This document shows, in pieces, positions 1 through 64,000 of a DNA stretch of 64,000 nt. Source of the stretch: Bythopirellula sp. (GTDB lineage Bacteria > Planctomycetota > Planctomycetia > Pirellulales > Lacipirellulaceae); assembly GCA_965216565.1 (NCBI GenBank), contig OZ244170.1, positions 3,232,001 to 3,296,000 of the forward strand, read 5' to 3'. Within the stretch, counting starts at the first letter, position 1; each line of letters starts with the position of its first letter. Position numbers and translations under genes: made by a program. The notes beneath the pieces were generated by a model. The model was not told the origin of the DNA and made no database searches. It was given only the letters and a program-made list of their open reading frames with translations.

Positions 1-18
1 GCCGCTGTAAGCGAACCG

Positions 19-537
19 GTGGAAGTCAAATTGGAAAGCCTGATCCTAGAACATCAGGCCGATGTCTGGCGGTATCTACGTTACCTAGGTGCGAGTGCTG
101 CCGACGCGGACGACCTCACGCAGGAGACCTTTCTAGCGGTCGGGCGATCAAAGTTCGAACAACGATCGCCGGCGCAGACGGCAGGCTACCTACGCACCGT
201 CGCCCGCAATCAACTACTGATGGCGAGACGTCGGCAAGGACGCGAGGTGAATACTGTCGAGATGGAAGCCGCCGAAACCGTGTGGGCCGAACGTATCGAA
301 CCCCACGGCACGAACGGCTACCTCGAGGCGCTCGGCGATTGTTTGGAAAACCTCGACGGACGCGCTCGGGATGTCGTCAATCAGTTTTATCGCGACCGTC
401 GTGGCCGAGCCGAAATCGCCAAGAGCTTAGACATGAAACCCGACGGCGTAAAAACGTTGCTCCGGCGTACCCGTGAAATTTTGCGTCAATGCATCGAACG
501 TCGTATCACACGAGAGAGCGTGACTGATTCGCCATGA
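19..537 (+). CDS. ECF-type sigma-70 family RNA polymerase sigma factor
   Basis: Region 2 motif 'ADADDLTQETFLA...YLRTVARN' and region 4 HTH 'RAEIAKSLDMKPDGVKTLLRRTR'; 172 aa; its stop overlaps the next start (ATGA). Confidence 0.92.
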   Translation: MEVKLESLILEHQADVWRYLRYLGASAADADDLTQETFLAVGRSKFEQRSPAQTAGYLRTVARNQLLMARRRQGREVNTVEMEAAETVWAERIEPHGTNGYLEALGDCLENLDGRARDVVNQFYRDRRGRAEIAKSLDMKPDGVKTLLRRTREILRQCIERRITRESVTDSP

Positions 538-3500
538 ACGAGCCAGAATCAAAGTCTGATTGGGAAGATCGTCTGGTCAACCTTGCTTTGGAAGAGTCCC
601 TGGGAGGGCAATCGCCCCCAGACCTTTCCGACGAGATTCTTGCCGCTTCGAGCCGTACATCGGTCGCTTCTCTCGAGCTAGGAGCACAGGCGATGAACGA
701 TCTTCAGCACGGAAAGATTTCCCGGCGTAAGCATTGGGTCATGTTTGCCGCAGCAGCCAGCCTGCTAGTGGCCGTGGGTATGCTCATGTTCATCCATAGT
801 CGTGCTCAAACACGACTTGCTCTAAGTCCTTCTGATACCAAGATCAAGGCGAATGCGGAATCGTCTGAGTCTTCCCTAAAGCGTTCCGATTCTGGCTCTC
901 TCGCCCAGAAGAACCTAGAGCGGTTGTCCCATAGGGAAAAGAGTCTCAAGGAATCGAACCGAGATCGCGAGGCGGCACTTCCTGCCGTCGAAGCGAAGAA
1001 TGAAGATGAATTGAAAGAGATGAACATTCCTCACATAGTGAGTGACGGCGAACAAGCCGAAGAGTTTGGCGCCTTGGGTAACACTGATGCGATAGTAGAC
1101 CAGCAAACTGTGCAGGAAGGTTCTCTTGAGTTATTCGGACGACCCTCCTCTTCAGGCAAAGAAGCTAGCCAGCCTACCCAGGCGGACGTTGATCAAGGGC
1201 AGGCGTCTAGACGGAGAGTTATTGCTTCAAAGGACGAGAACGGCAATCTTTCTATAGGGAGTGCTTCGACCGATGCAAAAAAACGCGATTACGATGAATC
1301 TCCCATTGTGCGCTATCTCGAAGTGCCGCCTCAATCCGCGGAAAGCTCCGGTGGTGAACGATTTCGCATCGATCGAGGGGGTACTGGTGGTCGAACTAGC
1401 GGGCAACTTCGCGGCGGTGCGGTTGCATCGGAACGTGGCCGAACTTGGAATCTCCATCAAAACTTTTATTACAAAGGCAGGTCGGCCGCTCCCCTGCCTA
1501 AAGAGTCCTCAAGTGAAAGCGACGAGAACGAAGTTCTTGCCGATCTGAAGTCTGAATTGGAAGCAAAGCATGACCAATATCTAGAATACTCCAAGGAGCT
1601 CGACTCAGCGGATGAAGCTTCTGAAAGTGCTGTGCTTTCTGCTTTGGCCAAACCCTATCGAGACCTTCAACAAAAAATCCTCTCCAAAAAACAAGAGCTT
1701 GTGGAACTTGAAGTGTCACAATCTGCTGCAGCGCAGGCAGCATCTAGTCCGACGGCTATAGAGGCTGCTGTGAAAAACCAAATCGAGGGTGATCCACAAT
1801 TTCAAAGTTTGCAAGCAGAACGGCTTGCCTATAGCCAGCAGCTAAAAACATTGGAAGTCAAACTTAAAAACAAAAGCAATTCACCCGAAGCAAAACGCCT
1901 TCAAGAACAGATTGCTGGTTTGGATCAACAAACTCAGGAATTTCGTGTCGCAAAAGAGTCGGAATTACGTAACCGCTTCAAGGGATCTCCAAACGACATG
2001 CTTCAATCCACCATGATGGAATACATGTTGCGGAAGCAGTCAATCAATAATGAAATTGTCGAGCTTGGGAAACAATACAAGAGCAAACTAACTGAGTTAG
2101 ACAAATCTGGTCAGACTTCTGCAAAGTTAGCCATCATCAACTCGGAAATCGAGCAACTAGCGGAATTAACTAGGAAATTGGAAAAGGAAACTTCTTCTAG
2201 GAGCGATTCTTCCATGCCTTCTGAATCCGCTAGCGGCAGAATCAACGCGCACCTCGGTCGAAAAATTGTTGAATATCAACAACTCGCTCGGATGAATCGC
2301 CGCTTTGGTTATCAAGATTCTGAGGAAAATCGCGAACGCATTGCCATTCTCTCAGAAGAGATCGATGATCTCCGCCGCACAAAGCGTCGCTATGAAGCAC
2401 AGCAAGGCAGTGGGCCTGGCACTTCCGGCGATCAGTATGCCCGCATCTATGAGAATCCCTTTGTGCAGACCAAGACTTCCGAAGAAAACTTCAGCACGTT
2501 TTCTATCGACGTCGACACGGCCTCGTATGCCAATGTTCGGCGGTTTCTCATGCAGTCGGGTCAGTTGCCACCGCCCGACGCGGTGCGAATAGAAGAGTTG
2601 GTGAACTATTTCGATTACGATTACAGCGGTCCCACTGGCGATGTGCCGTTTGCTTCGCACGTGGAAGTTGCTGGTTGCCCCTGGAATGCCGAACATCGGT
2701 TGGTGCGTATTGGTATTAAGGGCAAGGAAATCGAACGCGGTAAGCGTCCGCAGTCGAATCTAGTATTCTTGATCGATGTTTCTGGTTCGATGAACGAGCC
2801 AACCAAACTGCCGCTCCTCGTAGAGGGCATGAAGCTAATCACTCGTGAGTTGGGCGAGAACGACAAAGTAGCGATCGTAGTCTACGCTTCCAGCGAGGGC
2901 TTAGCCCTCGAGAGTACTCGCGGCGACAAGCAGCAGCAAATCCTTTCCGCACTCAACAAATTGCGGGCCGGTGGCTCTACGGCGGGCGGAGCGGGTATCG
3001 AGCTGGCTTACAAGACGGCCGTTGAGAACCACATTGAAGGTGGCGTGAACCGCGTGATTCTCTGCACCGATGGCGACTTCAACGTCGGCGTTACCAGCAC
3101 CAGTGACCTCGAACGCATGGCCGAGGATAACGCTAAGGATACCGGCGTGTTCCTCACTGTGCTCGGCTTTGGTCGCGGCAACCTCAACGATTCGATGATG
3201 GAGCGGATCAGCGGCAAGGGCAACGGCAACTACCACTATGTCGATAATTTGACCGAGGCCCGCAAGGTGCTGGTCGAGGAGATGGCCGGCACGCTGGTGA
3301 CCATCGCCAAGGACGTGAAGATCCAAATCGATTTCAATCCCTATCAGGTTGCCGGCTATCGGCTGCTTGGTTATGAAAATCGTATGCTGCGAACGGAAGA
3401 TTTCAACGACGACAAGAAAGATGCCGGCGAAATTGGTGCCGGACATACGGTCACAGCCCTTTACGAAATTGTGCCAGCCGGCAAGTCGGTGGACGTGCCA

Positions 3501-3857
3501 CCGGTCGATGCTTCGAAGTATGTGAAGGCCACCGATAAGCCTTCCGAGGCAGAAGTTTCAGAAGAACTTCTAACTCTTCGTATTCGCTACAAACAGCCGG
3601 ATGCCGATGTCAGCACCAAACAAGAGTTTCCTGTTACCGACCAAGGCAATTCGTTCACCGAGGCGACGCCCGATTACCAGTTTGCCTCGGCAGTGGCCAG
3701 CTTTGGCATGCTGTTGCGAGATTCTGAGCATAAAGGCAACACGTCTTTCGCCGCAGTGAAAGAAATCGCCCAGGAAGCGAGCGAGCGTGACCAGCACGGT
3801 TACCGGGCCGAGTTTTTGCAGATGGTCGACCGGGCGAAGCAGCTTTCCGGGGAGTAG
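534..3857 (+). CDS. Membrane-anchored vWA-domain protein (YfbK/DUF3520-like C-terminus), putative anti-sigma partner, with a long coiled-coil insert
   Basis: N-terminal TM helix (WVMFAAAASLLVAVGMLMF); 'STFSIDVDTASY', 'VRIEELVNYF', MIDAS 'LIDVSGSM', 'TDGDFNVG', 'YRLLGYENR...DAGEIGAGHTVTALYE'; translationally coupled to the ECF sigma. Confidence 0.85.
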   Translation: MNEPESKSDWEDRLVNLALEESLGGQSPPDLSDEILAASSRTSVASLELGAQAMNDLQHGKISRRKHWVMFAAAASLLVAVGMLMFIHSRAQTRLALSPSDTKIKANAESSESSLKRSDSGSLAQKNLERLSHREKSLKESNRDREAALPAVEAKNEDELKEMNIPHIVSDGEQAEEFGALGNTDAIVDQQTVQEGSLELFGRPSSSGKEASQPTQADVDQGQASRRRVIASKDENGNLSIGSASTDAKKRDYDESPIVRYLEVPPQSAESSGGERFRIDRGGTGGRTSGQLRGGAVASERGRTWNLHQNFYYKGRSAAPLPKESSSESDENEVLADLKSELEAKHDQYLEYSKELDSADEASESAVLSALAKPYRDLQQKILSKKQELVELEVSQSAAAQAASSPTAIEAAVKNQIEGDPQFQSLQAERLAYSQQLKTLEVKLKNKSNSPEAKRLQEQIAGLDQQTQEFRVAKESELRNRFKGSPNDMLQSTMMEYMLRKQSINNEIVELGKQYKSKLTELDKSGQTSAKLAIINSEIEQLAELTRKLEKETSSRSDSSMPSESASGRINAHLGRKIVEYQQLARMNRRFGYQDSEENRERIAILSEEIDDLRRTKRRYEAQQGSGPGTSGDQYARIYENPFVQTKTSEENFSTFSIDVDTASYANVRRFLMQSGQLPPPDAVRIEELVNYFDYDYSGPTGDVPFASHVEVAGCPWNAEHRLVRIGIKGKEIERGKRPQSNLVFLIDVSGSMNEPTKLPLLVEGMKLITRELGENDKVAIVVYASSEGLALESTRGDKQQQILSALNKLRAGGSTAGGAGIELAYKTAVENHIEGGVNRVILCTDGDFNVGVTSTSDLERMAEDNAKDTGVFLTVLGFGRGNLNDSMMERISGKGNGNYHYVDNLTEARKVLVEEMAGTLVTIAKDVKIQIDFNPYQVAGYRLLGYENRMLRTEDFNDDKKDAGEIGAGHTVTALYEIVPAGKSVDVPPVDASKYVKATDKPSEAEVSEELLTLRIRYKQPDADVSTKQEFPVTDQGNSFTEATPDYQFASAVASFGMLLRDSEHKGNTSFAAVKEIAQEASERDQHGYRAEFLQMVDRAKQLSGE

Positions 3858-3863
3858 TTTTTC

Positions 3864-4263
3864 AACGCAGAGTTCGCTGAGGGAATGAGGGCCACGGAGA
3901 AGAATCTCAACTATTATTGGAGATTCTCACGTAGCAAGTGGCTAAGGTCGGCAGAATCCCCAACAGAAAAAAATTATGTACGTGACGGCTCTACCAGCGT
4001 ATTTGGGCGACTTATGGATCACGGTATGAATTAAGTGGGCAAGAAAGCATACAACTCCCAACAACGAAACGAAGAAAAAATAGGAGTGTAGCAGGTAGTG
4101 AAAGAAAGCAAGCGCTACCATGCCTATCAGTAGTCCAAGCGATTCTCTTTCACCCATAAGATTCAGCAGCGTTAAAGAATTGTTCAATGCGTTATCTTAT
4201 TATCTGCAGAACAAGGCTTATTTTTAACTCTGCGGCCCTCGTGCCCCCCGCGAACTCTGCGTT
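3864..4263. repeat. 36-bp imperfect inverted repeats (3864-3899 and 4228-4263) flanking an AT-rich insert
   Basis: Left arm aacgcagagttcgctgagggaatgagggccacggag; right arm ctctgcggccctcgtgccccccgcgaactctgcgtt. 30/36 positions match as reverse complement, and the outer 14 bp match perfectly. Confidence 0.85.
3942..4187 (-). CDS. Small hydrophobic hypothetical membrane protein (cargo between the inverted repeats)
   Basis: 81-aa ORF with 2-3 hydrophobic segments in AT-rich DNA; start codon uncertain. Confidence 0.4.
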   Translation of the reverse strand: MNNSLTLLNLMGERESLGLLIGMVALAFFHYLLHSYFFFVSLLGVVCFLAHLIHTVIHKSPKYAGRAVTYIIFFCWGFCRP

Positions 4264-4274
4264 TCATCCCACAT

Positions 4275-6356
4275 CTACCCCACGTCGCTAATGTCCAACG
4301 CCTTGCCATAGCGAGTAAACATCTGTCGACGGAGTCGCGCATGGTCGGCATGTTTCAGACCTGGATCGGCGGCGATCAATAGCTGCGCTTCGCGACGAGC
4401 TTCTTCCAGTAATTCACGATCGCGATTCAAGTCGGCAATACGTAGCGGCGGGAGACCATGCTGCTGGGTACCAAACAAGTCGCCCGGCCCGCGGAGTTGG
4501 AAGTCGAGTTCTGCGAGTTCGAATCCATCCGTAGAAGAGGCAAAAGCCTCCAAACGTTCGTTTCCTTGGGCGCTTTCCTCATTCAAAAGTACGCCACAAA
4601 AACCTGGATGCTTGCCGCGACCCACCCGGCCGCGAAATTGGTGCAACTGGGCGAGCCCAAATCGCTCTGCACCGGCAACCGTAATGACAGTCGCATTGGG
4701 GACATCAACGCCGACTTCAATTACGGATGTGCTCACCAACACTTGCGTATCTCCTTCGCGGAACAGTTCCATCGCATCTTGCTTTTCAGCTGCCGACATC
4801 CGTCCATGCACTAGCCCGACACGAAACGCTTCGAGCTGGCCATTGGTAAGTTGCTCGAATGCTTCCGCTACACTTGGCGCAGAGATTGTTTCCGATTCAT
4901 CCACTAGAGGGGCAACCACAAAAGCTTGTCGACCCTCGCGGAGTCGGTCGCGTACAAATCCCCACCAACGTTCTTGTTTGTCGGGTTCCACCAGATAGGT
5001 GCTCACTGGCTGCCTGCCTTCGGGCAACTCGCTCAGAGTGGAGACGTCCAAATCGCCAAATAAAGTCATCGTCACTGTGCGCGGAATCGGCGTGGCAGTC
5101 ATTACCAGGTAATGAGGTGAATGATCCGTTTGCCGTAGAGCAGCACGCTGCTTTACGCCAAACTTGTGCTGTTCGTCAATCACCACCAAACCTAAGTCTT
5201 TGAAACGAACGTCTTCTTGAATGATCGCATGCGTTCCTATCACCAAATCGAGATCACCAGTCTCGATGCGTTCCAATAGTGCTTGCCGCTCGCTCTTACT
5301 GGTACCGCCGGCTAGCACGGCAAAGTTTACGCGACTCGCCGTGAGCCAATCGGCCAGAGTCTCAGCATGTTGCCGGGCTAGAATTTCTGTAGGTGCCATA
5401 AGCGCCGCCTGCTTGCCGTGCGCCACTGCCACCAGCATGGCATAAAGGGCTACGACAGTCTTGCCACTACCCACATCGCCCTGCAACAACCGATTCATGG
5501 GTCGATCGAGGGCCATATCAGCCGTCGCCTCGGCAAGAGCGGCTTCCTGGGCTGCGGTCAGATCAAAAGGTAGCAACCGACGGATGCGCGCATCGATTTT
5601 TGTCGTTGTCGGAAGCTCCGGTGCTCGCACCGACTGTTGTTGATCGCGACGCACTGACAATGCGAGTTGCAGGACAAACAGTTCTTGGAAAATAAAACGC
5701 CTGCGGGCCTCGGCTAGGGCTGCTTGGTTTTCAGGTCGGTGAATCGTGCGAATCGCTGCGGCCAACGGCAGCAGATGATATTGATCGAGTAGCTTAGGCG
5801 GAAACACTTCCTCTGGGACGTCTGCAAATTCATCGACAGTCCCACCTACCATGCGACGCATGTGGTATTGCGTAACCCCTTCGGTCAGCGAATACACCGG
5901 CAACATGCCCGTGACGCCATCGCCGGAATCCTCCTGATCCAGATACGTTACCTGAGGGTGCGACATTTCCCACATCATCCCCCGCATTTTGGGTTTGGCT
6001 GTAAATAGCACCGTCTGGCCTTCGTCGAACTTGCCACGCATGAACGGTTGATTGAACCAGGTAGCGCGGAGGTGGCCTGTGCAGTCGTGGATCAGGACTG
6101 CCACTCGACTTTTGCCAAACCCTCGGGAAGTGGACTCAATTTCCGTTACGATGCCACGCACGGTTTGCAACTCACCCTCGTCAAGCTCGGCAATCGAGCA
6201 CTCGTTGGTCAAATCGAGATAGTCGCGCGGAAAGTGAAACAACAGATCGGCAGCAGAGCGAATTCCCATCTTCGTGAGAAGTTCTGCCTTCCCACGATCC
6301 ACGGCACGAATCTCGTCCACGGGAGTATTCAGCAGAATTTTCGCGTCGGTGGCCAT
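4275..6356 (-). CDS. recG: ATP-dependent DNA helicase RecG
   Basis: 'RLLQGDVGSGKT', 'IDEQHKFGV', 'MTATPIPRT', 'QLHQFRGRVGRG', 'RGPGDLFGTQQHG'. Confidence 0.97.
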   Translation of the reverse strand: MATDAKILLNTPVDEIRAVDRGKAELLTKMGIRSAADLLFHFPRDYLDLTNECSIAELDEGELQTVRGIVTEIESTSRGFGKSRVAVLIHDCTGHLRATWFNQPFMRGKFDEGQTVLFTAKPKMRGMMWEMSHPQVTYLDQEDSGDGVTGMLPVYSLTEGVTQYHMRRMVGGTVDEFADVPEEVFPPKLLDQYHLLPLAAAIRTIHRPENQAALAEARRRFIFQELFVLQLALSVRRDQQQSVRAPELPTTTKIDARIRRLLPFDLTAAQEAALAEATADMALDRPMNRLLQGDVGSGKTVVALYAMLVAVAHGKQAALMAPTEILARQHAETLADWLTASRVNFAVLAGGTSKSERQALLERIETGDLDLVIGTHAIIQEDVRFKDLGLVVIDEQHKFGVKQRAALRQTDHSPHYLVMTATPIPRTVTMTLFGDLDVSTLSELPEGRQPVSTYLVEPDKQERWWGFVRDRLREGRQAFVVAPLVDESETISAPSVAEAFEQLTNGQLEAFRVGLVHGRMSAAEKQDAMELFREGDTQVLVSTSVIEVGVDVPNATVITVAGAERFGLAQLHQFRGRVGRGKHPGFCGVLLNEESAQGNERLEAFASSTDGFELAELDFQLRGPGDLFGTQQHGLPPLRIADLNRDRELLEEARREAQLLIAADPGLKHADHARLRRQMFTRYGKALDISDVG

Positions 6357-6398
6357 GGCCGTATTCTACTGGCAACACGCAAGCGAGAGAATCGGTCG

Positions 6399-6857
6399 CT
6401 ACAGAAACTGCTGATACGCAGCGACAGCTAGTTCGTCGACGCGATCGTTCTCCGCATGGCCGCTATGACCGGCGACTCGGGTATAGAGTACTTGGTGCGT
6501 AGCCAGCAATTCGTCAAGCCGGCGCCATAGATCTTCGTTCTTTACAGGCACCATGCGTTTGCCATCCTTGCGTTTCCAGCCGTTGGCCTTCCACTTACTC
6601 ATCCACTCGCTCATCCCTTTGCCGACATACACGCTATCGGTAAAGAGTTCCACATGCGACGATTTTTTGAGCGCCGCCAATCCTTCAATCACGGCAGTTA
6701 GTTCCATGCGGTTGTTTGTGGTATCGCGTTCGCCACCTGATTGCTCGACCTCTTTACCCGAGGCCGGGTGCCGCAACAAGAAAGCCCAACCACCAGGCCC
6801 AGGATTGCCGCTACAGCCACCATCGGTATACAAGTGCACTTCGGGAAGTTGTTCCAT
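6399..6857 (-). CDS. rnhA: Ribonuclease HI
   Basis: '[15 protein letters not shown]', 'TTNNRMEL', 'TDSVYV', '[15 protein letters not shown]'. Confidence 0.97.
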
Positions 6858-6882
6858 AAATCTCTCTATTCATCCGTGTTGA

Positions 6883-8646
6883 TTAATCATCGGTGTTGGC
6901 GGCAATCGAGGGCATTTCCGGTCGATGCTTGGCGAGTTGGTCAAGCTCATCGGCTAAAGGTGATTCAATTTTCGGTTGCTCGGTCAATGCCCAGGGCAGG
7001 AGCACTGTGAATTCACTACCTTTGCCTAATTCGCTTTCTAGCGTAATATCGCCACCCAACAGACGACACAATTCGCGAACTATCGAAAGCCCTAGGCCTG
7101 TGCCAGAATACTCTCGCGTCATGGCATTGCCGCCAGCCAGAACGGTAGTGCCCTGTCGAAATTTTTCGAACACCAGCACCTGCTCCGATTCGTTGATACC
7201 CACTCCGGTGTCAGCCACGCTAAGTCGCAAATCTCCCCGGCGATCGCGGTGCGCTTTCACACTAATGCGGCCACCTTCGGGGGTGAATTTAATCGCATTG
7301 GAAAGCAGATTATTAAGGATCTGTTCAATTTTTCCTTTATCCTGAGTCATGATCGGCAAACCGGGTGTTGACTCGCAAACCAGGTCGAGGTTCTTTTTCT
7401 CGCTTAGCGGCCGCGCCATATCGCATTGCGCTGAGACAACGCTACCAATGTGAAAATCGCTAAGCTTGAGGTCCATTTTGCCACTTTCGATTTTTGCTAA
7501 ATCGAGAATGTCGTTGATCATCTCCAGTAGCTGACGACCCGAACGTTGGATGTTACCGGCATAACGCTTTTGGGTATCCTCCATTTTGTCAGCCGAACTC
7601 AAGAGATCGCTAAATCCGATAATGCTATTGAGCGGTGTCCGTAGTTCATGGCTAACTGTGGCTAGGAAATCGCTTTTGAGCTGATTCATTTCGAATAGCC
7701 GCATATTGGCCTGGGCCATCTCGTCGATCTTTTCGTCTAGTTCTCCGTTCACTTCGCGGAGTTCGTCTTGCTGGCGGAGCAATTGCCGCAACATGCGATT
7801 GAACGCCGCACCCAAGTCTTCAAACTCGTCCCCAGTTTTGAGCGCAGCTCGCTGCTCGACATCGCCCCGTCGAACCAGATCGCTGACGTCCCGTAGGTGA
7901 CGGAGCGGCTTGACGATGATGTACCGTACGACCATATAGAGCACTAGCATCGCTAGAAAGACCGTTGCGATAGCCGCCACTAAGAGCCATGCGGTATTCT
8001 CCGCCTTAGCTTCTTGAATCTCCTGGGCGTCGAACTCCACACGCATCACCGCCATTAAATCACCCGGCTTAAGATTCGGCTTCGCCACAGGGGCTGGAAC
8101 CGAACTATGGCAGAAAATGCAAATTTCGGCAGCAAATACGGGTTCGTAGTATTGATAAACCAATCGCTCTTCGTCGTTGAGCGTATCGTCGTCTCTCATG
8201 CTTGGCTTTTTGATCTCACGCTGATCCCACTGCGGATCGATTTCTTCAATCAGCTCGCGGCTTTTCAACTCTTCTCCCATGGCGACCCAACGGTCCATCA
8301 ACTCCCACTCATAAATATCGGTCGGCTTTCCGATGTCCTGCTCATTCTTTGGATGAAGAGCTTCCCAGGTGTATTGCTTGCGGCGCAGGTTGGCGGCAAT
8401 GATTTCGTCGACCCGCTGAATGGCTGCCGACTCTTCCTGCTTCTTGAGATGCGCCTCAATCAATGCAGCATTGGCCAGTGCTTCACCAATAAATCGGTTG
8501 CGTTCGTAAACAATTTGATCAGTCTTCCAGCCATAGAACCAAAAACTGCCCATGATCAACGGCAGCAAACAAGCTCCGAACAACCAACGGCATTTACGCT
8601 CTAGGTTGGTTTCGCCGAGCGCTCGTTTGATGCCTCGATAGCTCAT
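6883..8646 (-). CDS. Membrane sensor histidine kinase (2 TM, periplasmic CxxCH domain, HAMP, HisKA, HATPase)
   Basis: H-box 'SHELRTPLNSI', N-box 'NLLSNAIKFT', G-boxes 'DTGVGI' and 'GTGLGLSI'; periplasmic 'CIFCH'. Confidence 0.92.
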   Translation of the reverse strand: MSYRGIKRALGETNLERKCRWLFGACLLPLIMGSFWFYGWKTDQIVYERNRFIGEALANAALIEAHLKKQEESAAIQRVDEIIAANLRRKQYTWEALHPKNEQDIGKPTDIYEWELMDRWVAMGEELKSRELIEEIDPQWDQREIKKPSMRDDDTLNDEERLVYQYYEPVFAAEICIFCHSSVPAPVAKPNLKPGDLMAVMRVEFDAQEIQEAKAENTAWLLVAAIATVFLAMLVLYMVVRYIIVKPLRHLRDVSDLVRRGDVEQRAALKTGDEFEDLGAAFNRMLRQLLRQQDELREVNGELDEKIDEMAQANMRLFEMNQLKSDFLATVSHELRTPLNSIIGFSDLLSSADKMEDTQKRYAGNIQRSGRQLLEMINDILDLAKIESGKMDLKLSDFHIGSVVSAQCDMARPLSEKKNLDLVCESTPGLPIMTQDKGKIEQILNNLLSNAIKFTPEGGRISVKAHRDRRGDLRLSVADTGVGINESEQVLVFEKFRQGTTVLAGGNAMTREYSGTGLGLSIVRELCRLLGGDITLESELGKGSEFTVLLPWALTEQPKIESPLADELDQLAKHRPEMPSIAANTDD

Positions 8647-8793
8647 TTCGGGAGGGGCGGGGGTGAGGATATAGGGGGCAGAGAGTCGAAGTACTACACC
8701 TATTCTAGGGCAGCGCCGTAAGAAGGTCCAAGACCACGAGAGAACCTAGCCTATGCGTCTCGGGCCTCTCGCTCTTCACCCTATACTCTCCGC

Positions 8794-11091
8794 TCATAGC
8801 ATATCCCAGGGATCCACGTCCACGGAACAATGAAAATCTTTGGGAAGTTTGAGACCTAATGTGGCCGCAGCAGCTATCTGCCGAAGCGGTTCGCTGGCGA
8901 TTGCTTGCAGTTGGATTTGAAAGCGAAAGTTCCCTCGCAATTTGGGAATCGCTGCTGGAGCCGCACCCAAGACTCGCACGCCTTCAGTCTCCTGAGCCAA
9001 CGCTTTAAGCCGATTTGCCAAGCCGTCGGCCAGATCGCTAGTCTGCTCTTCCTGGGGACCCCGCATGACAATTCTGACCATCGCCCCACATGGTGGATAC
9101 TGATGCGTGACGCGACTTTTAAGTTCCCCCTCGGCAAACCTGAGATAGTCGTGACGGACGGCCGCAATAATTGCGGCATGGTCTGGGTTCAGGGTCTGCA
9201 CAAGCACCCGGCCCCCCTTGGCTCCACGTCCCGTGCGGCCAGCCACCTGGGCCACAAGCTGAAAGGTCCTTTCCCCCGCTCGAAAATCCGGTAAGTGCAA
9301 CGCCGTATCGGCATTGATCACGCCTACCAACGTGACGTTCGGAAAGTCCAGTCCCTTGGCAATCATCTGAGTGCCTAGCAGTATATCAATCTCGCCAGCG
9401 CGGAATTTCCCGAGCACCTGTTCGTGGCTACCTGCGGTCCGCATGCTGTCGGTATCCATGCGAGCACACACCGACTTGGGAAATCGAGCGCGAACCTCGT
9501 CCTCCAACTTTTGCGTTCCCAATCCGCCATAACGAATTGCGTGGGACTTGCAGTCGGGACAATCTGTTGGCGGCAATTCTTCATAATCACAATAGTGGCA
9601 CAACGCTTTATTCTTTTGCCGATGGAACGTCAATGAAATATCACACGCGGGACAGTTCAATACAAAACCACACGCAGGGCATTGAATATGCGTAGAGAAG
9701 CCACGTCGGTTTAGCAACAGTATCACCTGGCCCTCTTCCCTTAGTGCCGCCACCATAGCCTGATGCAACGGACGAGAAATTCCGCCCCGCCCTCCCCGGC
9801 TCTGACCAGGATCGCGCAAATCGATTGTCGCCACATCGGGCAGCGGTCGATCAAGCACACGCTTCGGCAACGACATCCGTGTGAACTCACCATCAATCGT
9901 GCGCTGCCAGGCTTCCAGAGAAGGTGTCGCGCTTCCCAACACCAGTGGAATCCGCTCGGCCAAGGCCCGCTGCCAGGCGACATCTCGTGCATGATAGCGC
10001 GGAGCTGAGTCTTGCTTGAATGACGATTCATGTTCCTCATCGATCACGATCAAACCCAGATGTGGAGTGGGCGAAAACACAGCACTTCTTGCACCAATCA
10101 CCACCTGTACTTCGCCGCGAGCAATCCGCTGCCAGTGGCGATGCCGCTCGACGTCCGACTGATGGCTATGCAGCACGGCCACGGAATCAAACCGTTCTCG
10201 AAATCGCCTCACTGTCTGCGGAGTCAGACTTATCTCCGGCACGAGTACAATTGCCTGGCGGCCAAAGCTTACCACTTTCTCGATGGCTTGCAGATATACT
10301 TCGGTCTTGCCGCTCCCAGTTACTCCGTGCAATACCATGCCACGCGGTTCTGCCTGCTCCAGGGCTTCCAGTATTTGATCGAGGGACCGTTGCTGATCGG
10401 GGTTGAGCTCAAGAGGCGGCTGCCGGTCCACCACTAAATCGTCCAAGGCGCCACTGTCGATGCGCTTCACGAAACTCTCAATCAGCCCCTTTTTGAGTAG
10501 TTGCTTAATGGGTCCAACCGTACATCCGGCAAGCTCCGCAAGTTGATTCTGCGTCAGCGGACGATGACTGGATGCAAGGGTTTCGAGCGCTTTACGCTGT
10601 TGCTTGGACGAGAGCTTTTGCTGCGAAAGATTCTCCGCAACGTCGGGGGGAACTTGCAGCAAGGTGACCTGTCGTGTTCCAGCGAGCTTTCGCACTCCGG
10701 CAGGGACTACCGCCTGCAAGACTTGCCCCCAAGGACACAGGTAATAGTCGGCCATCCAGCGTGTGAGTTGCAGCATTGCCGACGACAGCAGCGAGCTGCC
10801 ATCGATTACAGCCGCAACTTCTTTCAATCGCCCTGGTTCAACGCCCTTCGTTTCCAATTCTACGCAATAGGCAACGACGGTGCGATTTGATCGACCAAAC
10901 GGAACCTTCAACCGCCGCCCCACTTCCACCAGCCGATCAGAAAGCGACTCATCGGAGAATTGCCCCGGCACCAAATAGTCGTATTCGCCCGGTGCTCCTT
11001 CGCCCAAAACCACGGTAGCCACTAGCCGCTGCTCGCGCGCAGCCACCTCCCAGGCTTCAGGCTCGGTGTCGAATAGTTGGCGTTGGGACAT
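8794..11091 (-). CDS. priA: Primosomal protein N' (replication restart helicase)
   Basis: 'HGVTGSGKTEVY', 'VPEISLTPQT', 'IDEEHE', two pairs of CxxC zinc motifs, 'GTQMIAKGLDFP', 'QVAGRTGR'. Confidence 0.97.
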   Translation of the reverse strand: MSQRQLFDTEPEAWEVAAREQRLVATVVLGEGAPGEYDYLVPGQFSDESLSDRLVEVGRRLKVPFGRSNRTVVAYCVELETKGVEPGRLKEVAAVIDGSSLLSSAMLQLTRWMADYYLCPWGQVLQAVVPAGVRKLAGTRQVTLLQVPPDVAENLSQQKLSSKQQRKALETLASSHRPLTQNQLAELAGCTVGPIKQLLKKGLIESFVKRIDSGALDDLVVDRQPPLELNPDQQRSLDQILEALEQAEPRGMVLHGVTGSGKTEVYLQAIEKVVSFGRQAIVLVPEISLTPQTVRRFRERFDSVAVLHSHQSDVERHRHWQRIARGEVQVVIGARSAVFSPTPHLGLIVIDEEHESSFKQDSAPRYHARDVAWQRALAERIPLVLGSATPSLEAWQRTIDGEFTRMSLPKRVLDRPLPDVATIDLRDPGQSRGGRGGISRPLHQAMVAALREEGQVILLLNRRGFSTHIQCPACGFVLNCPACDISLTFHRQKNKALCHYCDYEELPPTDCPDCKSHAIRYGGLGTQKLEDEVRARFPKSVCARMDTDSMRTAGSHEQVLGKFRAGEIDILLGTQMIAKGLDFPNVTLVGVINADTALHLPDFRAGERTFQLVAQVAGRTGRGAKGGRVLVQTLNPDHAAIIAAVRHDYLRFAEGELKSRVTHQYPPCGAMVRIVMRGPQEEQTSDLADGLANRLKALAQETEGVRVLGAAPAAIPKLRGNFRFQIQLQAIASEPLRQIAAAATLGLKLPKDFHCSVDVDPWDML

Positions 11092-11241
11092 GATTTAGAG
11101 TCGGGGGATAGAGGTCAGGGAACGCAGTATATCCGACTGAGTAGTCAGGTCTATTCCGCAGAGGTAATATGAGAAGACCAGAGTGAGGCGATTGTTAAAT
11201 TGCCTTGCTGAACCCCGGCCCCCAAACCTCTGGCCCACCCT

Positions 11242-11853
11242 ATGCGACTTGGCATATTTGGCGGAAGCTTCGATCCCATCCACAATGGCCATCTGGCCCT
11301 GGCGGATTGCTGCGCCGAACAAGCCCGTTTAGACAAACTCTGGTTTGTCCCGACCGCCCATCAGCCACTAAAACCAACTGGCCCGCGAGCCGCTGACGAA
11401 GACCGTTTGGCCATGCTCCAACTAGCGCTCTCGGGTAGCAGTCGCTACAGCATTTCGCAAATCGAAATTCAACGAGGCGGCGTCAGCTACACTTCGATTA
11501 CTCTCGCCGCAATCAAGAAGGAGCAACCCGGAGCCGAGCTTTTTTTCTTGATGGGAGCGGATTCCCTGGCCGATTTTCCACTGTGGCACGAGCCAGCGAG
11601 AATCTGCGAATTGGCAACGCCGTTGGTCGTTCGACGTGCTGAACTCACTGAGCCTGACTTCGCTGTGCTCGAAAGTATCGTTTCGTCCGAACGCTTGGCT
11701 GAGATTCGCAGTGCTCAGGTTGAGATGCCTGCTGTTGCGATCAGTAGCTCGGAAATCCGTAGCCTGATTGCCAGCCGAGGTGACTGGCAAGAAATGGTGC
11801 CTCCTGACGTGGCTGATTATATCAACCAGAAGCGGATCTATACTTCGCACTAA
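11242..11853 (+). CDS. nadD: Nicotinate-nucleotide adenylyltransferase
   Basis: 'GIFGGSFDPIHNGH', 'FLMGADS', 'ISSSEIR'. Confidence 0.95.
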   Translation: MRLGIFGGSFDPIHNGHLALADCCAEQARLDKLWFVPTAHQPLKPTGPRAADEDRLAMLQLALSGSSRYSISQIEIQRGGVSYTSITLAAIKKEQPGAELFFLMGADSLADFPLWHEPARICELATPLVVRRAELTEPDFAVLESIVSSERLAEIRSAQVEMPAVAISSSEIRSLIASRGDWQEMVPPDVADYINQKRIYTSH

Positions 11854-12014
11854 TAATGCTCAAGCTGGCTTTCGTAGTGCGCCTTCTTTTCGAGTCGCGT
11901 CGTTCCACCGCCGGAGTAGTTGTCACCAAAGAGATTAAAAACTGCATCCGACATTGAGCATCCCGAACAGCTCACAGCCAGTGCGAACAAGACTAACAGT
12001 CTGGCGGTTCCCAT
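11850..12014 (-). CDS. Small putative lipoprotein, 54 aa (below the ORF-track cutoff)
   Basis: Translated by hand: MGTARLLVLFALAVSCSGCSMSDAVFNLFGDNYSGGGTTRLEKKAHYESQLEHY*. AAAGGA lies upstream; signal peptide ends in SCSG-C; fills the gap between nadD and the next gene. Confidence 0.65.
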   Translation of the reverse strand: MGTARLLVLFALAVSCSGCSMSDAVFNLFGDNYSGGGTTRLEKKAHYESQLEHY

Positions 12015-12059
12015 CTCTAATATCCTTTGGTAATCGTCATCCGTTCTGATACGATGCGA

Positions 12060-12323
12060 TTATGCCGCTTTCTGATGTGGGTGAACCCGGTCTGCCAGGG
12101 CTGGGTGTAGCTTGAGCGAGCCAATGTCCGGAGCATCTTTGAGCGCATCGACCACATCCGCCAACTGTTCGCGGTAGGACTGTGTCATGTCGATCATCAG
12201 ACAGCGTTTGCCCCGAATCAAGCAATGCCCTCCGCCCGCACCTTCTAGGGCATCTTCCCGGACTTCGTAACCAAGCTTCTTAGCCGCATCGAGTGCTTGA
12301 GCTAGTAATTGTGCAGTATGCAT
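12060..12323 (-). CDS. Small conserved-looking hypothetical protein (87 aa from the ATG at 12323)
   Basis: MHTAQLLAQALDAAKKLGYEVREDALEGAGGGHCLIRGKRCLMID...; GGAAAAG upstream. The ORF track extends the start to 12386. Confidence 0.7.
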   Translation of the reverse strand: MHTAQLLAQALDAAKKLGYEVREDALEGAGGGHCLIRGKRCLMIDMTQSYREQLADVVDALKDAPDIGSLKLHPALADRVHPHQKAA

Positions 12324-12630
12324 GGGTGCTTTCCCTATTCGTTTTTTACTTCTACTAGCCTGAGATATGAGTATTCGACACTGCAATCAGGCCTTAGCGC
12401 AGGGCGCTAACAAAAAAAGCGGGCGGATTATAGGGTTCCAAGTTAGAGTCGCCCAGGTGAATCCGTCGATAGAGATAAATAACGGGTTGCATGCTAGGGA
12501 TTGCGCATGCGCTTTAGCGAAAATCGGGCAGCTAGTCCGACAGGGCAAACTAAGGCGACCGACTTCAACAAAAAGTGATAGCACTTCACTACCCGCGACG
12601 CAACGCGTCGCAAAGCTCGACTGAAGGGAT

Positions 12631-13473
12631 TTGGCGATGGAAGGCGGAGAACTCTCCCTCGAACAGCAGGTTGAACTGCTCCAGCAACAACTTGTCGAGG
12701 CGCAGCGACTGGCCGCGTTAGGCGAATTGGTGGGCACCACCACCCACGAGTTCAACAATATGCTGATGATGATTCTCAACTACGCCAAGCTCGGTCTTCG
12801 CAACAAGGATAATGAGAGTCGCGACAAAGCCCTGCAAAAAATCCTATCCGCGGCAGAGCGGGCTGAGAAAATCACCAACAGCGTGTTAGGGATGGCTCGC
12901 AATCGCAAGCAAGAGTTTGCCCCCACCGATCTGCCGACCATCATCAATGAATCGCTCGTGCTTCTGGAGCGAGAAATGATGAAATACAAAGTGGCAGTAC
13001 GATGCGAGTTTGCCGAAGTCCCCGAGGTACGGGCCATCGGGAATCAAATTCAACAAGTACTGCTCAACTTGATGACCAACTCTCGACAAGCCATGCCCGA
13101 CGGAGGCGAGATTGTGGTTCGCCTCGCGCATGATCCCAACGAGAACCTGGTGGACTTGACGATACGCGACAGTGGCAGCGGGATTCCACGCGAAAAACTG
13201 CCGCGTATTTTTGATCGATTCTACAGCACGAAGAGTGGCCCCGACGAAAGTGGCAAAGGCGGCACAGGCGTTGGGCTCTCCACTTGCAAAGATATTGTCG
13301 ACGCCCACCGTGGACGTTTGCGGGTCGAAAGCACAGTGGGCAAAGGCACCGCCTTTACAATTCGGTTGCCCGTCTATCAGGAACAGGCTTCGCAGCCTTC
13401 ACAAGTTACGCCAACCCAATTAGGCGTTCCGAGTCTCGGTACCCACACGCGCGGCGAATCCCTGCCCAGCTGA
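12631..13473 (+). CDS. Cytoplasmic histidine kinase lacking a sensor domain (NtrB-like core)
   Basis: 'THEFNNML', 'QQVLLNLMTNS', 'DSGSGI', 'GTGVGLS'; only about 25 aa precede the DHp domain. Start is probably the ATG at 12637. Confidence 0.88.
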   Translation: MAMEGGELSLEQQVELLQQQLVEAQRLAALGELVGTTTHEFNNMLMMILNYAKLGLRNKDNESRDKALQKILSAAERAEKITNSVLGMARNRKQEFAPTDLPTIINESLVLLEREMMKYKVAVRCEFAEVPEVRAIGNQIQQVLLNLMTNSRQAMPDGGEIVVRLAHDPNENLVDLTIRDSGSGIPREKLPRIFDRFYSTKSGPDESGKGGTGVGLSTCKDIVDAHRGRLRVESTVGKGTAFTIRLPVYQEQASQPSQVTPTQLGVPSLGTHTRGESLPS

Positions 13474-13491
13474 TCGCTTGATCCAAGCGAA

Positions 13492-14304
13492 TTATCTTAG
13501 AATGACGCCATTTGCGGCACCGCCCGTCAAACGCGCCTGGATCTCACTCAGCATTGCCTGTTCGCATGCTTGATCTCGGCCCAAGGGAATCCAGTATTCT
13601 GAGAGCTTCGTCCGGCTGACTCGTTCGGTCACGCTACTAGTAAGTGAATTGTCGTTGCGGAAGATGGCCGTACCCGCTGTTGAGTTTTCTGGATGCGGTA
13701 AATCTTCCAGCTCTTTGTACACAGTCAGATCGATCAAGTAGCCGCTTTGCTCGGGAATCACCCGCACCAAACCGCGACGACGAATCGTTTGGAATGTGCT
13801 CTCCCATCGGTTGTAGCGTCCGACGGAATCTGGCCGATGGATTTCTGGAAGCGTTGCGCCAATTTGCGGAAATGTGTCGATCCGTCCCTCAGTAATAACA
13901 TTACCCACGGTCTGTACGCGACTCTCTCGTTCGATGCGAAAATAGTCGTCTACGACATCAACTATTTGCTCCCAAGTCCAATCTTGGTTGCTCACAGGCA
14001 CGAAAATGGGGTTAGCCACAGCGACTTGCGCAGGCGTGGTCACCTGAGGCGGCAGGATCATGGCGTTCCCCGAAACCGGTGGAGATACCGGCAAGACACC
14101 TTGAGAGTTTTGGGGAGGCGCGAAAAGTGGAGGTTGGCCCGAAGGAGCCACAAAAGTTGGTTGTTGCCCAAGCATCACCGCTTGCTGGTTTGCGATAGGC
14201 GCCGTCTGAATTGGCTGGCAACCTAGGGCAGTCACCAAACCAATCGGGAACCAACAAATTTTCCAGAGCTGCATGCGCACCTTGAGCCTCGCAGATTTCG
14301 CCAA
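13492..14304 (-). CDS. Hypothetical lipoprotein
   Basis: Lipobox 'ALGC', a Pro/Gln-rich linker, then a globular domain ('WEQIVDVVDDYFRIERE...QTIRRR'). Confidence 0.75.
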   Translation of the reverse strand: MAKSARLKVRMQLWKICWFPIGLVTALGCQPIQTAPIANQQAVMLGQQPTFVAPSGQPPLFAPPQNSQGVLPVSPPVSGNAMILPPQVTTPAQVAVANPIFVPVSNQDWTWEQIVDVVDDYFRIERESRVQTVGNVITEGRIDTFPQIGATLPEIHRPDSVGRYNRWESTFQTIRRRGLVRVIPEQSGYLIDLTVYKELEDLPHPENSTAGTAIFRNDNSLTSSVTERVSRTKLSEYWIPLGRDQACEQAMLSEIQARLTGGAANGVILR

Positions 14305-14380
14305 TCAAGCGGCGAATCGTCGCGGAACAAGTGGCAGGCAACAAGGGCAATTCACGCCTGCTAGCATTGGCCCCGTTTGC

Positions 14381-14596
14381 CTAACGGCGACGGAACAAGC
14401 CTCGGCGATAGCTACGGCCGAAAACAGATCCCCGATTGCCCTGCTGGCGTTCCCAGCGCATCGAGCGATAGTTCACCCCATGGATGTTGCCAGAGCTGTA
14501 TGGATTCCCTCGGCTAATGACTCGGGCTTCAGCTTGGGGCATTTCCAAGCTCATGGTAGCAGCCAAGACCCAGGCACCAACGATTAAGCGAAACAT
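14381..14596 (-). CDS. Small secreted Arg/Gly-rich protein (71 aa from the ATG at 14596)
   Basis: GGAGAG RBS; signal peptide ending 'AEA'; basic tail 'RRGLFRRR'. Confidence 0.6.
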   Translation of the reverse strand: MFRLIVGAWVLAATMSLEMPQAEARVISRGNPYSSGNIHGVNYRSMRWERQQGNRGSVFGRSYRRGLFRRR

Positions 14597-14694
14597 TGCA
14601 CTCTCCATAAATAAAAGATTCCAAGCAGGCACCCGCATTATACGCAGGCCGTATTGTGCAGGCAAAATAGAGAGAAGCTTTGGTAAGAAACACC

Positions 14695-14734
14695 AAAAGC
14701 AACAGGCCGGCCCCCCTTGCAGGTGACCGGCCTG
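14695..14734 (-). terminator. Probable intrinsic terminator
   Basis: Stem caggccgg (14703-14710) / ccggcctg (14727-14734), followed on the minus strand by ttgctttt, downstream of the 14785..15483 gene. Confidence 0.45.
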
Positions 14735-14784
14735 GCGGTTGCAAAGCCGCGGCCAAAGTGGCTGTTGTGTCTGAATCAGGAGAT

Positions 14785-15483
14785 TCAGAACGATGGATTA
14801 TCTATGCCCAGTCGCATTTTCAATTCTTCAAAGCGAGATATGTACTCGTCATTCGTGGAATGCACGTGCTCGGCTTCGGTGATGAACTTCATGTCTTCGC
14901 GACAATTGAGATTCGCATCAATCATCGCCAGCTCATAGTCTTTCAGATCTTTGCCATACACGACAAGGAGTTTGTGCTCGTCGAATTGAACTTCTTGTGG
15001 AATTTGTGGATTCAAAACGGCAATTCCGGTACAACCGTCATTGACTAACATGTCTTCGAAGTCCCACAGGATGCTCTGCAGGATGGGCATGTCGATGTGT
15101 TCGCGATAGAGGTCCTGATGACCTTTGTCGTTGTAGCTATGGCTCGTCTCCAGCACGACGTCCACTACTGGTCCCAGAGGTTCGAGCAAACTCATGAAGG
15201 TCTCGAACACTTCGTCCCGGGAGGCCGAAGCCATGAGAACGGGAACATCTTGGCGGGTCTGCTCATCCCGATAGACATCGTGACGGAAACCTGCCGAGGG
15301 GACGACGTCAAGGTTGAACGACGGCCGTACTGCATCGGTCAACACGAAATCTCCGTATCGGCTAACTCCCAGATGCGCTTCCAGTTCGTCCGAGTTCAGC
15401 TTCTCAAAGCTGCTGGTCGACTGATTCTGATTTTCCTCGTGGAAAACGTAGGTGAAGAAGTTCTTTAAGAATCCCATCGGCAA
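14785..15483 (-). CDS. Conserved hypothetical protein
   Basis: 232-aa acidic ORF with natural protein composition ('VDVVLETSH', 'NDGCTGIAV', 'EVQFDEHKLL'). Confidence 0.8.
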   Translation of the reverse strand: MPMGFLKNFFTYVFHEENQNQSTSSFEKLNSDELEAHLGVSRYGDFVLTDAVRPSFNLDVVPSAGFRHDVYRDEQTRQDVPVLMASASRDEVFETFMSLLEPLGPVVDVVLETSHSYNDKGHQDLYREHIDMPILQSILWDFEDMLVNDGCTGIAVLNPQIPQEVQFDEHKLLVVYGKDLKDYELAMIDANLNCREDMKFITEAEHVHSTNDEYISRFEELKMRLGIDNPSF

Positions 15484-15831
15484 ACTCGTGGCTGGATCAA
15501 TTCTATTTGTTGTGAACTATCGCCGAGTCAGTATCGACGGTAGTTTCGTTTGATGACTTCGGGCCATCGTGCCGTTGGGGAGTGAACTAGCGGATAGACC
15601 GTTACCGGCCCCGCTATTGGAATAGTAGGTTATCGTGAGAGGGAATCCCTTACGAAGCAGCCCGAGCGGAGGGCTTTAGAGAGACCTAGAGCAATAAAAC
15701 CCGCACAATCGGACTCGGGGAGAGAACCGGGCTAAACGCATCTAGATTTGCTGAAATCGCACGTCAAGAATGATGCATTTGGGCAACGACAGGGCGTCGA
15801 GCGCGCTGGAAACACCAAATCCAAGCTGTCC

Positions 15832-17211
15832 CTATTCGGCAATCGGCTCGGGGAGAGCTTGCGACAGAGTGTAAAGAGCCATAGCAGTACCGTATTGCTG
15901 GTGGTAACCGTACAGCATGTAATCCCACCAGCTGCCATCCTTTTCTTGCTTCGGAAGCAACAAAGCGGCGAGATGACCTTCGAAGTGGGCACGCTCGCTC
16001 TCAGGCAATTGCTGGATGCACTTGGCTGCGTAGTAGTGACCGTAGTAGTAAAAATAGCCTGCCACACCGAAATCGCCAAAGTGCGGTGATTCACCAGGGA
16101 TGTGCCGTTTGCGACTCATGCTGAGCCACCCATTTCTGGCGATCAACCGATTAAGCCAAGTGCGGAGAACTTCAAGCGTGACGTCTTCATCTCCGTAGAG
16201 TCGCATAGCTAAGTTGCAAACCTGCGAGCGACCCAAGCTTCCCGCCGGTCGGTTGATACTGTACCGAGGCCGGAGGCTCAAGTATTCACCGTAGGCGTAA
16301 GAAAAGTCGGGATATCGCTGACGACGTAGGGAAGCCATCGCCCGATTAATCTGTTTCTGAGGAAACTCAATTCCCAACGCCTCCGCATCTTTGAGAGCAA
16401 TTAGCACCGTAGCAGTCGTAAAGCTAGATGAGCTGCCCGTCGGACGTTGGAACCGTGCTAATCGTGGGGTTTGCATGTTGTCGTGATCGTAGTAGCCCCA
16501 GCCGCCATCGAGCAATTCATCACGCTGGAGCCGATCGACGTGATAGTTGATGCTATCCAAAAGACGCTGCTTGAGACCCGCTTCATCAGCGGCCCTTTCG
16601 TGAAGCGACTTGAGTGCGTGGATCGCGAAGGCATGTCCCCAAACGTTGTATAGTGGGTAGCCAAAGTAGTCGTCGTAGGCATCGGGCTCACTCCGGCGGA
16701 GTTTTCCGCCTTCCTCAAGCAGCCACTCCTGCCCAAGATCGATGGCCTGCTCAACTTGGCTGAGCCGTTTTCCTTCGCAATGCTTACTCACTTCGATAAG
16801 CGAATCGAGGCACAATGCAGTAGTGGCGGTGCGGAATGCATAGTGGGAACCAGGTACCGGAGCCCAGATACGAAAATACTTAGGATTTGCCGAGCGCCCC
16901 CAGTAACCAGCATCAGTCTGAGAATCTAAGAGATAATCGATGCCACGCGTAACAGAACTTAGAATGACTTCCGCTGTGGGGGGCTCAATGTCAGCCGGCT
17001 GGGGACCTTCCACCGACAATGGGTAGCGAAGTTCAGCCGACTCTGAATTGGCTCCGTCAGCTCCAACTTCCTGCGAAACCGCCCGCTGAACTACAGCCGG
17101 CAAAGATAAAGCCACACATACACCCGCCAGCAGCACTACCCAAGCTCTAGCGCTTCGCCTTTGCATGGGCCTCGCAGGTTGCTCAATCGTAGTTGCCAAA
17201 TATGAAATCAC
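15832..17211 (-). CDS. Secreted prenyltransferase/squalene-oxidase-repeat (alpha/alpha toroid) protein
   Basis: QW-like repeats 'GIDYLLDSQTDAGYWG', 'DGGWGYY', 'LLPKQEKDGSWW'; N-terminal signal sequence. Confidence 0.75.
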   Translation of the reverse strand: MISYLATTIEQPARPMQRRSARAWVVLLAGVCVALSLPAVVQRAVSQEVGADGANSESAELRYPLSVEGPQPADIEPPTAEVILSSVTRGIDYLLDSQTDAGYWGRSANPKYFRIWAPVPGSHYAFRTATTALCLDSLIEVSKHCEGKRLSQVEQAIDLGQEWLLEEGGKLRRSEPDAYDDYFGYPLYNVWGHAFAIHALKSLHERAADEAGLKQRLLDSINYHVDRLQRDELLDGGWGYYDHDNMQTPRLARFQRPTGSSSSFTTATVLIALKDAEALGIEFPQKQINRAMASLRRQRYPDFSYAYGEYLSLRPRYSINRPAGSLGRSQVCNLAMRLYGDEDVTLEVLRTWLNRLIARNGWLSMSRKRHIPGESPHFGDFGVAGYFYYYGHYYAAKCIQQLPESERAHFEGHLAALLLPKQEKDGSWWDYMLYGYHQQYGTAMALYTLSQALPEPIAE

Positions 17212-18926
17212 TAGTCTTCCTTGGACTTGTCTTCTTCCTTTTCCTTGACAATCTTGTCCCCCGCACTCAAACCACTGAGGACCTCAACCTTCTTGTCTTT
17301 TTTGCGACCCAGCTTCACGTCTTTACGAGTCGGCTTTTCGTTGTCACCAAGGAGTATTACGTACTTTTGCTTGTCGTCATCTTCATCGGTCTGCACATAG
17401 CTACTAGGAATAACGATAGCCGATTCGTTGTCATACACCGTCACGTTCGCTTCGCAGGTCATCCCCGCCACGAGCCACTCTGGTGCATTATCCAGATCTA
17501 AATCGATACTGACCATATACTTTCCAGCCGCATCAGGCACCGATAGCACTTTGGCAATTTTTCCTGGAAGGGATATATCCTCATCAGCCGCAGGCATGAC
17601 TTTGGCAGGCAAACCGACTTTAAAATCGGGTAGATCTTTTTCAGCGATTCTTGATTCCACTTCAAGCGGACGCTGACTGACAACGGTCATCAAAACAGTG
17701 TTGGCTGACACTTTGCCAAAAGGCTTAAGCTTATTGGAGAGTGTTGTTACCTCTGTCCATTTCCCTTTTACCGAACGGCCGTAATACACCACACCATCGG
17801 TTGGTGCCTTAATAACCATTAAGGATCGATCACTCACGAGCTTTGCGTGCCGTTCGATGCTCTTGGCTCGGGCGTTGCGCTTCTTTTCTAGTTCAAACTT
17901 CGCTCGGATCGTACCTTTTTCCTTGGCAGTCTTTGCTTGCTCGAGCTTTAGCTCAGACTGCTCAATCCGCTTTGCATAGGTATCATCGTATCGAGGCAGA
18001 GTCACCTCAAGCGTATAATCGCGATTCGCTTCTTGCAGTTCCAAAGAGAGCTTTGCCGTAGCCACCTGAAATCGCTGTCTTCGCAAGACAATCTCCTCAG
18101 TCTCTTCGGTTAGATCGTCCGCTGCGTACATTTTTTCGAGCTGAGCCAGTTCTTCTTCTTGCGAGGCAAGGTCCTCTTTCGCAGAGTTGTAGCGGTACTC
18201 GGCGATCTCCACCATAAATGGGCGATCGGTTTCCCGGTAATAGTCGAAGTCTTCCTTCAATTGCTCATGCGATAATTTTGCTTGCTCATAGGCAATTTCC
18301 CGTAGTCGCTGCTCGCGCGGATATTCTTCCTCCAACTGCATCAGCGCTAGCTCGCTTAGCCTTTGGTCGATCGACTCGACGGCGAGATCTTTTTCAATCT
18401 TTTCTTCGTCGAATTTTACAAGCACATCGCCCTTTTTCACGGTTGCGCCGTGCTCCACTGCTTCGATTACCTTGAAGTCGGACCATACCTCCGGTCGAAG
18501 GATAATTTCCTCCGAATCGGTCGCTACGAAAACACCTTTTAACTCAGCATCGATTTCAAGTTTCTGCTGTTTCACCTCGTGTGGTTTCGGCTTTTTCGAC
18601 TCGGAGTCCTCTTTCTTGTCGTTATCTGCTTCTGAATCTTCGCCCTTAGACTCTTCCTCCTCTTGGTTTTCGGAGGTTGCGTCGTCTTTCTTCTTTGCAG
18701 ATTTCTCTGAGACGTTCGCCTTTGACCCTGGGTCCGATGCTGTACTCGATTCTTCCTCGGCTTCTTCCGCCTCATCTTCTTCAGCGTGAGGGTGTGAACG
18801 ATTTTGCGACGGAGCGGGCTTGATCGTTTTGACAACAAACAACGATTCAGCTGCCAGCGCAGGCCAGCAAACAACCGCGAGTGCCAGCGTTAGAATCAAA
18901 CAGGCAAAGAAACGCGACATACTCAT
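17211..18926 (-). CDS. HlyD/RND-type periplasmic adaptor-like protein with an extended coiled coil
   Basis: Signal peptide, lipoyl half-motifs 'VEHGATVKKGDVLVKFD' and 'IKAPTDGVVYY', beta-barrel 'LVAGMTCEANV', and 'VEVLSGLSAGDKIV'. Confidence 0.8.
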   Translation of the reverse strand: MSMSRFFACLILTLALAVVCWPALAAESLFVVKTIKPAPSQNRSHPHAEEDEAEEAEEESSTASDPGSKANVSEKSAKKKDDATSENQEEEESKGEDSEADNDKKEDSESKKPKPHEVKQQKLEIDAELKGVFVATDSEEIILRPEVWSDFKVIEAVEHGATVKKGDVLVKFDEEKIEKDLAVESIDQRLSELALMQLEEEYPREQRLREIAYEQAKLSHEQLKEDFDYYRETDRPFMVEIAEYRYNSAKEDLASQEEELAQLEKMYAADDLTEETEEIVLRRQRFQVATAKLSLELQEANRDYTLEVTLPRYDDTYAKRIEQSELKLEQAKTAKEKGTIRAKFELEKKRNARAKSIERHAKLVSDRSLMVIKAPTDGVVYYGRSVKGKWTEVTTLSNKLKPFGKVSANTVLMTVVSQRPLEVESRIAEKDLPDFKVGLPAKVMPAADEDISLPGKIAKVLSVPDAAGKYMVSIDLDLDNAPEWLVAGMTCEANVTVYDNESAIVIPSSYVQTDEDDDKQKYVILLGDNEKPTRKDVKLGRKKDKKVEVLSGLSAGDKIVKEKEEDKSKED

Positions 18927-19381
18927 ATCTCTCCAGATACTACTTAGGTTGGGTGCTCGGCTATTTGATTTTCAAGACAACTACTCAGGGCGGAATCTCC
19001 GCCAGTGGGCATCTCGGCAAAATGGCGAAACTTTGCCGACTATAGATTCTAGCCCGTTAGCATGCTTAAGCCTACAATCTCATTAGTTTTGCGGCGTGAA
19101 AATTCCTCACGATGCCTCCTGCTCCCGATAACCACACGATAGGGAACATTAAGAATGCGAATGATCCCCAACGATTGCCGCGAATCTCGCGACTGATGTG
19201 GACAATTCCGGATAACCGGCACAACCGAAGATTACAAACGCCCGGACCTAGTGCCTCACCAACGAGAATTTACGAGAGCGATACAGACCCTCAAACAACT
19301 AACAACTGCCCAGAGGCATAGAAATTCTGTATCTTGGACCCTCGATTAAGACAGCATTCCCTAAAGAATTGACCGCGATAG

Positions 19382-19933
19382 ATGAAAATTTACACCGAGA
19401 CCGGCGATGATGGCACGACGGGACTTTTTGGCGGAGACCGAGTCTCGAAATGCGATCTCCGGCTCTGCGCTTACGGGACGATTGACGAGCTAAATTCTGT
19501 GCTGGGTATTGCCCGAGCAGGTGAACTCTCGGAGAGAACTGCTGAGATTATCGAGGCACTACAGCATCAGATGTTTGCACTCGGTTCGGAACTCGCCTCG
19601 CCCAACCCAGATTCCCCGGGAATTGTCTTGTTAGGGGACGAAGTGGTCAAAGGCCTCGAACATTGGATTGACGCATTGGAAGAAGACCTCGCACCGCTGA
19701 AATCATTCATACTCCCAGGCGGCTCTTTAGGCGCCGCCCGATTGCATTTCGCCCGCTGCGTGTGCCGACGTGCTGAGAGAGAAATTGCGAAGCTCGCCCA
19801 GTCGACTGAAATTCGCCCGACCGTGCTAAAATACATCAATCGGGTGAGCGATTTATTGTTTGTCTTGGCCCGGGCCGTCAATCACGAGGCGAACGTTGCA
19901 GACGTCGTCTGGAGTAAACCCGACGACAACTAG
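19382..19933 (+). CDS. ATP:cob(I)alamin adenosyltransferase, PduO type
   Basis: 'MKIYTETGDDGTTGL', 'AYGTIDELNS', 'FILPGG', 'ARCVCRRAER', 'YINRVSDLLF'. Confidence 0.93.
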   Translation: MKIYTETGDDGTTGLFGGDRVSKCDLRLCAYGTIDELNSVLGIARAGELSERTAEIIEALQHQMFALGSELASPNPDSPGIVLLGDEVVKGLEHWIDALEEDLAPLKSFILPGGSLGAARLHFARCVCRRAEREIAKLAQSTEIRPTVLKYINRVSDLLFVLARAVNHEANVADVVWSKPDDN

Positions 19934-20132
19934 GAAAACGGCCCCAGGAAACCGCTGAAATACTAGGCCTGACAGGGGCTTCTTGGCGAGGACTTTACTC
20001 GATGCCGGGCCAACGACTATGCTACTGCTGGCACTTGGGTGAGAATTCTAATCACCACTGAAAACAGTGACCTCAAGTAGGCGGCTTGGGCGACCTGCCG
20101 GGGACACTTTCTAAATAATCGAAGCTGTTTTT

Positions 20133-21557
20133 TTGGAGGGAACGATGGGCGGATTCTATCGATATGCGCTAGTCCTACTATTTCTCTTGGCAAGTTTCGG
20201 GCAGGCTCAGCAAGCTATTGCCCAAAAAACACCTGATATAGCAACCGTCAACGAAAAGGCCGATGCCGCCCTCTTGGCGGGGCATAATGCCTGGATGCTG
20301 ACGAGTTGCGCACTCGTGTTGTTCATGACTGCCCCGGGCCTAGCCATGTTTTACGGAGGATTGGTCCGTAGAAAGAATGTGCTGGGCGTCATGATGCAGT
20401 GCCTATTTCTCATGGGAATGATGACCGTTCTGTGGGCGTTGTATGGGTATAGTCTCTCCTTCGGCGGCGATGGGCCATATATCGGAAATGCCGACTACGT
20501 GATGATGGAAGGTGTGCAACGGGAATGGAATGAAGAGACCGAGGAACCCGATACCCCTATGTATGAAGTTGATGGCTACCATCAGATTCCCCGCTACACC
20601 CACATGCTGTTTCAGGGCATGTTCTTTATCATTACTCCCGCACTCATTTGTGGTGCATTCGCCGAGCGCATGAAGTTCAGCGCTATGGTGCTTTTCAGTA
20701 TTCTCTGGGGGACGCTAGTCTATTGCCCGCTCTGCCATTGGGTGTGGGGCGGAGGAATTCTGGCCTTCGGATCGGATCATGCAATTCTCAATGGAGCATT
20801 AGACTTTGCCGGCGGCACCGTGGTGCATATCAGTTCGGGAGTCTCAGCTTTGCTGTGCGCGATTCTGATTGGGAAGCGCGAGGGTTATGGTACTGCCGAC
20901 ACGCGTCCGCATAATCTTACCTATACCGTGCTGGGTGCCGCGATGCTGTGGGTTGGCTGGTTTGGTTTCAACGCAGGGAGCGAGTTGCTCTCCGATCACC
21001 TCACTTCCAGCGCCTTCGCCGTCACTCATTTCTCAGCTGCAGCGGGAGTACTCGGTTGGGTCGCTTACGAATGGCTTACCACAGGCAAGCCTAGCGTGTT
21101 GGGCGCTGCCTCTGGTGCTGTGGCAGGACTGGTCTGCATTACCCCGGCAGCTGGTTTTGTGAATCCTATGCCTGCTCTGATCATGGGTTTTGTGGCAGGA
21201 ATCGTTTGTGCACTGGCCTGTGGGTCGCTGAAGGGGCACTTTCGCTACGACGATTCTCTCGACGCCTTTGGTGTTCACGGCGTGGGCGGAACGCTTGGGG
21301 CTGTGCTCACAGGTGTATTTGCCACCCGAGCCTGCTGGAATATTGCAGGTACTGAAAAGCTAGGAATGATCGAAGGAGGCAGCATTATGCCGGGCCAATT
21401 GGCTGCCGTCGCGGTGACCTGGGTCTTTAGCATTGTGGCAACTTTTATCATACTGAAAGTTGTCGACTTGGCTGTTGGGCTGAGGGTCACTCCCACGGAT
21501 GAAGTGAAGGGGCTAGATCTAAGTGAACATGGCGAAGAGGGTTACATTTTCGCCTAA
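20133..21557 (+). CDS. amtB: Ammonium transporter
   Basis: 'PGLAMFYGGLVR', 'FQGMFFIITPALI', 'DFAGGTVVHI', 'WVGWFGFNAGS', 'DDSLDAFGVHG'. Start is probably the ATG at 20145. Confidence 0.96.
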   Translation: MEGTMGGFYRYALVLLFLLASFGQAQQAIAQKTPDIATVNEKADAALLAGHNAWMLTSCALVLFMTAPGLAMFYGGLVRRKNVLGVMMQCLFLMGMMTVLWALYGYSLSFGGDGPYIGNADYVMMEGVQREWNEETEEPDTPMYEVDGYHQIPRYTHMLFQGMFFIITPALICGAFAERMKFSAMVLFSILWGTLVYCPLCHWVWGGGILAFGSDHAILNGALDFAGGTVVHISSGVSALLCAILIGKREGYGTADTRPHNLTYTVLGAAMLWVGWFGFNAGSELLSDHLTSSAFAVTHFSAAAGVLGWVAYEWLTTGKPSVLGAASGAVAGLVCITPAAGFVNPMPALIMGFVAGIVCALACGSLKGHFRYDDSLDAFGVHGVGGTLGAVLTGVFATRACWNIAGTEKLGMIEGGSIMPGQLAAVAVTWVFSIVATFIILKVVDLAVGLRVTPTDEVKGLDLSEHGEEGYIFA

Positions 21558-21653
21558 AGAGTCGCTAGATGAGATTGGTACTGAGTGAAAGCCGGGGTAA
21601 CTTTGTCCTCGGTAGTCCCACTTGGTGAAGAGCCGGCTAGCTAAACTAATTAG

Positions 21654-22010
<357 letters not shown>

Positions 22011-22073
22011 AAATTCCGCTTGGCTGGCTCCGTAAATACCGCTTCATTTTTTCGTGCCCAAGTCCGAGCCTTC

Positions 22074-22130
22074 CGCTGGCACTGCCAGTGGCACACAATA
22101 TTAGTAGCACTCCAGAGGGACACTGGCACA
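22074..22130. repeat. REP-like short palindrome plus a degenerate second half-copy
   Basis: cgctggc-act-gccagtg-gcacac (22074-22096) and cactggcaca (22121-22130) between the PII gene and glnD. Confidence 0.5.
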
Positions 22131-22209
22131 AGTCCGTTGTTCTTCCCCTTGTGCTATTCGTTGCCGCCCCTCCCTCTGCATCCCTCCTCCACGAGAGAAA
22201 GGCACCTGC

Positions 22210-24834
22210 GTGTCGGATAAATCTCGTACCATAAACATCTCGTCCCTCCGCGAAAGCCTCGGCACACAGCGCGACGCAATACGCGAACTTCACGACAAGG
22301 GGCTGCCCAGCACCCAGGTATCGGCAAGGCTCGCCTCGGTAGTCGATGCGATTGTGGTCTCGCTGTTTGATGCGTCACTCGTGGGTCACTCTGATTCAGA
22401 GGCCATTGAACATTTGCGGAGTCAGGTTGCCATCGTTGGCTTGGGGTCCTATGCCCGTCGGCAATGTTCGCCCTTTTCCGATGTCGATCTGATGATTCTC
22501 CACAATGCACGTAGCCCCGAGGAGATCTCAACCACGTTTCGACCCTTGACTCAAGGCATATTCGATATCGGACTGCAACTGGGACACAGCGTTCGCACAA
22601 CGAGCGAGGCAACCCAGTTGGCCAAAGAAGATGCTGTGATTTGTACGTCGATGATCGATTCGCGACTGCTCATTGGCAGCAAGGAGCTTTACGATGACTT
22701 CCGCAGCAGTTTCCAAAAAATGATCGAGCGAAATAGACAACCAGTGATCCGCTCAATCTTGGACGCGCGAACTGCGGAGCGCGACGAATATGGCACCACG
22801 GTCTACTTGCTAGAACCACATGTAAAGCGATCTCGTGGAGGTCTACGCGATTTGAACCTGCTACGCTGGCTCGGTTTCGCGGAACGTGGTGTCTCCGACC
22901 CTGATCGGCTCCAACTACTCGGAGCCATATCGAAATTTGACCATCGTCGGCTGATCAACACTCGCCAGTTTTTATTGCGACTAAGAAACGAACTTCATTT
23001 CAATTCCGGGACTTCTCACGATCTGCTCAATCGCGCTAAGCAGCTAGAAATTGCTGAGAAATTTGGGTATCGAGGCGGCAAAGGCATGCTGCCTGTCGAG
23101 CGGTTCATGCGAGACTACTTCCGGCATACCAATCATCTCTGGCAACTCGTACGACGACGTGATGCTAGTTTGCAAGTCGCCTCACGAGTCTCACGGGTGC
23201 TGGACCCTATGCTTTCTAAGACGGTGGAAGGCGACTACCGCATCGGACTGCAGAATATATCGGCAACGAAAAGCGGCCTAGCCAAAATCAAGCAAGACAT
23301 GGGCGAAGTCCTACGCTTGGTCGAACTCTCCAGGCAGCAGAACAAAGATATCGATCATGCCACTTGGTCGGCATTGCTGCTACGTGCTCCCGAATTCCCT
23401 GACGTCGACGATGCCGAGGTCCAACGCCAGTTCTGGAATCTCCTCGGAAAACACGAATACATAGGAGATGTACTCCGTGTACTCCACGAGTTGGGATATC
23501 TGGAAAAACTTGTACCGCCAATGCGTCACGCACGTTGCCTACTGCAGTTCAATCAGTACCACAAGTTTACGGTCGACGAGCATTGCATTCGTTCTGTTCG
23601 TAAAGCAACCAGCTTTGCCGACCGCAAAGACGTCCTGGGCGAAGCTTATCGGGAAATTCCGGACAAACGTACTCTACACTTGGCTTTACTTCTACACGAT
23701 TTGGGCAAGGGCTTTGAAGAGGATCACAGCGAAGTCGGAAAACGCATTGCCGAAGAAACTACGTCGCTGCTCAAACTTGACGAACGGGCCGCGTCGGACA
23801 TTGCATTCTTAGTTCATAAACACCTAGTGATGTCGCATTTGGCTTTCCGACGCGACACGAGCGATACCCAACTCATCAAACGTTTTGCCGCCGAGATCGG
23901 GAGCGTCGATCGCCTACGCATGCTTTTTGTAATGACCTGTGCTGATCTTGCTGCCGTTGGTCCGGGTGTGCTTAATGATTGGAAAATCGATGTCCTAGCC
24001 GATGTCTATCATCGATCAGTCAAACATATCCAACAGGAAGGAGACTCTTGGACGGAAACCCAACTCGAGCTACGGCGAAGCGACATCCGCGATTTGCTGA
24101 CTCCCAAGCAACAGCAAGACGAATGGTTCGAGCGTCAAATCCAACAACTACCGGATAGCTACCTGGCACGCCGCAAAGCAAGCAGCATGGCCGAGGCTCT
24201 CGCCCGATTGAACAAACTCTCCGAGGGAGATGTCGACGTTTGGTGCGAGCCCCAGCAAGAGAACAAGCCTCTGCTGTTCACTGCCGGAGTTGATCGCGGC
24301 AGCGGCCGCGGAGTTTTTTCAAGCATGGCCGGTGCGCTTTCGGCGGCGTCTATGCAGATTCTTTCTGCAGACACCAATGTCCTTGACGATGGCCTGCTGT
24401 TGCTGCACTACGAAACTACCGATCAGATAGATCCCATCAAGACTCCTCCAGATCGCATCGAAAGAGTTTGCCAATCGCTAGTAACTGCCGTCGACGCTAA
24501 AGACCCTCCTAAGTTCCAACGACAATGGGGCCTGCAGCAATCTGAAGAATCGAAGCGACTAACTCAGCTATCCAACAAGGTGAGAGTAGACAATCGGGCC
24601 TCAGAAAGCTGTACGGTCGTCGAAGTCTTTACCTTCGATCGCTCTGGGTTGCTCTTCGAATTAGCTCGGAGAGTCCACGATCTGGAATTAATTATTCAGC
24701 ACGCAAAAATCGGCACTTTTCTCGACCAAGTCGTCGATGTCTTTTACGTGACCAATCGTGATTTGCAGAAGATTACCGACGAGCAGCACTTAGAGCATAT
24801 CCGTCAGCAGATTTTCGAGGTCATCAACGATTGA
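22210..24834 (+). CDS. glnD: [Protein-PII] uridylyltransferase / uridylyl-removing enzyme
   Basis: NT domain 'GSYARRQCSPFSDVDL', 'EPHVKRSRGGLRDL', HD domain 'HKFTVDEH...LLHDLGKG', and C-terminal ACT domains. Confidence 0.95.
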   Translation: MSDKSRTINISSLRESLGTQRDAIRELHDKGLPSTQVSARLASVVDAIVVSLFDASLVGHSDSEAIEHLRSQVAIVGLGSYARRQCSPFSDVDLMILHNARSPEEISTTFRPLTQGIFDIGLQLGHSVRTTSEATQLAKEDAVICTSMIDSRLLIGSKELYDDFRSSFQKMIERNRQPVIRSILDARTAERDEYGTTVYLLEPHVKRSRGGLRDLNLLRWLGFAERGVSDPDRLQLLGAISKFDHRRLINTRQFLLRLRNELHFNSGTSHDLLNRAKQLEIAEKFGYRGGKGMLPVERFMRDYFRHTNHLWQLVRRRDASLQVASRVSRVLDPMLSKTVEGDYRIGLQNISATKSGLAKIKQDMGEVLRLVELSRQQNKDIDHATWSALLLRAPEFPDVDDAEVQRQFWNLLGKHEYIGDVLRVLHELGYLEKLVPPMRHARCLLQFNQYHKFTVDEHCIRSVRKATSFADRKDVLGEAYREIPDKRTLHLALLLHDLGKGFEEDHSEVGKRIAEETTSLLKLDERAASDIAFLVHKHLVMSHLAFRRDTSDTQLIKRFAAEIGSVDRLRMLFVMTCADLAAVGPGVLNDWKIDVLADVYHRSVKHIQQEGDSWTETQLELRRSDIRDLLTPKQQQDEWFERQIQQLPDSYLARRKASSMAEALARLNKLSEGDVDVWCEPQQENKPLLFTAGVDRGSGRGVFSSMAGALSAASMQILSADTNVLDDGLLLLHYETTDQIDPIKTPPDRIERVCQSLVTAVDAKDPPKFQRQWGLQQSEESKRLTQLSNKVRVDNRASESCTVVEVFTFDRSGLLFELARRVHDLELIIQHAKIGTFLDQVVDVFYVTNRDLQKITDEQHLEHIRQQIFEVIND

Positions 24835-24936
24835 CGAGGGTGCATTCAGGCAGACCCTTGGCTATTCTACGTTGCGCATTACACTTATCTCTAAAGAATG
24901 AGTCGCCGAACCAAGGGCAGCCCAGGATAGTTACCA

Positions 24937-25935
24937 ATGGCAGATGAACACGTGCAACCTCAACGAGATGAGGTCCCCCCTCAGATCAACGCCGCGGAGA
25001 CTGATCGTCAGTTGTCGCGGTACTTTTCCAATAGTTTTTCGCGCTACTCTGAGTTCGAGGAACTAGCCAAGGGTGGCTCGGCGATATTGCGGACCTGTAC
25101 GGATAACAATCTGGGGCGTCGCGTAGTGATGAAGACATTGCACTCTCACCTGGCAGACAGAGAGTACCCACGTGCACGCTTTCTACGCGAAGCTCGCGTA
25201 ACCGCGCAGTTGCAACATCCCAATACTGTGCCGGTGTACGAAATTGGCCAGGACTTGGAAGGCCGACTCTACTTCACCATGAAAAAAGTCGTCGGCGAAA
25301 CCTTCCGCGATCTCCTGGAAAAACAGATTCTTGGGGATGCCGACGCCTGCCGCGTCTACAATCTCGATCGTATGTTGGGCGCGCTAATCCAGATTGCTAA
25401 CGCGTTGGCCTATGCCCACGCCCATGGGGTGGTCCATCGGGATCTTAAACCTGAAAACATGCTCGTCGGCTCGTTCGGTGAAGTGATCCTACTCGACTGG
25501 GGCGTAGCTAAAGTCTGGGCTCAAGACGGCGAGGTCTCAGAAGCGGCGATTCTAGAGCATGAAGACTTAACTGACGTGGGGCAACGTCCCGGCACGCCTT
25601 TGTACATGTCTCCCGAGCAAGTTCGCGGCGGGGGCGACGACATCGATGCCCGCACCGATGTTTACAGTATGGGAGTACTACTTTACGAGATACTTACCTT
25701 GAAGGAACCACTACGCGGCGATCGCATTAATGAAACCTTCGAAATGATTCTCAATGAAGCTCCCATTCCACCTAGTGAGCGAACACCCAAGCGAAACATC
25801 CCCCGGGTTCTCGCTGCGATCGCGATGAAAGCCATGGAAAAAGATCCTGCCAATCGTTATCAGACGATGCTGGAAATGATCGACGCAATGCGCGATTTCC
25901 GCAGCCGTGCGTTTCAATCGCTCACCAATCAGTGA
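24937..25935 (+). CDS. Hanks-type Ser/Thr protein kinase (kinase domain only)
   Basis: 'RFLREARVTAQLQHPN', 'HRDLKPEN', 'LDWGVAK', 'GTPLYMSPEQ', 'DVYSMG'. Confidence 0.92.
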   Translation: MADEHVQPQRDEVPPQINAAETDRQLSRYFSNSFSRYSEFEELAKGGSAILRTCTDNNLGRRVVMKTLHSHLADREYPRARFLREARVTAQLQHPNTVPVYEIGQDLEGRLYFTMKKVVGETFRDLLEKQILGDADACRVYNLDRMLGALIQIANALAYAHAHGVVHRDLKPENMLVGSFGEVILLDWGVAKVWAQDGEVSEAAILEHEDLTDVGQRPGTPLYMSPEQVRGGGDDIDARTDVYSMGVLLYEILTLKEPLRGDRINETFEMILNEAPIPPSERTPKRNIPRVLAAIAMKAMEKDPANRYQTMLEMIDAMRDFRSRAFQSLTNQ

Positions 25936-27766
25936 CAACTCGCCTAGATCGCTCAAATCGTTGGTAACGTCCGCCGATCAGTGCCAGCGTGGAGACGAGC
26001 ATTAAAACCATCGCGGCCGGTTCTGGCACCGCAGTGGCTACTGCCGTCAGTGGCACCACACCATTGCCCAATTGCTGCTGCCAAGCGAGAAAATCGAGGC
26101 CATCGCTCCGGCCATCTAGATTCGAATCGCTATCGCTATTCAACCCGTAATCTCCTTCCCATTGGGCTAGATCATCGGCATCCACATCGTGATCACCATC
26201 AAAGTCGCCCGGAGTATTGACCGTCAAGTATTGATCAATGGGTACGTCGAGTAGAGTTTGGACCGCCCCATCTGGCCAATGAATCTCCAACTCGTCAATG
26301 ACTGTGGCGGCGCCCAATCCGAAGTGAACAGGTAAATCGCTCTGGTTGAATGTGCCGGCGTTGGTGTTTGCTTCGCGTCGAATGGTGCGCTCCTGCGGTG
26401 TGCCTTCGTTGATGGTGGCATAGAGCGAGGCACCTATCCCTGTTGTGTTATCCGTTGGTCCTGAAAGCTCCACGTACAACCAGTGATTGCCGTTGGTCGT
26501 GGCATCGCTAATGAAAACTTGCTCGGGGGTATTCGGATCGTCGTCGCTGGTAGTGGCGATCAAATCCTGATCGCCGTCCAAATCGATGTCCCCCCAGGCA
26601 CTATCGTAGCTCCCTTTGTTCGTATCATTGAGCCCCTCGGCGACAGTTACATCCGTAAACTGCCAGTTGCCATCATTACGGTACAGTTTGCGAGCCAAAT
26701 CTTTGCCGTTATTCGGCTTGTGATCATGGAAGAATAAATCGAGATCACCATCGTTGTCGTAGTCAACCGCCCGACCGCCATTGAGATCACCCGACGTGTC
26801 AGACAACAAAGCTTGCCCCGTAATCGCATCGACATCCGTAAACTGGTTATTACCGTCATTGCGAAAAATCTTGCTTGCCTCTGAATCGGCACCGACCATA
26901 AACAGATCCAGATCGCCATCGTCATCGAAGTCCAAGAACTCCGAACCGTAGCTGTTGTCCATGTATTGTGTGCCATTGGTATCCGCGATGTCGATAAAAC
27001 TCAGCGTGCCAGTATCGGCCAACTGGTTTTCGTAAAAGTTATTGCGGATATCTCCTCCAAACTTGCACGTCGAGATGTAGATATCCAAGTCGCCATCGCC
27101 ATCGGTATCACCAATCGCCATGCCGTATGCTTTGGTTCCAAAATCTTCTTGAAAACCGACCAAGGCTCCCACAGGGGTAAAGCTTCCGCCAGAACCTTGC
27201 AGGTAGATCTCATGCCTTTCTGGACCTTCCATCGCCAAGATTAAATCTAGATCGCGATCTCCATCGATATCACTCCAGGCAACGTTTTGGTGAAATCCAG
27301 GATCGTCGAGACCTGTGGCTATGCTTACATTGGCGAAGCTAGCGCCGCCGCTATTTTTTACCAGGTCCCCCTTATTGGTGCTTGTGTTTGACTGACCGAC
27401 AAACATATCGACAAAGCCGTCCCCGTCGTAGTCGCCCCACGCGGCACTCCACGATCGATCTAAACCTTCAGGCAATATGCCAGAGATATTGCTGTAAGTC
27501 ATCGAACCAGTGCCAATGATATTGTTGCGAAAAAGCTGCCGGGCGTTGGCGCCGTTTGGGTCACCACCTCCTTGGAACATCAGATCCAGATCGCCGTCGT
27601 TATCGATGTCTGCGAGCGACGCACTACGCGAATCATAATTGACGCCGCCAAGAATCGTAGATCCCTGTTCGCTGAAGGTTTGCGCTTCTGTAACCGATGC
27701 CTCTAGTAAAATACTCAGACACCACAGAATGAGGGCCCATCGGGTAACAGAATCGTATCGAGTCAT
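25922..27766 (-). CDS. Secreted FG-GAP / ASPIC-UnbV (CRTAC1-family) protein with dockerin-like repeat and PEP-CTERM tail
   Basis: Multiple 'DxDxDGDLD' repeats, 'VHFGLG...LEIHWPDG', 'GDFDGDHDVDADDL...DGLDFLAWQQQLG', then 'VPEP' + hydrophobic helix + Arg cluster. Confidence 0.88.
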   Translation of the reverse strand: MTRYDSVTRWALILWCLSILLEASVTEAQTFSEQGSTILGGVNYDSRSASLADIDNDGDLDLMFQGGGDPNGANARQLFRNNIIGTGSMTYSNISGILPEGLDRSWSAAWGDYDGDGFVDMFVGQSNTSTNKGDLVKNSGGASFANVSIATGLDDPGFHQNVAWSDIDGDRDLDLILAMEGPERHEIYLQGSGGSFTPVGALVGFQEDFGTKAYGMAIGDTDGDGDLDIYISTCKFGGDIRNNFYENQLADTGTLSFIDIADTNGTQYMDNSYGSEFLDFDDDGDLDLFMVGADSEASKIFRNDGNNQFTDVDAITGQALLSDTSGDLNGGRAVDYDNDGDLDLFFHDHKPNNGKDLARKLYRNDGNWQFTDVTVAEGLNDTNKGSYDSAWGDIDLDGDQDLIATTSDDDPNTPEQVFISDATTNGNHWLYVELSGPTDNTTGIGASLYATINEGTPQERTIRREANTNAGTFNQSDLPVHFGLGAATVIDELEIHWPDGAVQTLLDVPIDQYLTVNTPGDFDGDHDVDADDLAQWEGDYGLNSDSDSNLDGRSDGLDFLAWQQQLGNGVVPLTAVATAVPEPAAMVLMLVSTLALIGGRYQRFERSRRVVTDW

Positions 27767-28052
27767 TCCAATAACCTCCTAGTCAGCGTGCGGTCAGGTC
27801 TCAGAATAACCGATCTCGATCGAAGGGTTCAAACGAAACCAGCAAATAGTAAGTTATCTGCACAAGAATCGAGAATCAGTCAAATAGATTGCGAGATTTC
27901 CTAGAGAAATAGAGGACTGAACAAAGAACGATGCCCAGGCTGATGCCGCCTCACCAGCCGATCTCAACCAGTCTTTTCAAACTTCGCCACGCTAGAGCAG
28001 GCTGACTATACTGGAAAGCGTTTTAGAAAGTGCATGTCCTGTTTCCAATATT

Positions 28053-30251
28053 ATGTCCAAACGCAAAAATCTCGCCCAATCCTTGGCCAAGTCGATCATG
28101 CCAGCTGCGCACATGACTTGGGCATCGCAAAGTGTTTCGAAGAACTTCGTTCGCACACGCGAGTTCCTCAGTCGTCGCCTTTGGATCTGGCCAATCATTG
28201 CCGTTCTCGTGCTACTGCTTCTGGGCTGGAGCGTACACGATTCCATTGAAAGTACTATGCGGGAGAATCTACGCTCGCAACTGCAGACGCTCAACGATGT
28301 AGAAGTTGCTATGCTCCGCACCTGGCTGAGCTCGCACAAAAACAATGCCAAGAGTGTGGCTAGCGATAGCGACGTCCGAGAACTGGTGCAGGCTTTGCTT
28401 GAAGAAGATCCAGCACACGATCACGAAGGGCATAAAGAGGAGATCGCAGCTCAACTCACGCAACAGTTGCGACCAGCTCTTAGCTCCCACGATTACGTCT
28501 CCTACTTTATCGGCACCAAAGTCGATTTGATCGCCTCAGATCGCGACGATGCGGTTGGGCTGAAAATCCCCTTCGAGTTTCGTGATCTCACAACTAGAGT
28601 CTTCGAGGGACATACCACGGTAACACCACCCTTTCCTGGCATTTTGCCTTACACAGATCTGGACGGGATTAAGCGTACCGGTGTGCCAATGATGTTCGTT
28701 GTCACTCCATTGCTCGATCGACACTTGCAAGTTGTGGCAACGTTAGGCATGCAAATCCGACCCGAGCGAGAATTCACAAGAATCTTACAGCTCGGCCAAA
28801 TTGGCGAATCTGGTGAAACATTCGCTTTCAATCGAGAAGGCTTGATGCTCTCGAATAGTCGATTTACAGACGACCTGATTTTGCTTGGCATATTGCCAGA
28901 CGAAGAGAATGCCCGCTCGATTCTCAAGCTACAGATACGTGACCCAGGCGGAGACATGACCCAAGGGTTTCGCCCACAAGTGCGCCGCTCCGAACTTCCC
29001 CTCACAAGAATGGCAGAAACCGCCATTGCTGGTCAGAACGGCACCGACGTGGATGGTTACCGCGATTATCGGGGCGTGTTGGTCACAGGCGCGTGGACAT
29101 GGCTCGAGGAGTACGGCTTTGGCGTCGCTACGGAAATCGATCACCAAGAGGCCTACAGGCCTCTGATCATACTGAAACGAACGTTCTGGATGCTTCTGGC
29201 GCTACTGGCTGCTAGTTCGCTTGCTATCTTTATGTTCACAATTCGCGTGGCTCGACTCCAGGAGAAGGCTCGCGAGGCGGCCATCGAGGCCAAACAACTC
29301 GGGCAATACAAATTGGAAGAGCAACTCGGTGAAGGCGCCATGGGTGTCGTCTATCGGGGACGACATGCCATGCTCCGCAGGCCCACGGCAATCAAACTTC
29401 TGAATGCCGATCGAGTGAACGATATCTCAATTGCAAGATTCGAGCGCGAAGTTCAAATCACAAGCAATCTGAATCACCCGAACACGGTAGCCATCTACGA
29501 TTATGGCCGAACGCCCGAAGGAATCTTCTATTATGCGATGGAATTCCTCGACGGCATCGATCTACAGCAACTCATTGACAAATACGGCCCACAACCGGCG
29601 GGACGCGTTATCTTTATCTTACAGCAGATTTGCGGGTCGCTGTACGAGGCGCATTCCACGGGACTCGTACATCGCGATATCAAACCGGCCAATATCATGA
29701 TCAATCGCCGCGGTGGCGAAGGCGATGTGGTAAAAGTGCTCGACTTCGGTTTAGTCAAAGCGCGCAGCGAACAGATAGGAGCGAACGATCCCGGTACTGA
29801 TTCGATGGCGGGCACGCCACTTTACATGTCACCCGAATCCATCCAACTCCCTGGATCCGTTGACGCCTGTAGCGATATCTATGCGGTCGGTGCCGTTGGC
29901 TACTATCTGCTGACAGGCCACCCTGTGTTTGAGGCCGAGACGCTCTCAAAACTTTGCCAGCTTCATATTTCCGAACCACCACAGCCGCCGTCGGAACGTT
30001 TGGGAACTGCGGTTCCGACGGAATTAGAGCAGGCCATTCTCAACTGTTTGGAAAAAAATCGCTCGAAGAGGCCACAGACCTCGCGAGACTTGGCCACTAT
30101 GCTTTCGCAGTGCCCGGCAGCCTCGGATTGGTCGCTGGATAAAGCCGACATCTGGTGGAGTCAGCACGAGCGGGGACAACTTCCCGAGGGTAGCTCCTCG
30201 AGTACCTCCCCCAGCGGTTACGATGCGACAATCGATCACGGCCAGGAATAA
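28053..30251 (+). CDS. Membrane Ser/Thr kinase with an N-terminal extracytoplasmic Cache-like domain
   Basis: TM1, 'IGESGETFAFNREGLMLSNSRF', 'YRDYRGVLVTGAW', TM2, then 'LGEGAMGVVY', 'HRDIKPAN', 'DFG', 'YMSPE'. Confidence 0.9.
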   Translation: MSKRKNLAQSLAKSIMPAAHMTWASQSVSKNFVRTREFLSRRLWIWPIIAVLVLLLLGWSVHDSIESTMRENLRSQLQTLNDVEVAMLRTWLSSHKNNAKSVASDSDVRELVQALLEEDPAHDHEGHKEEIAAQLTQQLRPALSSHDYVSYFIGTKVDLIASDRDDAVGLKIPFEFRDLTTRVFEGHTTVTPPFPGILPYTDLDGIKRTGVPMMFVVTPLLDRHLQVVATLGMQIRPEREFTRILQLGQIGESGETFAFNREGLMLSNSRFTDDLILLGILPDEENARSILKLQIRDPGGDMTQGFRPQVRRSELPLTRMAETAIAGQNGTDVDGYRDYRGVLVTGAWTWLEEYGFGVATEIDHQEAYRPLIILKRTFWMLLALLAASSLAIFMFTIRVARLQEKAREAAIEAKQLGQYKLEEQLGEGAMGVVYRGRHAMLRRPTAIKLLNADRVNDISIARFEREVQITSNLNHPNTVAIYDYGRTPEGIFYYAMEFLDGIDLQQLIDKYGPQPAGRVIFILQQICGSLYEAHSTGLVHRDIKPANIMINRRGGEGDVVKVLDFGLVKARSEQIGANDPGTDSMAGTPLYMSPESIQLPGSVDACSDIYAVGAVGYYLLTGHPVFEAETLSKLCQLHISEPPQPPSERLGTAVPTELEQAILNCLEKNRSKRPQTSRDLATMLSQCPAASDWSLDKADIWWSQHERGQLPEGSSSSTSPSGYDATIDHGQE

Positions 30252-30368
30252 GCGGCTACGGTTGCCCTCGCGGCACTATCTCTTGACGCTTCCTCGATTC
30301 TTCTGCGAACCTGTTCTCTGTGGCAAGCCTCTAGGATAGAAATTAGCTATCACAGCCAGGAGTCTTTC

Positions 30369-30932
30369 ATGGAAACGGCAGAACGGAACGCGACGCAAGA
30401 CGAATTGGATGCAGCCACCGAGCATGTGCTCGCCAGCCCCAAAGAGAAGTCTGTCCTCCAAATAATCGTTGTCCGACCCAAAGCCAACGAGCGGCAAACT
30501 CTCGAACGCGCGGAGCTCTCACCCTCCGGGGGAATTGCCGGCGACCGCTGGTCGGTAGACCACTGGGAACACCTGCCCGATGGCTCACCGCATCCGCAAT
30601 CGCAAGTATCTTTGATGAATTACCGCGTTCTCGAGTTGATTGCGGGGAACTCCGCCGCCATGCCCCTAGCCGGGGACAATTTGATTTTCGACTTGGATCT
30701 AAGCGAGGAGAATCTGCCTGCTGGTAGTCGCCTGAATATCGGCAGCCAAGTTATCCTCGAACTCACTGCGGTGCCGCACACCGGTTGCGGTAAGTTTCAA
30801 AAGCGTTACGGCAAAGCTGCCCGCGAATTCGTCAATGGTGATCTAGGCTCGAAGCATAGCTTGCGCGGCCGCATGGCGACGATCGTTCAAGCGGGGACCA
30901 TTGCCGTGGGAGATTCGATCGAAAAAGTCTAG
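30369..30932 (+). CDS. MOSC domain protein
   Basis: 'GGIAGDRW', 'QVSLM', 'AGDNL', 'PHTGCGKF', 'LRG...GTIAVGD'. Confidence 0.85.
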   Translation: METAERNATQDELDAATEHVLASPKEKSVLQIIVVRPKANERQTLERAELSPSGGIAGDRWSVDHWEHLPDGSPHPQSQVSLMNYRVLELIAGNSAAMPLAGDNLIFDLDLSEENLPAGSRLNIGSQVILELTAVPHTGCGKFQKRYGKAAREFVNGDLGSKHSLRGRMATIVQAGTIAVGDSIEKV

Positions 30933-31783
30933 CTCGTGATCGCCCCCGTGCGCGTCTGACACTTCTGGCAAAAGAATGTCGAACGCTGCGTCTGTACGAT
31001 CCGCTTGATCTTGCCCGACGCACAACGGGGACAAGATTCATCGACGCGGTTGTAAACGCGATGCTCGTTCTGGTAGCTACCTTGTTGATTGAGAGCATTG
31101 CGATAGGTGCCGTCGCCTAGAGTGGAGCCTTCGTAGCGAATCGCTTCGGCGAGCACGGCCCGTGTGGCGACGGCCACCGCTTCCCATTGATCGCTGCTCA
31201 TCGCGCGGCAACGCCGCTGAGGATGGATGCCGGCTACATGCAAGATTTCGGAGGCATAAAGATTGCCAATGCCGGCGACCGCCCGCTGATCGAGTAGGGC
31301 GGGTTTGATCTCCCGAGCAGAGCGGCCCAACTTCTGGCGCAAATCTTCCGCCGTGATTGTCAGTGCATCGGGACCCAGTGAGTTCGGACCAAATGCCATT
31401 TCAAATTCCTGTTCGGAATAGAGGCGAACATTGCCGAGCCCGCGGCGGTCCCAATAGTAGATCTCAGGCACTTCGCCGCTATCTAGCTCTAGCCGCCAGC
31501 GGAGATGTTCGTTGGAAGGAGGATCCACCAGCAAAACAAGCCCGGTCATTCGCGGTTCGATGACAATGGCATCGTCGGAATTGAGCCAAATGACAACGCG
31601 TTTCCCGGCGCGGCCCAGTTCTCGTATCGTGGCCCCCTGCACCCGACGACGGAACTGAGCGATCCCGGGACGAATAGCGATCGGCTTTCGAGTACAACGC
31701 AGCTTGGAAACGTTCACAATCTGGCTGCCCACCGCACCGGCGATCCCTCGGCGCATAGTTTCAACTTCTGGCAATTCAGGCAT
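30929..31783 (-). CDS. mutM: Formamidopyrimidine-DNA glycosylase
   Basis: N-terminal 'MPELPEVET', H2TH 'LLDQRAVAGIGNLYASE', and a C-terminal zinc finger. Confidence 0.95.
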   Translation of the reverse strand: MPELPEVETMRRGIAGAVGSQIVNVSKLRCTRKPIAIRPGIAQFRRRVQGATIRELGRAGKRVVIWLNSDDAIVIEPRMTGLVLLVDPPSNEHLRWRLELDSGEVPEIYYWDRRGLGNVRLYSEQEFEMAFGPNSLGPDALTITAEDLRQKLGRSAREIKPALLDQRAVAGIGNLYASEILHVAGIHPQRRCRAMSSDQWEAVAVATRAVLAEAIRYEGSTLGDGTYRNALNQQGSYQNEHRVYNRVDESCPRCASGKIKRIVQTQRSTFFCQKCQTRTGAITS

Positions 31784-31789
31784 AGAACA

Positions 31790-31864
31790 AAGTTTGAAGG
31801 ATGAAGTTTGATCTTTGAAGTCCTAATCTGACTTGTCGTATCCCACTTCAACCTTCAAACTTCA
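31790..31864. repeat. Inverted arrays of 7-bp tandem repeats
   Basis: aagtttg-aaggatg-aagtttg-atctttg-aagt (31790-31821) faces cacttca-accttca-aacttca (31844-31864); 17/18 reverse-complement match. Confidence 0.7.
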
Positions 31865-31938
31865 ACGATCATACTTCCCTGCCCTTGACCAGTGGTTAGC
31901 ACCGAGGGGAGAATTGAGAGTTCACACCAGGAGCCTTT

Positions 31939-33159
31939 ATGTCGACAGCACCAAAACCAGCGAGCAGCCAAGTCCCCGACGATGCGGGACGCTTCGGTGA
32001 TTTCGGTGGCCGATACGTACCGGAAACGCTGGTACATGCGCTCGATTTGCTGGCCCAGCAGTATGACGAGGCCCGCGGCGACAAAGATTTTCAAGCGGAA
32101 CTGGACGACCTGCTGAAGAACTACGTGGGGCGACCCTCGCCACTCTACTTTGCGAAACGTCTAACAGAGCATTGCGGTGGTGCGGAAATCTGGCTGAAAC
32201 GGGAAGATCTGAATCACACCGGTGCCCACAAGATCAACAACACCCTCGGCCAGGCACTACTCACGATGCGAATGGGCAAACAGCGGGTGATTGCCGAAAC
32301 GGGTGCCGGCCAACACGGTGTGGCCACCGCCACCGCCTGTGCCCACTTTGGCCTTGATTGCATCGTTTACATGGGCGAAGAAGATATCCGCCGTCAGGCT
32401 CCTAACGTTTTTAGTATGAAGCTGCTGGGTGCGGAAGTCCGACCAGTCACCAGCGGTTCGCGTACTTTGCGCGATGCCATCAACGAAGCGATGCGCGACT
32501 GGATGGGTAGTGTCGATTCCACGCATTACATTCTTGGATCTGTGGTAGGACCCCATCCCTTTCCGCGTATTGTTCGTGATTTCCAATCCGTGATCGGTCG
32601 CGAAACAATCGAGCAGTCGCAAAACCAGCTTGGCAAACTGCCCGAAGTCGTGGTGGCGTGCGTCGGTGGGGGCAGTAATGCCGCGGGAATGTTTTATCCG
32701 TTTGTGGAACATAGCGGGGTTAGCCTCGTAGGAGTTGAGGCTGGTGGTCGCGGCAATCAGCCGGGAGATCATGCGTCGCCGCTTACCTATGGTAGTCCTG
32801 GTGTCTTGCACGGTAGTTTTAGCTTTGTCATGCAAGATGACGACGGGCAGACCTGCGATGTCCACTCGATGTCCGCAGGTCTCGACTATCCCGGCGTGGG
32901 CCCCGAGCATAGTTACTGGAAACAGTCAGAACGCGTCGAGTATACGAGCTGTACCGATGGCGATGCGATGCACGCCTTCGACACCTTGGCCCAGCAGGAA
33001 GGTATTCTGGCTGCGCTTGAATCTTCGCATGCTCTCGCCGAGGGCATGAAACAGGCCAGCAATCTATCCTCCGACAAACGAGTCGTGGTCTGCTTATCGG
33101 GACGCGGGGATAAAGATGCTTCTGAGATTGCCAGGCTGAAAGGAGAGGATTTCGGTTAG
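31939..33159 (+). CDS. trpB: Tryptophan synthase beta chain
   Basis: '[15 protein letters not shown]', 'AETGAGQHG', 'GGGSNA', '[13 protein letters not shown]', 'LSGRGDKD'. Confidence 0.98.
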
Positions 33160-33187
33160 GTGACATTCACTAGCTGAAACGATCCAC

Positions 33188-33994
33188 ATGTCCGCAATCG
33201 ACGATCTCTTCACTAAGTTGCGTGCCGAGGGGCGCAAAGCACTGATGCCCTTCGTGACCGCAGGCGATCCCGACGTTGACTTCACAGCCGCAGTGCTCCG
33301 TGAACTCGTCGCGCGAGGTGCCTCGATGTGCGAGGTCGGCATCCCTTACAGCGACCCCATTGCCGATGGCCCGGTCATTCAAGCGTCTTACACCCGCGCA
33401 TTGAACAACAAAATAAAACTGGAAGCGATTCTAGAAACTCTCGGGCAAGTAGCACCCGATTTGGCCGCCCCCATAGTCACCATGGTTAGTTATGCCATCG
33501 TCTATCGACACGGTGCGGAGAAATATGCCGATGCACTTGTGAAGCGCGGCGTCTCGGGAATGATTGTGCCCGACCTTCCCACTGAGGAGTCTTCACTACT
33601 GGCAAAGATTTGTGAATCGCGTGATCTAAGCCTGATTCAGTTGATTACGCCGACGACCCCCAACGACCGCGCATTGAGAATTGCCGAGACCTCTAGCGGA
33701 TTTATTTACTACGTATCTGTAGCAGGCATCACCGGCGAACGAACTGCCCTGCCCCCCGGATTAACAGACCGTGTTGAATTGCTACGCGAGCAAACACCGC
33801 TACCGGTGTGTATCGGTTTTGGCATCAGCCAACCAGATCACGTCAAGATGCTGGCACCGGTGGCAGATGGTTTAATTGTGGGCTCGGCCATTGTTCGCCG
33901 CATCTCCGAAGCGGAATCCACCAGCCGCCAGGCCTCTCTTTCCGCTGTTGGGGACTACGTGTCCTCATTAGTTGAAGCACTCGAAAATGTCTAG
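33188..33994 (+). CDS. trpA: Tryptophan synthase alpha chain
   Basis: 'EVGIPYSDPIADGPVIQ', 'FIYYVSVAGITG', 'GFGIS', 'ADGLIVGSA'. Confidence 0.97.
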   Translation: MSAIDDLFTKLRAEGRKALMPFVTAGDPDVDFTAAVLRELVARGASMCEVGIPYSDPIADGPVIQASYTRALNNKIKLEAILETLGQVAPDLAAPIVTMVSYAIVYRHGAEKYADALVKRGVSGMIVPDLPTEESSLLAKICESRDLSLIQLITPTTPNDRALRIAETSSGFIYYVSVAGITGERTALPPGLTDRVELLREQTPLPVCIGFGISQPDHVKMLAPVADGLIVGSAIVRRISEAESTSRQASLSAVGDYVSSLVEALENV

Positions 33995-34185
33995 TCGCGG
34001 CGTTTTTTGCTCACGAACTGACTAATCTTGCGTCGAAAATTAGTGTTAGGGCATAATCGGTGCACTTAATTTGACCTGTTTGAAAATAGCAGAGTAAAAT
34101 TGAGTAGGTTGAGTCGCGCGAACCGCATTGGCTTTTCTACTTCCGACTTCGCGCGATGCGACCACCACCACACAGGAGGTCGCCT

Positions 34186-34719
34186 ATGAAAGCGAAAGAT
34201 CCTCAAAGCGATTTGCTACTCCGGTTTTTTGCCGGCATGACAGAGTACACCTTCAATTCGCGACTTGGTGTTGCCGATCCACCTTTAGTAGATTATCTCT
34301 CGGAAATGCTTGCCGATTTTGTGCGGACTGACGCCATCTATGGCCTTCGCACGCCCACGGGCGAACGCCTATCACAGGTTTCCGATATGCTCAGCGAAGC
34401 CGAGGCACGCCAGGGATCTGCACGACGACGCGTGCATCGCCATATCGGCGACTATACCTTGTTTTGGAGCGGAGTCTATCCCGAGATCGCCGAGCGCTTT
34501 CGTGAAGGTCGCAAAGATAGCCTGATCGACTACCAAGACCAGGGCAAACGCAACTACTTGTTGGCAAGTCGATTGCCCGCCGATACGAAGTCGGCTCCGG
34601 ACGAAATCCTCGAGCGTCTCAGCAATCGCTTCGACCTATGCGTCTACGGCTTGGGCGAAGTCCGCAAACAATGGGAAGAACGCGAAGGCGAAAGCGACGT
34701 GCCTATATTGCTGGGCTGA
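34186..34719 (+). CDS. Conserved hypothetical protein
   Basis: AGGAGG RBS before the ATG at 34186; 'HRHIGDYTLFWSGVYPE...DYQDQGKRNY'. Confidence 0.8.
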   Translation: MKAKDPQSDLLLRFFAGMTEYTFNSRLGVADPPLVDYLSEMLADFVRTDAIYGLRTPTGERLSQVSDMLSEAEARQGSARRRVHRHIGDYTLFWSGVYPEIAERFREGRKDSLIDYQDQGKRNYLLASRLPADTKSAPDEILERLSNRFDLCVYGLGEVRKQWEEREGESDVPILLG

Positions 34720-34747
34720 GTCACAAAATGACTCCACCGTCAAAGTG

Positions 34748-35674
34748 TTATGTCACAAGGCCCTTCGTCACCATCATGAAGACGTCTTCCAGGGTCGGTT
34801 CTCGCTCGGCAAACGAGATCAATCCACAGTTGGCCGCCACCAATTGATTCAGCAGGCGCTGCACGTCGGCATCCGAACCTTTCATTTCTACGATGCAACC
34901 GCGGGAATTCTCGTCGACATTCGTCACACCAGGGTTGCTCCGCACCAGGCTGAACCCTTGCTTAGGATCGCCCGCAAAGCGTACCGCGATTTGACGATTG
35001 CTGGTAATCTTGCGATAGACTTTGTCGATCGGGCCATGCAACAAGAGTTGTCCCCGTTCGATAATGCCAATCGACGTACAGCAATCGGCAAGCTCCGTCA
35101 AAATATGGCTAGAAATCAAGATCGTCTTGCCCATATTGCGGAGTTCTTTAAGCAGTGCTTTCACTTCCAATCGCGCACGCGGATCAAGCCCGCTGGCTGG
35201 TTCGTCGAGAATCAGCACTGGTGGGTCGTGGACCAACGTTTTCGCTAGGCACAACCGCTGTTTCATACCGCGCGACAAGCCGTTCACAAAATCGTCGCGC
35301 TTATGCGTCAAATCTAGCAGCTCCAACACATCGGAAAGCACTTCCTTGCGACGTGCCCGAGGCACTTGGTAAGCGACAGCGAAGAAGTCGAGGAACTCCC
35401 ACACCTTCATTCCATCGTAGACGCCAAAGTTATCGGGCATGTAGCCGATACTTCGCCGCACGCTGATCGGATCTTGAGTCACGCTATGTCCGTTAACTCT
35501 CCCCTCTCCATGCGTGGCCTTTAGTAGCGTGGCCAAGAAACGAATGGTGGTACTCTTACCCGCGCCATTGGGCCCGATAAAACCGAACATTTCCCCCGCC
35601 GGAATCTTAAGATTCAGGTTCTCAACTGCCACGAAATCTCCGTAGCGTTTTCCAAAGTTTTGAATTTCAATCAT
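34748..35674 (-). CDS. ABC transporter ATP-binding protein (ABC-2/drug-exporter type)
   Basis: 'GPNGAGKST', 'LSRGMKQR', 'LILDEP', 'ISSH'. Confidence 0.95.
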   Translation of the reverse strand: MIEIQNFGKRYGDFVAVENLNLKIPAGEMFGFIGPNGAGKSTTIRFLATLLKATHGEGRVNGHSVTQDPISVRRSIGYMPDNFGVYDGMKVWEFLDFFAVAYQVPRARRKEVLSDVLELLDLTHKRDDFVNGLSRGMKQRLCLAKTLVHDPPVLILDEPASGLDPRARLEVKALLKELRNMGKTILISSHILTELADCCTSIGIIERGQLLLHGPIDKVYRKITSNRQIAVRFAGDPKQGFSLVRSNPGVTNVDENSRGCIVEMKGSDADVQRLLNQLVAANCGLISFAEREPTLEDVFMMVTKGLVT

Positions 35675-35717
35675 CGGCTATGTATGTCAGGAGTGGCTAT
35701 CTATCTAAGATACGTTT

Positions 35718-38255
35718 CTACGGGGTCTCATCGGAAAAGTCGTCGTCGAATAAAGTCGCCTTAGTGATTTTTACATCCTTACGGCTATTGGCATCGGGAT
35801 GAGCACGAGGCAGGTCGCCAAAACGCAGGTGGGCCACTACGATAGTTGCCCCTTGAACCTGCGATGCCGCGGGAGTCACTTCAACTCCAGGCATCAAACC
35901 GTCTATGCGACCCACCAACCGGTATTCTTCCCGTCGGGCATTGCGAGAATCTTCCGCTCCCGAGAACCTAAAAGCAAGACCCAGCAGCGTATCGACGTTC
36001 AACCGTTCGATTGAGGCAAACGGCGATTGGCTTCGCTCTTTCCTGTAAGGTATCGGATTTGCTTTGAAATCGTAGCCGGTCAGGCCCAATACTTCTGAGC
36101 TCCCATTGCGAAATTTGCCAATCCAAGTCGCCTGATAGGCCGCAGCCTCACCATCATCGGGGAAGTACTGTCTCACAATAGCGACATTGTGCAAATCGAT
36201 CCCCGAATGATTCTCAACTTGCAAATCGCCACGCGACGACTTACCGAGCTTGACCGAGCCCTCAAGTGGTATCATCTGTTCGCTGTGCACCATACGCGTT
36301 GAATTCGAAGAGATGGCCAACCCGTGTAAGGCTGGATTCTTCTGCCGCTCAAACGCCACTGCGTACTCTTGATCTCGAATTGCGGAATTGAGTTGCTCCT
36401 CACTCGCTGCCAGCGGAATCGCTACCGACTGCTCAATTTCGTATTCGGCGTCGTAAGTAGTAGATAGGGAGGAGTATAGGGCTGTGTATCGGCTCAGCAG
36501 CCCGCGGTCATGTTCGCCCTGCAATTCCAAAAGAGCGATTTCCGTTTGAGCGCGGACAAATCCAATGTCCAGCTGGGCCATCCGCACCACGCCATAAGTG
36601 CCTGCGATGGCAATCACAGGAGCAGCAATCCACGCCCATTCCACTCGTCCCAAGGCATGGAACACCATCCAGTTTAACGGCACCAGAATCACCAGATAAG
36701 CGCCCACGCACATCAGCACGAAGCCGGCCTTGGGCATTTCCACGCCGGCGGCATCCAAGAGCAAGTTGCGCATCGTATTGGCAACAGGACTAAACGTGTT
36801 CCATGCCCCCACACCACCTTCGCGATCCACCTTTAAGCTACGAGTTGTTTGCGATAAGCCAAAGGGAGTTTCATCTTTCACTTCCAAGCTTTCCATGTTG
36901 GCTTTGGCACCAGCATCACGGGCAAACATCCGGACACCCGTTATCCAATGCGCATCGAGTCGCTCCTCCGGATAATCTTGCCAATCAATCTGCATCCCGC
37001 CATACGGACCTTCGCTAAACACTCGACGTGGTCGTCCAAGTAAAGCCGAGTTGAGGAAGCTATCGAAGCCACCCCAATTGATAAAGTCGCGCTGCGTTAA
37101 TTGAAATGACGAAACGACTACACTCCCTCGACCCACGTTACACTCGTAAAACAGCCCACCCCCTCCGGCTAGTTCCCTCGCATTTTCTCGAGGAGTAAGT
37201 TCAACCCCTGAGAACGGTTTCACAGGCACCAGTGGCGGAATGATCTCCCCCGATTCCCGCTCTCCCCAGTAGGTTGACCAACTTCGCAAATCGTCGGATG
37301 TGATACTACGGGGTCCTCCACTATCGACGGGTAATGACGCATCTAGAAAGGAGCCTCGCAAGACTTCCAAGGAGTCGGGACCATTGATAATTAGTCGACC
37401 TCCCCAATGCAACCAATCGAGTAGCGCTGCCTGCTGATCGTCGGTGAGTTTGGTGGGATCGACCTCATCCCACACCAGCACTGCCACGCCTGTCCACTGA
37501 AAAGCACTTGGCGGCAGAGGCAACTCTCGCTTCGCATCGGTTAAGGCAACTCGATAGTGGGGCTCAGAAATAGCATCGTATTCTTCTTCCCATTCGCTAA
37601 GAACCGAGTCGGTTACTTTTAGAAAAGCATAACGGGAAGGCTCCGCGGCGAGTACCTGCAGAAAGTACTGATACGACGGCATCCTTACCAATTTGGGAAC
37701 TTGCTTGATTTGTCCGAGTCCACTGTCTCGATTCGTGAATTCCGCTAGCAGGCGCGTTGCCTGAGATCCTTGGGGCACAAATACTTCGCCGGCAATATTC
37801 TTCTCTCGCCCTTTAGCTAAGACGACGGGTCGCGAAATCTCAAACGTAAACTGAGTTTTCGGAATTCGAACTGGTTGCTGGTTATCGTCAACAAGAATCG
37901 TCGAGTGGTTCAGCACAAAATCTTGATAATTGGCCCTCATCCGCTGAACGGTTGGCATCCAATGCCCCGGCTTCACCAGCAACTTCGGCGTTGCCTCAGC
38001 CCCTTGCTCCTCGGCTAGCTCCTGACCAAACAAAGGCGTTAGGGCACTAAGTTCAATCTCCAGCTTCTTCTTTTTCTTTTCCTCTTCCTCTTTGGCTGGG
38101 GGATCTTCGTCAGTTGTGGACGTACACCCTTTGCAGCCCGCCGTTGTCACGATGGCCAGGCCTAATGCCAGGCAAAAAAATGACCGCAACGTACTACGAC
38201 AGATCTTGTCGACCTTTTGTGCAAGCGATGCTGGTGTTGATTGGGGGTTAGACAT
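35718..38255 (-). CDS. Large membrane-anchored hypothetical protein, probable ABC-associated accessory component
   Basis: N-terminal signal/lipobox-like 'TAGC'; a domain resembling class-I glutamine amidotransferase-like folds ('LLDWLHWGGRLII'); two TM helices; co-oriented with the ABC ATPase. Confidence 0.7.
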   Translation of the reverse strand: MSNPQSTPASLAQKVDKICRSTLRSFFCLALGLAIVTTAGCKGCTSTTDEDPPAKEEEEKKKKKLEIELSALTPLFGQELAEEQGAEATPKLLVKPGHWMPTVQRMRANYQDFVLNHSTILVDDNQQPVRIPKTQFTFEISRPVVLAKGREKNIAGEVFVPQGSQATRLLAEFTNRDSGLGQIKQVPKLVRMPSYQYFLQVLAAEPSRYAFLKVTDSVLSEWEEEYDAISEPHYRVALTDAKRELPLPPSAFQWTGVAVLVWDEVDPTKLTDDQQAALLDWLHWGGRLIINGPDSLEVLRGSFLDASLPVDSGGPRSITSDDLRSWSTYWGERESGEIIPPLVPVKPFSGVELTPRENARELAGGGGLFYECNVGRGSVVVSSFQLTQRDFINWGGFDSFLNSALLGRPRRVFSEGPYGGMQIDWQDYPEERLDAHWITGVRMFARDAGAKANMESLEVKDETPFGLSQTTRSLKVDREGGVGAWNTFSPVANTMRNLLLDAAGVEMPKAGFVLMCVGAYLVILVPLNWMVFHALGRVEWAWIAAPVIAIAGTYGVVRMAQLDIGFVRAQTEIALLELQGEHDRGLLSRYTALYSSLSTTYDAEYEIEQSVAIPLAASEEQLNSAIRDQEYAVAFERQKNPALHGLAISSNSTRMVHSEQMIPLEGSVKLGKSSRGDLQVENHSGIDLHNVAIVRQYFPDDGEAAAYQATWIGKFRNGSSEVLGLTGYDFKANPIPYRKERSQSPFASIERLNVDTLLGLAFRFSGAEDSRNARREEYRLVGRIDGLMPGVEVTPAASQVQGATIVVAHLRFGDLPRAHPDANSRKDVKITKATLFDDDFSDETP

Positions 38256-38378
38256 AAATCAAGAAGGAGAGCCTGACGCGATCAGCATTATTCATAGGCG
38301 AATAAGGAATTCGTATTATTCTAGCCGATTGTGGGTGCCGCGTAATGGTTCTCGCGCACATCTGCCCCAGGCTTTGCA

Positions 38379-40001
38379 TCAATCTTGTTGTGCCCGGGAA
38401 ATCAGCGTCCAAGCAAAGATCGCCACTGCTCCCAGTGCCAAAGTCAACATGAGGCAAAAGGCCGATACCCGATCCTCAGCACCATAATGGAGTAACCCAA
38501 AGATACGGACTGCGATGGTGGACACTCCCGGAGGGCACACCAACAACGTCGCAGCTAAATCGCTCACGCCAATAATAGCCGACATGCATAGCGCGGCAAC
38601 AACAGCGTGCCATCGCATCGGTAGGATGATCTGTAGTAGCCTGTGCCACCACGAGGCTCCTTCGCTCTTGGCACTGTCAAGCAGAGACTGCGGGACGGAA
38701 GCCAATTGAGCGGCCAACACAAGCGTTGCAAGCGGCAAAGCTCTCAGTGTTTGCACAACAACTGGAGCGAAGATGGTATGGTCATAGAGCCAAGTGAGAA
38801 ACGACAGCGCGGAGTCTTCTGGTCGATTCAATAGACTTATCGTCAAAATGCCTAAGAGCGGGCCGGGGAGTGCGAAGCAAATCGCCAGTCCAAGAGCAGT
38901 CGCCCAGACTGGAATCTTTTGTGTCCGAAGCAGCCAAGCCAGTAGCACTCCCCCCGCGGTGGCGAAAACTGCCGCCAACCCACTAATCGCAACTGTCCAC
39001 GCCAACTCGCGGCGATGCTCATAGGGACTCACTGCAATCAGTTCTGCTGCTTTTGCAATAGACCACTCCCGCTGAACTTGGCCGTCCTCCCGATAGGCGT
39101 GCATCCCCGCCTTACCCAATAGTCCTAACAGAGGAGTGACAAGTACCATCAAGGAGACGCACCAAACGATCATGTTGGCACCCCACTGTTGCGATTTCGC
39201 GACCCAACGTGAACTCTCCGTTGGAGTAACAAGTGCAAACCCCGGTAACCAAGCACTCATTGCAAGAAGCGCGGCCACAACGAGAGCAAGAACAAAGCAT
39301 GTGCCCAACCACAGATCGAGTCCGACCATTGGCTGAATTGCATCACTTGCTACGATTTCTTGCATCGAGCCCACTTGGAGCGAACCCAAACTGGCCGTCG
39401 TATAAACTTCTTCGGCAAAAGTGCGAACTTGAAAAATGTCTGTTACAGTGATCTCGCCCGCACAAATCACACCTATCCATAGTGCAGCTGCCACCAGCGC
39501 AGGCAACGAGCGTCGGACGCTCACACTCCACAGCACTTGCCTGGCGGAGGCGTCCTGGAGCGACTCTTCTTCCCACTCGCGAGGAATATTCCGCAACGCG
39601 GCACCAACAATTAGAACAACCCAAGGAACGGCCGCCATGCCGTGTACCCAGATGGCACCTGTCCAGCCGACTAGCCAGTTTTGACCTTCTGGTATCAGCC
39701 AACCACTTTGCCCCGCTGTCGCTTGCCAGGCAGCCGACTGCACAAACAACGGCACAAATAGCATGGCAACAAACAGACACTCCATCAGCCGACGCCCGGG
39801 CAAGCTTGTCTTGGCAATGGCAACCGCCAACAAGGTTCCCAACGGAAGGCTGACTAGCCAGCAGCCTCCCACCAACCAGGCCGTATTTAAAAGAAGACCA
39901 CGAAGTCGCTCACTGGCCAGAAGTAGGCACAAAACAAGCACGCAAGCAATCGCCAAAAATGCTAGTTTTCGAATTGCAGTGTTGGGCGTCGATTTTAGCA
40001 A
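38379..40001 (-). CDS. ABC transporter permease, FbpB/iron(III)-type (two fused TM domains)
   Basis: Two EAA-like loops ('EESLQDAS', 'DSAKSEGASWW'), about 12 TM helices, 'PPGVSTIAVRIFGLLHYG'. Confidence 0.82.
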   Translation of the reverse strand: MLKSTPNTAIRKLAFLAIACVLVLCLLLASERLRGLLLNTAWLVGGCWLVSLPLGTLLAVAIAKTSLPGRRLMECLFVAMLFVPLFVQSAAWQATAGQSGWLIPEGQNWLVGWTGAIWVHGMAAVPWVVLIVGAALRNIPREWEEESLQDASARQVLWSVSVRRSLPALVAAALWIGVICAGEITVTDIFQVRTFAEEVYTTASLGSLQVGSMQEIVASDAIQPMVGLDLWLGTCFVLALVVAALLAMSAWLPGFALVTPTESSRWVAKSQQWGANMIVWCVSLMVLVTPLLGLLGKAGMHAYREDGQVQREWSIAKAAELIAVSPYEHRRELAWTVAISGLAAVFATAGGVLLAWLLRTQKIPVWATALGLAICFALPGPLLGILTISLLNRPEDSALSFLTWLYDHTIFAPVVVQTLRALPLATLVLAAQLASVPQSLLDSAKSEGASWWHRLLQIILPMRWHAVVAALCMSAIIGVSDLAATLLVCPPGVSTIAVRIFGLLHYGAEDRVSAFCLMLTLALGAVAIFAWTLISRAQQD

Positions 40002-40254
40002 ACGGTGAAGTCTCTGACTGAGCCCAGCGGGCGGGTGGGGGTATCTGTGAAATCTGTTGCGTCCTGCGGTCCCTCGGCGGATTTGCAGCTAGCGCCGTCG
40101 GCCTATACGTCTCCCTCTATTTCACCACGCCCGCTGCGAAGATGCTAGCACCAGAACTGTAATCCTGTATGTGCACAAACTTGGCATAGCCCCGACCCGA
40201 AGGTTCTGATATTTTCCTCCGCCCCGGTACCAGCCCAACTCATTCTGGGTCAGC

Positions 40255-40929
40255 ATGACGATACGCACATTGATCTCGATTCGAGGATTACTTACTTGCC
40301 TTTTGGCGGGAGCCATCTGCGGCTGCAGTATTTTTCCCTACGGCGGCAAGGAGCGGACCTCTATTATCACGCCTCGCATGCGCATGGCTACGGTGAGCGA
40401 AATCGGCGCACGCGCCAGCAAGGCTGACTCCGCAGAACAACAACAGATCTGCGAAAACCTGGCCAGACAAATCCAAACTGAGCCCGATCCCCTGGTGCGG
40501 CAAGAAATTCAGAACACGGTGGCAGAGTTTTCAGCCCCACTGGCTGAGAAAATGCTCATCGCCGGGCTGAGTGACGAAGACGTCGATGTTCGTCTGACAT
40601 GTTGCTTCCGATTGGGTGAGCGAGCTTCGGTTACTACAATCGGGCCCCTTCAACAGGCTGTGCAATCCGATTCGGAACTCGATGTCCGGCTGGCTGCAAT
40701 CGATGCTCTTGCCAATATTCCCGGACAAGCAACGGTACCCGCATTAGGGGCTGCCCTCGACGACCGCGATCCAGCGATTCAATACGCTGCGGTGCAAGCA
40801 CTCAAGAGTGCCAGTGGCAAAGATCTCGGCAATGACGTCGCGGCTTGGCAAGAATACGTCGCGAGTGGCGCGTCAGTGCAGCCGGAAGTTTCGGTGGCTG
40901 AGCGAATCCAGCAAGCTTCGCCCTTCTAA
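40255..40929 (+). CDS. HEAT-repeat lipoprotein
   Basis: Lipobox 'ICGC'; repeats 'DPLVR', 'DVDVR', 'ELDVRLAAIDAL', 'DPAIQYAAVQAL'. Confidence 0.85.
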   Translation: MTIRTLISIRGLLTCLLAGAICGCSIFPYGGKERTSIITPRMRMATVSEIGARASKADSAEQQQICENLARQIQTEPDPLVRQEIQNTVAEFSAPLAEKMLIAGLSDEDVDVRLTCCFRLGERASVTTIGPLQQAVQSDSELDVRLAAIDALANIPGQATVPALGAALDDRDPAIQYAAVQALKSASGKDLGNDVAAWQEYVASGASVQPEVSVAERIQQASPF

Positions 40930-41353
40930 TACGCTGCCCGCCGGTCAGCCTTCCGCTCGGAATCCCTACCGCCGGGCTGATTACTTCTATGCTAGCTAGC
41001 AGAGACTGCAAACTTTCTGCGCTGATTCTTGCATAAGCTTCCCAGAGTATCAGGTCAGTCGCTACGCAGACCGCACCGCTAGCAAAGTCTGCCACGTTTC
41101 CCCCCCGCGTGGCGTGGTCGGTCATCTTTTGCATTTTTCCGTCTGAATTTCTCGGGCAAAGCTACCCGATATCAACTCCTGTGAACAGAACATGCGGGGG
41201 CATTCAATATCCGCGGTGAGAACGGAAGAACGGGGGGCATTCTCGTACTTCTTACGACCAGGCGAATCACCGCGCTGACAGTTGGGTCACGACCCACCGA
41301 CTGCTAGTTCTGCAGCTAGATCGCAAAAACTACTGCTTAAGGGGTGAGTCTCC

Positions 41354-43138
41354 ATGCAACAATGGTTGCCAGGACTGAGCGGAATATTTCTAGGCGCGCT
41401 GGCGCTCTCACTCTCATTGGCGGGTGTGACCGATGCCGCTACGAGTTCAGAAAAAGGAACCGAGCTGCGCTGGGTCTCTCCCTCGCGGACTAGTACCCCT
41501 GATCGTAAGCCGATTCGATCAACCCAAAAGCCCACTTCTGCGTCTACAAAGAATCCAGAATCAAAGACATCTACGAAGATTTGGAGAAAACCATCCACCG
41601 GCTCGAGCGCTGAGGGACTGCAAAAAGCAAAAGCAGCCAAAGCCTCGCAAAATGCAGTGGTGGCAAGACGAGCGAAGTCATCCTCCAGGAAAGCGAACAG
41701 CACTTCTTCCCAGGAGCAGTCGCCGTTTGATAAGTGGCTCATCTCTGAGGAATTAGAAACCGACGCCGGTAAGCAAATTGAGGTGACCGATAGTGCACCT
41801 ACTCCAGACAATCCGCGCGTCGCCATCCGCCTCTTCCGCTCTCGGTCGCAATCCCGGGACGATCAGCCTCGCTCGATCCCTAAGCAGACTATGCACCCGA
41901 CGGAACGGCAGGTCGACGACCGGCGACGTCCGCAAGAGCCACCAGCAAAGGACATTCCCGCACCCGAATCGCTAGTAGAAGGTTCACTGAAAGATGGCGA
42001 ACCGAAAGATACTGTCGCAGAGACTCCGTTAGTCCCCCTCACTCGTTCGCAACAGCACCTCCGTACAAAACTACGTCGTGTGTTAGCCCACTATTACAAA
42101 CGACCATTAAACACCCGGGATCGTAGCCCCTGGGAAATTATGCATGGCATTCTCGCTTACGAAGTCCATAGCAAGGTGCTTCGCGGCGGGCCGCAGGGCG
42201 AGCCCGTCACTGCCGTCGGTTGGCTCTGCTTCAATCAGCCGTGCAAAAAACGGACTCTGATGTACATCAACGACGAGGACGAGCTCCGCGTTCGAGTTGG
42301 CCCTGCTCTGCAAGGACACCGTGGACAGCTCTTGGCAATGCTGGCTCAGTCGAAAGTCAGTGCCAATTATCCAATGCGAGTCGAGGGTCACGATTTGACC
42401 GTGGCCGACTTGATCGAGATGGAAAAACGCACTTGCTACCCACGTAGCGAGCTTACTTTTAAGCTACTCGGATTGATGCACTATTTACCGTCGGATGCCC
42501 AGTGGATGAACGACCAAGGCATGCAATGGGACTTTCCCAAGATTGTCCGCGAAGAAGCCCGGCAGTCTCTCCGCGATGCCGCTTGTGGTGGAACGCACCG
42601 ACTCAGCGGTCTGACGTTGGCCTACAAGACTCGCGAGGCACGTGGAGAACCGATCGACGGAGCCTATGTCCAGGCAAAACGGTATGTTGTCAAGCACAAG
42701 AACTATGCCTACCGCCTCCAGAACGGCGATGGTAGCTTCAGCACCGAATGGTTCCGGGGTCCTGGCAACGAGGACAGCCTCGATCGCAAGATGAAAACTA
42801 CGGGACACATTCTGGAATGGCTTCTGTATGCCTCGGAAGAGCGAGATCTGAAGAGCTCCCGGATTACCCGCGCTACCAACTACCTGACGAACATCTTGTA
42901 CAACAACCGCAATAAAGACTGGGAGGCTGGGCCGCTGGGTCACGCCATCCACGCACTGCTGTTGTACGATCGTCTGGTGTTCGTTCCGCACGATCAGTCG
43001 GACGTTTTGCCTATGGCTAGCAGCCCTACTACGACTAATTCACGCAAGAGCCGTACCGCTTCGAAGTCGCGGTCATCCAGCCGGCGTTCGCCTTCCAGGA
43101 ACTCGCGGCAGGCTCAATCAAATCGGTCGCGTCGCTAG
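41354..43138 (+). CDS. Secreted hypothetical protein: disordered N-terminus and His-rich helical C-terminal domain
   Basis: Signal peptide; S/K/P-rich linker; 'WEIMHGIL', 'GHRGQLLAML', 'ACGGTH', 'LQNGDGSFST', 'TTGHILEWL', 'GHAIHAL'. Confidence 0.75.
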   Translation: MQQWLPGLSGIFLGALALSLSLAGVTDAATSSEKGTELRWVSPSRTSTPDRKPIRSTQKPTSASTKNPESKTSTKIWRKPSTGSSAEGLQKAKAAKASQNAVVARRAKSSSRKANSTSSQEQSPFDKWLISEELETDAGKQIEVTDSAPTPDNPRVAIRLFRSRSQSRDDQPRSIPKQTMHPTERQVDDRRRPQEPPAKDIPAPESLVEGSLKDGEPKDTVAETPLVPLTRSQQHLRTKLRRVLAHYYKRPLNTRDRSPWEIMHGILAYEVHSKVLRGGPQGEPVTAVGWLCFNQPCKKRTLMYINDEDELRVRVGPALQGHRGQLLAMLAQSKVSANYPMRVEGHDLTVADLIEMEKRTCYPRSELTFKLLGLMHYLPSDAQWMNDQGMQWDFPKIVREEARQSLRDAACGGTHRLSGLTLAYKTREARGEPIDGAYVQAKRYVVKHKNYAYRLQNGDGSFSTEWFRGPGNEDSLDRKMKTTGHILEWLLYASEERDLKSSRITRATNYLTNILYNNRNKDWEAGPLGHAIHALLLYDRLVFVPHDQSDVLPMASSPTTTNSRKSRTASKSRSSSRRSPSRNSRQAQSNRSRR

Positions 43139-43255
43139 CGATCTACCAGTTGGCGATTGAATGACGGGCCGTGTTGCATTAAATTGCAGGGTGCCCGTTG
43201 CTTCTTTGTCACCACTTCGGGCCTATATCGCCTGCTGGGCGCGACTCGGAGCATC

Positions 43256-44200
43256 ATGCCGCCAACCATCAAATTTACCGAACAGCTCGAAGCCTTCTGC
43301 GATCTTGCCAAGCGTCTGGCTAAGCGCGAGCAGACCGACGCCTTGCTGTTTCTGCTTGAAGGGTCCTACAATTGGGATCGACTCCGCGAAACGCTAGGTA
43401 AGTCGAATGTTATTTTGGCTAGTGACAAGGCGGAGCACTTGGAAGGTGCCGAGGAAGCTGGTTTCGACACGGTCGAGCTAAACATTCCCGAGAGCCCCGT
43501 CTATGTGCGGCTCACCCAATCGCTCCTGGAGAGTGTTGCCGACGACCTGCTTGCTCCTGGCGCCGGTGTCGTGGCCCTCTACAGCGGCTTTGACATTGGC
43601 ATTATTGATTCGATTAGTGTCATTCGGCTCGACGAGCACCTCGGACGACTCACCGTCCACGACCTTCGACAACTGGAAACAAAGATACCACTGGAAACAC
43701 TCAAAATGGCCGTCGACTTGGCAGTCGACATTGGTCGCGAGGGACGCGAAGGCAAGCCAGTTGGCGCTCTGTTCGTGGTGGGCGATCACCGCAAAGTCAT
43801 CAAGCAGTGTTACCCGCAAGGCTTCGATGCCGTCAAAGGCTATAAGCCTGAAGAACGAAGGATGCAGGACCCAAAGGTTCGCGAGGCACTCAAAGAAATC
43901 GCTCAGCTCGACGGTGCATTTGTCGTTTCCGCGGACGGAGTCGTGATTGCTTCCTGCCAATATCTCTCGGCACCTGCCGAGGAGCTCACGTTGAGCAAGG
44001 GATTAGGTGCCAGGCATTGGGCCGCGGCTGCCATCAGCAAGGCCACTGCAGCGATCGCCATTGCGGTCAGCGAGTCGAACGGCACAGTGCGCGTTTTTCA
44101 AAACGGCGAAGTCATGCTCCGCATCGAGCCCTTCCGTCGCGCGATGAAGTGGAAAGACTTTCAATACGACCTGCCGTCGGGTCCTCCCACTACGGATTGA
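43256..44200 (+). CDS. Diadenylate cyclase (DAC/DisA_N domain; DacZ-like architecture)
   Basis: 'REGREGKPVGALF', 'LDGAFVV', 'GLGARHWAAA', 'AVSES.GTV'; no TM helix. ATG at 43256 follows GGAG; the ORF track starts at 43157. Confidence 0.85.
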   Translation: MPPTIKFTEQLEAFCDLAKRLAKREQTDALLFLLEGSYNWDRLRETLGKSNVILASDKAEHLEGAEEAGFDTVELNIPESPVYVRLTQSLLESVADDLLAPGAGVVALYSGFDIGIIDSISVIRLDEHLGRLTVHDLRQLETKIPLETLKMAVDLAVDIGREGREGKPVGALFVVGDHRKVIKQCYPQGFDAVKGYKPEERRMQDPKVREALKEIAQLDGAFVVSADGVVIASCQYLSAPAEELTLSKGLGARHWAAAAISKATAAIAIAVSESNGTVRVFQNGEVMLRIEPFRRAMKWKDFQYDLPSGPPTTD

Positions 44201-44232
44201 TGCCTGCGCTTCTCAACCTTCGCCTTGCTATC

Positions 44233-44979
44233 TTAGTGGAGCCTCCTCCTGCGAGAGCAAACCAAAATTCCGTTCAATAGCAAGATCGCAAGTGTCTGGG
44301 GCTCGGGCACACGTGTGATTGAGACACTGTCCAACCACTGAGCGCTTGCCGCGCCTTGGCCACCCTGCCGGTACGCGACAAAATCAAATTGGTGCGACGC
44401 GCTAGTTGCCTGAAATACGTGAGAGCTTGCCTGCCAGGCAGTCGTATGTGGCAGAGGGAAGATACTGCCAATCGCATTGGTGCTTGGGGCGAGCTTTACC
44501 GATGTGCCATCGACAAACAATTCCCAACCTCCGCTAGGTGGCGGCACTAAGGGCGTTTCGCCAAATCCGTTCGTATGATGAAAGTCGATACGATACAGCC
44601 CGCCTGGCGTGAAACCACTAACCGCCTGTCCGACTCCTTCGCGGAGGAAAAAACTTGCACCCCCCGTCGGTATCGGCCCACCCACACCCGTTGCTGGAAT
44701 AAACGCACCCGCTAACTGAAGGTAGTTACCCCAGTTGGTATCCCACAGGGAGACACCCGGGCCGTACAACCAATCGGGACTACCCACATTGATTGTCCAA
44801 CCCGGGGCAGCGGTAACGACCATCTTGTCATCGCCCCCATTCACAAACTGGCCCGGTATTTGTTCCTCGAACGAGTTATTGACAAACGTCTGAGCCTCCG
44901 CCTGACTGTCTAACAGACACACTGCTACCGTCACGATCAGACACTCTACAAGCCGTACAGATTTACGAGAGGCAATCAT
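44233..44979 (-). CDS. PEP-CTERM surface protein 7
   Basis: Signal peptide; beta-sandwich-like 'NNSFE...SPDW...GVGQAVSGFTPG...WLDSVSI'; 'VPEP' + TM + RRRR. GGAGA precedes the ATG at 44979. Confidence 0.85.
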   Translation of the reverse strand: MIASRKSVRLVECLIVTVAVCLLDSQAEAQTFVNNSFEEQIPGQFVNGGDDKMVVTAAPGWTINVGSPDWLYGPGVSLWDTNWGNYLQLAGAFIPATGVGGPIPTGGASFFLREGVGQAVSGFTPGGLYRIDFHHTNGFGETPLVPPPSGGWELFVDGTSVKLAPSTNAIGSIFPLPHTTAWQASSHVFQATSASHQFDFVAYRQGGQGAASAQWLDSVSITRVPEPQTLAILLLNGILVCSRRRRLH

Positions 44980-44998
44980 CGAATTCTCCAAGTTGCGA

Positions 44999-45712
44999 TT
45001 AAGAAGTCTTTACACTCAATACCCATGGCGTTCGCTGACGAAGCACCAGGAGTGCAAGACCCGACATTGCAAGCACGATGCCTGCTGGCTCCGGCACTGC
45101 GATAGGTTGTTGTCGAATCGTGAAGCTTGTGATTCCATCGGGAACGTCGATATTGAACTCGTACAGCGGTGTGGGAAAGCCGAAGTTCGGGAAAATTCCG
45201 CCCGAGGCCTCAATCTCGTCTTCGCCCCAGGCGACAGTGGTGAAGTAACCCGAGCCGGAGAAATCGGGGGGTGAGTCGAAATCGGGTGCGTCAAAATCAA
45301 GCCCGTCGCCCGGTGCAGATGGCACAAAGCTGGTACCGACCCCAAAACCGAGTTCCATACGGTAGGCACTCCAGGGGATGCCCGTCATATTGGAGACGCC
45401 CTCTTCAAAGGTGTACTCTGTCGTGCCACCGCTATCCATAACGATAAACTCTAGATCGACAGGACCAATGGCGTTATAGGCCTTTTGGGTCACTAGAAGT
45501 CTGTTTGGGGAATCTCCCACCACGTTATCGTTATTGGGATCCACCAGCGGACCGATAAACTCTCCGGCAACCGATCCGACGCCCGAGAACCAATTGATCA
45601 TGGTAATTTTGCCCGCGTCTGCCGTGGAGCTGAGTAACATCGTTCCGGCCAACATAGCAAGGAAAGGGAAAAGTCTCGGTGTCGAGCGAAGTTGCTTCAA
45701 TAAGGTATTCAT
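44999..45712 (-). CDS. PEP-CTERM surface protein 6 (resembles choice-of-anchor F)
   Basis: Signal peptide; 'NMTGIPWSAYRMELGFGVGTSFVPSAPGDGLDFD'; 'VPEP' + TM + RQR. Confidence 0.85.
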   Translation of the reverse strand: MNTLLKQLRSTPRLFPFLAMLAGTMLLSSTADAGKITMINWFSGVGSVAGEFIGPLVDPNNDNVVGDSPNRLLVTQKAYNAIGPVDLEFIVMDSGGTTEYTFEEGVSNMTGIPWSAYRMELGFGVGTSFVPSAPGDGLDFDAPDFDSPPDFSGSGYFTTVAWGEDEIEASGGIFPNFGFPTPLYEFNIDVPDGITSFTIRQQPIAVPEPAGIVLAMSGLALLVLRQRTPWVLSVKTS

Positions 45713-45776
45713 TCGTGGTTCCTATTTGTCTGAAAACTGTATATGGCAATTAAGTTCTGTAGGTTTAGAAATACGT

Positions 45777-46430
45777 TTATCGTCTCCGCCAGTGCGCTAG
45801 CACACCGGCAACACCCATTACAAGCAGCCCCGCGGTAGCCGGTTCCGGCACAGGACCGATCTGAGCGTTATCAAACCGCGAAAAGACCGTACCGTTTTGA
45901 AAGCTTCCCGAACCAAAGATCCGCGCGGAATCGAAGCTGGTGCCTGATATCGAAAGGTTGTGATGGGTGATGGTCGAGGTAGTCACAGTGGACGAAGTGG
46001 TTCCCACAACGATTCCTCCGAGCAAAATCTCAAGGTTCAGCGAGTTCCCAATGTGACTACTTCCAAATGTAAACGCCTCGACATTGATAAAGTTTTCCAC
46101 AAGACCGGTTGTCATTCTGAACGTTCCAAGTCCATGAAAGCCTGCGCCAGGACCAGGTACATAACCACCCTGCCCCAACACATTGTTGGGCGAGAAAGCA
46201 GGATCACTGAGCGTAGCTTCTGCTCGTTCGACTACGAACACAGTGGAAAAGCCATTCCAATCGTGGGAATCGTAGAAAGTGATTCCACCGTCTATAAAAC
46301 TCGTGGACTGACTGCCTTCGGTCAGGCCGTCAAATGTGGCTAGCGCACCGACTGCCGGCAAGCTGCCGATGACGCTAGCCACCATTGCCACGAGTACGCC
46401 AAAGGCACTCTTAATGGCCAAGATTCTCAT
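45777..46430 (-). CDS. PEP-CTERM surface protein 5
   Basis: Start is the ATG at 46430 after GAGGA (the ORF-track extension overlaps the next gene); signal peptide; 'VPEP' + TM + WRRR. Confidence 0.85.
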   Translation of the reverse strand: MRILAIKSAFGVLVAMVASVIGSLPAVGALATFDGLTEGSQSTSFIDGGITFYDSHDWNGFSTVFVVERAEATLSDPAFSPNNVLGQGGYVPGPGAGFHGLGTFRMTTGLVENFINVEAFTFGSSHIGNSLNLEILLGGIVVGTTSSTVTTSTITHHNLSISGTSFDSARIFGSGSFQNGTVFSRFDNAQIGPVPEPATAGLLVMGVAGVLAHWRRR

Positions 46431-46483
46431 TGTTGATTCCTCGTTGTTGAATTGGCTTAAAGAGACAGAAGATGGCTTCCGTG

Positions 46484-47185
46484 TTACGCCTGTCGACGAC
46501 GTGGTAGGAATCCGGCAATCAGTGCCGACAAGCCAAGCATCGCGGAGGCTGGTTCTGGTATTGCGATGGCAATGATACTGCCCGAGGAATCGATGATGCC
46601 CGTCGCAGGAGTGCCAGACGCAGTGCCCACGCCAATCGATGAAATCGCACTGGCAGGCAGACCAAGAGTATTGGTGTAATCTTGCAGCACAAACTGCCAC
46701 GATTCACCTGGTTCCCAGATTCCATCGGGAGTCATGCTCTCAGATAGTAGTGGGTGATGGCTTCCGCCTGGATCGGAAATCATGTAGTCGATCCGAAACG
46801 CTTCCTGGACTGGTGGAGAAAGAATATCGTTCGCTTCACCGTCAAAGTTCGTGATGTTGGTCTCTTGGTCGGCTACATACCACACTTCTTGCCAGGCAAT
46901 CCCAGATAGGTTTCTGATATCCACAATTGCATCGGGAGTAGTAGGGTCATCCGTAGCCTGACACACCGGGAGAAAAGTAGAGCCAATGTCGGCCGATGAG
47001 AGCGCCTCGTTGGCTGGGAACTCAGCGAAATGCCCTATTTCGTGAACATCGGTGGGAATCGAAAGCACATCACACTGCGGCGTTTCTATATGCACTACTT
47101 TCGCCGGCAATGCATAGGCCTGAGAAGCTAACAAAGAAATAAGGGAGACGCTCAACATCGATCGATTTAGTTTTAGATAAGTCAT
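46484..47185 (-). CDS. PEP-CTERM surface protein 4 (paralog of 48578..49306)
   Basis: Signal peptide; 'IPEP' + TM + RRR. Confidence 0.88.
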   Translation of the reverse strand: MTYLKLNRSMLSVSLISLLASQAYALPAKVVHIETPQCDVLSIPTDVHEIGHFAEFPANEALSSADIGSTFLPVCQATDDPTTPDAIVDIRNLSGIAWQEVWYVADQETNITNFDGEANDILSPPVQEAFRIDYMISDPGGSHHPLLSESMTPDGIWEPGESWQFVLQDYTNTLGLPASAISSIGVGTASGTPATGIIDSSGSIIAIAIPEPASAMLGLSALIAGFLPRRRQA

Positions 47186-47249
47186 CAGATCTTCTCCTTA
47201 GTAGATGTAATATTGATATTCGTTGTTGATTAATAAATCAGTTCGCACA

Positions 47250-47894
47250 TTAAGCTTCGAATTTTCTGCGGCAGGCAATCGTTACAACACACCCCAATCC
47301 TGCCAGCAGTAGACTTCCCGGTTCGGGGATAGGTAGCGCGTCTCCACGCAGTCGGTTCACATGAGCTCCACTTGGACCTCCGGAATTGTTGACCTGAACC
47401 GTCAGTGTGTTGATACCTGCTAAGAATCCCGTGCTGGTACTAAAAGAGTTGAACGAAGTGAAAGCCGTGCCCCCGCCAGCGTGCGTTGCGAACGATACGC
47501 CATTGAGCAACATGCTCGTAGAGTTATCTCCCGCAAAATCGCCGCTGATTGTCGCCGTAGTGGGATCCAACCCGGTCAGATCAAAAGTCAAGTCATAGGT
47601 GTAGATACCAGCCCCCGTTCCCGAAGTGCCGCCTGCGAGTGGGGTCACCCAACGCGAAGTGGCTGTATTGGGTACCCAACTGGGTGGAATTGGATTACCG
47701 GCAATTGCGGTGGGGACGCCCGTAGGGCCTGTTGTAAGGACCCAATGCGGATCGACCGCGCCATTGGGTAGGGGCACGCCCGAGTTATCGACTCCTGTGT
47801 TAAATAGCCCTGGAATTGGCACGGCCAGTGCCGCAGAGGCCATCGCACCGCAAGCGAGTACTACCAGACAGCTGCGTAAAAATTGAACTCTCAT
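47250..47894 (-). CDS. PEP-CTERM surface protein 3
   Basis: Signal peptide; 'LFNTGVD...DPHW...SRWV...YTYDLTFDLTG...DN...GINTLTVQVNN'; 'IPEP' + TM + RRK. Confidence 0.88.
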   Translation of the reverse strand: MRVQFLRSCLVVLACGAMASAALAVPIPGLFNTGVDNSGVPLPNGAVDPHWVLTTGPTGVPTAIAGNPIPPSWVPNTATSRWVTPLAGGTSGTGAGIYTYDLTFDLTGLDPTTATISGDFAGDNSTSMLLNGVSFATHAGGGTAFTSFNSFSTSTGFLAGINTLTVQVNNSGGPSGAHVNRLRGDALPIPEPGSLLLAGLGCVVTIACRRKFEA

Positions 47895-47957
47895 CAGATC
47901 TATCTCCTCGTAAAAAATCGTGAAAACTAGAAAATTTGACGTGTTATTTATCGCGTG

Positions 47958-48581
47958 TCACAAACTTCGTTGGGACGCACGTGTCATCATTACGCCCAGC
48001 CCGACTAGGCCCAGCAATAGTGTTGTGGGTTCTGGCACCGGAGTTGGGAACTCAATCATCCTGATCAAAGGCGTCCCGGTAGCCCCTGCACTGTTCGGGA
48101 ACACTTCCGCTTGTTTGCGAATCACCAGGACATCGCCGGGCAAGACTGGCTGAGAAAAGTTGTCTAACCACAATTCCTGAGTGCCTAATCCCATCGTGCT
48201 GAATGTGATTGGATTGCCGTTAACCTCCATGCTGGTCACGCTGTTCCAAATAGCAGGTGGCAAACCTGCGGGTGGGGCGAGGATCTCTTCATGCCAATCG
48301 CCCCAGGCTTCCGTTCCGACGTTCACTATGGTTTCAACGATGTCTAGTGGCCCACCGGTGGCTAGGATGATATTCGGATCGAAGATCCCCTTGGACCAAG
48401 GCGGACCGTTGGGATCGAGATCAATCGGCTGCGGATTGTTGGGATCACCTACCAAAACAATCGGCCCAGGCTGTACCGGATGCGAGGTCGCTGGTCCACT
48501 CGCTGTTCCCTGAGCAAAGACCACAGTGTCGGTGAAGCACACTGCCATCCCGAATATGAGTAAACCAGTTAGTATTCTCAT
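47958..48581 (-). CDS. PEP-CTERM surface protein 2
   Basis: Signal peptide; 'VPEP' + TM + basic tail; ATGA overlap with the upstream gene. Confidence 0.88.
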   Translation of the reverse strand: MRILTGLLIFGMAVCFTDTVVFAQGTASGPATSHPVQPGPIVLVGDPNNPQPIDLDPNGPPWSKGIFDPNIILATGGPLDIVETIVNVGTEAWGDWHEEILAPPAGLPPAIWNSVTSMEVNGNPITFSTMGLGTQELWLDNFSQPVLPGDVLVIRKQAEVFPNSAGATGTPLIRMIEFPTPVPEPTTLLLGLVGLGVMMTRASQRSL

Positions 48582-49306
48582 GGCATGCTCCTTTTAGGTT
48601 GATGGATTGCGTTTCGTTGCAAGCCTATCCCGGCAAGACTCACGAAAAGCAACGCGATAGTTGCTGGCTCGGGAACTCTGGCGATAATGCTGCCCGAGGA
48701 AATTGGTTGGAATGGAGGCAGATCGATCGAAGCATTACCAACTCCCATCGAGGCTATTGCATTGGGAGCCAGGCCTAGCAAATTGCCATAGTCCTGCAAA
48801 ACAAATCGCCACTCCTCCCCACTCTGCCAGATCCCGTCTGGCAAGATACTTTCGAAGCGCAAAGGATGGTTGATTCCAGCAGGATCAGTGATGTCGTTGT
48901 CGATGCGAAATGCTTCTTGTCCTGCTGCCACAGAAAACGCAAAGTCGTTGGCAAAACCGTCGAGATTGCTTATGCGTGTCTCTTCGTCAGCGATATACCA
49001 AACAGACTGGAAGTCCTTGCCGCTGGTATTGGTGATCGAAACCAAGAAGTCTGGCAGCGCCGTGCTGTCCGTAGCTAGGCAAGAAGGGCTGGCAGAACCA
49101 AAAGTTCCCGGCAGGAGGCTTTGGTCAGCGGGAAACCCACCAACCGGGTCGCCTATCTCATGCACAGTGCCTGGGATGGATAACGGATCGCATTGGGGTA
49201 AGTCCACATGATTCACCTGCGTTAGCAAAGCATGGGACGGTTGGGCAACCACCATGCAGACAATCAGGCATGAGAGTGCTATTAAGAATTTCAGCTTGGG
49301 TAACAT
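48578..49306 (-). CDS. PEP-CTERM surface protein 1 (paralog of 46484..47185)
   Basis: ATG at 49306 after GAGGA (the ORF track starts at 49348); signal peptide; 'VPEP' + TM + basic tail. Confidence 0.88.
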   Translation of the reverse strand: MLPKLKFLIALSCLIVCMVVAQPSHALLTQVNHVDLPQCDPLSIPGTVHEIGDPVGGFPADQSLLPGTFGSASPSCLATDSTALPDFLVSITNTSGKDFQSVWYIADEETRISNLDGFANDFAFSVAAGQEAFRIDNDITDPAGINHPLRFESILPDGIWQSGEEWRFVLQDYGNLLGLAPNAIASMGVGNASIDLPPFQPISSGSIIARVPEPATIALLFVSLAGIGLQRNAIHQPKRSMP

Positions 49307-49360
49307 GATTCTTTCCTCGAGTGATTTCATGGGCGAAACACGTTTCATGGGTTGTAGTTT

Positions 49361-49585
49361 TTAGCGAAATCGCTTCAGTCGACGACGATGCTTGCCGCCG
49401 CTCGTACGCGAAATCTGTTTGCTATTGCTCTTCGACGCTGGGGTTCGATGCGACGCGGCAATCGCAGATCGGCATCGATGCGACGGCATTGCGACCTTCT
49501 CACTCCGGCTGAATTTTTCGAATTGCTGTAGTTCTTCGACTTCCATGCTGTCGTAATTGCTTAGCGTGACGGTACTCATTGTCAT
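49361..49585 (-). CDS. Small protein with acidic N-terminus and basic C-terminus
   Basis: GAAAGGGGA RBS; fills the gap between the receiver gene and the PEP-CTERM array; ends 'GGKHRRRLKRFR'. Confidence 0.6.
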   Translation of the reverse strand: MTMSTVTLSNYDSMEVEELQQFEKFSRSEKVAMPSHRCRSAIAASHRTPASKSNSKQISRTSGGKHRRRLKRFR

Positions 49586-49607
49586 TCCCCTTTCTTAAGA
49601 AATGGCT

Positions 49608-50057
49608 CTAACGGGTTTGTCCCGTCGGAACTTGTGACGAAGTTTGTGAGTCGAGCAAACTAGAACTGTGCACCTCGACGGCTGATCCTGGTTGGAGCCA
49701 TCCTTGTACCCACTCGAGCTGGATTGGCTTGCAGACGTATTGCACAACTCGCAGCTCAAGTGCCTGACGTTCGCGTTTACGGTCGTAGTTGCCATCAACC
49801 ACGATTGCTCGCAGCTTGTTGTTCAGCGATTGCAACATCTCGAGCAGTTCGAAGCCGTCCATGTCTGGCAAACTCAGATTAATTAGCCACACCGCATCGC
49901 CAAAACTAGGTGCCAACCGCAAGGCACTGCTTCCCGTGGAGGTCAAAGTGAGCCGGATCGACTGCTTCCAAGCCGGCTCCACTAAACAGCGATAGTCGTC
50001 CAGCTGAGGATCGACAATCACTAAGCGCGAACCATTTGTAGTTGGTGAATTGCCCAT
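49608..50057 (-). CDS. Stand-alone receiver-domain protein (pseudo-receiver)
   Basis: CheY-like pattern 'LVIVD...WLINLSLPDMDGFELL...YVCKP'; Asn at the phosphoacceptor position; AGGAG RBS. Confidence 0.8.
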   Translation of the reverse strand: MGNSPTTNGSRLVIVDPQLDDYRCLVEPAWKQSIRLTLTSTGSSALRLAPSFGDAVWLINLSLPDMDGFELLEMLQSLNNKLRAIVVDGNYDRKRERQALELRVVQYVCKPIQLEWVQGWLQPGSAVEVHSSSLLDSQTSSQVPTGQTR

Positions 50058-50153
50058 GCAATGCTCCTGTTGTCGTAATCGTTGCCCATCTTCTGTTTCG
50101 AATGCTTGTGCTCACCACTTTTCAGTGGCCACACTTGCTTGGCACAGGACAAT

Positions 50154-50170
50154 CGCACTGCGCGTGCCAA
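50154..50170 (-). promoter_or_regulatory. sigma54 (-24/-12) promoter
   Basis: Minus strand reads TTGGCACGCGCAGTGCG, i.e. TGGCACG-N4-GTGC with exact GG-N10-GC spacing, about 100 bp upstream of the receiver ATG. Confidence 0.7.
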
Positions 50171-50271
50171 ATCGAACGACGACAGCTCGCGATGAGCTGT
50201 AAGTTGTTTCTTCTCCAGGAGAAAGAATCTCTATGGCGTTAACGCAAAGAGAAATGCGTCTTGAAGCGGGC

Positions 50272-50330
50272 TGGTCGCTAGCGACCATTTAGGAGCGGAT
50301 CGCTTCTACCGCTGGGAGCAAATAGCACCT
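50272..50330. promoter_or_regulatory. Candidate upstream activator sequences
   Basis: Perfect 16-bp palindrome tggtcgctagcgacca (50272-50287), followed by imperfect dyads aggagcggatcgcttct and ggagcaaatagcacc, about 100-160 bp upstream of the -24 element. Confidence 0.5.
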
Positions 50331-50472
50331 GCGGTCAGTTTAGAAGTGCACACATTTAAAGACTTTGAGAAAATTGCCTTCGAGGGGAAGCGCGCAGAGC
50401 GTGGGCGGGAGGAGAGAGAGTCACCCAACTTAGAAAGCCTCTAGGGAACCGAGACGACCATGTGCCGGTTCA

Positions 50473-51516
50473 TCAGCTCGATTCCGCCGCCGTATCGAGC
50501 CCCAATTTCTTAATTCGGCGCCGGAGAACACTGCGGTCCATATCCAGCAGCCGCGCCGCAGCCGCCTGATTCGAATTGGTCTCCCGCAATGTAGCTGCAA
50601 TGAATTCGCGTTCGAAGTCTTGATGGGTGGGCCAGCTACCATCTGCCTGCGGCGCAAATCGCCATTGTCCTGCGGCGGGCTCTTCCCTTGGCAACGACTC
50701 CGCCGACGGTCTTGGCTGTCCCAGCTCGTCAAAGACGATGTCTCCTGGTTCGATCAGCTCGCTCCGCGATAGCATTGCTGCCCGCTCTAGTACGTTTTGC
50801 AGTTCGCGTACGTTGCCTGGCCAATGATGCGCCAAGAGCTTTTCTAGTGCTTCTGCCGCCAGGGGTTTGAAGGGCAATCCATGCTTCACGCATTGGCGAG
50901 CTAAGAGATAATCGGCAAGAAGTTCGACGTCTTCGGGTCGCTCGCAGAGAGACTTGGTTTTCAATGAGACTACTGCCAGTCGATAGTAGAGGTCTTCACG
51001 AAAACGGCCGGCAGCCACTTCTGCCAATAGGTCGCGATTGGTAGCAGCCAGCACGCGGACGTCGACTTCTTGCTCTTCATGACTGCCAACCGGTACGACA
51101 GTTCCCTCTTGTAATACGCGCAGAAGCTTCGCCTGCATGGCTGGCTCTAGCTCGCCCACCTCGTCCAGAAAAACCGTTCCGCCGTCTGCGGCCCGAAAGC
51201 AACCTAGCGCTTCGTAATTAGAATCGGTGAAAGCGCCTTTCAGATGGCCAAACATGTGGCTTTCGAAAAGTGTCCCCGAAATAGCCGCGCAGTTAACCGG
51301 CACGAAGGGTTCGTCGGAACGGGGACTTTGGGTGTGAATGGCGCGTGCAATAAGTTCTTTGCCCGTGCCGCTGGGGCCGGTGATCAACACGCTGGTACAG
51401 AATGGGGCGATACTAGACAGATCCTGCTGAATCTGTTTTACCCAGTTGGACTTACCCACAAGCGGGCGCGCCGCAGAATCACTGCGCACCGCAGTCCTGC
51501 TATCTAAGCTACACAC
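50473..51516 (-). CDS. sigma54-dependent transcriptional activator (AAA+ and Fis-type HTH, no N-terminal regulatory domain)
   Basis: 'ITGPSGTGKELIARAIH', 'FESHMFGHLKGAFTDS', 'FLDEVGE', 'FREDLYYRL', 'WPGNVRELQN', 'NQAAAARLLDMDRSVL'. Confidence 0.93.
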   Translation of the reverse strand: MCSLDSRTAVRSDSAARPLVGKSNWVKQIQQDLSSIAPFCTSVLITGPSGTGKELIARAIHTQSPRSDEPFVPVNCAAISGTLFESHMFGHLKGAFTDSNYEALGCFRAADGGTVFLDEVGELEPAMQAKLLRVLQEGTVVPVGSHEEQEVDVRVLAATNRDLLAEVAAGRFREDLYYRLAVVSLKTKSLCERPEDVELLADYLLARQCVKHGLPFKPLAAEALEKLLAHHWPGNVRELQNVLERAAMLSRSELIEPGDIVFDELGQPRPSAESLPREEPAAGQWRFAPQADGSWPTHQDFEREFIAATLRETNSNQAAAARLLDMDRSVLRRRIKKLGLDTAAESS

Positions 51517-51997
51517 GAGTTCACTAGCCCTCCCCCAAGGAATCGTGAAACACCCCGGTATTAAGGAACCGGTCCAACTCGTCTGCGCTAAATGGAGGAA
51601 GCGAACGCAATATCCCCGAGACAGGTCGCTCTCCCCACTAGAGTCGGCAAACTTTGGGCCGCATCCCTAGTTGACCTTAGTTGCGCCGATCCTAAAGGAT
51701 CGAGCAGGAAATTGCAACTTTTTACTGGTATTTCACTATAACTTGGCCCCTCACTCGGGTAGGAGCGACTTCCCAGTCTGCCTGAACTTCCTCGGGTGGC
51801 CCACCGCGATTCCGACATTCCGCCGGGGCTGCCTTATTCCAGAGTGAAATAGCTGAGAAAATTTTGAGGGATTCTCTACCATAAGTTGAGTTCCAAGGGC
51901 CCGATCGCCACAATCGGTGTTTATGATGGAATATTCTCATTGATTGATTAACCAGTGGCTTTTCGACCTGATAGATCCCATCCCTTTCTTTTCGACT

Positions 51998-53575
51998 ATG
52001 AGCACTCCCACCATCGCAGCAGACCATCGTAGTTTTAAATTCAACGATTTCCTGCAGAGCTTTTTCCGGCATAAACGGAAAGCCGCTATTCTAGCGCTGA
52101 CAATTCTCATTGGAGCGGCATTGGTACTAGTATTCGCGCCCAGGACCTATCGGTCCGAAGCGATGCTCTACCTGCAAATTGGTCGGGAGTCGGTCCGGCT
52201 TGACCCCACCGCTACCACCGGCGAACGTATTTCTGTACAGCAGATCGATCGCTCCCAAGAAGTCACCTCTGTGATCGATGTACTTTATAGCCGCGGGATT
52301 CTTGAAAAGCTCGTCGACGAACTTGGCCCCGAGGTGATCCTTGCCAAAGAGTTACCCGAGGGTGAGGAAGAATCGAGCATTGCTCAATCGACTATCGATA
52401 CGATCGCGAATTACACGATTATTCCATTGATTCAAACAATCAAGGGCATCGATCCGATCTCACAGCGAGAAGAGGCAATCGTCAGACTCGGAAGAAATCT
52501 TAGTGTGTACGCCGAACGCGATTCGAGTCTAATTACGGTGCGGTACGACACTAAGTACCCCAAGCTCGCGCAGCGCGTGATGCACAATCTTATTGAGATC
52601 TATCGATCGGAGCATTTGAGGCTGCATCGCACCAGCGGCTCGAAGGAGTTTTTTGCTAATCAACATGCCAATTTGGAAAGTCAACTGAACGATGCTGTCG
52701 ACAAGCTGGCTGCTGCGAAGAATCGATTGAATCTTGTATCGATCGATTTACGACGAACTACGCTGGAAGAACGCCTGGGAAAAATCGAGTTGGCAAGCTA
52801 CGCCAACCTACAAGAACTGGCCTCGCTGCAGGCAGAATCTGCAGACTTGAGCGAACAGGTGGCGGCCATTCCCGAGCGGATTGTTTCTGAAGATATTACC
52901 GTTCCCAACACGGGTACCGATGCCCTGCGGGAGAAACTCTACGATTTGCAAGTGCTCCAGATGGACCAAGAAGCCAAATATAGCAGTGACCACCCTGCCC
53001 TTCAGAATACAAGAAAGCAAGTGAAGCAGGCCCAAGATATTCTGTCAGCCGAAACTCGCGCTCGCCAAGAAACTACGAACGACATGAATCCCAACCATCA
53101 AGCGCTTGCCCTCTCCCTGGCGACTGTCGAAAGCAAATTGGCTGCTGCCGAAGCTGGCAAGAGTGCGTTGGAATCGCAGAGAAACACCATTTTGGAAGAC
53201 TTAAAGACTCTCAATAACCATGAGCTAGAGATCGATGAACTAAGCCGCCAAGTGCAAATCTCGCGAGAGAAATATTTTCGCTATGCCGAAAACCTAGAGC
53301 AGGCGCGCATAGATGAAGAACTGAACAAGCAACGAATTTCAAATGTCATCGTAGCCCAACCAGCCACATTGATTGAGAAACCGGTGAGCCCCAACAAATT
53401 GGTGGTCATCGCCCTGGCTGGAGTCCTTACGATCGCATCGGTGATTGCCCTTGTTTGTTTCTGCGAACTTACTGGCAACCGGATTCGTACGCAAGAACAG
53501 CTCAACAGAGCCGTGGGTCTTCCCGTGCTGGGAGTCGTGCCCGAAGATCAAGAACTGGCCAGCGCTCTCGCCTAG
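51998..53575 (+). CDS. Polysaccharide co-polymerase (GumC/Wzc N-terminal part)
   Basis: Two TM helices flanking a coiled-coil periplasmic region; 'YSSDHP', 'PVSPNK', 'GLPVLGVVP'. The ORF track starts at 51944. Confidence 0.88.
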   Translation: MSTPTIAADHRSFKFNDFLQSFFRHKRKAAILALTILIGAALVLVFAPRTYRSEAMLYLQIGRESVRLDPTATTGERISVQQIDRSQEVTSVIDVLYSRGILEKLVDELGPEVILAKELPEGEEESSIAQSTIDTIANYTIIPLIQTIKGIDPISQREEAIVRLGRNLSVYAERDSSLITVRYDTKYPKLAQRVMHNLIEIYRSEHLRLHRTSGSKEFFANQHANLESQLNDAVDKLAAAKNRLNLVSIDLRRTTLEERLGKIELASYANLQELASLQAESADLSEQVAAIPERIVSEDITVPNTGTDALREKLYDLQVLQMDQEAKYSSDHPALQNTRKQVKQAQDILSAETRARQETTNDMNPNHQALALSLATVESKLAAAEAGKSALESQRNTILEDLKTLNNHELEIDELSRQVQISREKYFRYAENLEQARIDEELNKQRISNVIVAQPATLIEKPVSPNKLVVIALAGVLTIASVIALVCFCELTGNRIRTQEQLNRAVGLPVLGVVPEDQELASALA

Positions 53576-53624
53576 TATTACTTTCCACGAAATCGCAAAA
53601 TCAACTTCACAACGAAGCCCCAAC

Positions 53625-54347
53625 ATGAGCACCGAGATATCCCCCAACGCTGCCTCGCACTCAGGCGTTTCAACGGAAACAAGCGAGTACACGGATCGCG
53701 ATCGAGCGTCCCAGGTCTTTCGAAATCTTACCGGTGCAGCTGGAGAAGCGATCGATTCAATCCTCTGGCGACTAAAAGCCAAACTAGGGTCAGATACTGC
53801 AATCATCTTCGGTGTCACGGGCGGTGAGAAACACTCCGGCACATCCACGATCGCCCACGCGTTGGCCGCCCGTGCAGGTCAGCAAACGGGTACTCGAGTG
53901 CTACTGATCGATGCCACCGGGAATCAAGCTCAACAGAGCGGTGGCGAACAAGTCGCGGGGTTAGGCGAGATCATGGCGGGCGAGATTGCACCATTGGAAT
54001 GCCAAGTCACTACTCCCTACGAAAACGTCGACCTGATTGGCATGGATGCTTGCAATGCACTTGCAACGGGCGTGGAAGAACGGTTTATTGCAGAAATGCT
54101 TCATGAGTATGCCTCGCATTACGACATGATTGTCGTTGATCTGCCCGTGGCTGGTGAGCTCAAGAAAGTCCTTCCCTTAGCCAAACATCTTCCGGGGGTC
54201 CTCCTAGTTGTGCGAAGCGAAAATGCAAAGCACTCGCAGACGCAACAAGCGGTCGATCAGCTGACACAAGATGGCGTGAGTATCTTTGGCACCGTCTTGA
54301 ATGGATATCGCAATTCGGTACCTCAATGGCTGAGAAAGTGGTTTTAG
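53625..54347 (+). CDS. CpsD/CapB-like BY-kinase domain protein, degenerate
   Basis: 'FGVTGGEKHSGTSTIA', 'VLLIDA', 'YDMIVVDLP', 'VLLVVR', 'GTVLN'; no C-terminal Tyr cluster. The ORF track starts at 53445. Confidence 0.8.
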   Translation: MSTEISPNAASHSGVSTETSEYTDRDRASQVFRNLTGAAGEAIDSILWRLKAKLGSDTAIIFGVTGGEKHSGTSTIAHALAARAGQQTGTRVLLIDATGNQAQQSGGEQVAGLGEIMAGEIAPLECQVTTPYENVDLIGMDACNALATGVEERFIAEMLHEYASHYDMIVVDLPVAGELKKVLPLAKHLPGVLLVVRSENAKHSQTQQAVDQLTQDGVSIFGTVLNGYRNSVPQWLRKWF

Positions 54348-54401
54348 CCTGTCCCTACCGATTGGCTGACGGGTGACCATTTCTTGAATTTCTGAAATTG
54401 G

Positions 54402-54428
54402 TTAGACAAACGGGCCCAGATCGCGCAT
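54402..54428 (+). promoter_or_regulatory. Candidate ECF promoter, copy 1
   Basis: TTAGACAAA-cgggcccagatc-GCGCAT, ending 11 nt before the ECF sigma ATG. Confidence 0.65.
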
Positions 54429-54439
54429 CGTAAGGGGTA

Positions 54440-55006
54440 ATGACTAATTCTACCCCTTTTTCCGAGCAAGTCCAAGCCTGTGCAAACCGCTTGGCCGAGA
54501 GTGGAGTCCCTGCGCTCGCTGGCCTATTCGACCTCACCAGCCAACGTCTCGTTCGGTACGCCACGACTCTCACCCGCAATCAGCATGACGCGGAAGATGC
54601 TGTGCAAGCGGCCCTCGTTCAAATCGCCAAACATAGCAGTTCGTTTTCGAAAGCCAGACAGCCTTGGCCTTACTTATTGCGTGTCGTGCGAAACGAAGCC
54701 TTGCAAATCATGCGTCGCAAGCGACGATGGGCGCTGGCTGGCGGCCTTGCCGACTTGTTAACTCGATGCTTGGTAGACGAAGTCGAGCAAGAAGAGTCGT
54801 ACCGAGCTGTTTGGTCCGCGTTAAGGTCACTTCCCTCGGCGCAAGCGGAAGTGGTTGTGCTGAAAATCTGGGAAGAGATGACCTTCGCAGAGATCGGTCA
54901 AATCCTTGGAATCAGCGCCTTCACTGCGGGCAGCCGTTACCGCTACGGTATGGAGAAACTTGCTCACAAGCTAAAGCCGACCGGTGTGGAGGTCACTCAT
55001 GGGTGA
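54440..55006 (+). CDS. ECF-type RNA polymerase sigma factor
   Basis: 'HDAEDAVQAAL', 'YLLRVVRNEA', 'LPSAQAEVVVLKIWEEMTFAEIG...SRYRYG'. Confidence 0.93.
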   Translation: MTNSTPFSEQVQACANRLAESGVPALAGLFDLTSQRLVRYATTLTRNQHDAEDAVQAALVQIAKHSSSFSKARQPWPYLLRVVRNEALQIMRRKRRWALAGGLADLLTRCLVDEVEQEESYRAVWSALRSLPSAQAEVVVLKIWEEMTFAEIGQILGISAFTAGSRYRYGMEKLAHKLKPTGVEVTHG

Positions 55007-55400
55007 ATTTCATGTCGATAATGAAAGCTGCAATTTTGGCTTCGACGGTTTGGAGTCGATTGTGCAGTCGGCAGGTTCATACGTCCATCCCACGGATGAT
55101 CTTCGACCCAAAACCCTGGAAGCGGCACGAAATGCCAAAAAGCAGCGGGTAAGGAACTTTCGGGTTGGCTCCATTCTCTTGGGGCTCTCGTTTATGGCAC
55201 TGACCGGATTACCTGGCAGCCTTCTCAATTGGGGCTCGTCAGAAGCTGCCTCCACGCTGCAGGCGGTACGTCAGTATGACCTTCACAAGCAGGCATCGAT
55301 GCGTATTCTCCATGCGGGCTTGGATCCTAGTTGGGCGTTTTACGAGGCTTTCATCCAACTGCGGACCGATCAAGCCAAACTCTTTGAAGAATCGATGTAG
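54999..55400 (+). CDS. Putative single-TM anti-sigma factor
   Basis: Overlaps the sigma stop codon; GGAGG RBS; short cytoplasmic domain, basic stretch and one TM helix. Confidence 0.65.
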   Translation: MGEFHVDNESCNFGFDGLESIVQSAGSYVHPTDDLRPKTLEAARNAKKQRVRNFRVGSILLGLSFMALTGLPGSLLNWGSSEAASTLQAVRQYDLHKQASMRILHAGLDPSWAFYEAFIQLRTDQAKLFEESM

Positions 55401-55414
55401 CCAAGTCAACTTTC

Positions 55415-55441
55415 TTAGACAAATGGCTCACTCTGGCGCAT
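55415..55441 (+). promoter_or_regulatory. Candidate ECF promoter, copy 2
   Basis: TTAGACAAA-tggctcactctg-GCGCAT; same boxes and same 12-nt spacer as copy 1; upstream of the PilC/pilin operon. Confidence 0.65.
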
Positions 55442-55591
55442 TATCTTCCTAACGGAGGTGTATCTACGCATCGATGAACCAGAGAACCGGCAGCCTAACG
55501 ACTACTATGTTGCCTAGCCGCGGCTTAGTTTTGCAAGATCACAATGAACGTCACTGCCGTTTCAAACCGAGTCCAGGGTCAATGATAAGGC

Positions 55592-56596
55592 ATGAGTGAA
55601 GTCTCTTTAGACAAAACGCTAGCTTTTAACAAACACCTCCGAGCGCTCTCGGCCGCAGGGGTACGCTTCGACCTAGGCGATCAGTCTCGGACAATTCTAG
55701 AAATACTTGAGCATGCCGACAAGAATTTGGCTCTACGGGCCAGCCTCAACCAGTCGATGACCGAGGCATTAAGTGAAGATCAAGAACTGCCGACAATCTA
55801 CCGCAATGCTGTCCAGTCGGGACTTTCTTCAGGCAATCCCACTTCCGTTCTCGATTCGCTCAGCCGCATTCCTTGGACTGGTCAACAGATTCGACGTGTT
55901 TTGGGATACAGCTTTGTTCAGCCGTTAATTTTGTTTGCCATTGCGTTTGGTGGATTCATCGTTCTGTGCGCGACCTTCGTCCCGACAGCGAGCGAAATCT
56001 ACAACCAACTCCAACGCGAGCCGCACTGGAGCATTCGATTTCTACAACTCGCTCGCAATTCGATGCCAATCTGGGGCCTGCTGGTACCTCTGCTAGTTCT
56101 GCTGTTAATCTGGCGGTGGTGCCGGGTGGCTGCGATTCCTGCCATCGGGCTGCCGAGTAGAGTTCGGTTCTCCCGTGCCATAGGTTACGCGAACTTTTCC
56201 GATCAGTTGCGAGCAATGGTACAGAGTAAAGTGTCATTGCCCGAATCCCTTCGACTGGCTGGCAGCATGGGAGGTAGGCAGGAGCTAGCAATTGCCGCTG
56301 AAGCTTTGGCGGATGCGGCCGAGCGCGACATCACATTGGCTTCTGACGATCAACGGTTGAATGGGCTTCCCCCGTTATTGCGGTGGACGCTCACCACGGA
56401 ACTAGGGAGTCAATCGTTACCCGACATCCTCCACTTTGCTGCGAAGACTTATCGAAAAAAAGCCCAGAGCCAAGTCACATTCTGGCAAACTGCCTGGCCG
56501 GTGTTTTTTGGGGCATTGATCGGAGGGGCGATCGTCCTATTCTTCGGCTTGTGCCTGTTCGGACCTTACGTGAATTTGCTGAAAGATCTTTCCTAA
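55592..56596 (+). CDS. Type II secretion F / PilC family protein, copy 1 (divergent)
   Basis: Two T2SSF-like domains and three TM helices ('FSDQLRAMVQSKVSLPESLRLA', 'LFGPYVNLL'). Confidence 0.75.
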   Translation: MSEVSLDKTLAFNKHLRALSAAGVRFDLGDQSRTILEILEHADKNLALRASLNQSMTEALSEDQELPTIYRNAVQSGLSSGNPTSVLDSLSRIPWTGQQIRRVLGYSFVQPLILFAIAFGGFIVLCATFVPTASEIYNQLQREPHWSIRFLQLARNSMPIWGLLVPLLVLLLIWRWCRVAAIPAIGLPSRVRFSRAIGYANFSDQLRAMVQSKVSLPESLRLAGSMGGRQELAIAAEALADAAERDITLASDDQRLNGLPPLLRWTLTTELGSQSLPDILHFAAKTYRKKAQSQVTFWQTAWPVFFGALIGGAIVLFFGLCLFGPYVNLLKDLS

Positions 56597-56608
56597 CAGA
56601 GTCCCAGA

Positions 56609-57829
56609 ATGCCCAAATTCTTGTTTACTGCACAAACTTCGAATCAGCAGCATCACAGTGGGGAACTGTCTGCTGACAGCCTAGCTGAAGCGCAAGCAGA
56701 ACTTGAAGCAAAGGGTTTCATCGTCCACTCGCTCACGCAGCTTTCCAACGAAACCGAATCTACGATAGCTCCGGTGCTGTCTGCTACACCAGCTGGATCC
56801 AATTTCGAGAGCGTCAGACAATTCGATCAACAGCTTTTGGAGTCTCGCATTGCAGACTTCCTGAACGAACGCGATCTCATAATCCCTGCCTTACAGGCTC
56901 TTGTCGAAGAGCTGCCTGCTGGGTCGAAAAGACGACGACTCGCGCAGCTTGTCGCTGAACTGCAAGCAGGCGTCACACCAGAACAGCTCGCCGCTGCAGA
57001 GGATGCCGCAGAAACCTGGCTTCCACTTCTGAGTAGTGCTTCACCATTTGGATCCAACCGATTCTTGTGCGATCTGTTTGAAGAAACTGCCCGCACCAAT
57101 GCGATTCGGTCCGAATACTGGCGAATTTCAGCCTACCCGACGGCAATCTTTTTCATGGCAATCGCTGTGGTCGTATTCTTGAGTATCGTGGTTGTCCCTA
57201 GCTTTCAAGAGATCTATAACGACTTTGAATTGGATCTCCCACTACTAACCTTGGGAGTACTGCAAGTCTCGGAGGCGATTCTTTTTCATCCGGTATTGAT
57301 GCTTTGCCTTGTAGTTGCGCTCTTTGGATTGGTCTATGCCGGCCTCAAGCTTATCCGAAGGTTGCAGGCTTCTAACTGGACGCTGGGAGCACTTTCCAAC
57401 GGTAATTCTTCTCAAGTTGCAACCATGGCGGAGTTCGTGCGGCGGGTTGCAGAAGGATTGAAAACACATCTGCCACTGGCAACTTCTTTGCGGCTGGCAG
57501 GACAAAGTTGCGGAGTGCCCTGGTTACGTCGCGAATCAGAAATGTTGGCGAGTTCTTTAGAAGAAGACGGAGAGTTAGGGACTCCTCAACGATCAGGCTT
57601 TCCTTTAACAGTGGTTTATGCCCTGCGTGCAAGTCACGATGGAGGCCCCAACATCCGTCTATTGGAAGAAATGGCCACAAACTACACAGAACGGCTGGAG
57701 ACCCGTTTCAGTTGGGCCAGCGGTTTTCTGCCCATCTTAGGAATTGTGATAGTAGGCATGGCTGTATTTCTAGTGGTGATGGCACTCTATCTGCCATTAG
57801 TTCAACTGATCGACGGCCTAACGGGTTAA
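56609..57829 (+). CDS. Type II secretion F / PilC family protein, copy 2
   Basis: 'MPKFLFTA...GELSADS', 'AYP...VVPSFQEIYNDFELDLPLLT', 'ALYLPL'. Confidence 0.88.
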   Translation: MPKFLFTAQTSNQQHHSGELSADSLAEAQAELEAKGFIVHSLTQLSNETESTIAPVLSATPAGSNFESVRQFDQQLLESRIADFLNERDLIIPALQALVEELPAGSKRRRLAQLVAELQAGVTPEQLAAAEDAAETWLPLLSSASPFGSNRFLCDLFEETARTNAIRSEYWRISAYPTAIFFMAIAVVVFLSIVVVPSFQEIYNDFELDLPLLTLGVLQVSEAILFHPVLMLCLVVALFGLVYAGLKLIRRLQASNWTLGALSNGNSSQVATMAEFVRRVAEGLKTHLPLATSLRLAGQSCGVPWLRRESEMLASSLEEDGELGTPQRSGFPLTVVYALRASHDGGPNIRLLEEMATNYTERLETRFSWASGFLPILGIVIVGMAVFLVVMALYLPLVQLIDGLTG

Positions 57830-57845
57830 CTGTCTGGAGACTAAC

Positions 57846-58949
57846 TTGAGCACAGATCACGCCGCCACGCATTTTGCACCTCCTAAGGTGGCTACCATTA
57901 GCCCTTGGCTTATGTCGCCCTGGTGGCCCGCTGACTCCCTTGGCACGAAGCAGAGATCGCTATTACGGATCTTATCTGTCGCGACAAGCGAAAACATCGT
58001 GCCTGCGCCTCTCGTCTTTTGCCTGGCTCATGAACATCGAGGCAGTTACAGTCGCAAACTAAAGCGGCTCGCGCAACGGCTAGCCTCTGGGATGACACTT
58101 CCCGATGCAATCGAGAATACTCCCGGCGTGCTGCCTGACGATCACATGCTTGCTGTTCGCTTTGGAACCCAATCCGGAATTCTCTCTCAAGTCTTCGAGT
58201 CGATACTTTCACGAGATCAATCCACGGGGCACTCACTGAGAGCTCGTCTAATCGAGCTTGCCCTCTACAGCAAGTTCATGCTTGCCACTATGTTCTTTAT
58301 TCTGTTGTTCATGATGGTCAAAATAGTCCCCAGCTTTCAGGCTATATTCGATGATTTCGAGCTCGATTTGCCTCGGATTACGCTTTGGCTTATTGAGTCC
58401 AGCGAGTTCTTCATCAACTACTGGTACCTGTTCGCTCTGGTCCTAATCGGAATTTTCGTTCTGGGAGGCTCGCACGCCTCCCGTAGCTTTTTCAGTAGAA
58501 CTCTGTTTTCTCGCGTCATTCCTCCGGTGGCGTCGTTACGCTCTGCCGAAATGATGGATCTGCTGTCCGTAAGTGTTGCCGCCGGTCGGCCAGTCGCCGG
58601 GTCGCTGTCGACCATGGCCCGCTATCACACCTATCCCGTGATACGCCGTAAGTTGTTGTTCGTCTTTAATGAAGTAGAGCAAGGCGCCGATCCTTGGGAG
58701 AGCATGGTTGCTACTCGGCTGATCAATGCCAAGGAGTCTGCTGCCATCGCCAGTGCCACTTCTCAAGAATCACGTGCGTGGACGATGAACCGATTGGCCC
58801 AGTTGCGCCGCGAACGATTCACCACCAAGGTCGATGCTTTTGGAAACCTACTTCAAACCGCGGCGACACTTTGCTTAGGTGCCGTCGTGCTATTTGTGGG
58901 CGTTGCTCTGCTCTTACCCTTATTCGATCTTGTCAACAACCTAAATTGA
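57846..58949 (+). CDS. Type II secretion F / PilC family protein, copy 3
   Basis: 'LASGMTLPDAI', 'IVPSFQAIFDDFELDLPRIT', 'VEQG', 'ALLLPLF'. Confidence 0.85.
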   Translation: MSTDHAATHFAPPKVATISPWLMSPWWPADSLGTKQRSLLRILSVATSENIVPAPLVFCLAHEHRGSYSRKLKRLAQRLASGMTLPDAIENTPGVLPDDHMLAVRFGTQSGILSQVFESILSRDQSTGHSLRARLIELALYSKFMLATMFFILLFMMVKIVPSFQAIFDDFELDLPRITLWLIESSEFFINYWYLFALVLIGIFVLGGSHASRSFFSRTLFSRVIPPVASLRSAEMMDLLSVSVAAGRPVAGSLSTMARYHTYPVIRRKLLFVFNEVEQGADPWESMVATRLINAKESAAIASATSQESRAWTMNRLAQLRRERFTTKVDAFGNLLQTAATLCLGAVVLFVGVALLLPLFDLVNNLN

Positions 58950-58958
58950 CAATCAGCG

Positions 58959-59492
58959 ATGGAAGTAATGATCTTCTCAACACAATCATACCTTTTACCG
59001 AAACAATTCGCGCGGCCTAGAGAGCGATCAGGCTTTGCCATGACCGACCTGGTTGTGGGAGCGACATTGCTGGTGGCTCTCATTTCTTTTGTCGCTCCTC
59101 TTGCGGTTCGCACCGGACGACTTTGGCAGGATACCGATCGTACACGTCTTGCACTGGACGAACTATCCAACCAACTAGAGAGGATCACTCGTCTTGAAGA
59201 GGCGGAATTACCTGCAACTCTTGAATCATTGACGCCCTCCCCCCACATAGCGAAGCGGCTCCCCAATGCCACTATTGAAGGCGAAACCATCACGGACACA
59301 GATGGCACACGAGTAGTACTTCGTTTGCAGTGGGATCGAGTCGGTCTCGCAAAGCCCATCACGCTCGTCGGGTGGGTCGATAGCTTGCCCGTTGAGGTTG
59401 ATTTAGAGAAGGATGCGCCTGACGGGAACTCGGCGTTAGAAAATTCCACAGAAGAGAAAGCTAGGGAGAGTGCTGAGGAGACCACACCATGA
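58959..59492 (+). CDS. Minor pilin/pseudopilin-like protein (GspI/PilV-like position)
   Basis: 'RSG|FAMTDLVVGATLL' class III signal with Asp in place of Glu5; start codon uncertain. Confidence 0.65.
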   Translation: MEVMIFSTQSYLLPKQFARPRERSGFAMTDLVVGATLLVALISFVAPLAVRTGRLWQDTDRTRLALDELSNQLERITRLEEAELPATLESLTPSPHIAKRLPNATIEGETITDTDGTRVVLRLQWDRVGLAKPITLVGWVDSLPVEVDLEKDAPDGNSALENSTEEKARESAEETTP

Positions 59493-60001
59493 AAAATCAT
59501 CGTGGATACTCACTCACAGAATTAATCGCTGCGATGTCGGTTGGCACCGTGATTCTTGGACTAGCCACGGGAACAGTACATCGTGCCATGCGACTGAGTT
59601 CACAAGCACACGATTACCATCGGGTACATCAGGTTGCATTACGGCTCTCGGATCACTTCCGGCGCGATGTGCATCGTGCAGAATCGATAAGCTACAGAAA
59701 TGAAGTCGACTCACCAGTGTCGATGGACTTGTCGGTACCCCGCCAGAAGGACATCGTTTACCGAGTTGAAGGAAGCCGCGTACTACGCCAGCAGTCTTTA
59801 GGTGAGCAACAGAACAGCGAGGTGTACGATTTTCCAAATGGGTATGCGATCTCCTTCGCACAACCACAGACAGGCTACGTTGAATTGCTTGTTGAGAGCG
59901 ATGCAAAGCTTCCAGGAGTGCCGCCGAAAACCGTTTTGCATATCAATCCTGAGATTGGGCGATATTCACGGTTGGCTCAGGTTGAGGAGGCCACGCCATG
60001 A
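59489..60001 (+). CDS. Prepilin-type N-terminal cleavage/methylation protein (GspJ/PilW-like position)
   Basis: 'HRG|YSLTELIAAM', 'FRRDVH'. Confidence 0.8.
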   Translation: MKNHRGYSLTELIAAMSVGTVILGLATGTVHRAMRLSSQAHDYHRVHQVALRLSDHFRRDVHRAESISYRNEVDSPVSMDLSVPRQKDIVYRVEGSRVLRQQSLGEQQNSEVYDFPNGYAISFAQPQTGYVELLVESDAKLPGVPPKTVLHINPEIGRYSRLAQVEEATP

Positions 60002-60426
60002 GTGCATCTTTTTTGAGACAGAATGCAAATCAGCGCCACGCGACGGTACTTATTTGCGTGTTAGCCTGCATGGCGGTCGTGACGGCATTGGTAACTAGTA
60101 CAGCCCAAATGGCACTGCAGACTCGCAAATCGATGCGTCTCCAGCATCAACTACGTCAGGTAGAACAATTATTAGAAGCAGGCATCGACCGCGCTGCGCA
60201 GAGACTGGCGAACGACCCAGAGTACACCGGCGAAATCTGGAAGCTCTTGCCGACTACCTTTTCGGGCGGCGAGGAAGCTACCGTGACTATCGAAGTCTCC
60301 GCAGACGGCGAAACTTGGCCGCCCGAAGTTACGGTTGTGGCCGCGATGGGATCGGCCGAAACAATCCACACACAGCGATCTCACACATTCCCGCTTAATA
60401 TTTCTCTCTCACCCTTGGGTGACTAG
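59998..60426 (+). CDS. Minor pilin-like protein (GspK/PilX-like)
   Basis: 'RHA|TVLICVLACMAVV' without Glu5; 'LLEAGIDRA'. Confidence 0.65.
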   Translation: MSASFLRQNANQRHATVLICVLACMAVVTALVTSTAQMALQTRKSMRLQHQLRQVEQLLEAGIDRAAQRLANDPEYTGEIWKLLPTTFSGGEEATVTIEVSADGETWPPEVTVVAAMGSAETIHTQRSHTFPLNISLSPLGD

Positions 60427-60442
60427 TCTTAAGGAGTTTACG

Positions 60443-61378
60443 ATGAAATCTCTACTAATCGACAGCCAACGCTTTTCGCAGCCCGACAGACCGCGCGGTT
60501 TTACTCTCGTTGAATTGCTCGTGGTGATCGCCATCATTGGTGTGCTGGTTGCCCTGTTGCTTCCTGCAGTACAGGCTGCCCGCGAAGCGGCCCGTCGCTG
60601 TAGCTGTCTGAACAACATCTCGCAAATCGCACTAGCCGTTCACAACCATGAGTTTTCGCGGGAACACTTGCCTTCCGGTGTCATTAACCCGGAAGGGCCC
60701 ATCCGCTCTGAGGAAGAGGGGCAACATGTCGGCTGGCTACTACAGATCGCGCCCTACATGGAAATGCAAACACTTTACCGCAACTTTGACATCGAAGCCG
60801 GAGCCTATGCCGCCACGAATAGCGACGTGAGGAAAGCCACTGTCGGTGTGTACATCTGCCCTTCCTATCCAGGCAGTGAGTTCAATGGTGCCGAGACGGC
60901 CGCTGTAGGTACCTACGCGGGATGTCACAATGATGTCGAAGCGCCGATCGATACCGACAATAACGGATTGCTATTTCTCAATAGCAACTTGAGATTTACC
61001 GACATCCTAGACGGCAGCTCGCAAACTTTCATGTTCGGCGAGATGCGACCCTTGAAAACTACCGGACAAAGTGCTGGCGAATTTGGCGGGGGTTGGTCTG
61101 GTCGAGTGAATGCCAGTTTAGGCTGGGTCAGCGGGACACGCTCTTCTCTGCGAAACACAAGCGGAATCAATGAGAATCTCGATTGGCATCGCAACGGGCT
61201 CACCGAATCGGGGCCATCTGGACCACTCGGCGTGGGAGGCTTCGCCAGCGCACACCCCGGTGGTGCCCAGTTTGCGTACGGAGACGGATCCTGCCAGTTC
61301 GTGAACGAGGATATCCAGCCTCAAGCATTCCAGCAGTATGGCCATCGGGCCGATGGGGTGGTGCAGGAACAGTATTGA
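60443..61378 (+). CDS. DUF1559 family prepilin-type protein with H-X9-DG C-terminal motif
   Basis: 'GFTLVELLVVIAIIGVLVALLLPAVQAAREAARR', 'ICPS', 'DILDGSSQTFMFGE', 'HPGGAQFAYGDGS'; AAGGAG before the ATG at 60443. Confidence 0.95.
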   Translation: MKSLLIDSQRFSQPDRPRGFTLVELLVVIAIIGVLVALLLPAVQAAREAARRCSCLNNISQIALAVHNHEFSREHLPSGVINPEGPIRSEEEGQHVGWLLQIAPYMEMQTLYRNFDIEAGAYAATNSDVRKATVGVYICPSYPGSEFNGAETAAVGTYAGCHNDVEAPIDTDNNGLLFLNSNLRFTDILDGSSQTFMFGEMRPLKTTGQSAGEFGGGWSGRVNASLGWVSGTRSSLRNTSGINENLDWHRNGLTESGPSGPLGVGGFASAHPGGAQFAYGDGSCQFVNEDIQPQAFQQYGHRADGVVQEQY

Positions 61379-61407
61379 TACCGCCCGCTATTACCAACCA
61401 CTAACGG

Positions 61408-62877
61408 CTATGCTTCCAAATCAATCTTGGGCACAGTAAACGGTTTGCGGTAATCGCGTGATACCATAGCATTCGCTTCGTCGTTGCCTTTGAACTGCAA
61501 CGATTGAGGATCGAAGTCGAGCCATGGCCCCAAGGAGATCGCGCCTTCGTCGGTATCGATCTCGATATCATTAGCACGCAGGTGCGATGCCATGCGATCG
61601 AACGATGCCGAAAGCAGGGTGTTGCCTCGAATCTGCTCTGCAATGGCTGCAGTTGGAGTCACTTTACCCAGTTGATGTGAGATCGCACCCAAGTGGCACA
61701 TGGAACTGGAAACGTCGCCATCGTGAATCTTCCCATTGAGCTTCGTTGGTTCGCCCGCTTCAACGGCCTGTAGCCAGTTCTTGTAGTGGTTCCCCCCACC
61801 CTGCCAACGCTGTACCTCACTGCCGTCGTTGTCATAGGCAATGACTTCGTTGTAAGTGTTGGGGATCAGTACATAGCCTTGCTCGCATTGGACGATCACG
61901 CCGATCTGCGATCCACGGTACCGGTCCATTCCCTCTTTCCAAGTCTCCCAATCAGTTTGCTCAGACTTGTCGCGCGGAAGGCCACGCGTTTCGAAAATAA
62001 GCGGAGCGTTCGGGTACTCGAAGTAAGCGATCTGAGTGTTTGGTGTATTGGCCGCGTCTTCGTATCCCAATCGGCCGCCGATGCTCAACACTCTGGTGGC
62101 CATTTGGTCTTCACCCAGGAACCATCTTGCGATGTCCATCTGATGGATGCCTTGGTTGCCCATATCTCCATTGCCCGTGTTGTAATCCCAATGCCAATCA
62201 TAGTGGAGCTGAGGTCGCATTAGTTCCTGCTTCTCAGCAGGACCACACCAGAGGTCGTAGTTGATATGCTTGGGTATCGTCAATGGATTGGATAGCTTGC
62301 CGATACTTTGTCGCGGTTTGTAACAAGTACCTAACGCGTACTGAATCTTCCCCAGCTTCCCGTTTCGAACAAATTCAGCCGCCTCGTTGAGGCTGGAGCT
62401 TGAGCGAGACTGGGTACCGCATTGCATGATCACGTTGTAACGCGAAGCGGCGGCAGCAAGCTGCCTGCCCTCCCAAATATTGTGCGAGACAGGTTTCTCG
62501 ACGTACACATGCTTGCCGGCCTCGGCAGCAGCGATGCCAATTAAAGAGTGTGTATGGTTGGGCGTGGCGATTGAAACCGCATCGATGTCGTCGCGTTCCA
62601 GCAGCTTGCGATAGTCGACATAAGTATCAAGGCTCCGTCCGAGTTCTGTTTTCCATTGAGTCGCACGTTCGGATAAGATCTGCTCATCGACGTCGCACAA
62701 TGCCACGACGTTTTCCTTCAACCCCCTGAAGTGTTCCTGGCCGCGGCCCCTCACACCGATGATGGCGATGCGAATGTCACTGGGGCTTTTAGCAGCAGCC
62801 AAACTTGCGCCACCCCATGCCAGGGCACCCAAGGAAGCAGCTGAACCTACGACGAAATCTCTTCTGGAAACGGTCAT
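61408..62877 (-). CDS. Tat-exported Gfo/Idh/MocA family oxidoreductase
   Basis: Twin-arginine 'SRRDFV', 'IGVRGRG', 'ATPNHTH', 'YVEKP', 'NQGIHQMD'. Confidence 0.93.
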   Translation of the reverse strand: MTVSRRDFVVGSAASLGALAWGGASLAAAKSPSDIRIAIIGVRGRGQEHFRGLKENVVALCDVDEQILSERATQWKTELGRSLDTYVDYRKLLERDDIDAVSIATPNHTHSLIGIAAAEAGKHVYVEKPVSHNIWEGRQLAAAASRYNVIMQCGTQSRSSSSLNEAAEFVRNGKLGKIQYALGTCYKPRQSIGKLSNPLTIPKHINYDLWCGPAEKQELMRPQLHYDWHWDYNTGNGDMGNQGIHQMDIARWFLGEDQMATRVLSIGGRLGYEDAANTPNTQIAYFEYPNAPLIFETRGLPRDKSEQTDWETWKEGMDRYRGSQIGVIVQCEQGYVLIPNTYNEVIAYDNDGSEVQRWQGGGNHYKNWLQAVEAGEPTKLNGKIHDGDVSSSMCHLGAISHQLGKVTPTAAIAEQIRGNTLLSASFDRMASHLRANDIEIDTDEGAISLGPWLDFDPQSLQFKGNDEANAMVSRDYRKPFTVPKIDLEA

Positions 62878-63002
62878 CTACTCTCTCCGGTAATGCACGG
62901 TGGTCTGCTACAAGCCGAATCGCTTAGGGATCCGGCTCGCCTGAGCCCGCATTATAGATGATCTGTTCAGAGAGAAAACAAGTTCTAGAGTTCAATGCAC
63001 AA

Positions 63003-63076
63003 GAAAAATGGGCGGCCAGACGGTGCGCGTCACCGCGCTCAATCGGAAAATTCCGCTGAAAAACCGTTCTGGCCGC
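63003..63076 (-). other. Branched stem-loop followed by a U-rich tract (terminator or structured RNA)
   Basis: Outer stem 63012-63024 / 63063-63076 encloses two hairpins, one reading GCGCG-GUGA-CGCGC on the minus strand. Confidence 0.45.
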
Positions 63077-63121
63077 AGCCGCCGAACTGGCTAGTTCTGA
63101 TTCTATTTACAGGCTTTAGGC

Positions 63122-64000
63122 TTACTCCAAACCGATCGGTAAACCACCGAGCCCACCGCCTACGCCGCCGCCAATCGCCCCGCCGATGCCGCCAACGGCT
63201 CCACCGATGCCACCTCCTAGTTCGCCACCGATTCCACCAGCGGCACCACCGACACCCAGCCCACCGCCAGTTCCGAGGCCCACGCTAGTATCGCCCAATG
63301 ACAGACCCAAACCGCTATCTAGTCCGAGGCCAACACCAACTTGCGAGGGGCCCAATCCCTTGAGCCCATCACCAAGTCCAAGCCCTTCCAACTTTCCACC
63401 CACGCCATTGAGTGTACGTCCAAGTTTTGCGCCCAGCATCTGTCCTTTGCCTTCGAGCCCAGCTAGTTGCTCTTTTGCTAGCGCTTCAATCTGTGCCATT
63501 TCTTCTGCCGTGAGCTCATCAAGACACTCTTCTGCCTCTCCTGCAATCGAATCGCCCAAGCCCTGAAGCTGTTGGCCCTTCTCGTCCAACTCCTCGGACG
63601 TACGGCCAACGATAGAATGAATTCGTTGAGCCTGCATGACTGCCCTTCGAGACAACAAGGCAGTGCCCGCCAGTGCTTTGTCTGCAGCTCGATTTGCGAG
63701 TTGAAGTGCCCCCACACATGTCATCGGGGGACGCAACCCAGGACGATCTTCAAACATCTGCGCCCAATTTTCGAGTCGCTCGCTGAAGTTCATACCCAGA
63801 CGTTGATGAATTCGCTCGTATTGACTCAGTAGTGAACTAGGAACTCGGTCTACTTGGTGCCAAGGCACGCGACTGCCTGCTTCAGTGATCTTGCCGTAAA
63901 AATCTCCAAAGTGAAATTGATCTTGAGCTTTGTCTACAAACATATGCATGAGCATGTTGCCTGTGGCCAAAGGCTCGCAGTCTTCCAGACGTAGGACCAA
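63122..64000 (-). CDS. Hypothetical protein (5' end beyond the window) with a glycine-rich C-terminal tail
   Basis: Open frame to the window edge; about 90-aa tail of GxxxG-type repeats. Confidence 0.7.
   Translation of the reverse strand: MVLRLEDCEPLATGNMLMHMFVDKAQDQFHFGDFYGKITEAGSRVPWHQVDRVPSSLLSQYERIHQRLGMNFSERLENWAQMFEDRPGLRPPMTCVGALQLANRAADKALAGTALLSRRAVMQAQRIHSIVGRTSEELDEKGQQLQGLGDSIAGEAEECLDELTAEEMAQIEALAKEQLAGLEGKGQMLGAKLGRTLNGVGGKLEGLGLGDGLKGLGPSQVGVGLGLDSGLGLSLGDTSVGLGTGGGLGVGGAAGGIGGELGGGIGGAVGGIGGAIGGGVGGGLGGLPIGLE

What the first reader, a model, noticed from the sequence alone, without database searches (positions are those of the whole stretch)
44233..54347. Candidate sigma54-controlled surface-coat system: seven PEP-CTERM genes, small basic protein, pseudo-receiver, headless activator and split Wzc
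Seen: ten co-oriented minus-strand genes (activator, pseudo-receiver, 74-aa basic ORF, seven 200-250 aa PEP-CTERM proteins with tight spacing) sit back-to-back with a GumC + CapB-like pair. Known: in Proteobacteria, PEP-CTERM/exosortase proteins are linked to exopolysaccharide loci and controlled by the sigma54 two-component system PrsK/PrsR. Inference: this planctomycete locus reaches the same logic with different parts. It has no kinase, an activator without a receiver and a free non-phosphorylatable receiver, which suggests protein-protein control (like PspA/PspF or HrpV/HrpS) of a multi-subunit surface coat. I do not know of a description of this module.
Basis: partly seen in the sequence, partly recalled or inferred. 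Interest (0 to 1): 0.8.

Follow-up and report, generated by a model that had tools for sequence, protein, structure and literature searches.

The report
Kinase-free sigma54 switch for surface proteins
In one group of planctomycete bacteria, a gene activator with no sensor domain is inherited together with a likely operon for a signalling protein that lacks its phosphorylation site and up to eight predicted cell-surface proteins, and that protein likely controls the activator by binding it, which would be a kinase-free switch for the cell surface.

Summary
The genes are there as described, and the regulatory core is a conserved module; the Wzc-like pair is not part of it. I examined 94 loci (83 genomes, 11 families of the window's order), picked by the receiver. 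None keeps the phospho-aspartate. 74 carry a sigma54 -24/-12 site on the coding strand (4 on the reverse), 63 a headless activator of one subfamily, 65 at least one PEP-CTERM gene, 38 the small basic protein, and only 2 the Wzz/CpsD pair. Receiver and activator co-occur across genomes (46 both, 3 single, 71 neither). Palindromic enhancer-like sites change with the activator's DNA-recognition helix, even where the activator gene is unlinked. In this genome the enhancer-plus-promoter pair occurs once, and the other PEP-CTERM genes show no sigma54 enrichment. So this is a one-operon switch, not a PrsK/PrsR-like regulon. Best reading: a PspF-like activator likely drives the operon and is likely restrained by the receiver encoded first in it. 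Binding, sign of control, signal and transcription are untested; the complex predictor was unavailable and no RNA holder was listed. New variant of a known kind; not found in my literature searches.

The parts
50473..51516 (-). sigma54 enhancer-binding protein without N-terminal regulatory domain (AAA+ with GAFTDS loop, Fis HTH with recognition helix DRSVLRRR)
   Evidence: subfamily is one side of a branch, SH-aLRT 99, against 13 other activators of the genome
50272..50305 (-). tandem enhancer-like sites: perfect palindrome at 50272-50287 (117 bp upstream of the promoter) and a second site at 50292-50305
   Evidence: coordinates; same site type in 7 of 7 loci with this helix; perfect copy occurs twice in 5.21 Mb and only here near a sigma54 site
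50154..50170 (-). predicted sigma54 -24/-12 promoter
   Evidence: 17.1 bits on a matrix built without the window; like site on the coding strand in 74 of 94 loci, reverse 4 of 94
49608..50057 (-). stand-alone aspartate-less receiver, first gene behind the promoter
   Evidence: PF00072; phospho-site column N67 S13 A8 G2 C2 H2, no D, of 94
49361..49585 (-). small protein, acidic N-terminus and Arg-rich C-terminus, motif F-E-[KR]-I-x7-M-P-V; likely start 49579 (72 aa); accessory
   Evidence: 152 clusters at E<=0.001; pN/pS 0.11-0.45; in 38 of 94 loci, single copy in the genome
48578..49306 (-). PEP-CTERM protein 1 (paralogue of protein 4, 52% identity)
   Evidence: family of 13 in 10 loci
47958..48581 (-). 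PEP-CTERM protein 2
   Evidence: family of 11 in 10 loci
47250..47894 (-). PEP-CTERM protein 3
   Evidence: family of 14 in 14 loci
46484..47185 (-). PEP-CTERM protein 4, predicted all-beta domain with two invariant Cys
   Evidence: pLDDT 83.7
45777..46430 (-). PEP-CTERM protein 5 (start corrected to ATG 46430, 217 aa)
   Evidence: one relative among module proteins
44999..45712 (-). PEP-CTERM protein 6, partial choice-of-anchor F match, predicted all-beta
   Evidence: NF033657 53-54 bits, cut-off 50; model pLDDT 78.7; family of 8 in 8 loci
44233..44979 (-). PEP-CTERM protein 7, singleton
51998..53575 (+). Wzz/GumC-like chain-length determinant; neighbour, not part of the module
53625..54347 (+). 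CpsD/EpsG-like protein lacking the Walker A lysine and tyrosine cluster; neighbour, not part of the module

Best explanation
A sigma54 activator with no sensor domain likely switches on one operon (aspartate-less receiver, small basic protein, seven predicted surface-sorted PEP-CTERM proteins), and the receiver, its first gene, likely binds the activator and holds it down. Shown by sequence comparison: the parts, their conserved linkage, the -24/-12 site, enhancer-like palindromes that change with the activator's recognition helix, and loss of the phospho-Asp in the whole receiver family. Strongly inferred (about 0.9): the activator binds those sites and opens that promoter, and it has no other target in this genome. 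Weakly inferred (about 0.55): the receiver acts in trans on the AAA+ domain as a feedback anti-activator, as PspA does on PspF or HrpV on HrpS, released by a signal other than phosphorylation. Inferred from family knowledge: the PEP-CTERM proteins are processed by the genome's single exosortase and displayed as small all-beta surface proteins, probably for attachment or aggregation. The small basic protein is an accessory, and the Wzz/CpsD pair is a chance neighbour.
For: Synteny: activator in 59 of 67 loci outside family f14 with at least 2.5 kb on both sides; directly upstream in 52 of 94. Co-occurrence: family 46 both/2/1/71 neither; order 49/1/4/197. In f14 the activator is unlinked but present in 5 of 5 genomes tested. 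Receiver and AAA+ distances correlate, r 0.82 over 53 pairs, and paralogous modules sort in pairs. Helix/enhancer table: S/TRQ 28 of 29 type A; DRS 7 of 7 type B; DRK 8 of 9 type D; xRA/T 7 of 7 type E; type A in 0 of 36 other loci; shuffles at most 0.5. The receiver is the only cytoplasmic part in every lineage and keeps its own surface residues, E88 in 92 and Y83 in 83 of 94. Headless activators PspF and HrpR/S are listed as regulated by protein binding in trans (PMC7175178 Table 1). Receiver-only proteins VemR and DrdR bind the activator FleQ, and DrdR inhibits its ATPase (abstracts).
Against: Linkage, co-occurrence and co-inheritance are equally expected if the receiver is only an output of the operon. 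Genomes are kin, and loci were chosen by the receiver. 29 of 94 loci show no PEP-CTERM gene behind the receiver (some are short contigs, some carry other secreted proteins), so the surface output is not universal. Enhancer patterns were read off the same groups they were then counted in; 18 loci were unclassified and 11 not scored. The window's GAFTDS loop is unique among 63 activators. Nothing in the sequence gives the sign of control.
Confidence: 0.52

Rival explanations
1. The activator drives the operon as described, but the receiver is only an output: it acts on another target (motility, a kinase, a second-messenger enzyme) when the surface proteins are made, and the activator is controlled by its own expression level or an unlinked factor.
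For: All synteny and co-occurrence results fit. Pseudo-receivers bind many kinds of partner (PMC12632262 passages). The activator gene has its own upstream region without a sigma54 site (best 6.1 bits), so it could be dosed transcriptionally.
Against: The receiver is kept with the activator while passengers and the small protein come and go, and it stays first behind the promoter in most loci. A headless activator usually needs a trans brake (PMC7175178 Table 1).
Confidence: 0.24
2. The receiver is a co-activator: a detached regulatory domain that helps the AAA+ ring assemble, giving positive feedback and an on/off surface state in part of the population.
For: Same linkage evidence. The five best canonical matches to the receiver profile in this genome are receivers of NtrC-type activators (43-49 bits, next 36), and NtrC tops the PDB list by a small margin, which would fit a split ancestral protein.
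Against: The receiver tree does not place the family with NtrC-type receivers; it is unresolved. No fused receiver-AAA+ form was among 33 longer hits (weak evidence).
Confidence: 0.16
3. One reading: activator, PEP-CTERM array and the divergent Wzz/CpsD pair form one EPS-linked surface-coat system equivalent to PrsK/PrsR.
For: The pair is adjacent here and in G020 (L021). Its best NCBIfam match is the XrtA-system chain-length model, below cut-off.
Against: Adjacent in 2 of 76 loci with at least 6 kb upstream. Among 26 other genomes of the genus, 11 have the receiver without a CpsD-like match, 5 have the CpsD-like orthologue without receiver or activator, and 5 have both, adjacent only in G020 among the loci fetched. 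Best sigma54 score towards wzz is 1.2 bits. The exosortase sits elsewhere beside a full-length Wzc-like gene.
Confidence: 0.05
4. In this genome the module is a decaying copy: the GAFTDS loop no longer drives sigma54.
For: GAFTDS occurs in 1 of 63 module activators.
Against: Other catalytic motifs are intact, end branch is ordinary (0.15), enhancer and promoter match the group, and the same Gly-to-Asp change leaves NorR active (PMC2941729 passages); two other activators of this genome have GAFTDA.
Confidence: 0.03

Closest known systems
PrsK/PrsR(/PrsT) control of PEP-CTERM genes in Proteobacteria (Haft 2006, PMC1569441; RpoN-dependent pepA, PMC9850573)
   Same: sigma54 promoter plus upstream activator site in front of PEP-CTERM genes; exosortase in the genome.
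   Different: No kinase, no receiver on the activator, different enhancer sequences, and one multi-gene operon instead of a genome-wide regulon of mostly single genes. Haft reported the shared motifs only in Proteobacteria.
Group 4 enhancer-binding proteins PspF/PspA and HrpRS/HrpV (PMC7175178 Table 1; PMC3105312 abstract; PspA operon layout recalled)
   Same: Activator without regulatory domain, next to its target operon, whose first gene is a candidate trans regulator.
   Different: Candidate regulator is a receiver fold, not PspA or HrpV; activator is not a PspF orthologue (TIGR02974 245.5 against cut-off 443.55); output is surface-sorted proteins; trans inhibition is untested here.
Xanthomonas VemR and DrdR acting on FleQ (PMC8828458, PMC13535131 abstracts)
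   Same: Receiver-only protein that binds a sigma54 activator; DrdR inhibits its ATPase.
   Different: VemR is phosphorylated by a kinase. Here the receiver has no phospho-Asp and lies inside the predicted target operon.
Aspartate-less receivers (PMC12632262)
   Same: Receiver fold detected by PF00072 with the phospho-Asp lost.
   Different: A stand-alone family tied to one activator subfamily; the passages I read name no such pairing.

Membership tests
PEP-CTERM exosortase substrates | N-terminal signal peptide; C-terminal PEP motif, TM helix, basic tail | tested here: met
   7 of 7 by eye and pattern; 4 of 7 pass PF07589 or TIGR02595 cut-offs
PEP-CTERM exosortase substrates | exosortase in the genome | tested here: met
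   one, G000:C1:4778479; TIGR02602 134.6 over 105.55
PEP-CTERM exosortase substrates | cleavage and surface display | not testable with these tools
   needs proteomics
PrsK/PrsR system | PrsR: receiver-AAA+-HTH activator (TIGR02915) | tested here: not met
   273.9 against cut-off 502.6, match starts at profile position 133
PrsK/PrsR system | PrsK kinase (TIGR02916) | tested here: not met
   best 98.6 against cut-off 300, kinase core only, genome 94% complete
PrsK/PrsR system | sigma54 site upstream of most PEP-CTERM genes | tested here: not met
   2 of 165 PEP-CTERM genes with an upstream gap against 58 of 1842 other genes at 12 bits
Group 4 enhancer-binding proteins | no N-terminal regulatory domain; AAA+ and HTH present | tested here: met
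   open frame before Walker A is 41-119 residues in 59 of 61 module activators, the two longer ones look non-coding by eye
Group 4 enhancer-binding proteins | functional GAFTGA loop | tested here: inconclusive
   GAFTDS here; GAFTGA in 46 of 63 relatives; NorR G266D is active
Group 4 enhancer-binding proteins | regulation by protein binding in trans | not testable with these tools
Aspartate-less receivers | detected as receiver, lacks the phospho-Asp | tested here: met
   PF00072 39 over 30.2; 0 of 94 have Asp; second acid mostly lost; Lys kept in 79 of 94
Wzc/BY-kinase (for 51998-54347) | Wzz-like membrane part next to a kinase-like part | tested here: met
   adjacent in 20 of 20 loci fetched; models below cut-off
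Wzc/BY-kinase (for 51998-54347) | Walker A lysine and C-terminal tyrosine cluster | tested here: not met
   no Gly-Lys in 15 of 15 readable loops (5 not parsed); at most 2 Tyr in the last 30 residues in 20 of 20

The most novel reading that the evidence does not exclude
A new class of sigma54 control: a free aspartate-less receiver works as the detachable regulatory domain of a headless AAA+ activator and is itself made from the activator's target operon, forming a self-contained, portable feedback switch. Paralogous switches are kept apart by a helix/enhancer code, and each deploys a dedicated set of novel beta-fold surface proteins that build a distinct planctomycete surface layer, for example at settlement.
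Probability: 0.35. Interest if true: 0.8.

Novelty: new variant of a known kind. Interest (0 to 1): 0.6.

Why it matters
It extends sigma54 control of PEP-CTERM genes to planctomycetes by a different architecture, and singles out 7 of about 200 PEP-CTERM genes of this genome as a separately switched set. It gives a small, reconstitutable test case for an open question, how bacterial pseudo-receivers act (called a mystery in PMC12632262): one activator, one receiver, one promoter with predicted enhancer sites. The four helix/enhancer pairs predict DNA specificity directly and could serve as orthogonal sigma54 parts. Named cultured species encode homologues (small protein in Bythopirellula goksoeyrii and B. 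polymerisocia; receiver in Roseimaritima ulvae), so the test is feasible.

Tried and rejected
Complex prediction of activator with receiver: not available, nothing folded. Inter-protein covariation on 53 pairs: Neff 31 and confounded by kinship, uninformative. Atlas: no usable hit for the small protein, only scores under 0.85 for PEP-CTERM 4. Folds: no Foldseek match at E<=0.001 for PEP-CTERM 4 or 6; best VIA Z 4.3, rmsd 3.7, 92 aligned, to a carbohydrate-binding domain, too weak to claim; the wide search for protein 6 did not run. Split-NtrC origin: tree unresolved. Frameshifted receiver upstream of the activator: none seen. Rfam: no match in 44000-54500. Internal terminators: none called in the gaps between the operon genes. 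Activator tree is the quick method and lacks 2 of the 15 other activators, which my pattern missed; a profile search puts all 15 at 183-315 bits against 406 for the window's. Earlier scan findings: three look-ups, nothing.
Full report
Observation. The ten minus-strand and two plus-strand ORFs are present. The activator (50473-51516) has AAA+ and Fis HTH domains, intact Walker A/B, sensor and Arg-finger motifs and a GAFTDS loop (motif names recalled). Its frame closes 50 codons upstream, so it is truly headless. The receiver has Asn at the phospho-Asp. All seven PEP-CTERM ORFs have signal peptide and sorting signal; 4 of 7 pass a curated cut-off. The genome (5.21 Mb, 94% complete) has one rpoN, one exosortase, 16 sigma54 activators of which 4 are headless, no PrsK and 210 PEP-CTERM candidates by my pattern, a few of them probably false. 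A headless activator or a PEP-CTERM gene is therefore unremarkable here; what needed testing was the combination.

Conservation. I searched relatives with the receiver and fetched 93 loci plus the window: 20, 40 (several family f14 genomes above the score gap were not fetched) and 33. They come from 83 genomes in 11 families of the window's order, likely Pirellulales (inferred from named homologues). Results: activator in 63 of 94 loci (59 of 67 outside f14 with at least 2.5 kb on both sides; directly upstream in 52; elsewhere behind the array or divergent); at least one PEP-CTERM gene in 65; Wzz/CpsD in 2. No receiver keeps the phospho-Asp, while D8, Y14, Y83, E88, Y99 and K102 are conserved. 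The linked activators form one group apart from 13 other activators of this genome (56 rows, SH-aLRT 99, quick tree). Receiver and activator co-occur: 46 both, 2 and 1 single, 71 neither in 120 family genomes; 49, 1, 4, 197 in 251 order genomes. The three family exceptions carry the partner at the locus below threshold. The receiver family was not found in 300 other genomes drawn from the phylum (15 candidates scored per genome). Kin are not independent, so these are patterns, not statistics.

Promoter and enhancer. With a recalled sigma54 consensus, 74 of 94 loci score at least 19.5 on the coding strand within 450 bp of the receiver, against 4 on the reverse strand; in the window the site is at 50154-50170. 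Upstream lie palindromes whose sequence follows the activator's recognition helix: S/TRQ helix with TGTCCG-N4-CGGACA in 28 of 29; DRSVLRRR helix, as in the window, with TGGTCG-N4-CGACCA in 7 of 7, at -117 to -126; DRK helix with a third pattern in 8 of 9; xRA/T helix with a fourth in 7 of 7. The first pattern is absent from 36 other loci, and shuffles give at most 0.5 hits. The patterns were read off these groups, so within-group counts are partly circular; 18 loci were unclassified and 11 unscored. Two checks are more independent. L080 and L088 have an SRQ helix and type A sites although their AAA+ domains sit among DRK-type activators. In family f14 the activator gene is unlinked, has the window's helix in 5 of 5 genomes tested, and the receiver promoters carry the window's site types (second type 8 of 9, palindrome 3 of 9, type A 0 of 9); that second pattern was refined after seeing f14.

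Scope. In this genome the perfect palindrome occurs twice; only this copy has a strong sigma54 site 90-200 bp away (17.1 bits). Other PEP-CTERM genes are not enriched for sigma54 sites (2 of 165 against 58 of 1842). So the activator looks dedicated to one operon. Gaps are at most 64 bp and no terminator was called in them; co-transcription is inferred, not shown.

Passengers. 185 module PEP-CTERM proteins form their own families; none clusters with 234 other candidates of this genome. Five of the window's seven belong to families found in 8-14 loci; the commonest family, DUF7901 in 26 loci of 5 families, is absent here. Arrays hold 0-8 genes. Two models are small all-beta domains (pLDDT 83.7 and 78.7) with no significant fold match. 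They look like a dedicated surface toolkit; a single multi-subunit coat is not shown. The small basic protein is real (152 clusters; purifying selection) but accessory (38 of 94 loci); its role is open, with nucleic-acid binding or modulation of the receiver as guesses.

Wzz/CpsD. The two genes are adjacent in 20 of 20 loci fetched and the CpsD-like protein lacks the Walker A lysine and Tyr cluster family-wide. It is distributed independently of the module, and no sigma54 site faces it. The genome's exosortase sits beside a full-length Wzc-like gene elsewhere.

Mechanism. I commit to a PspF-like activator driving the operon (about 0.9) and a receiver acting on it in trans as a feedback brake (about 0.55). 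Support for the second step is indirect: headless activators are regulated in trans (PMC7175178, Table 1), the receiver is the one cytoplasmic part kept everywhere, and receiver-only proteins bind FleQ in Xanthomonas. All of this also fits a receiver that is merely co-expressed, or a co-activator. Binding remains open.

Literature. Read as passages: PMC1569441, PMC12316311 (no mention of PEP-CTERM), PMC2941729, PMC7175178, PMC12632262 (part 1 of 9 and passages). Abstracts only: PMC9850573, PMC13535131, PMC8828458, PMC3105312. No supplements were read. Searches listed no description of this module; the library lacks most subscription papers, and I did not see the Pirellula sigma54 study cited in PMC12316311.

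Verdict. A real, conserved and apparently undescribed module: new variant of known kinds (group 4 activator; sigma54 control of PEP-CTERM genes).

Noticed in passing
L035, L082, L109, L111, L112 (family f14; e.g. L035:9606-10900): Variant operon: a conserved 35-42 aa hydrophobic peptide, the receiver with a 22-aa insertion, and in 7 loci a second aspartate-less-type receiver ending in a hydrophobic helix (possible membrane anchor); activator gene unlinked. Could couple the switch to the membrane.
   Followed up: partly
L290 (G599:C15): Receiver and small protein lie in one open frame without a stop: a possible fusion, single case.
   Followed up: no
L022:10050-10300: Small protein sits before the receiver instead of after it; G020 carries two modules.
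   Followed up: partly
window 53625-54347; L313-L331: A family of Wzz + CpsD-like pairs in which the CpsD-like protein lacks the Walker A lysine and Tyr cluster: candidate pseudokinase co-polymerase.
   Followed up: partly
G000:C1:4778368-4782122 (L332): The single exosortase is followed by a sigma54-like site (17.3 bits) and a full-length Wzc-like gene.
   Followed up: partly
G000:C1:4685080-4686054, 1318197-1319222, 3860195-3861358: Three more headless sigma54 activators of other subfamilies; the first has two PEP-CTERM genes within 6 kb downstream.
   Followed up: partly
L073, L074, L078, L086 (family f4): Behind the receiver lies a 290-330 aa secreted-looking protein with an Arg/Ser-rich stretch and a conserved C-terminal motif instead of PEP-CTERM; no Pfam match.
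   Followed up: partly
window 54440-61378: ECF sigma factor, small candidate anti-sigma, three tandem GspF/PilC paralogues, three pilin-like genes and a DUF1559 protein.
   Followed up: no
window 43157-44200: DacZ-like diadenylate cyclase converging on the array's end; also just beyond the array in L021.
   Followed up: no
G000 whole genome: About 200 PEP-CTERM genes served by one detected exosortase.
   Followed up: no
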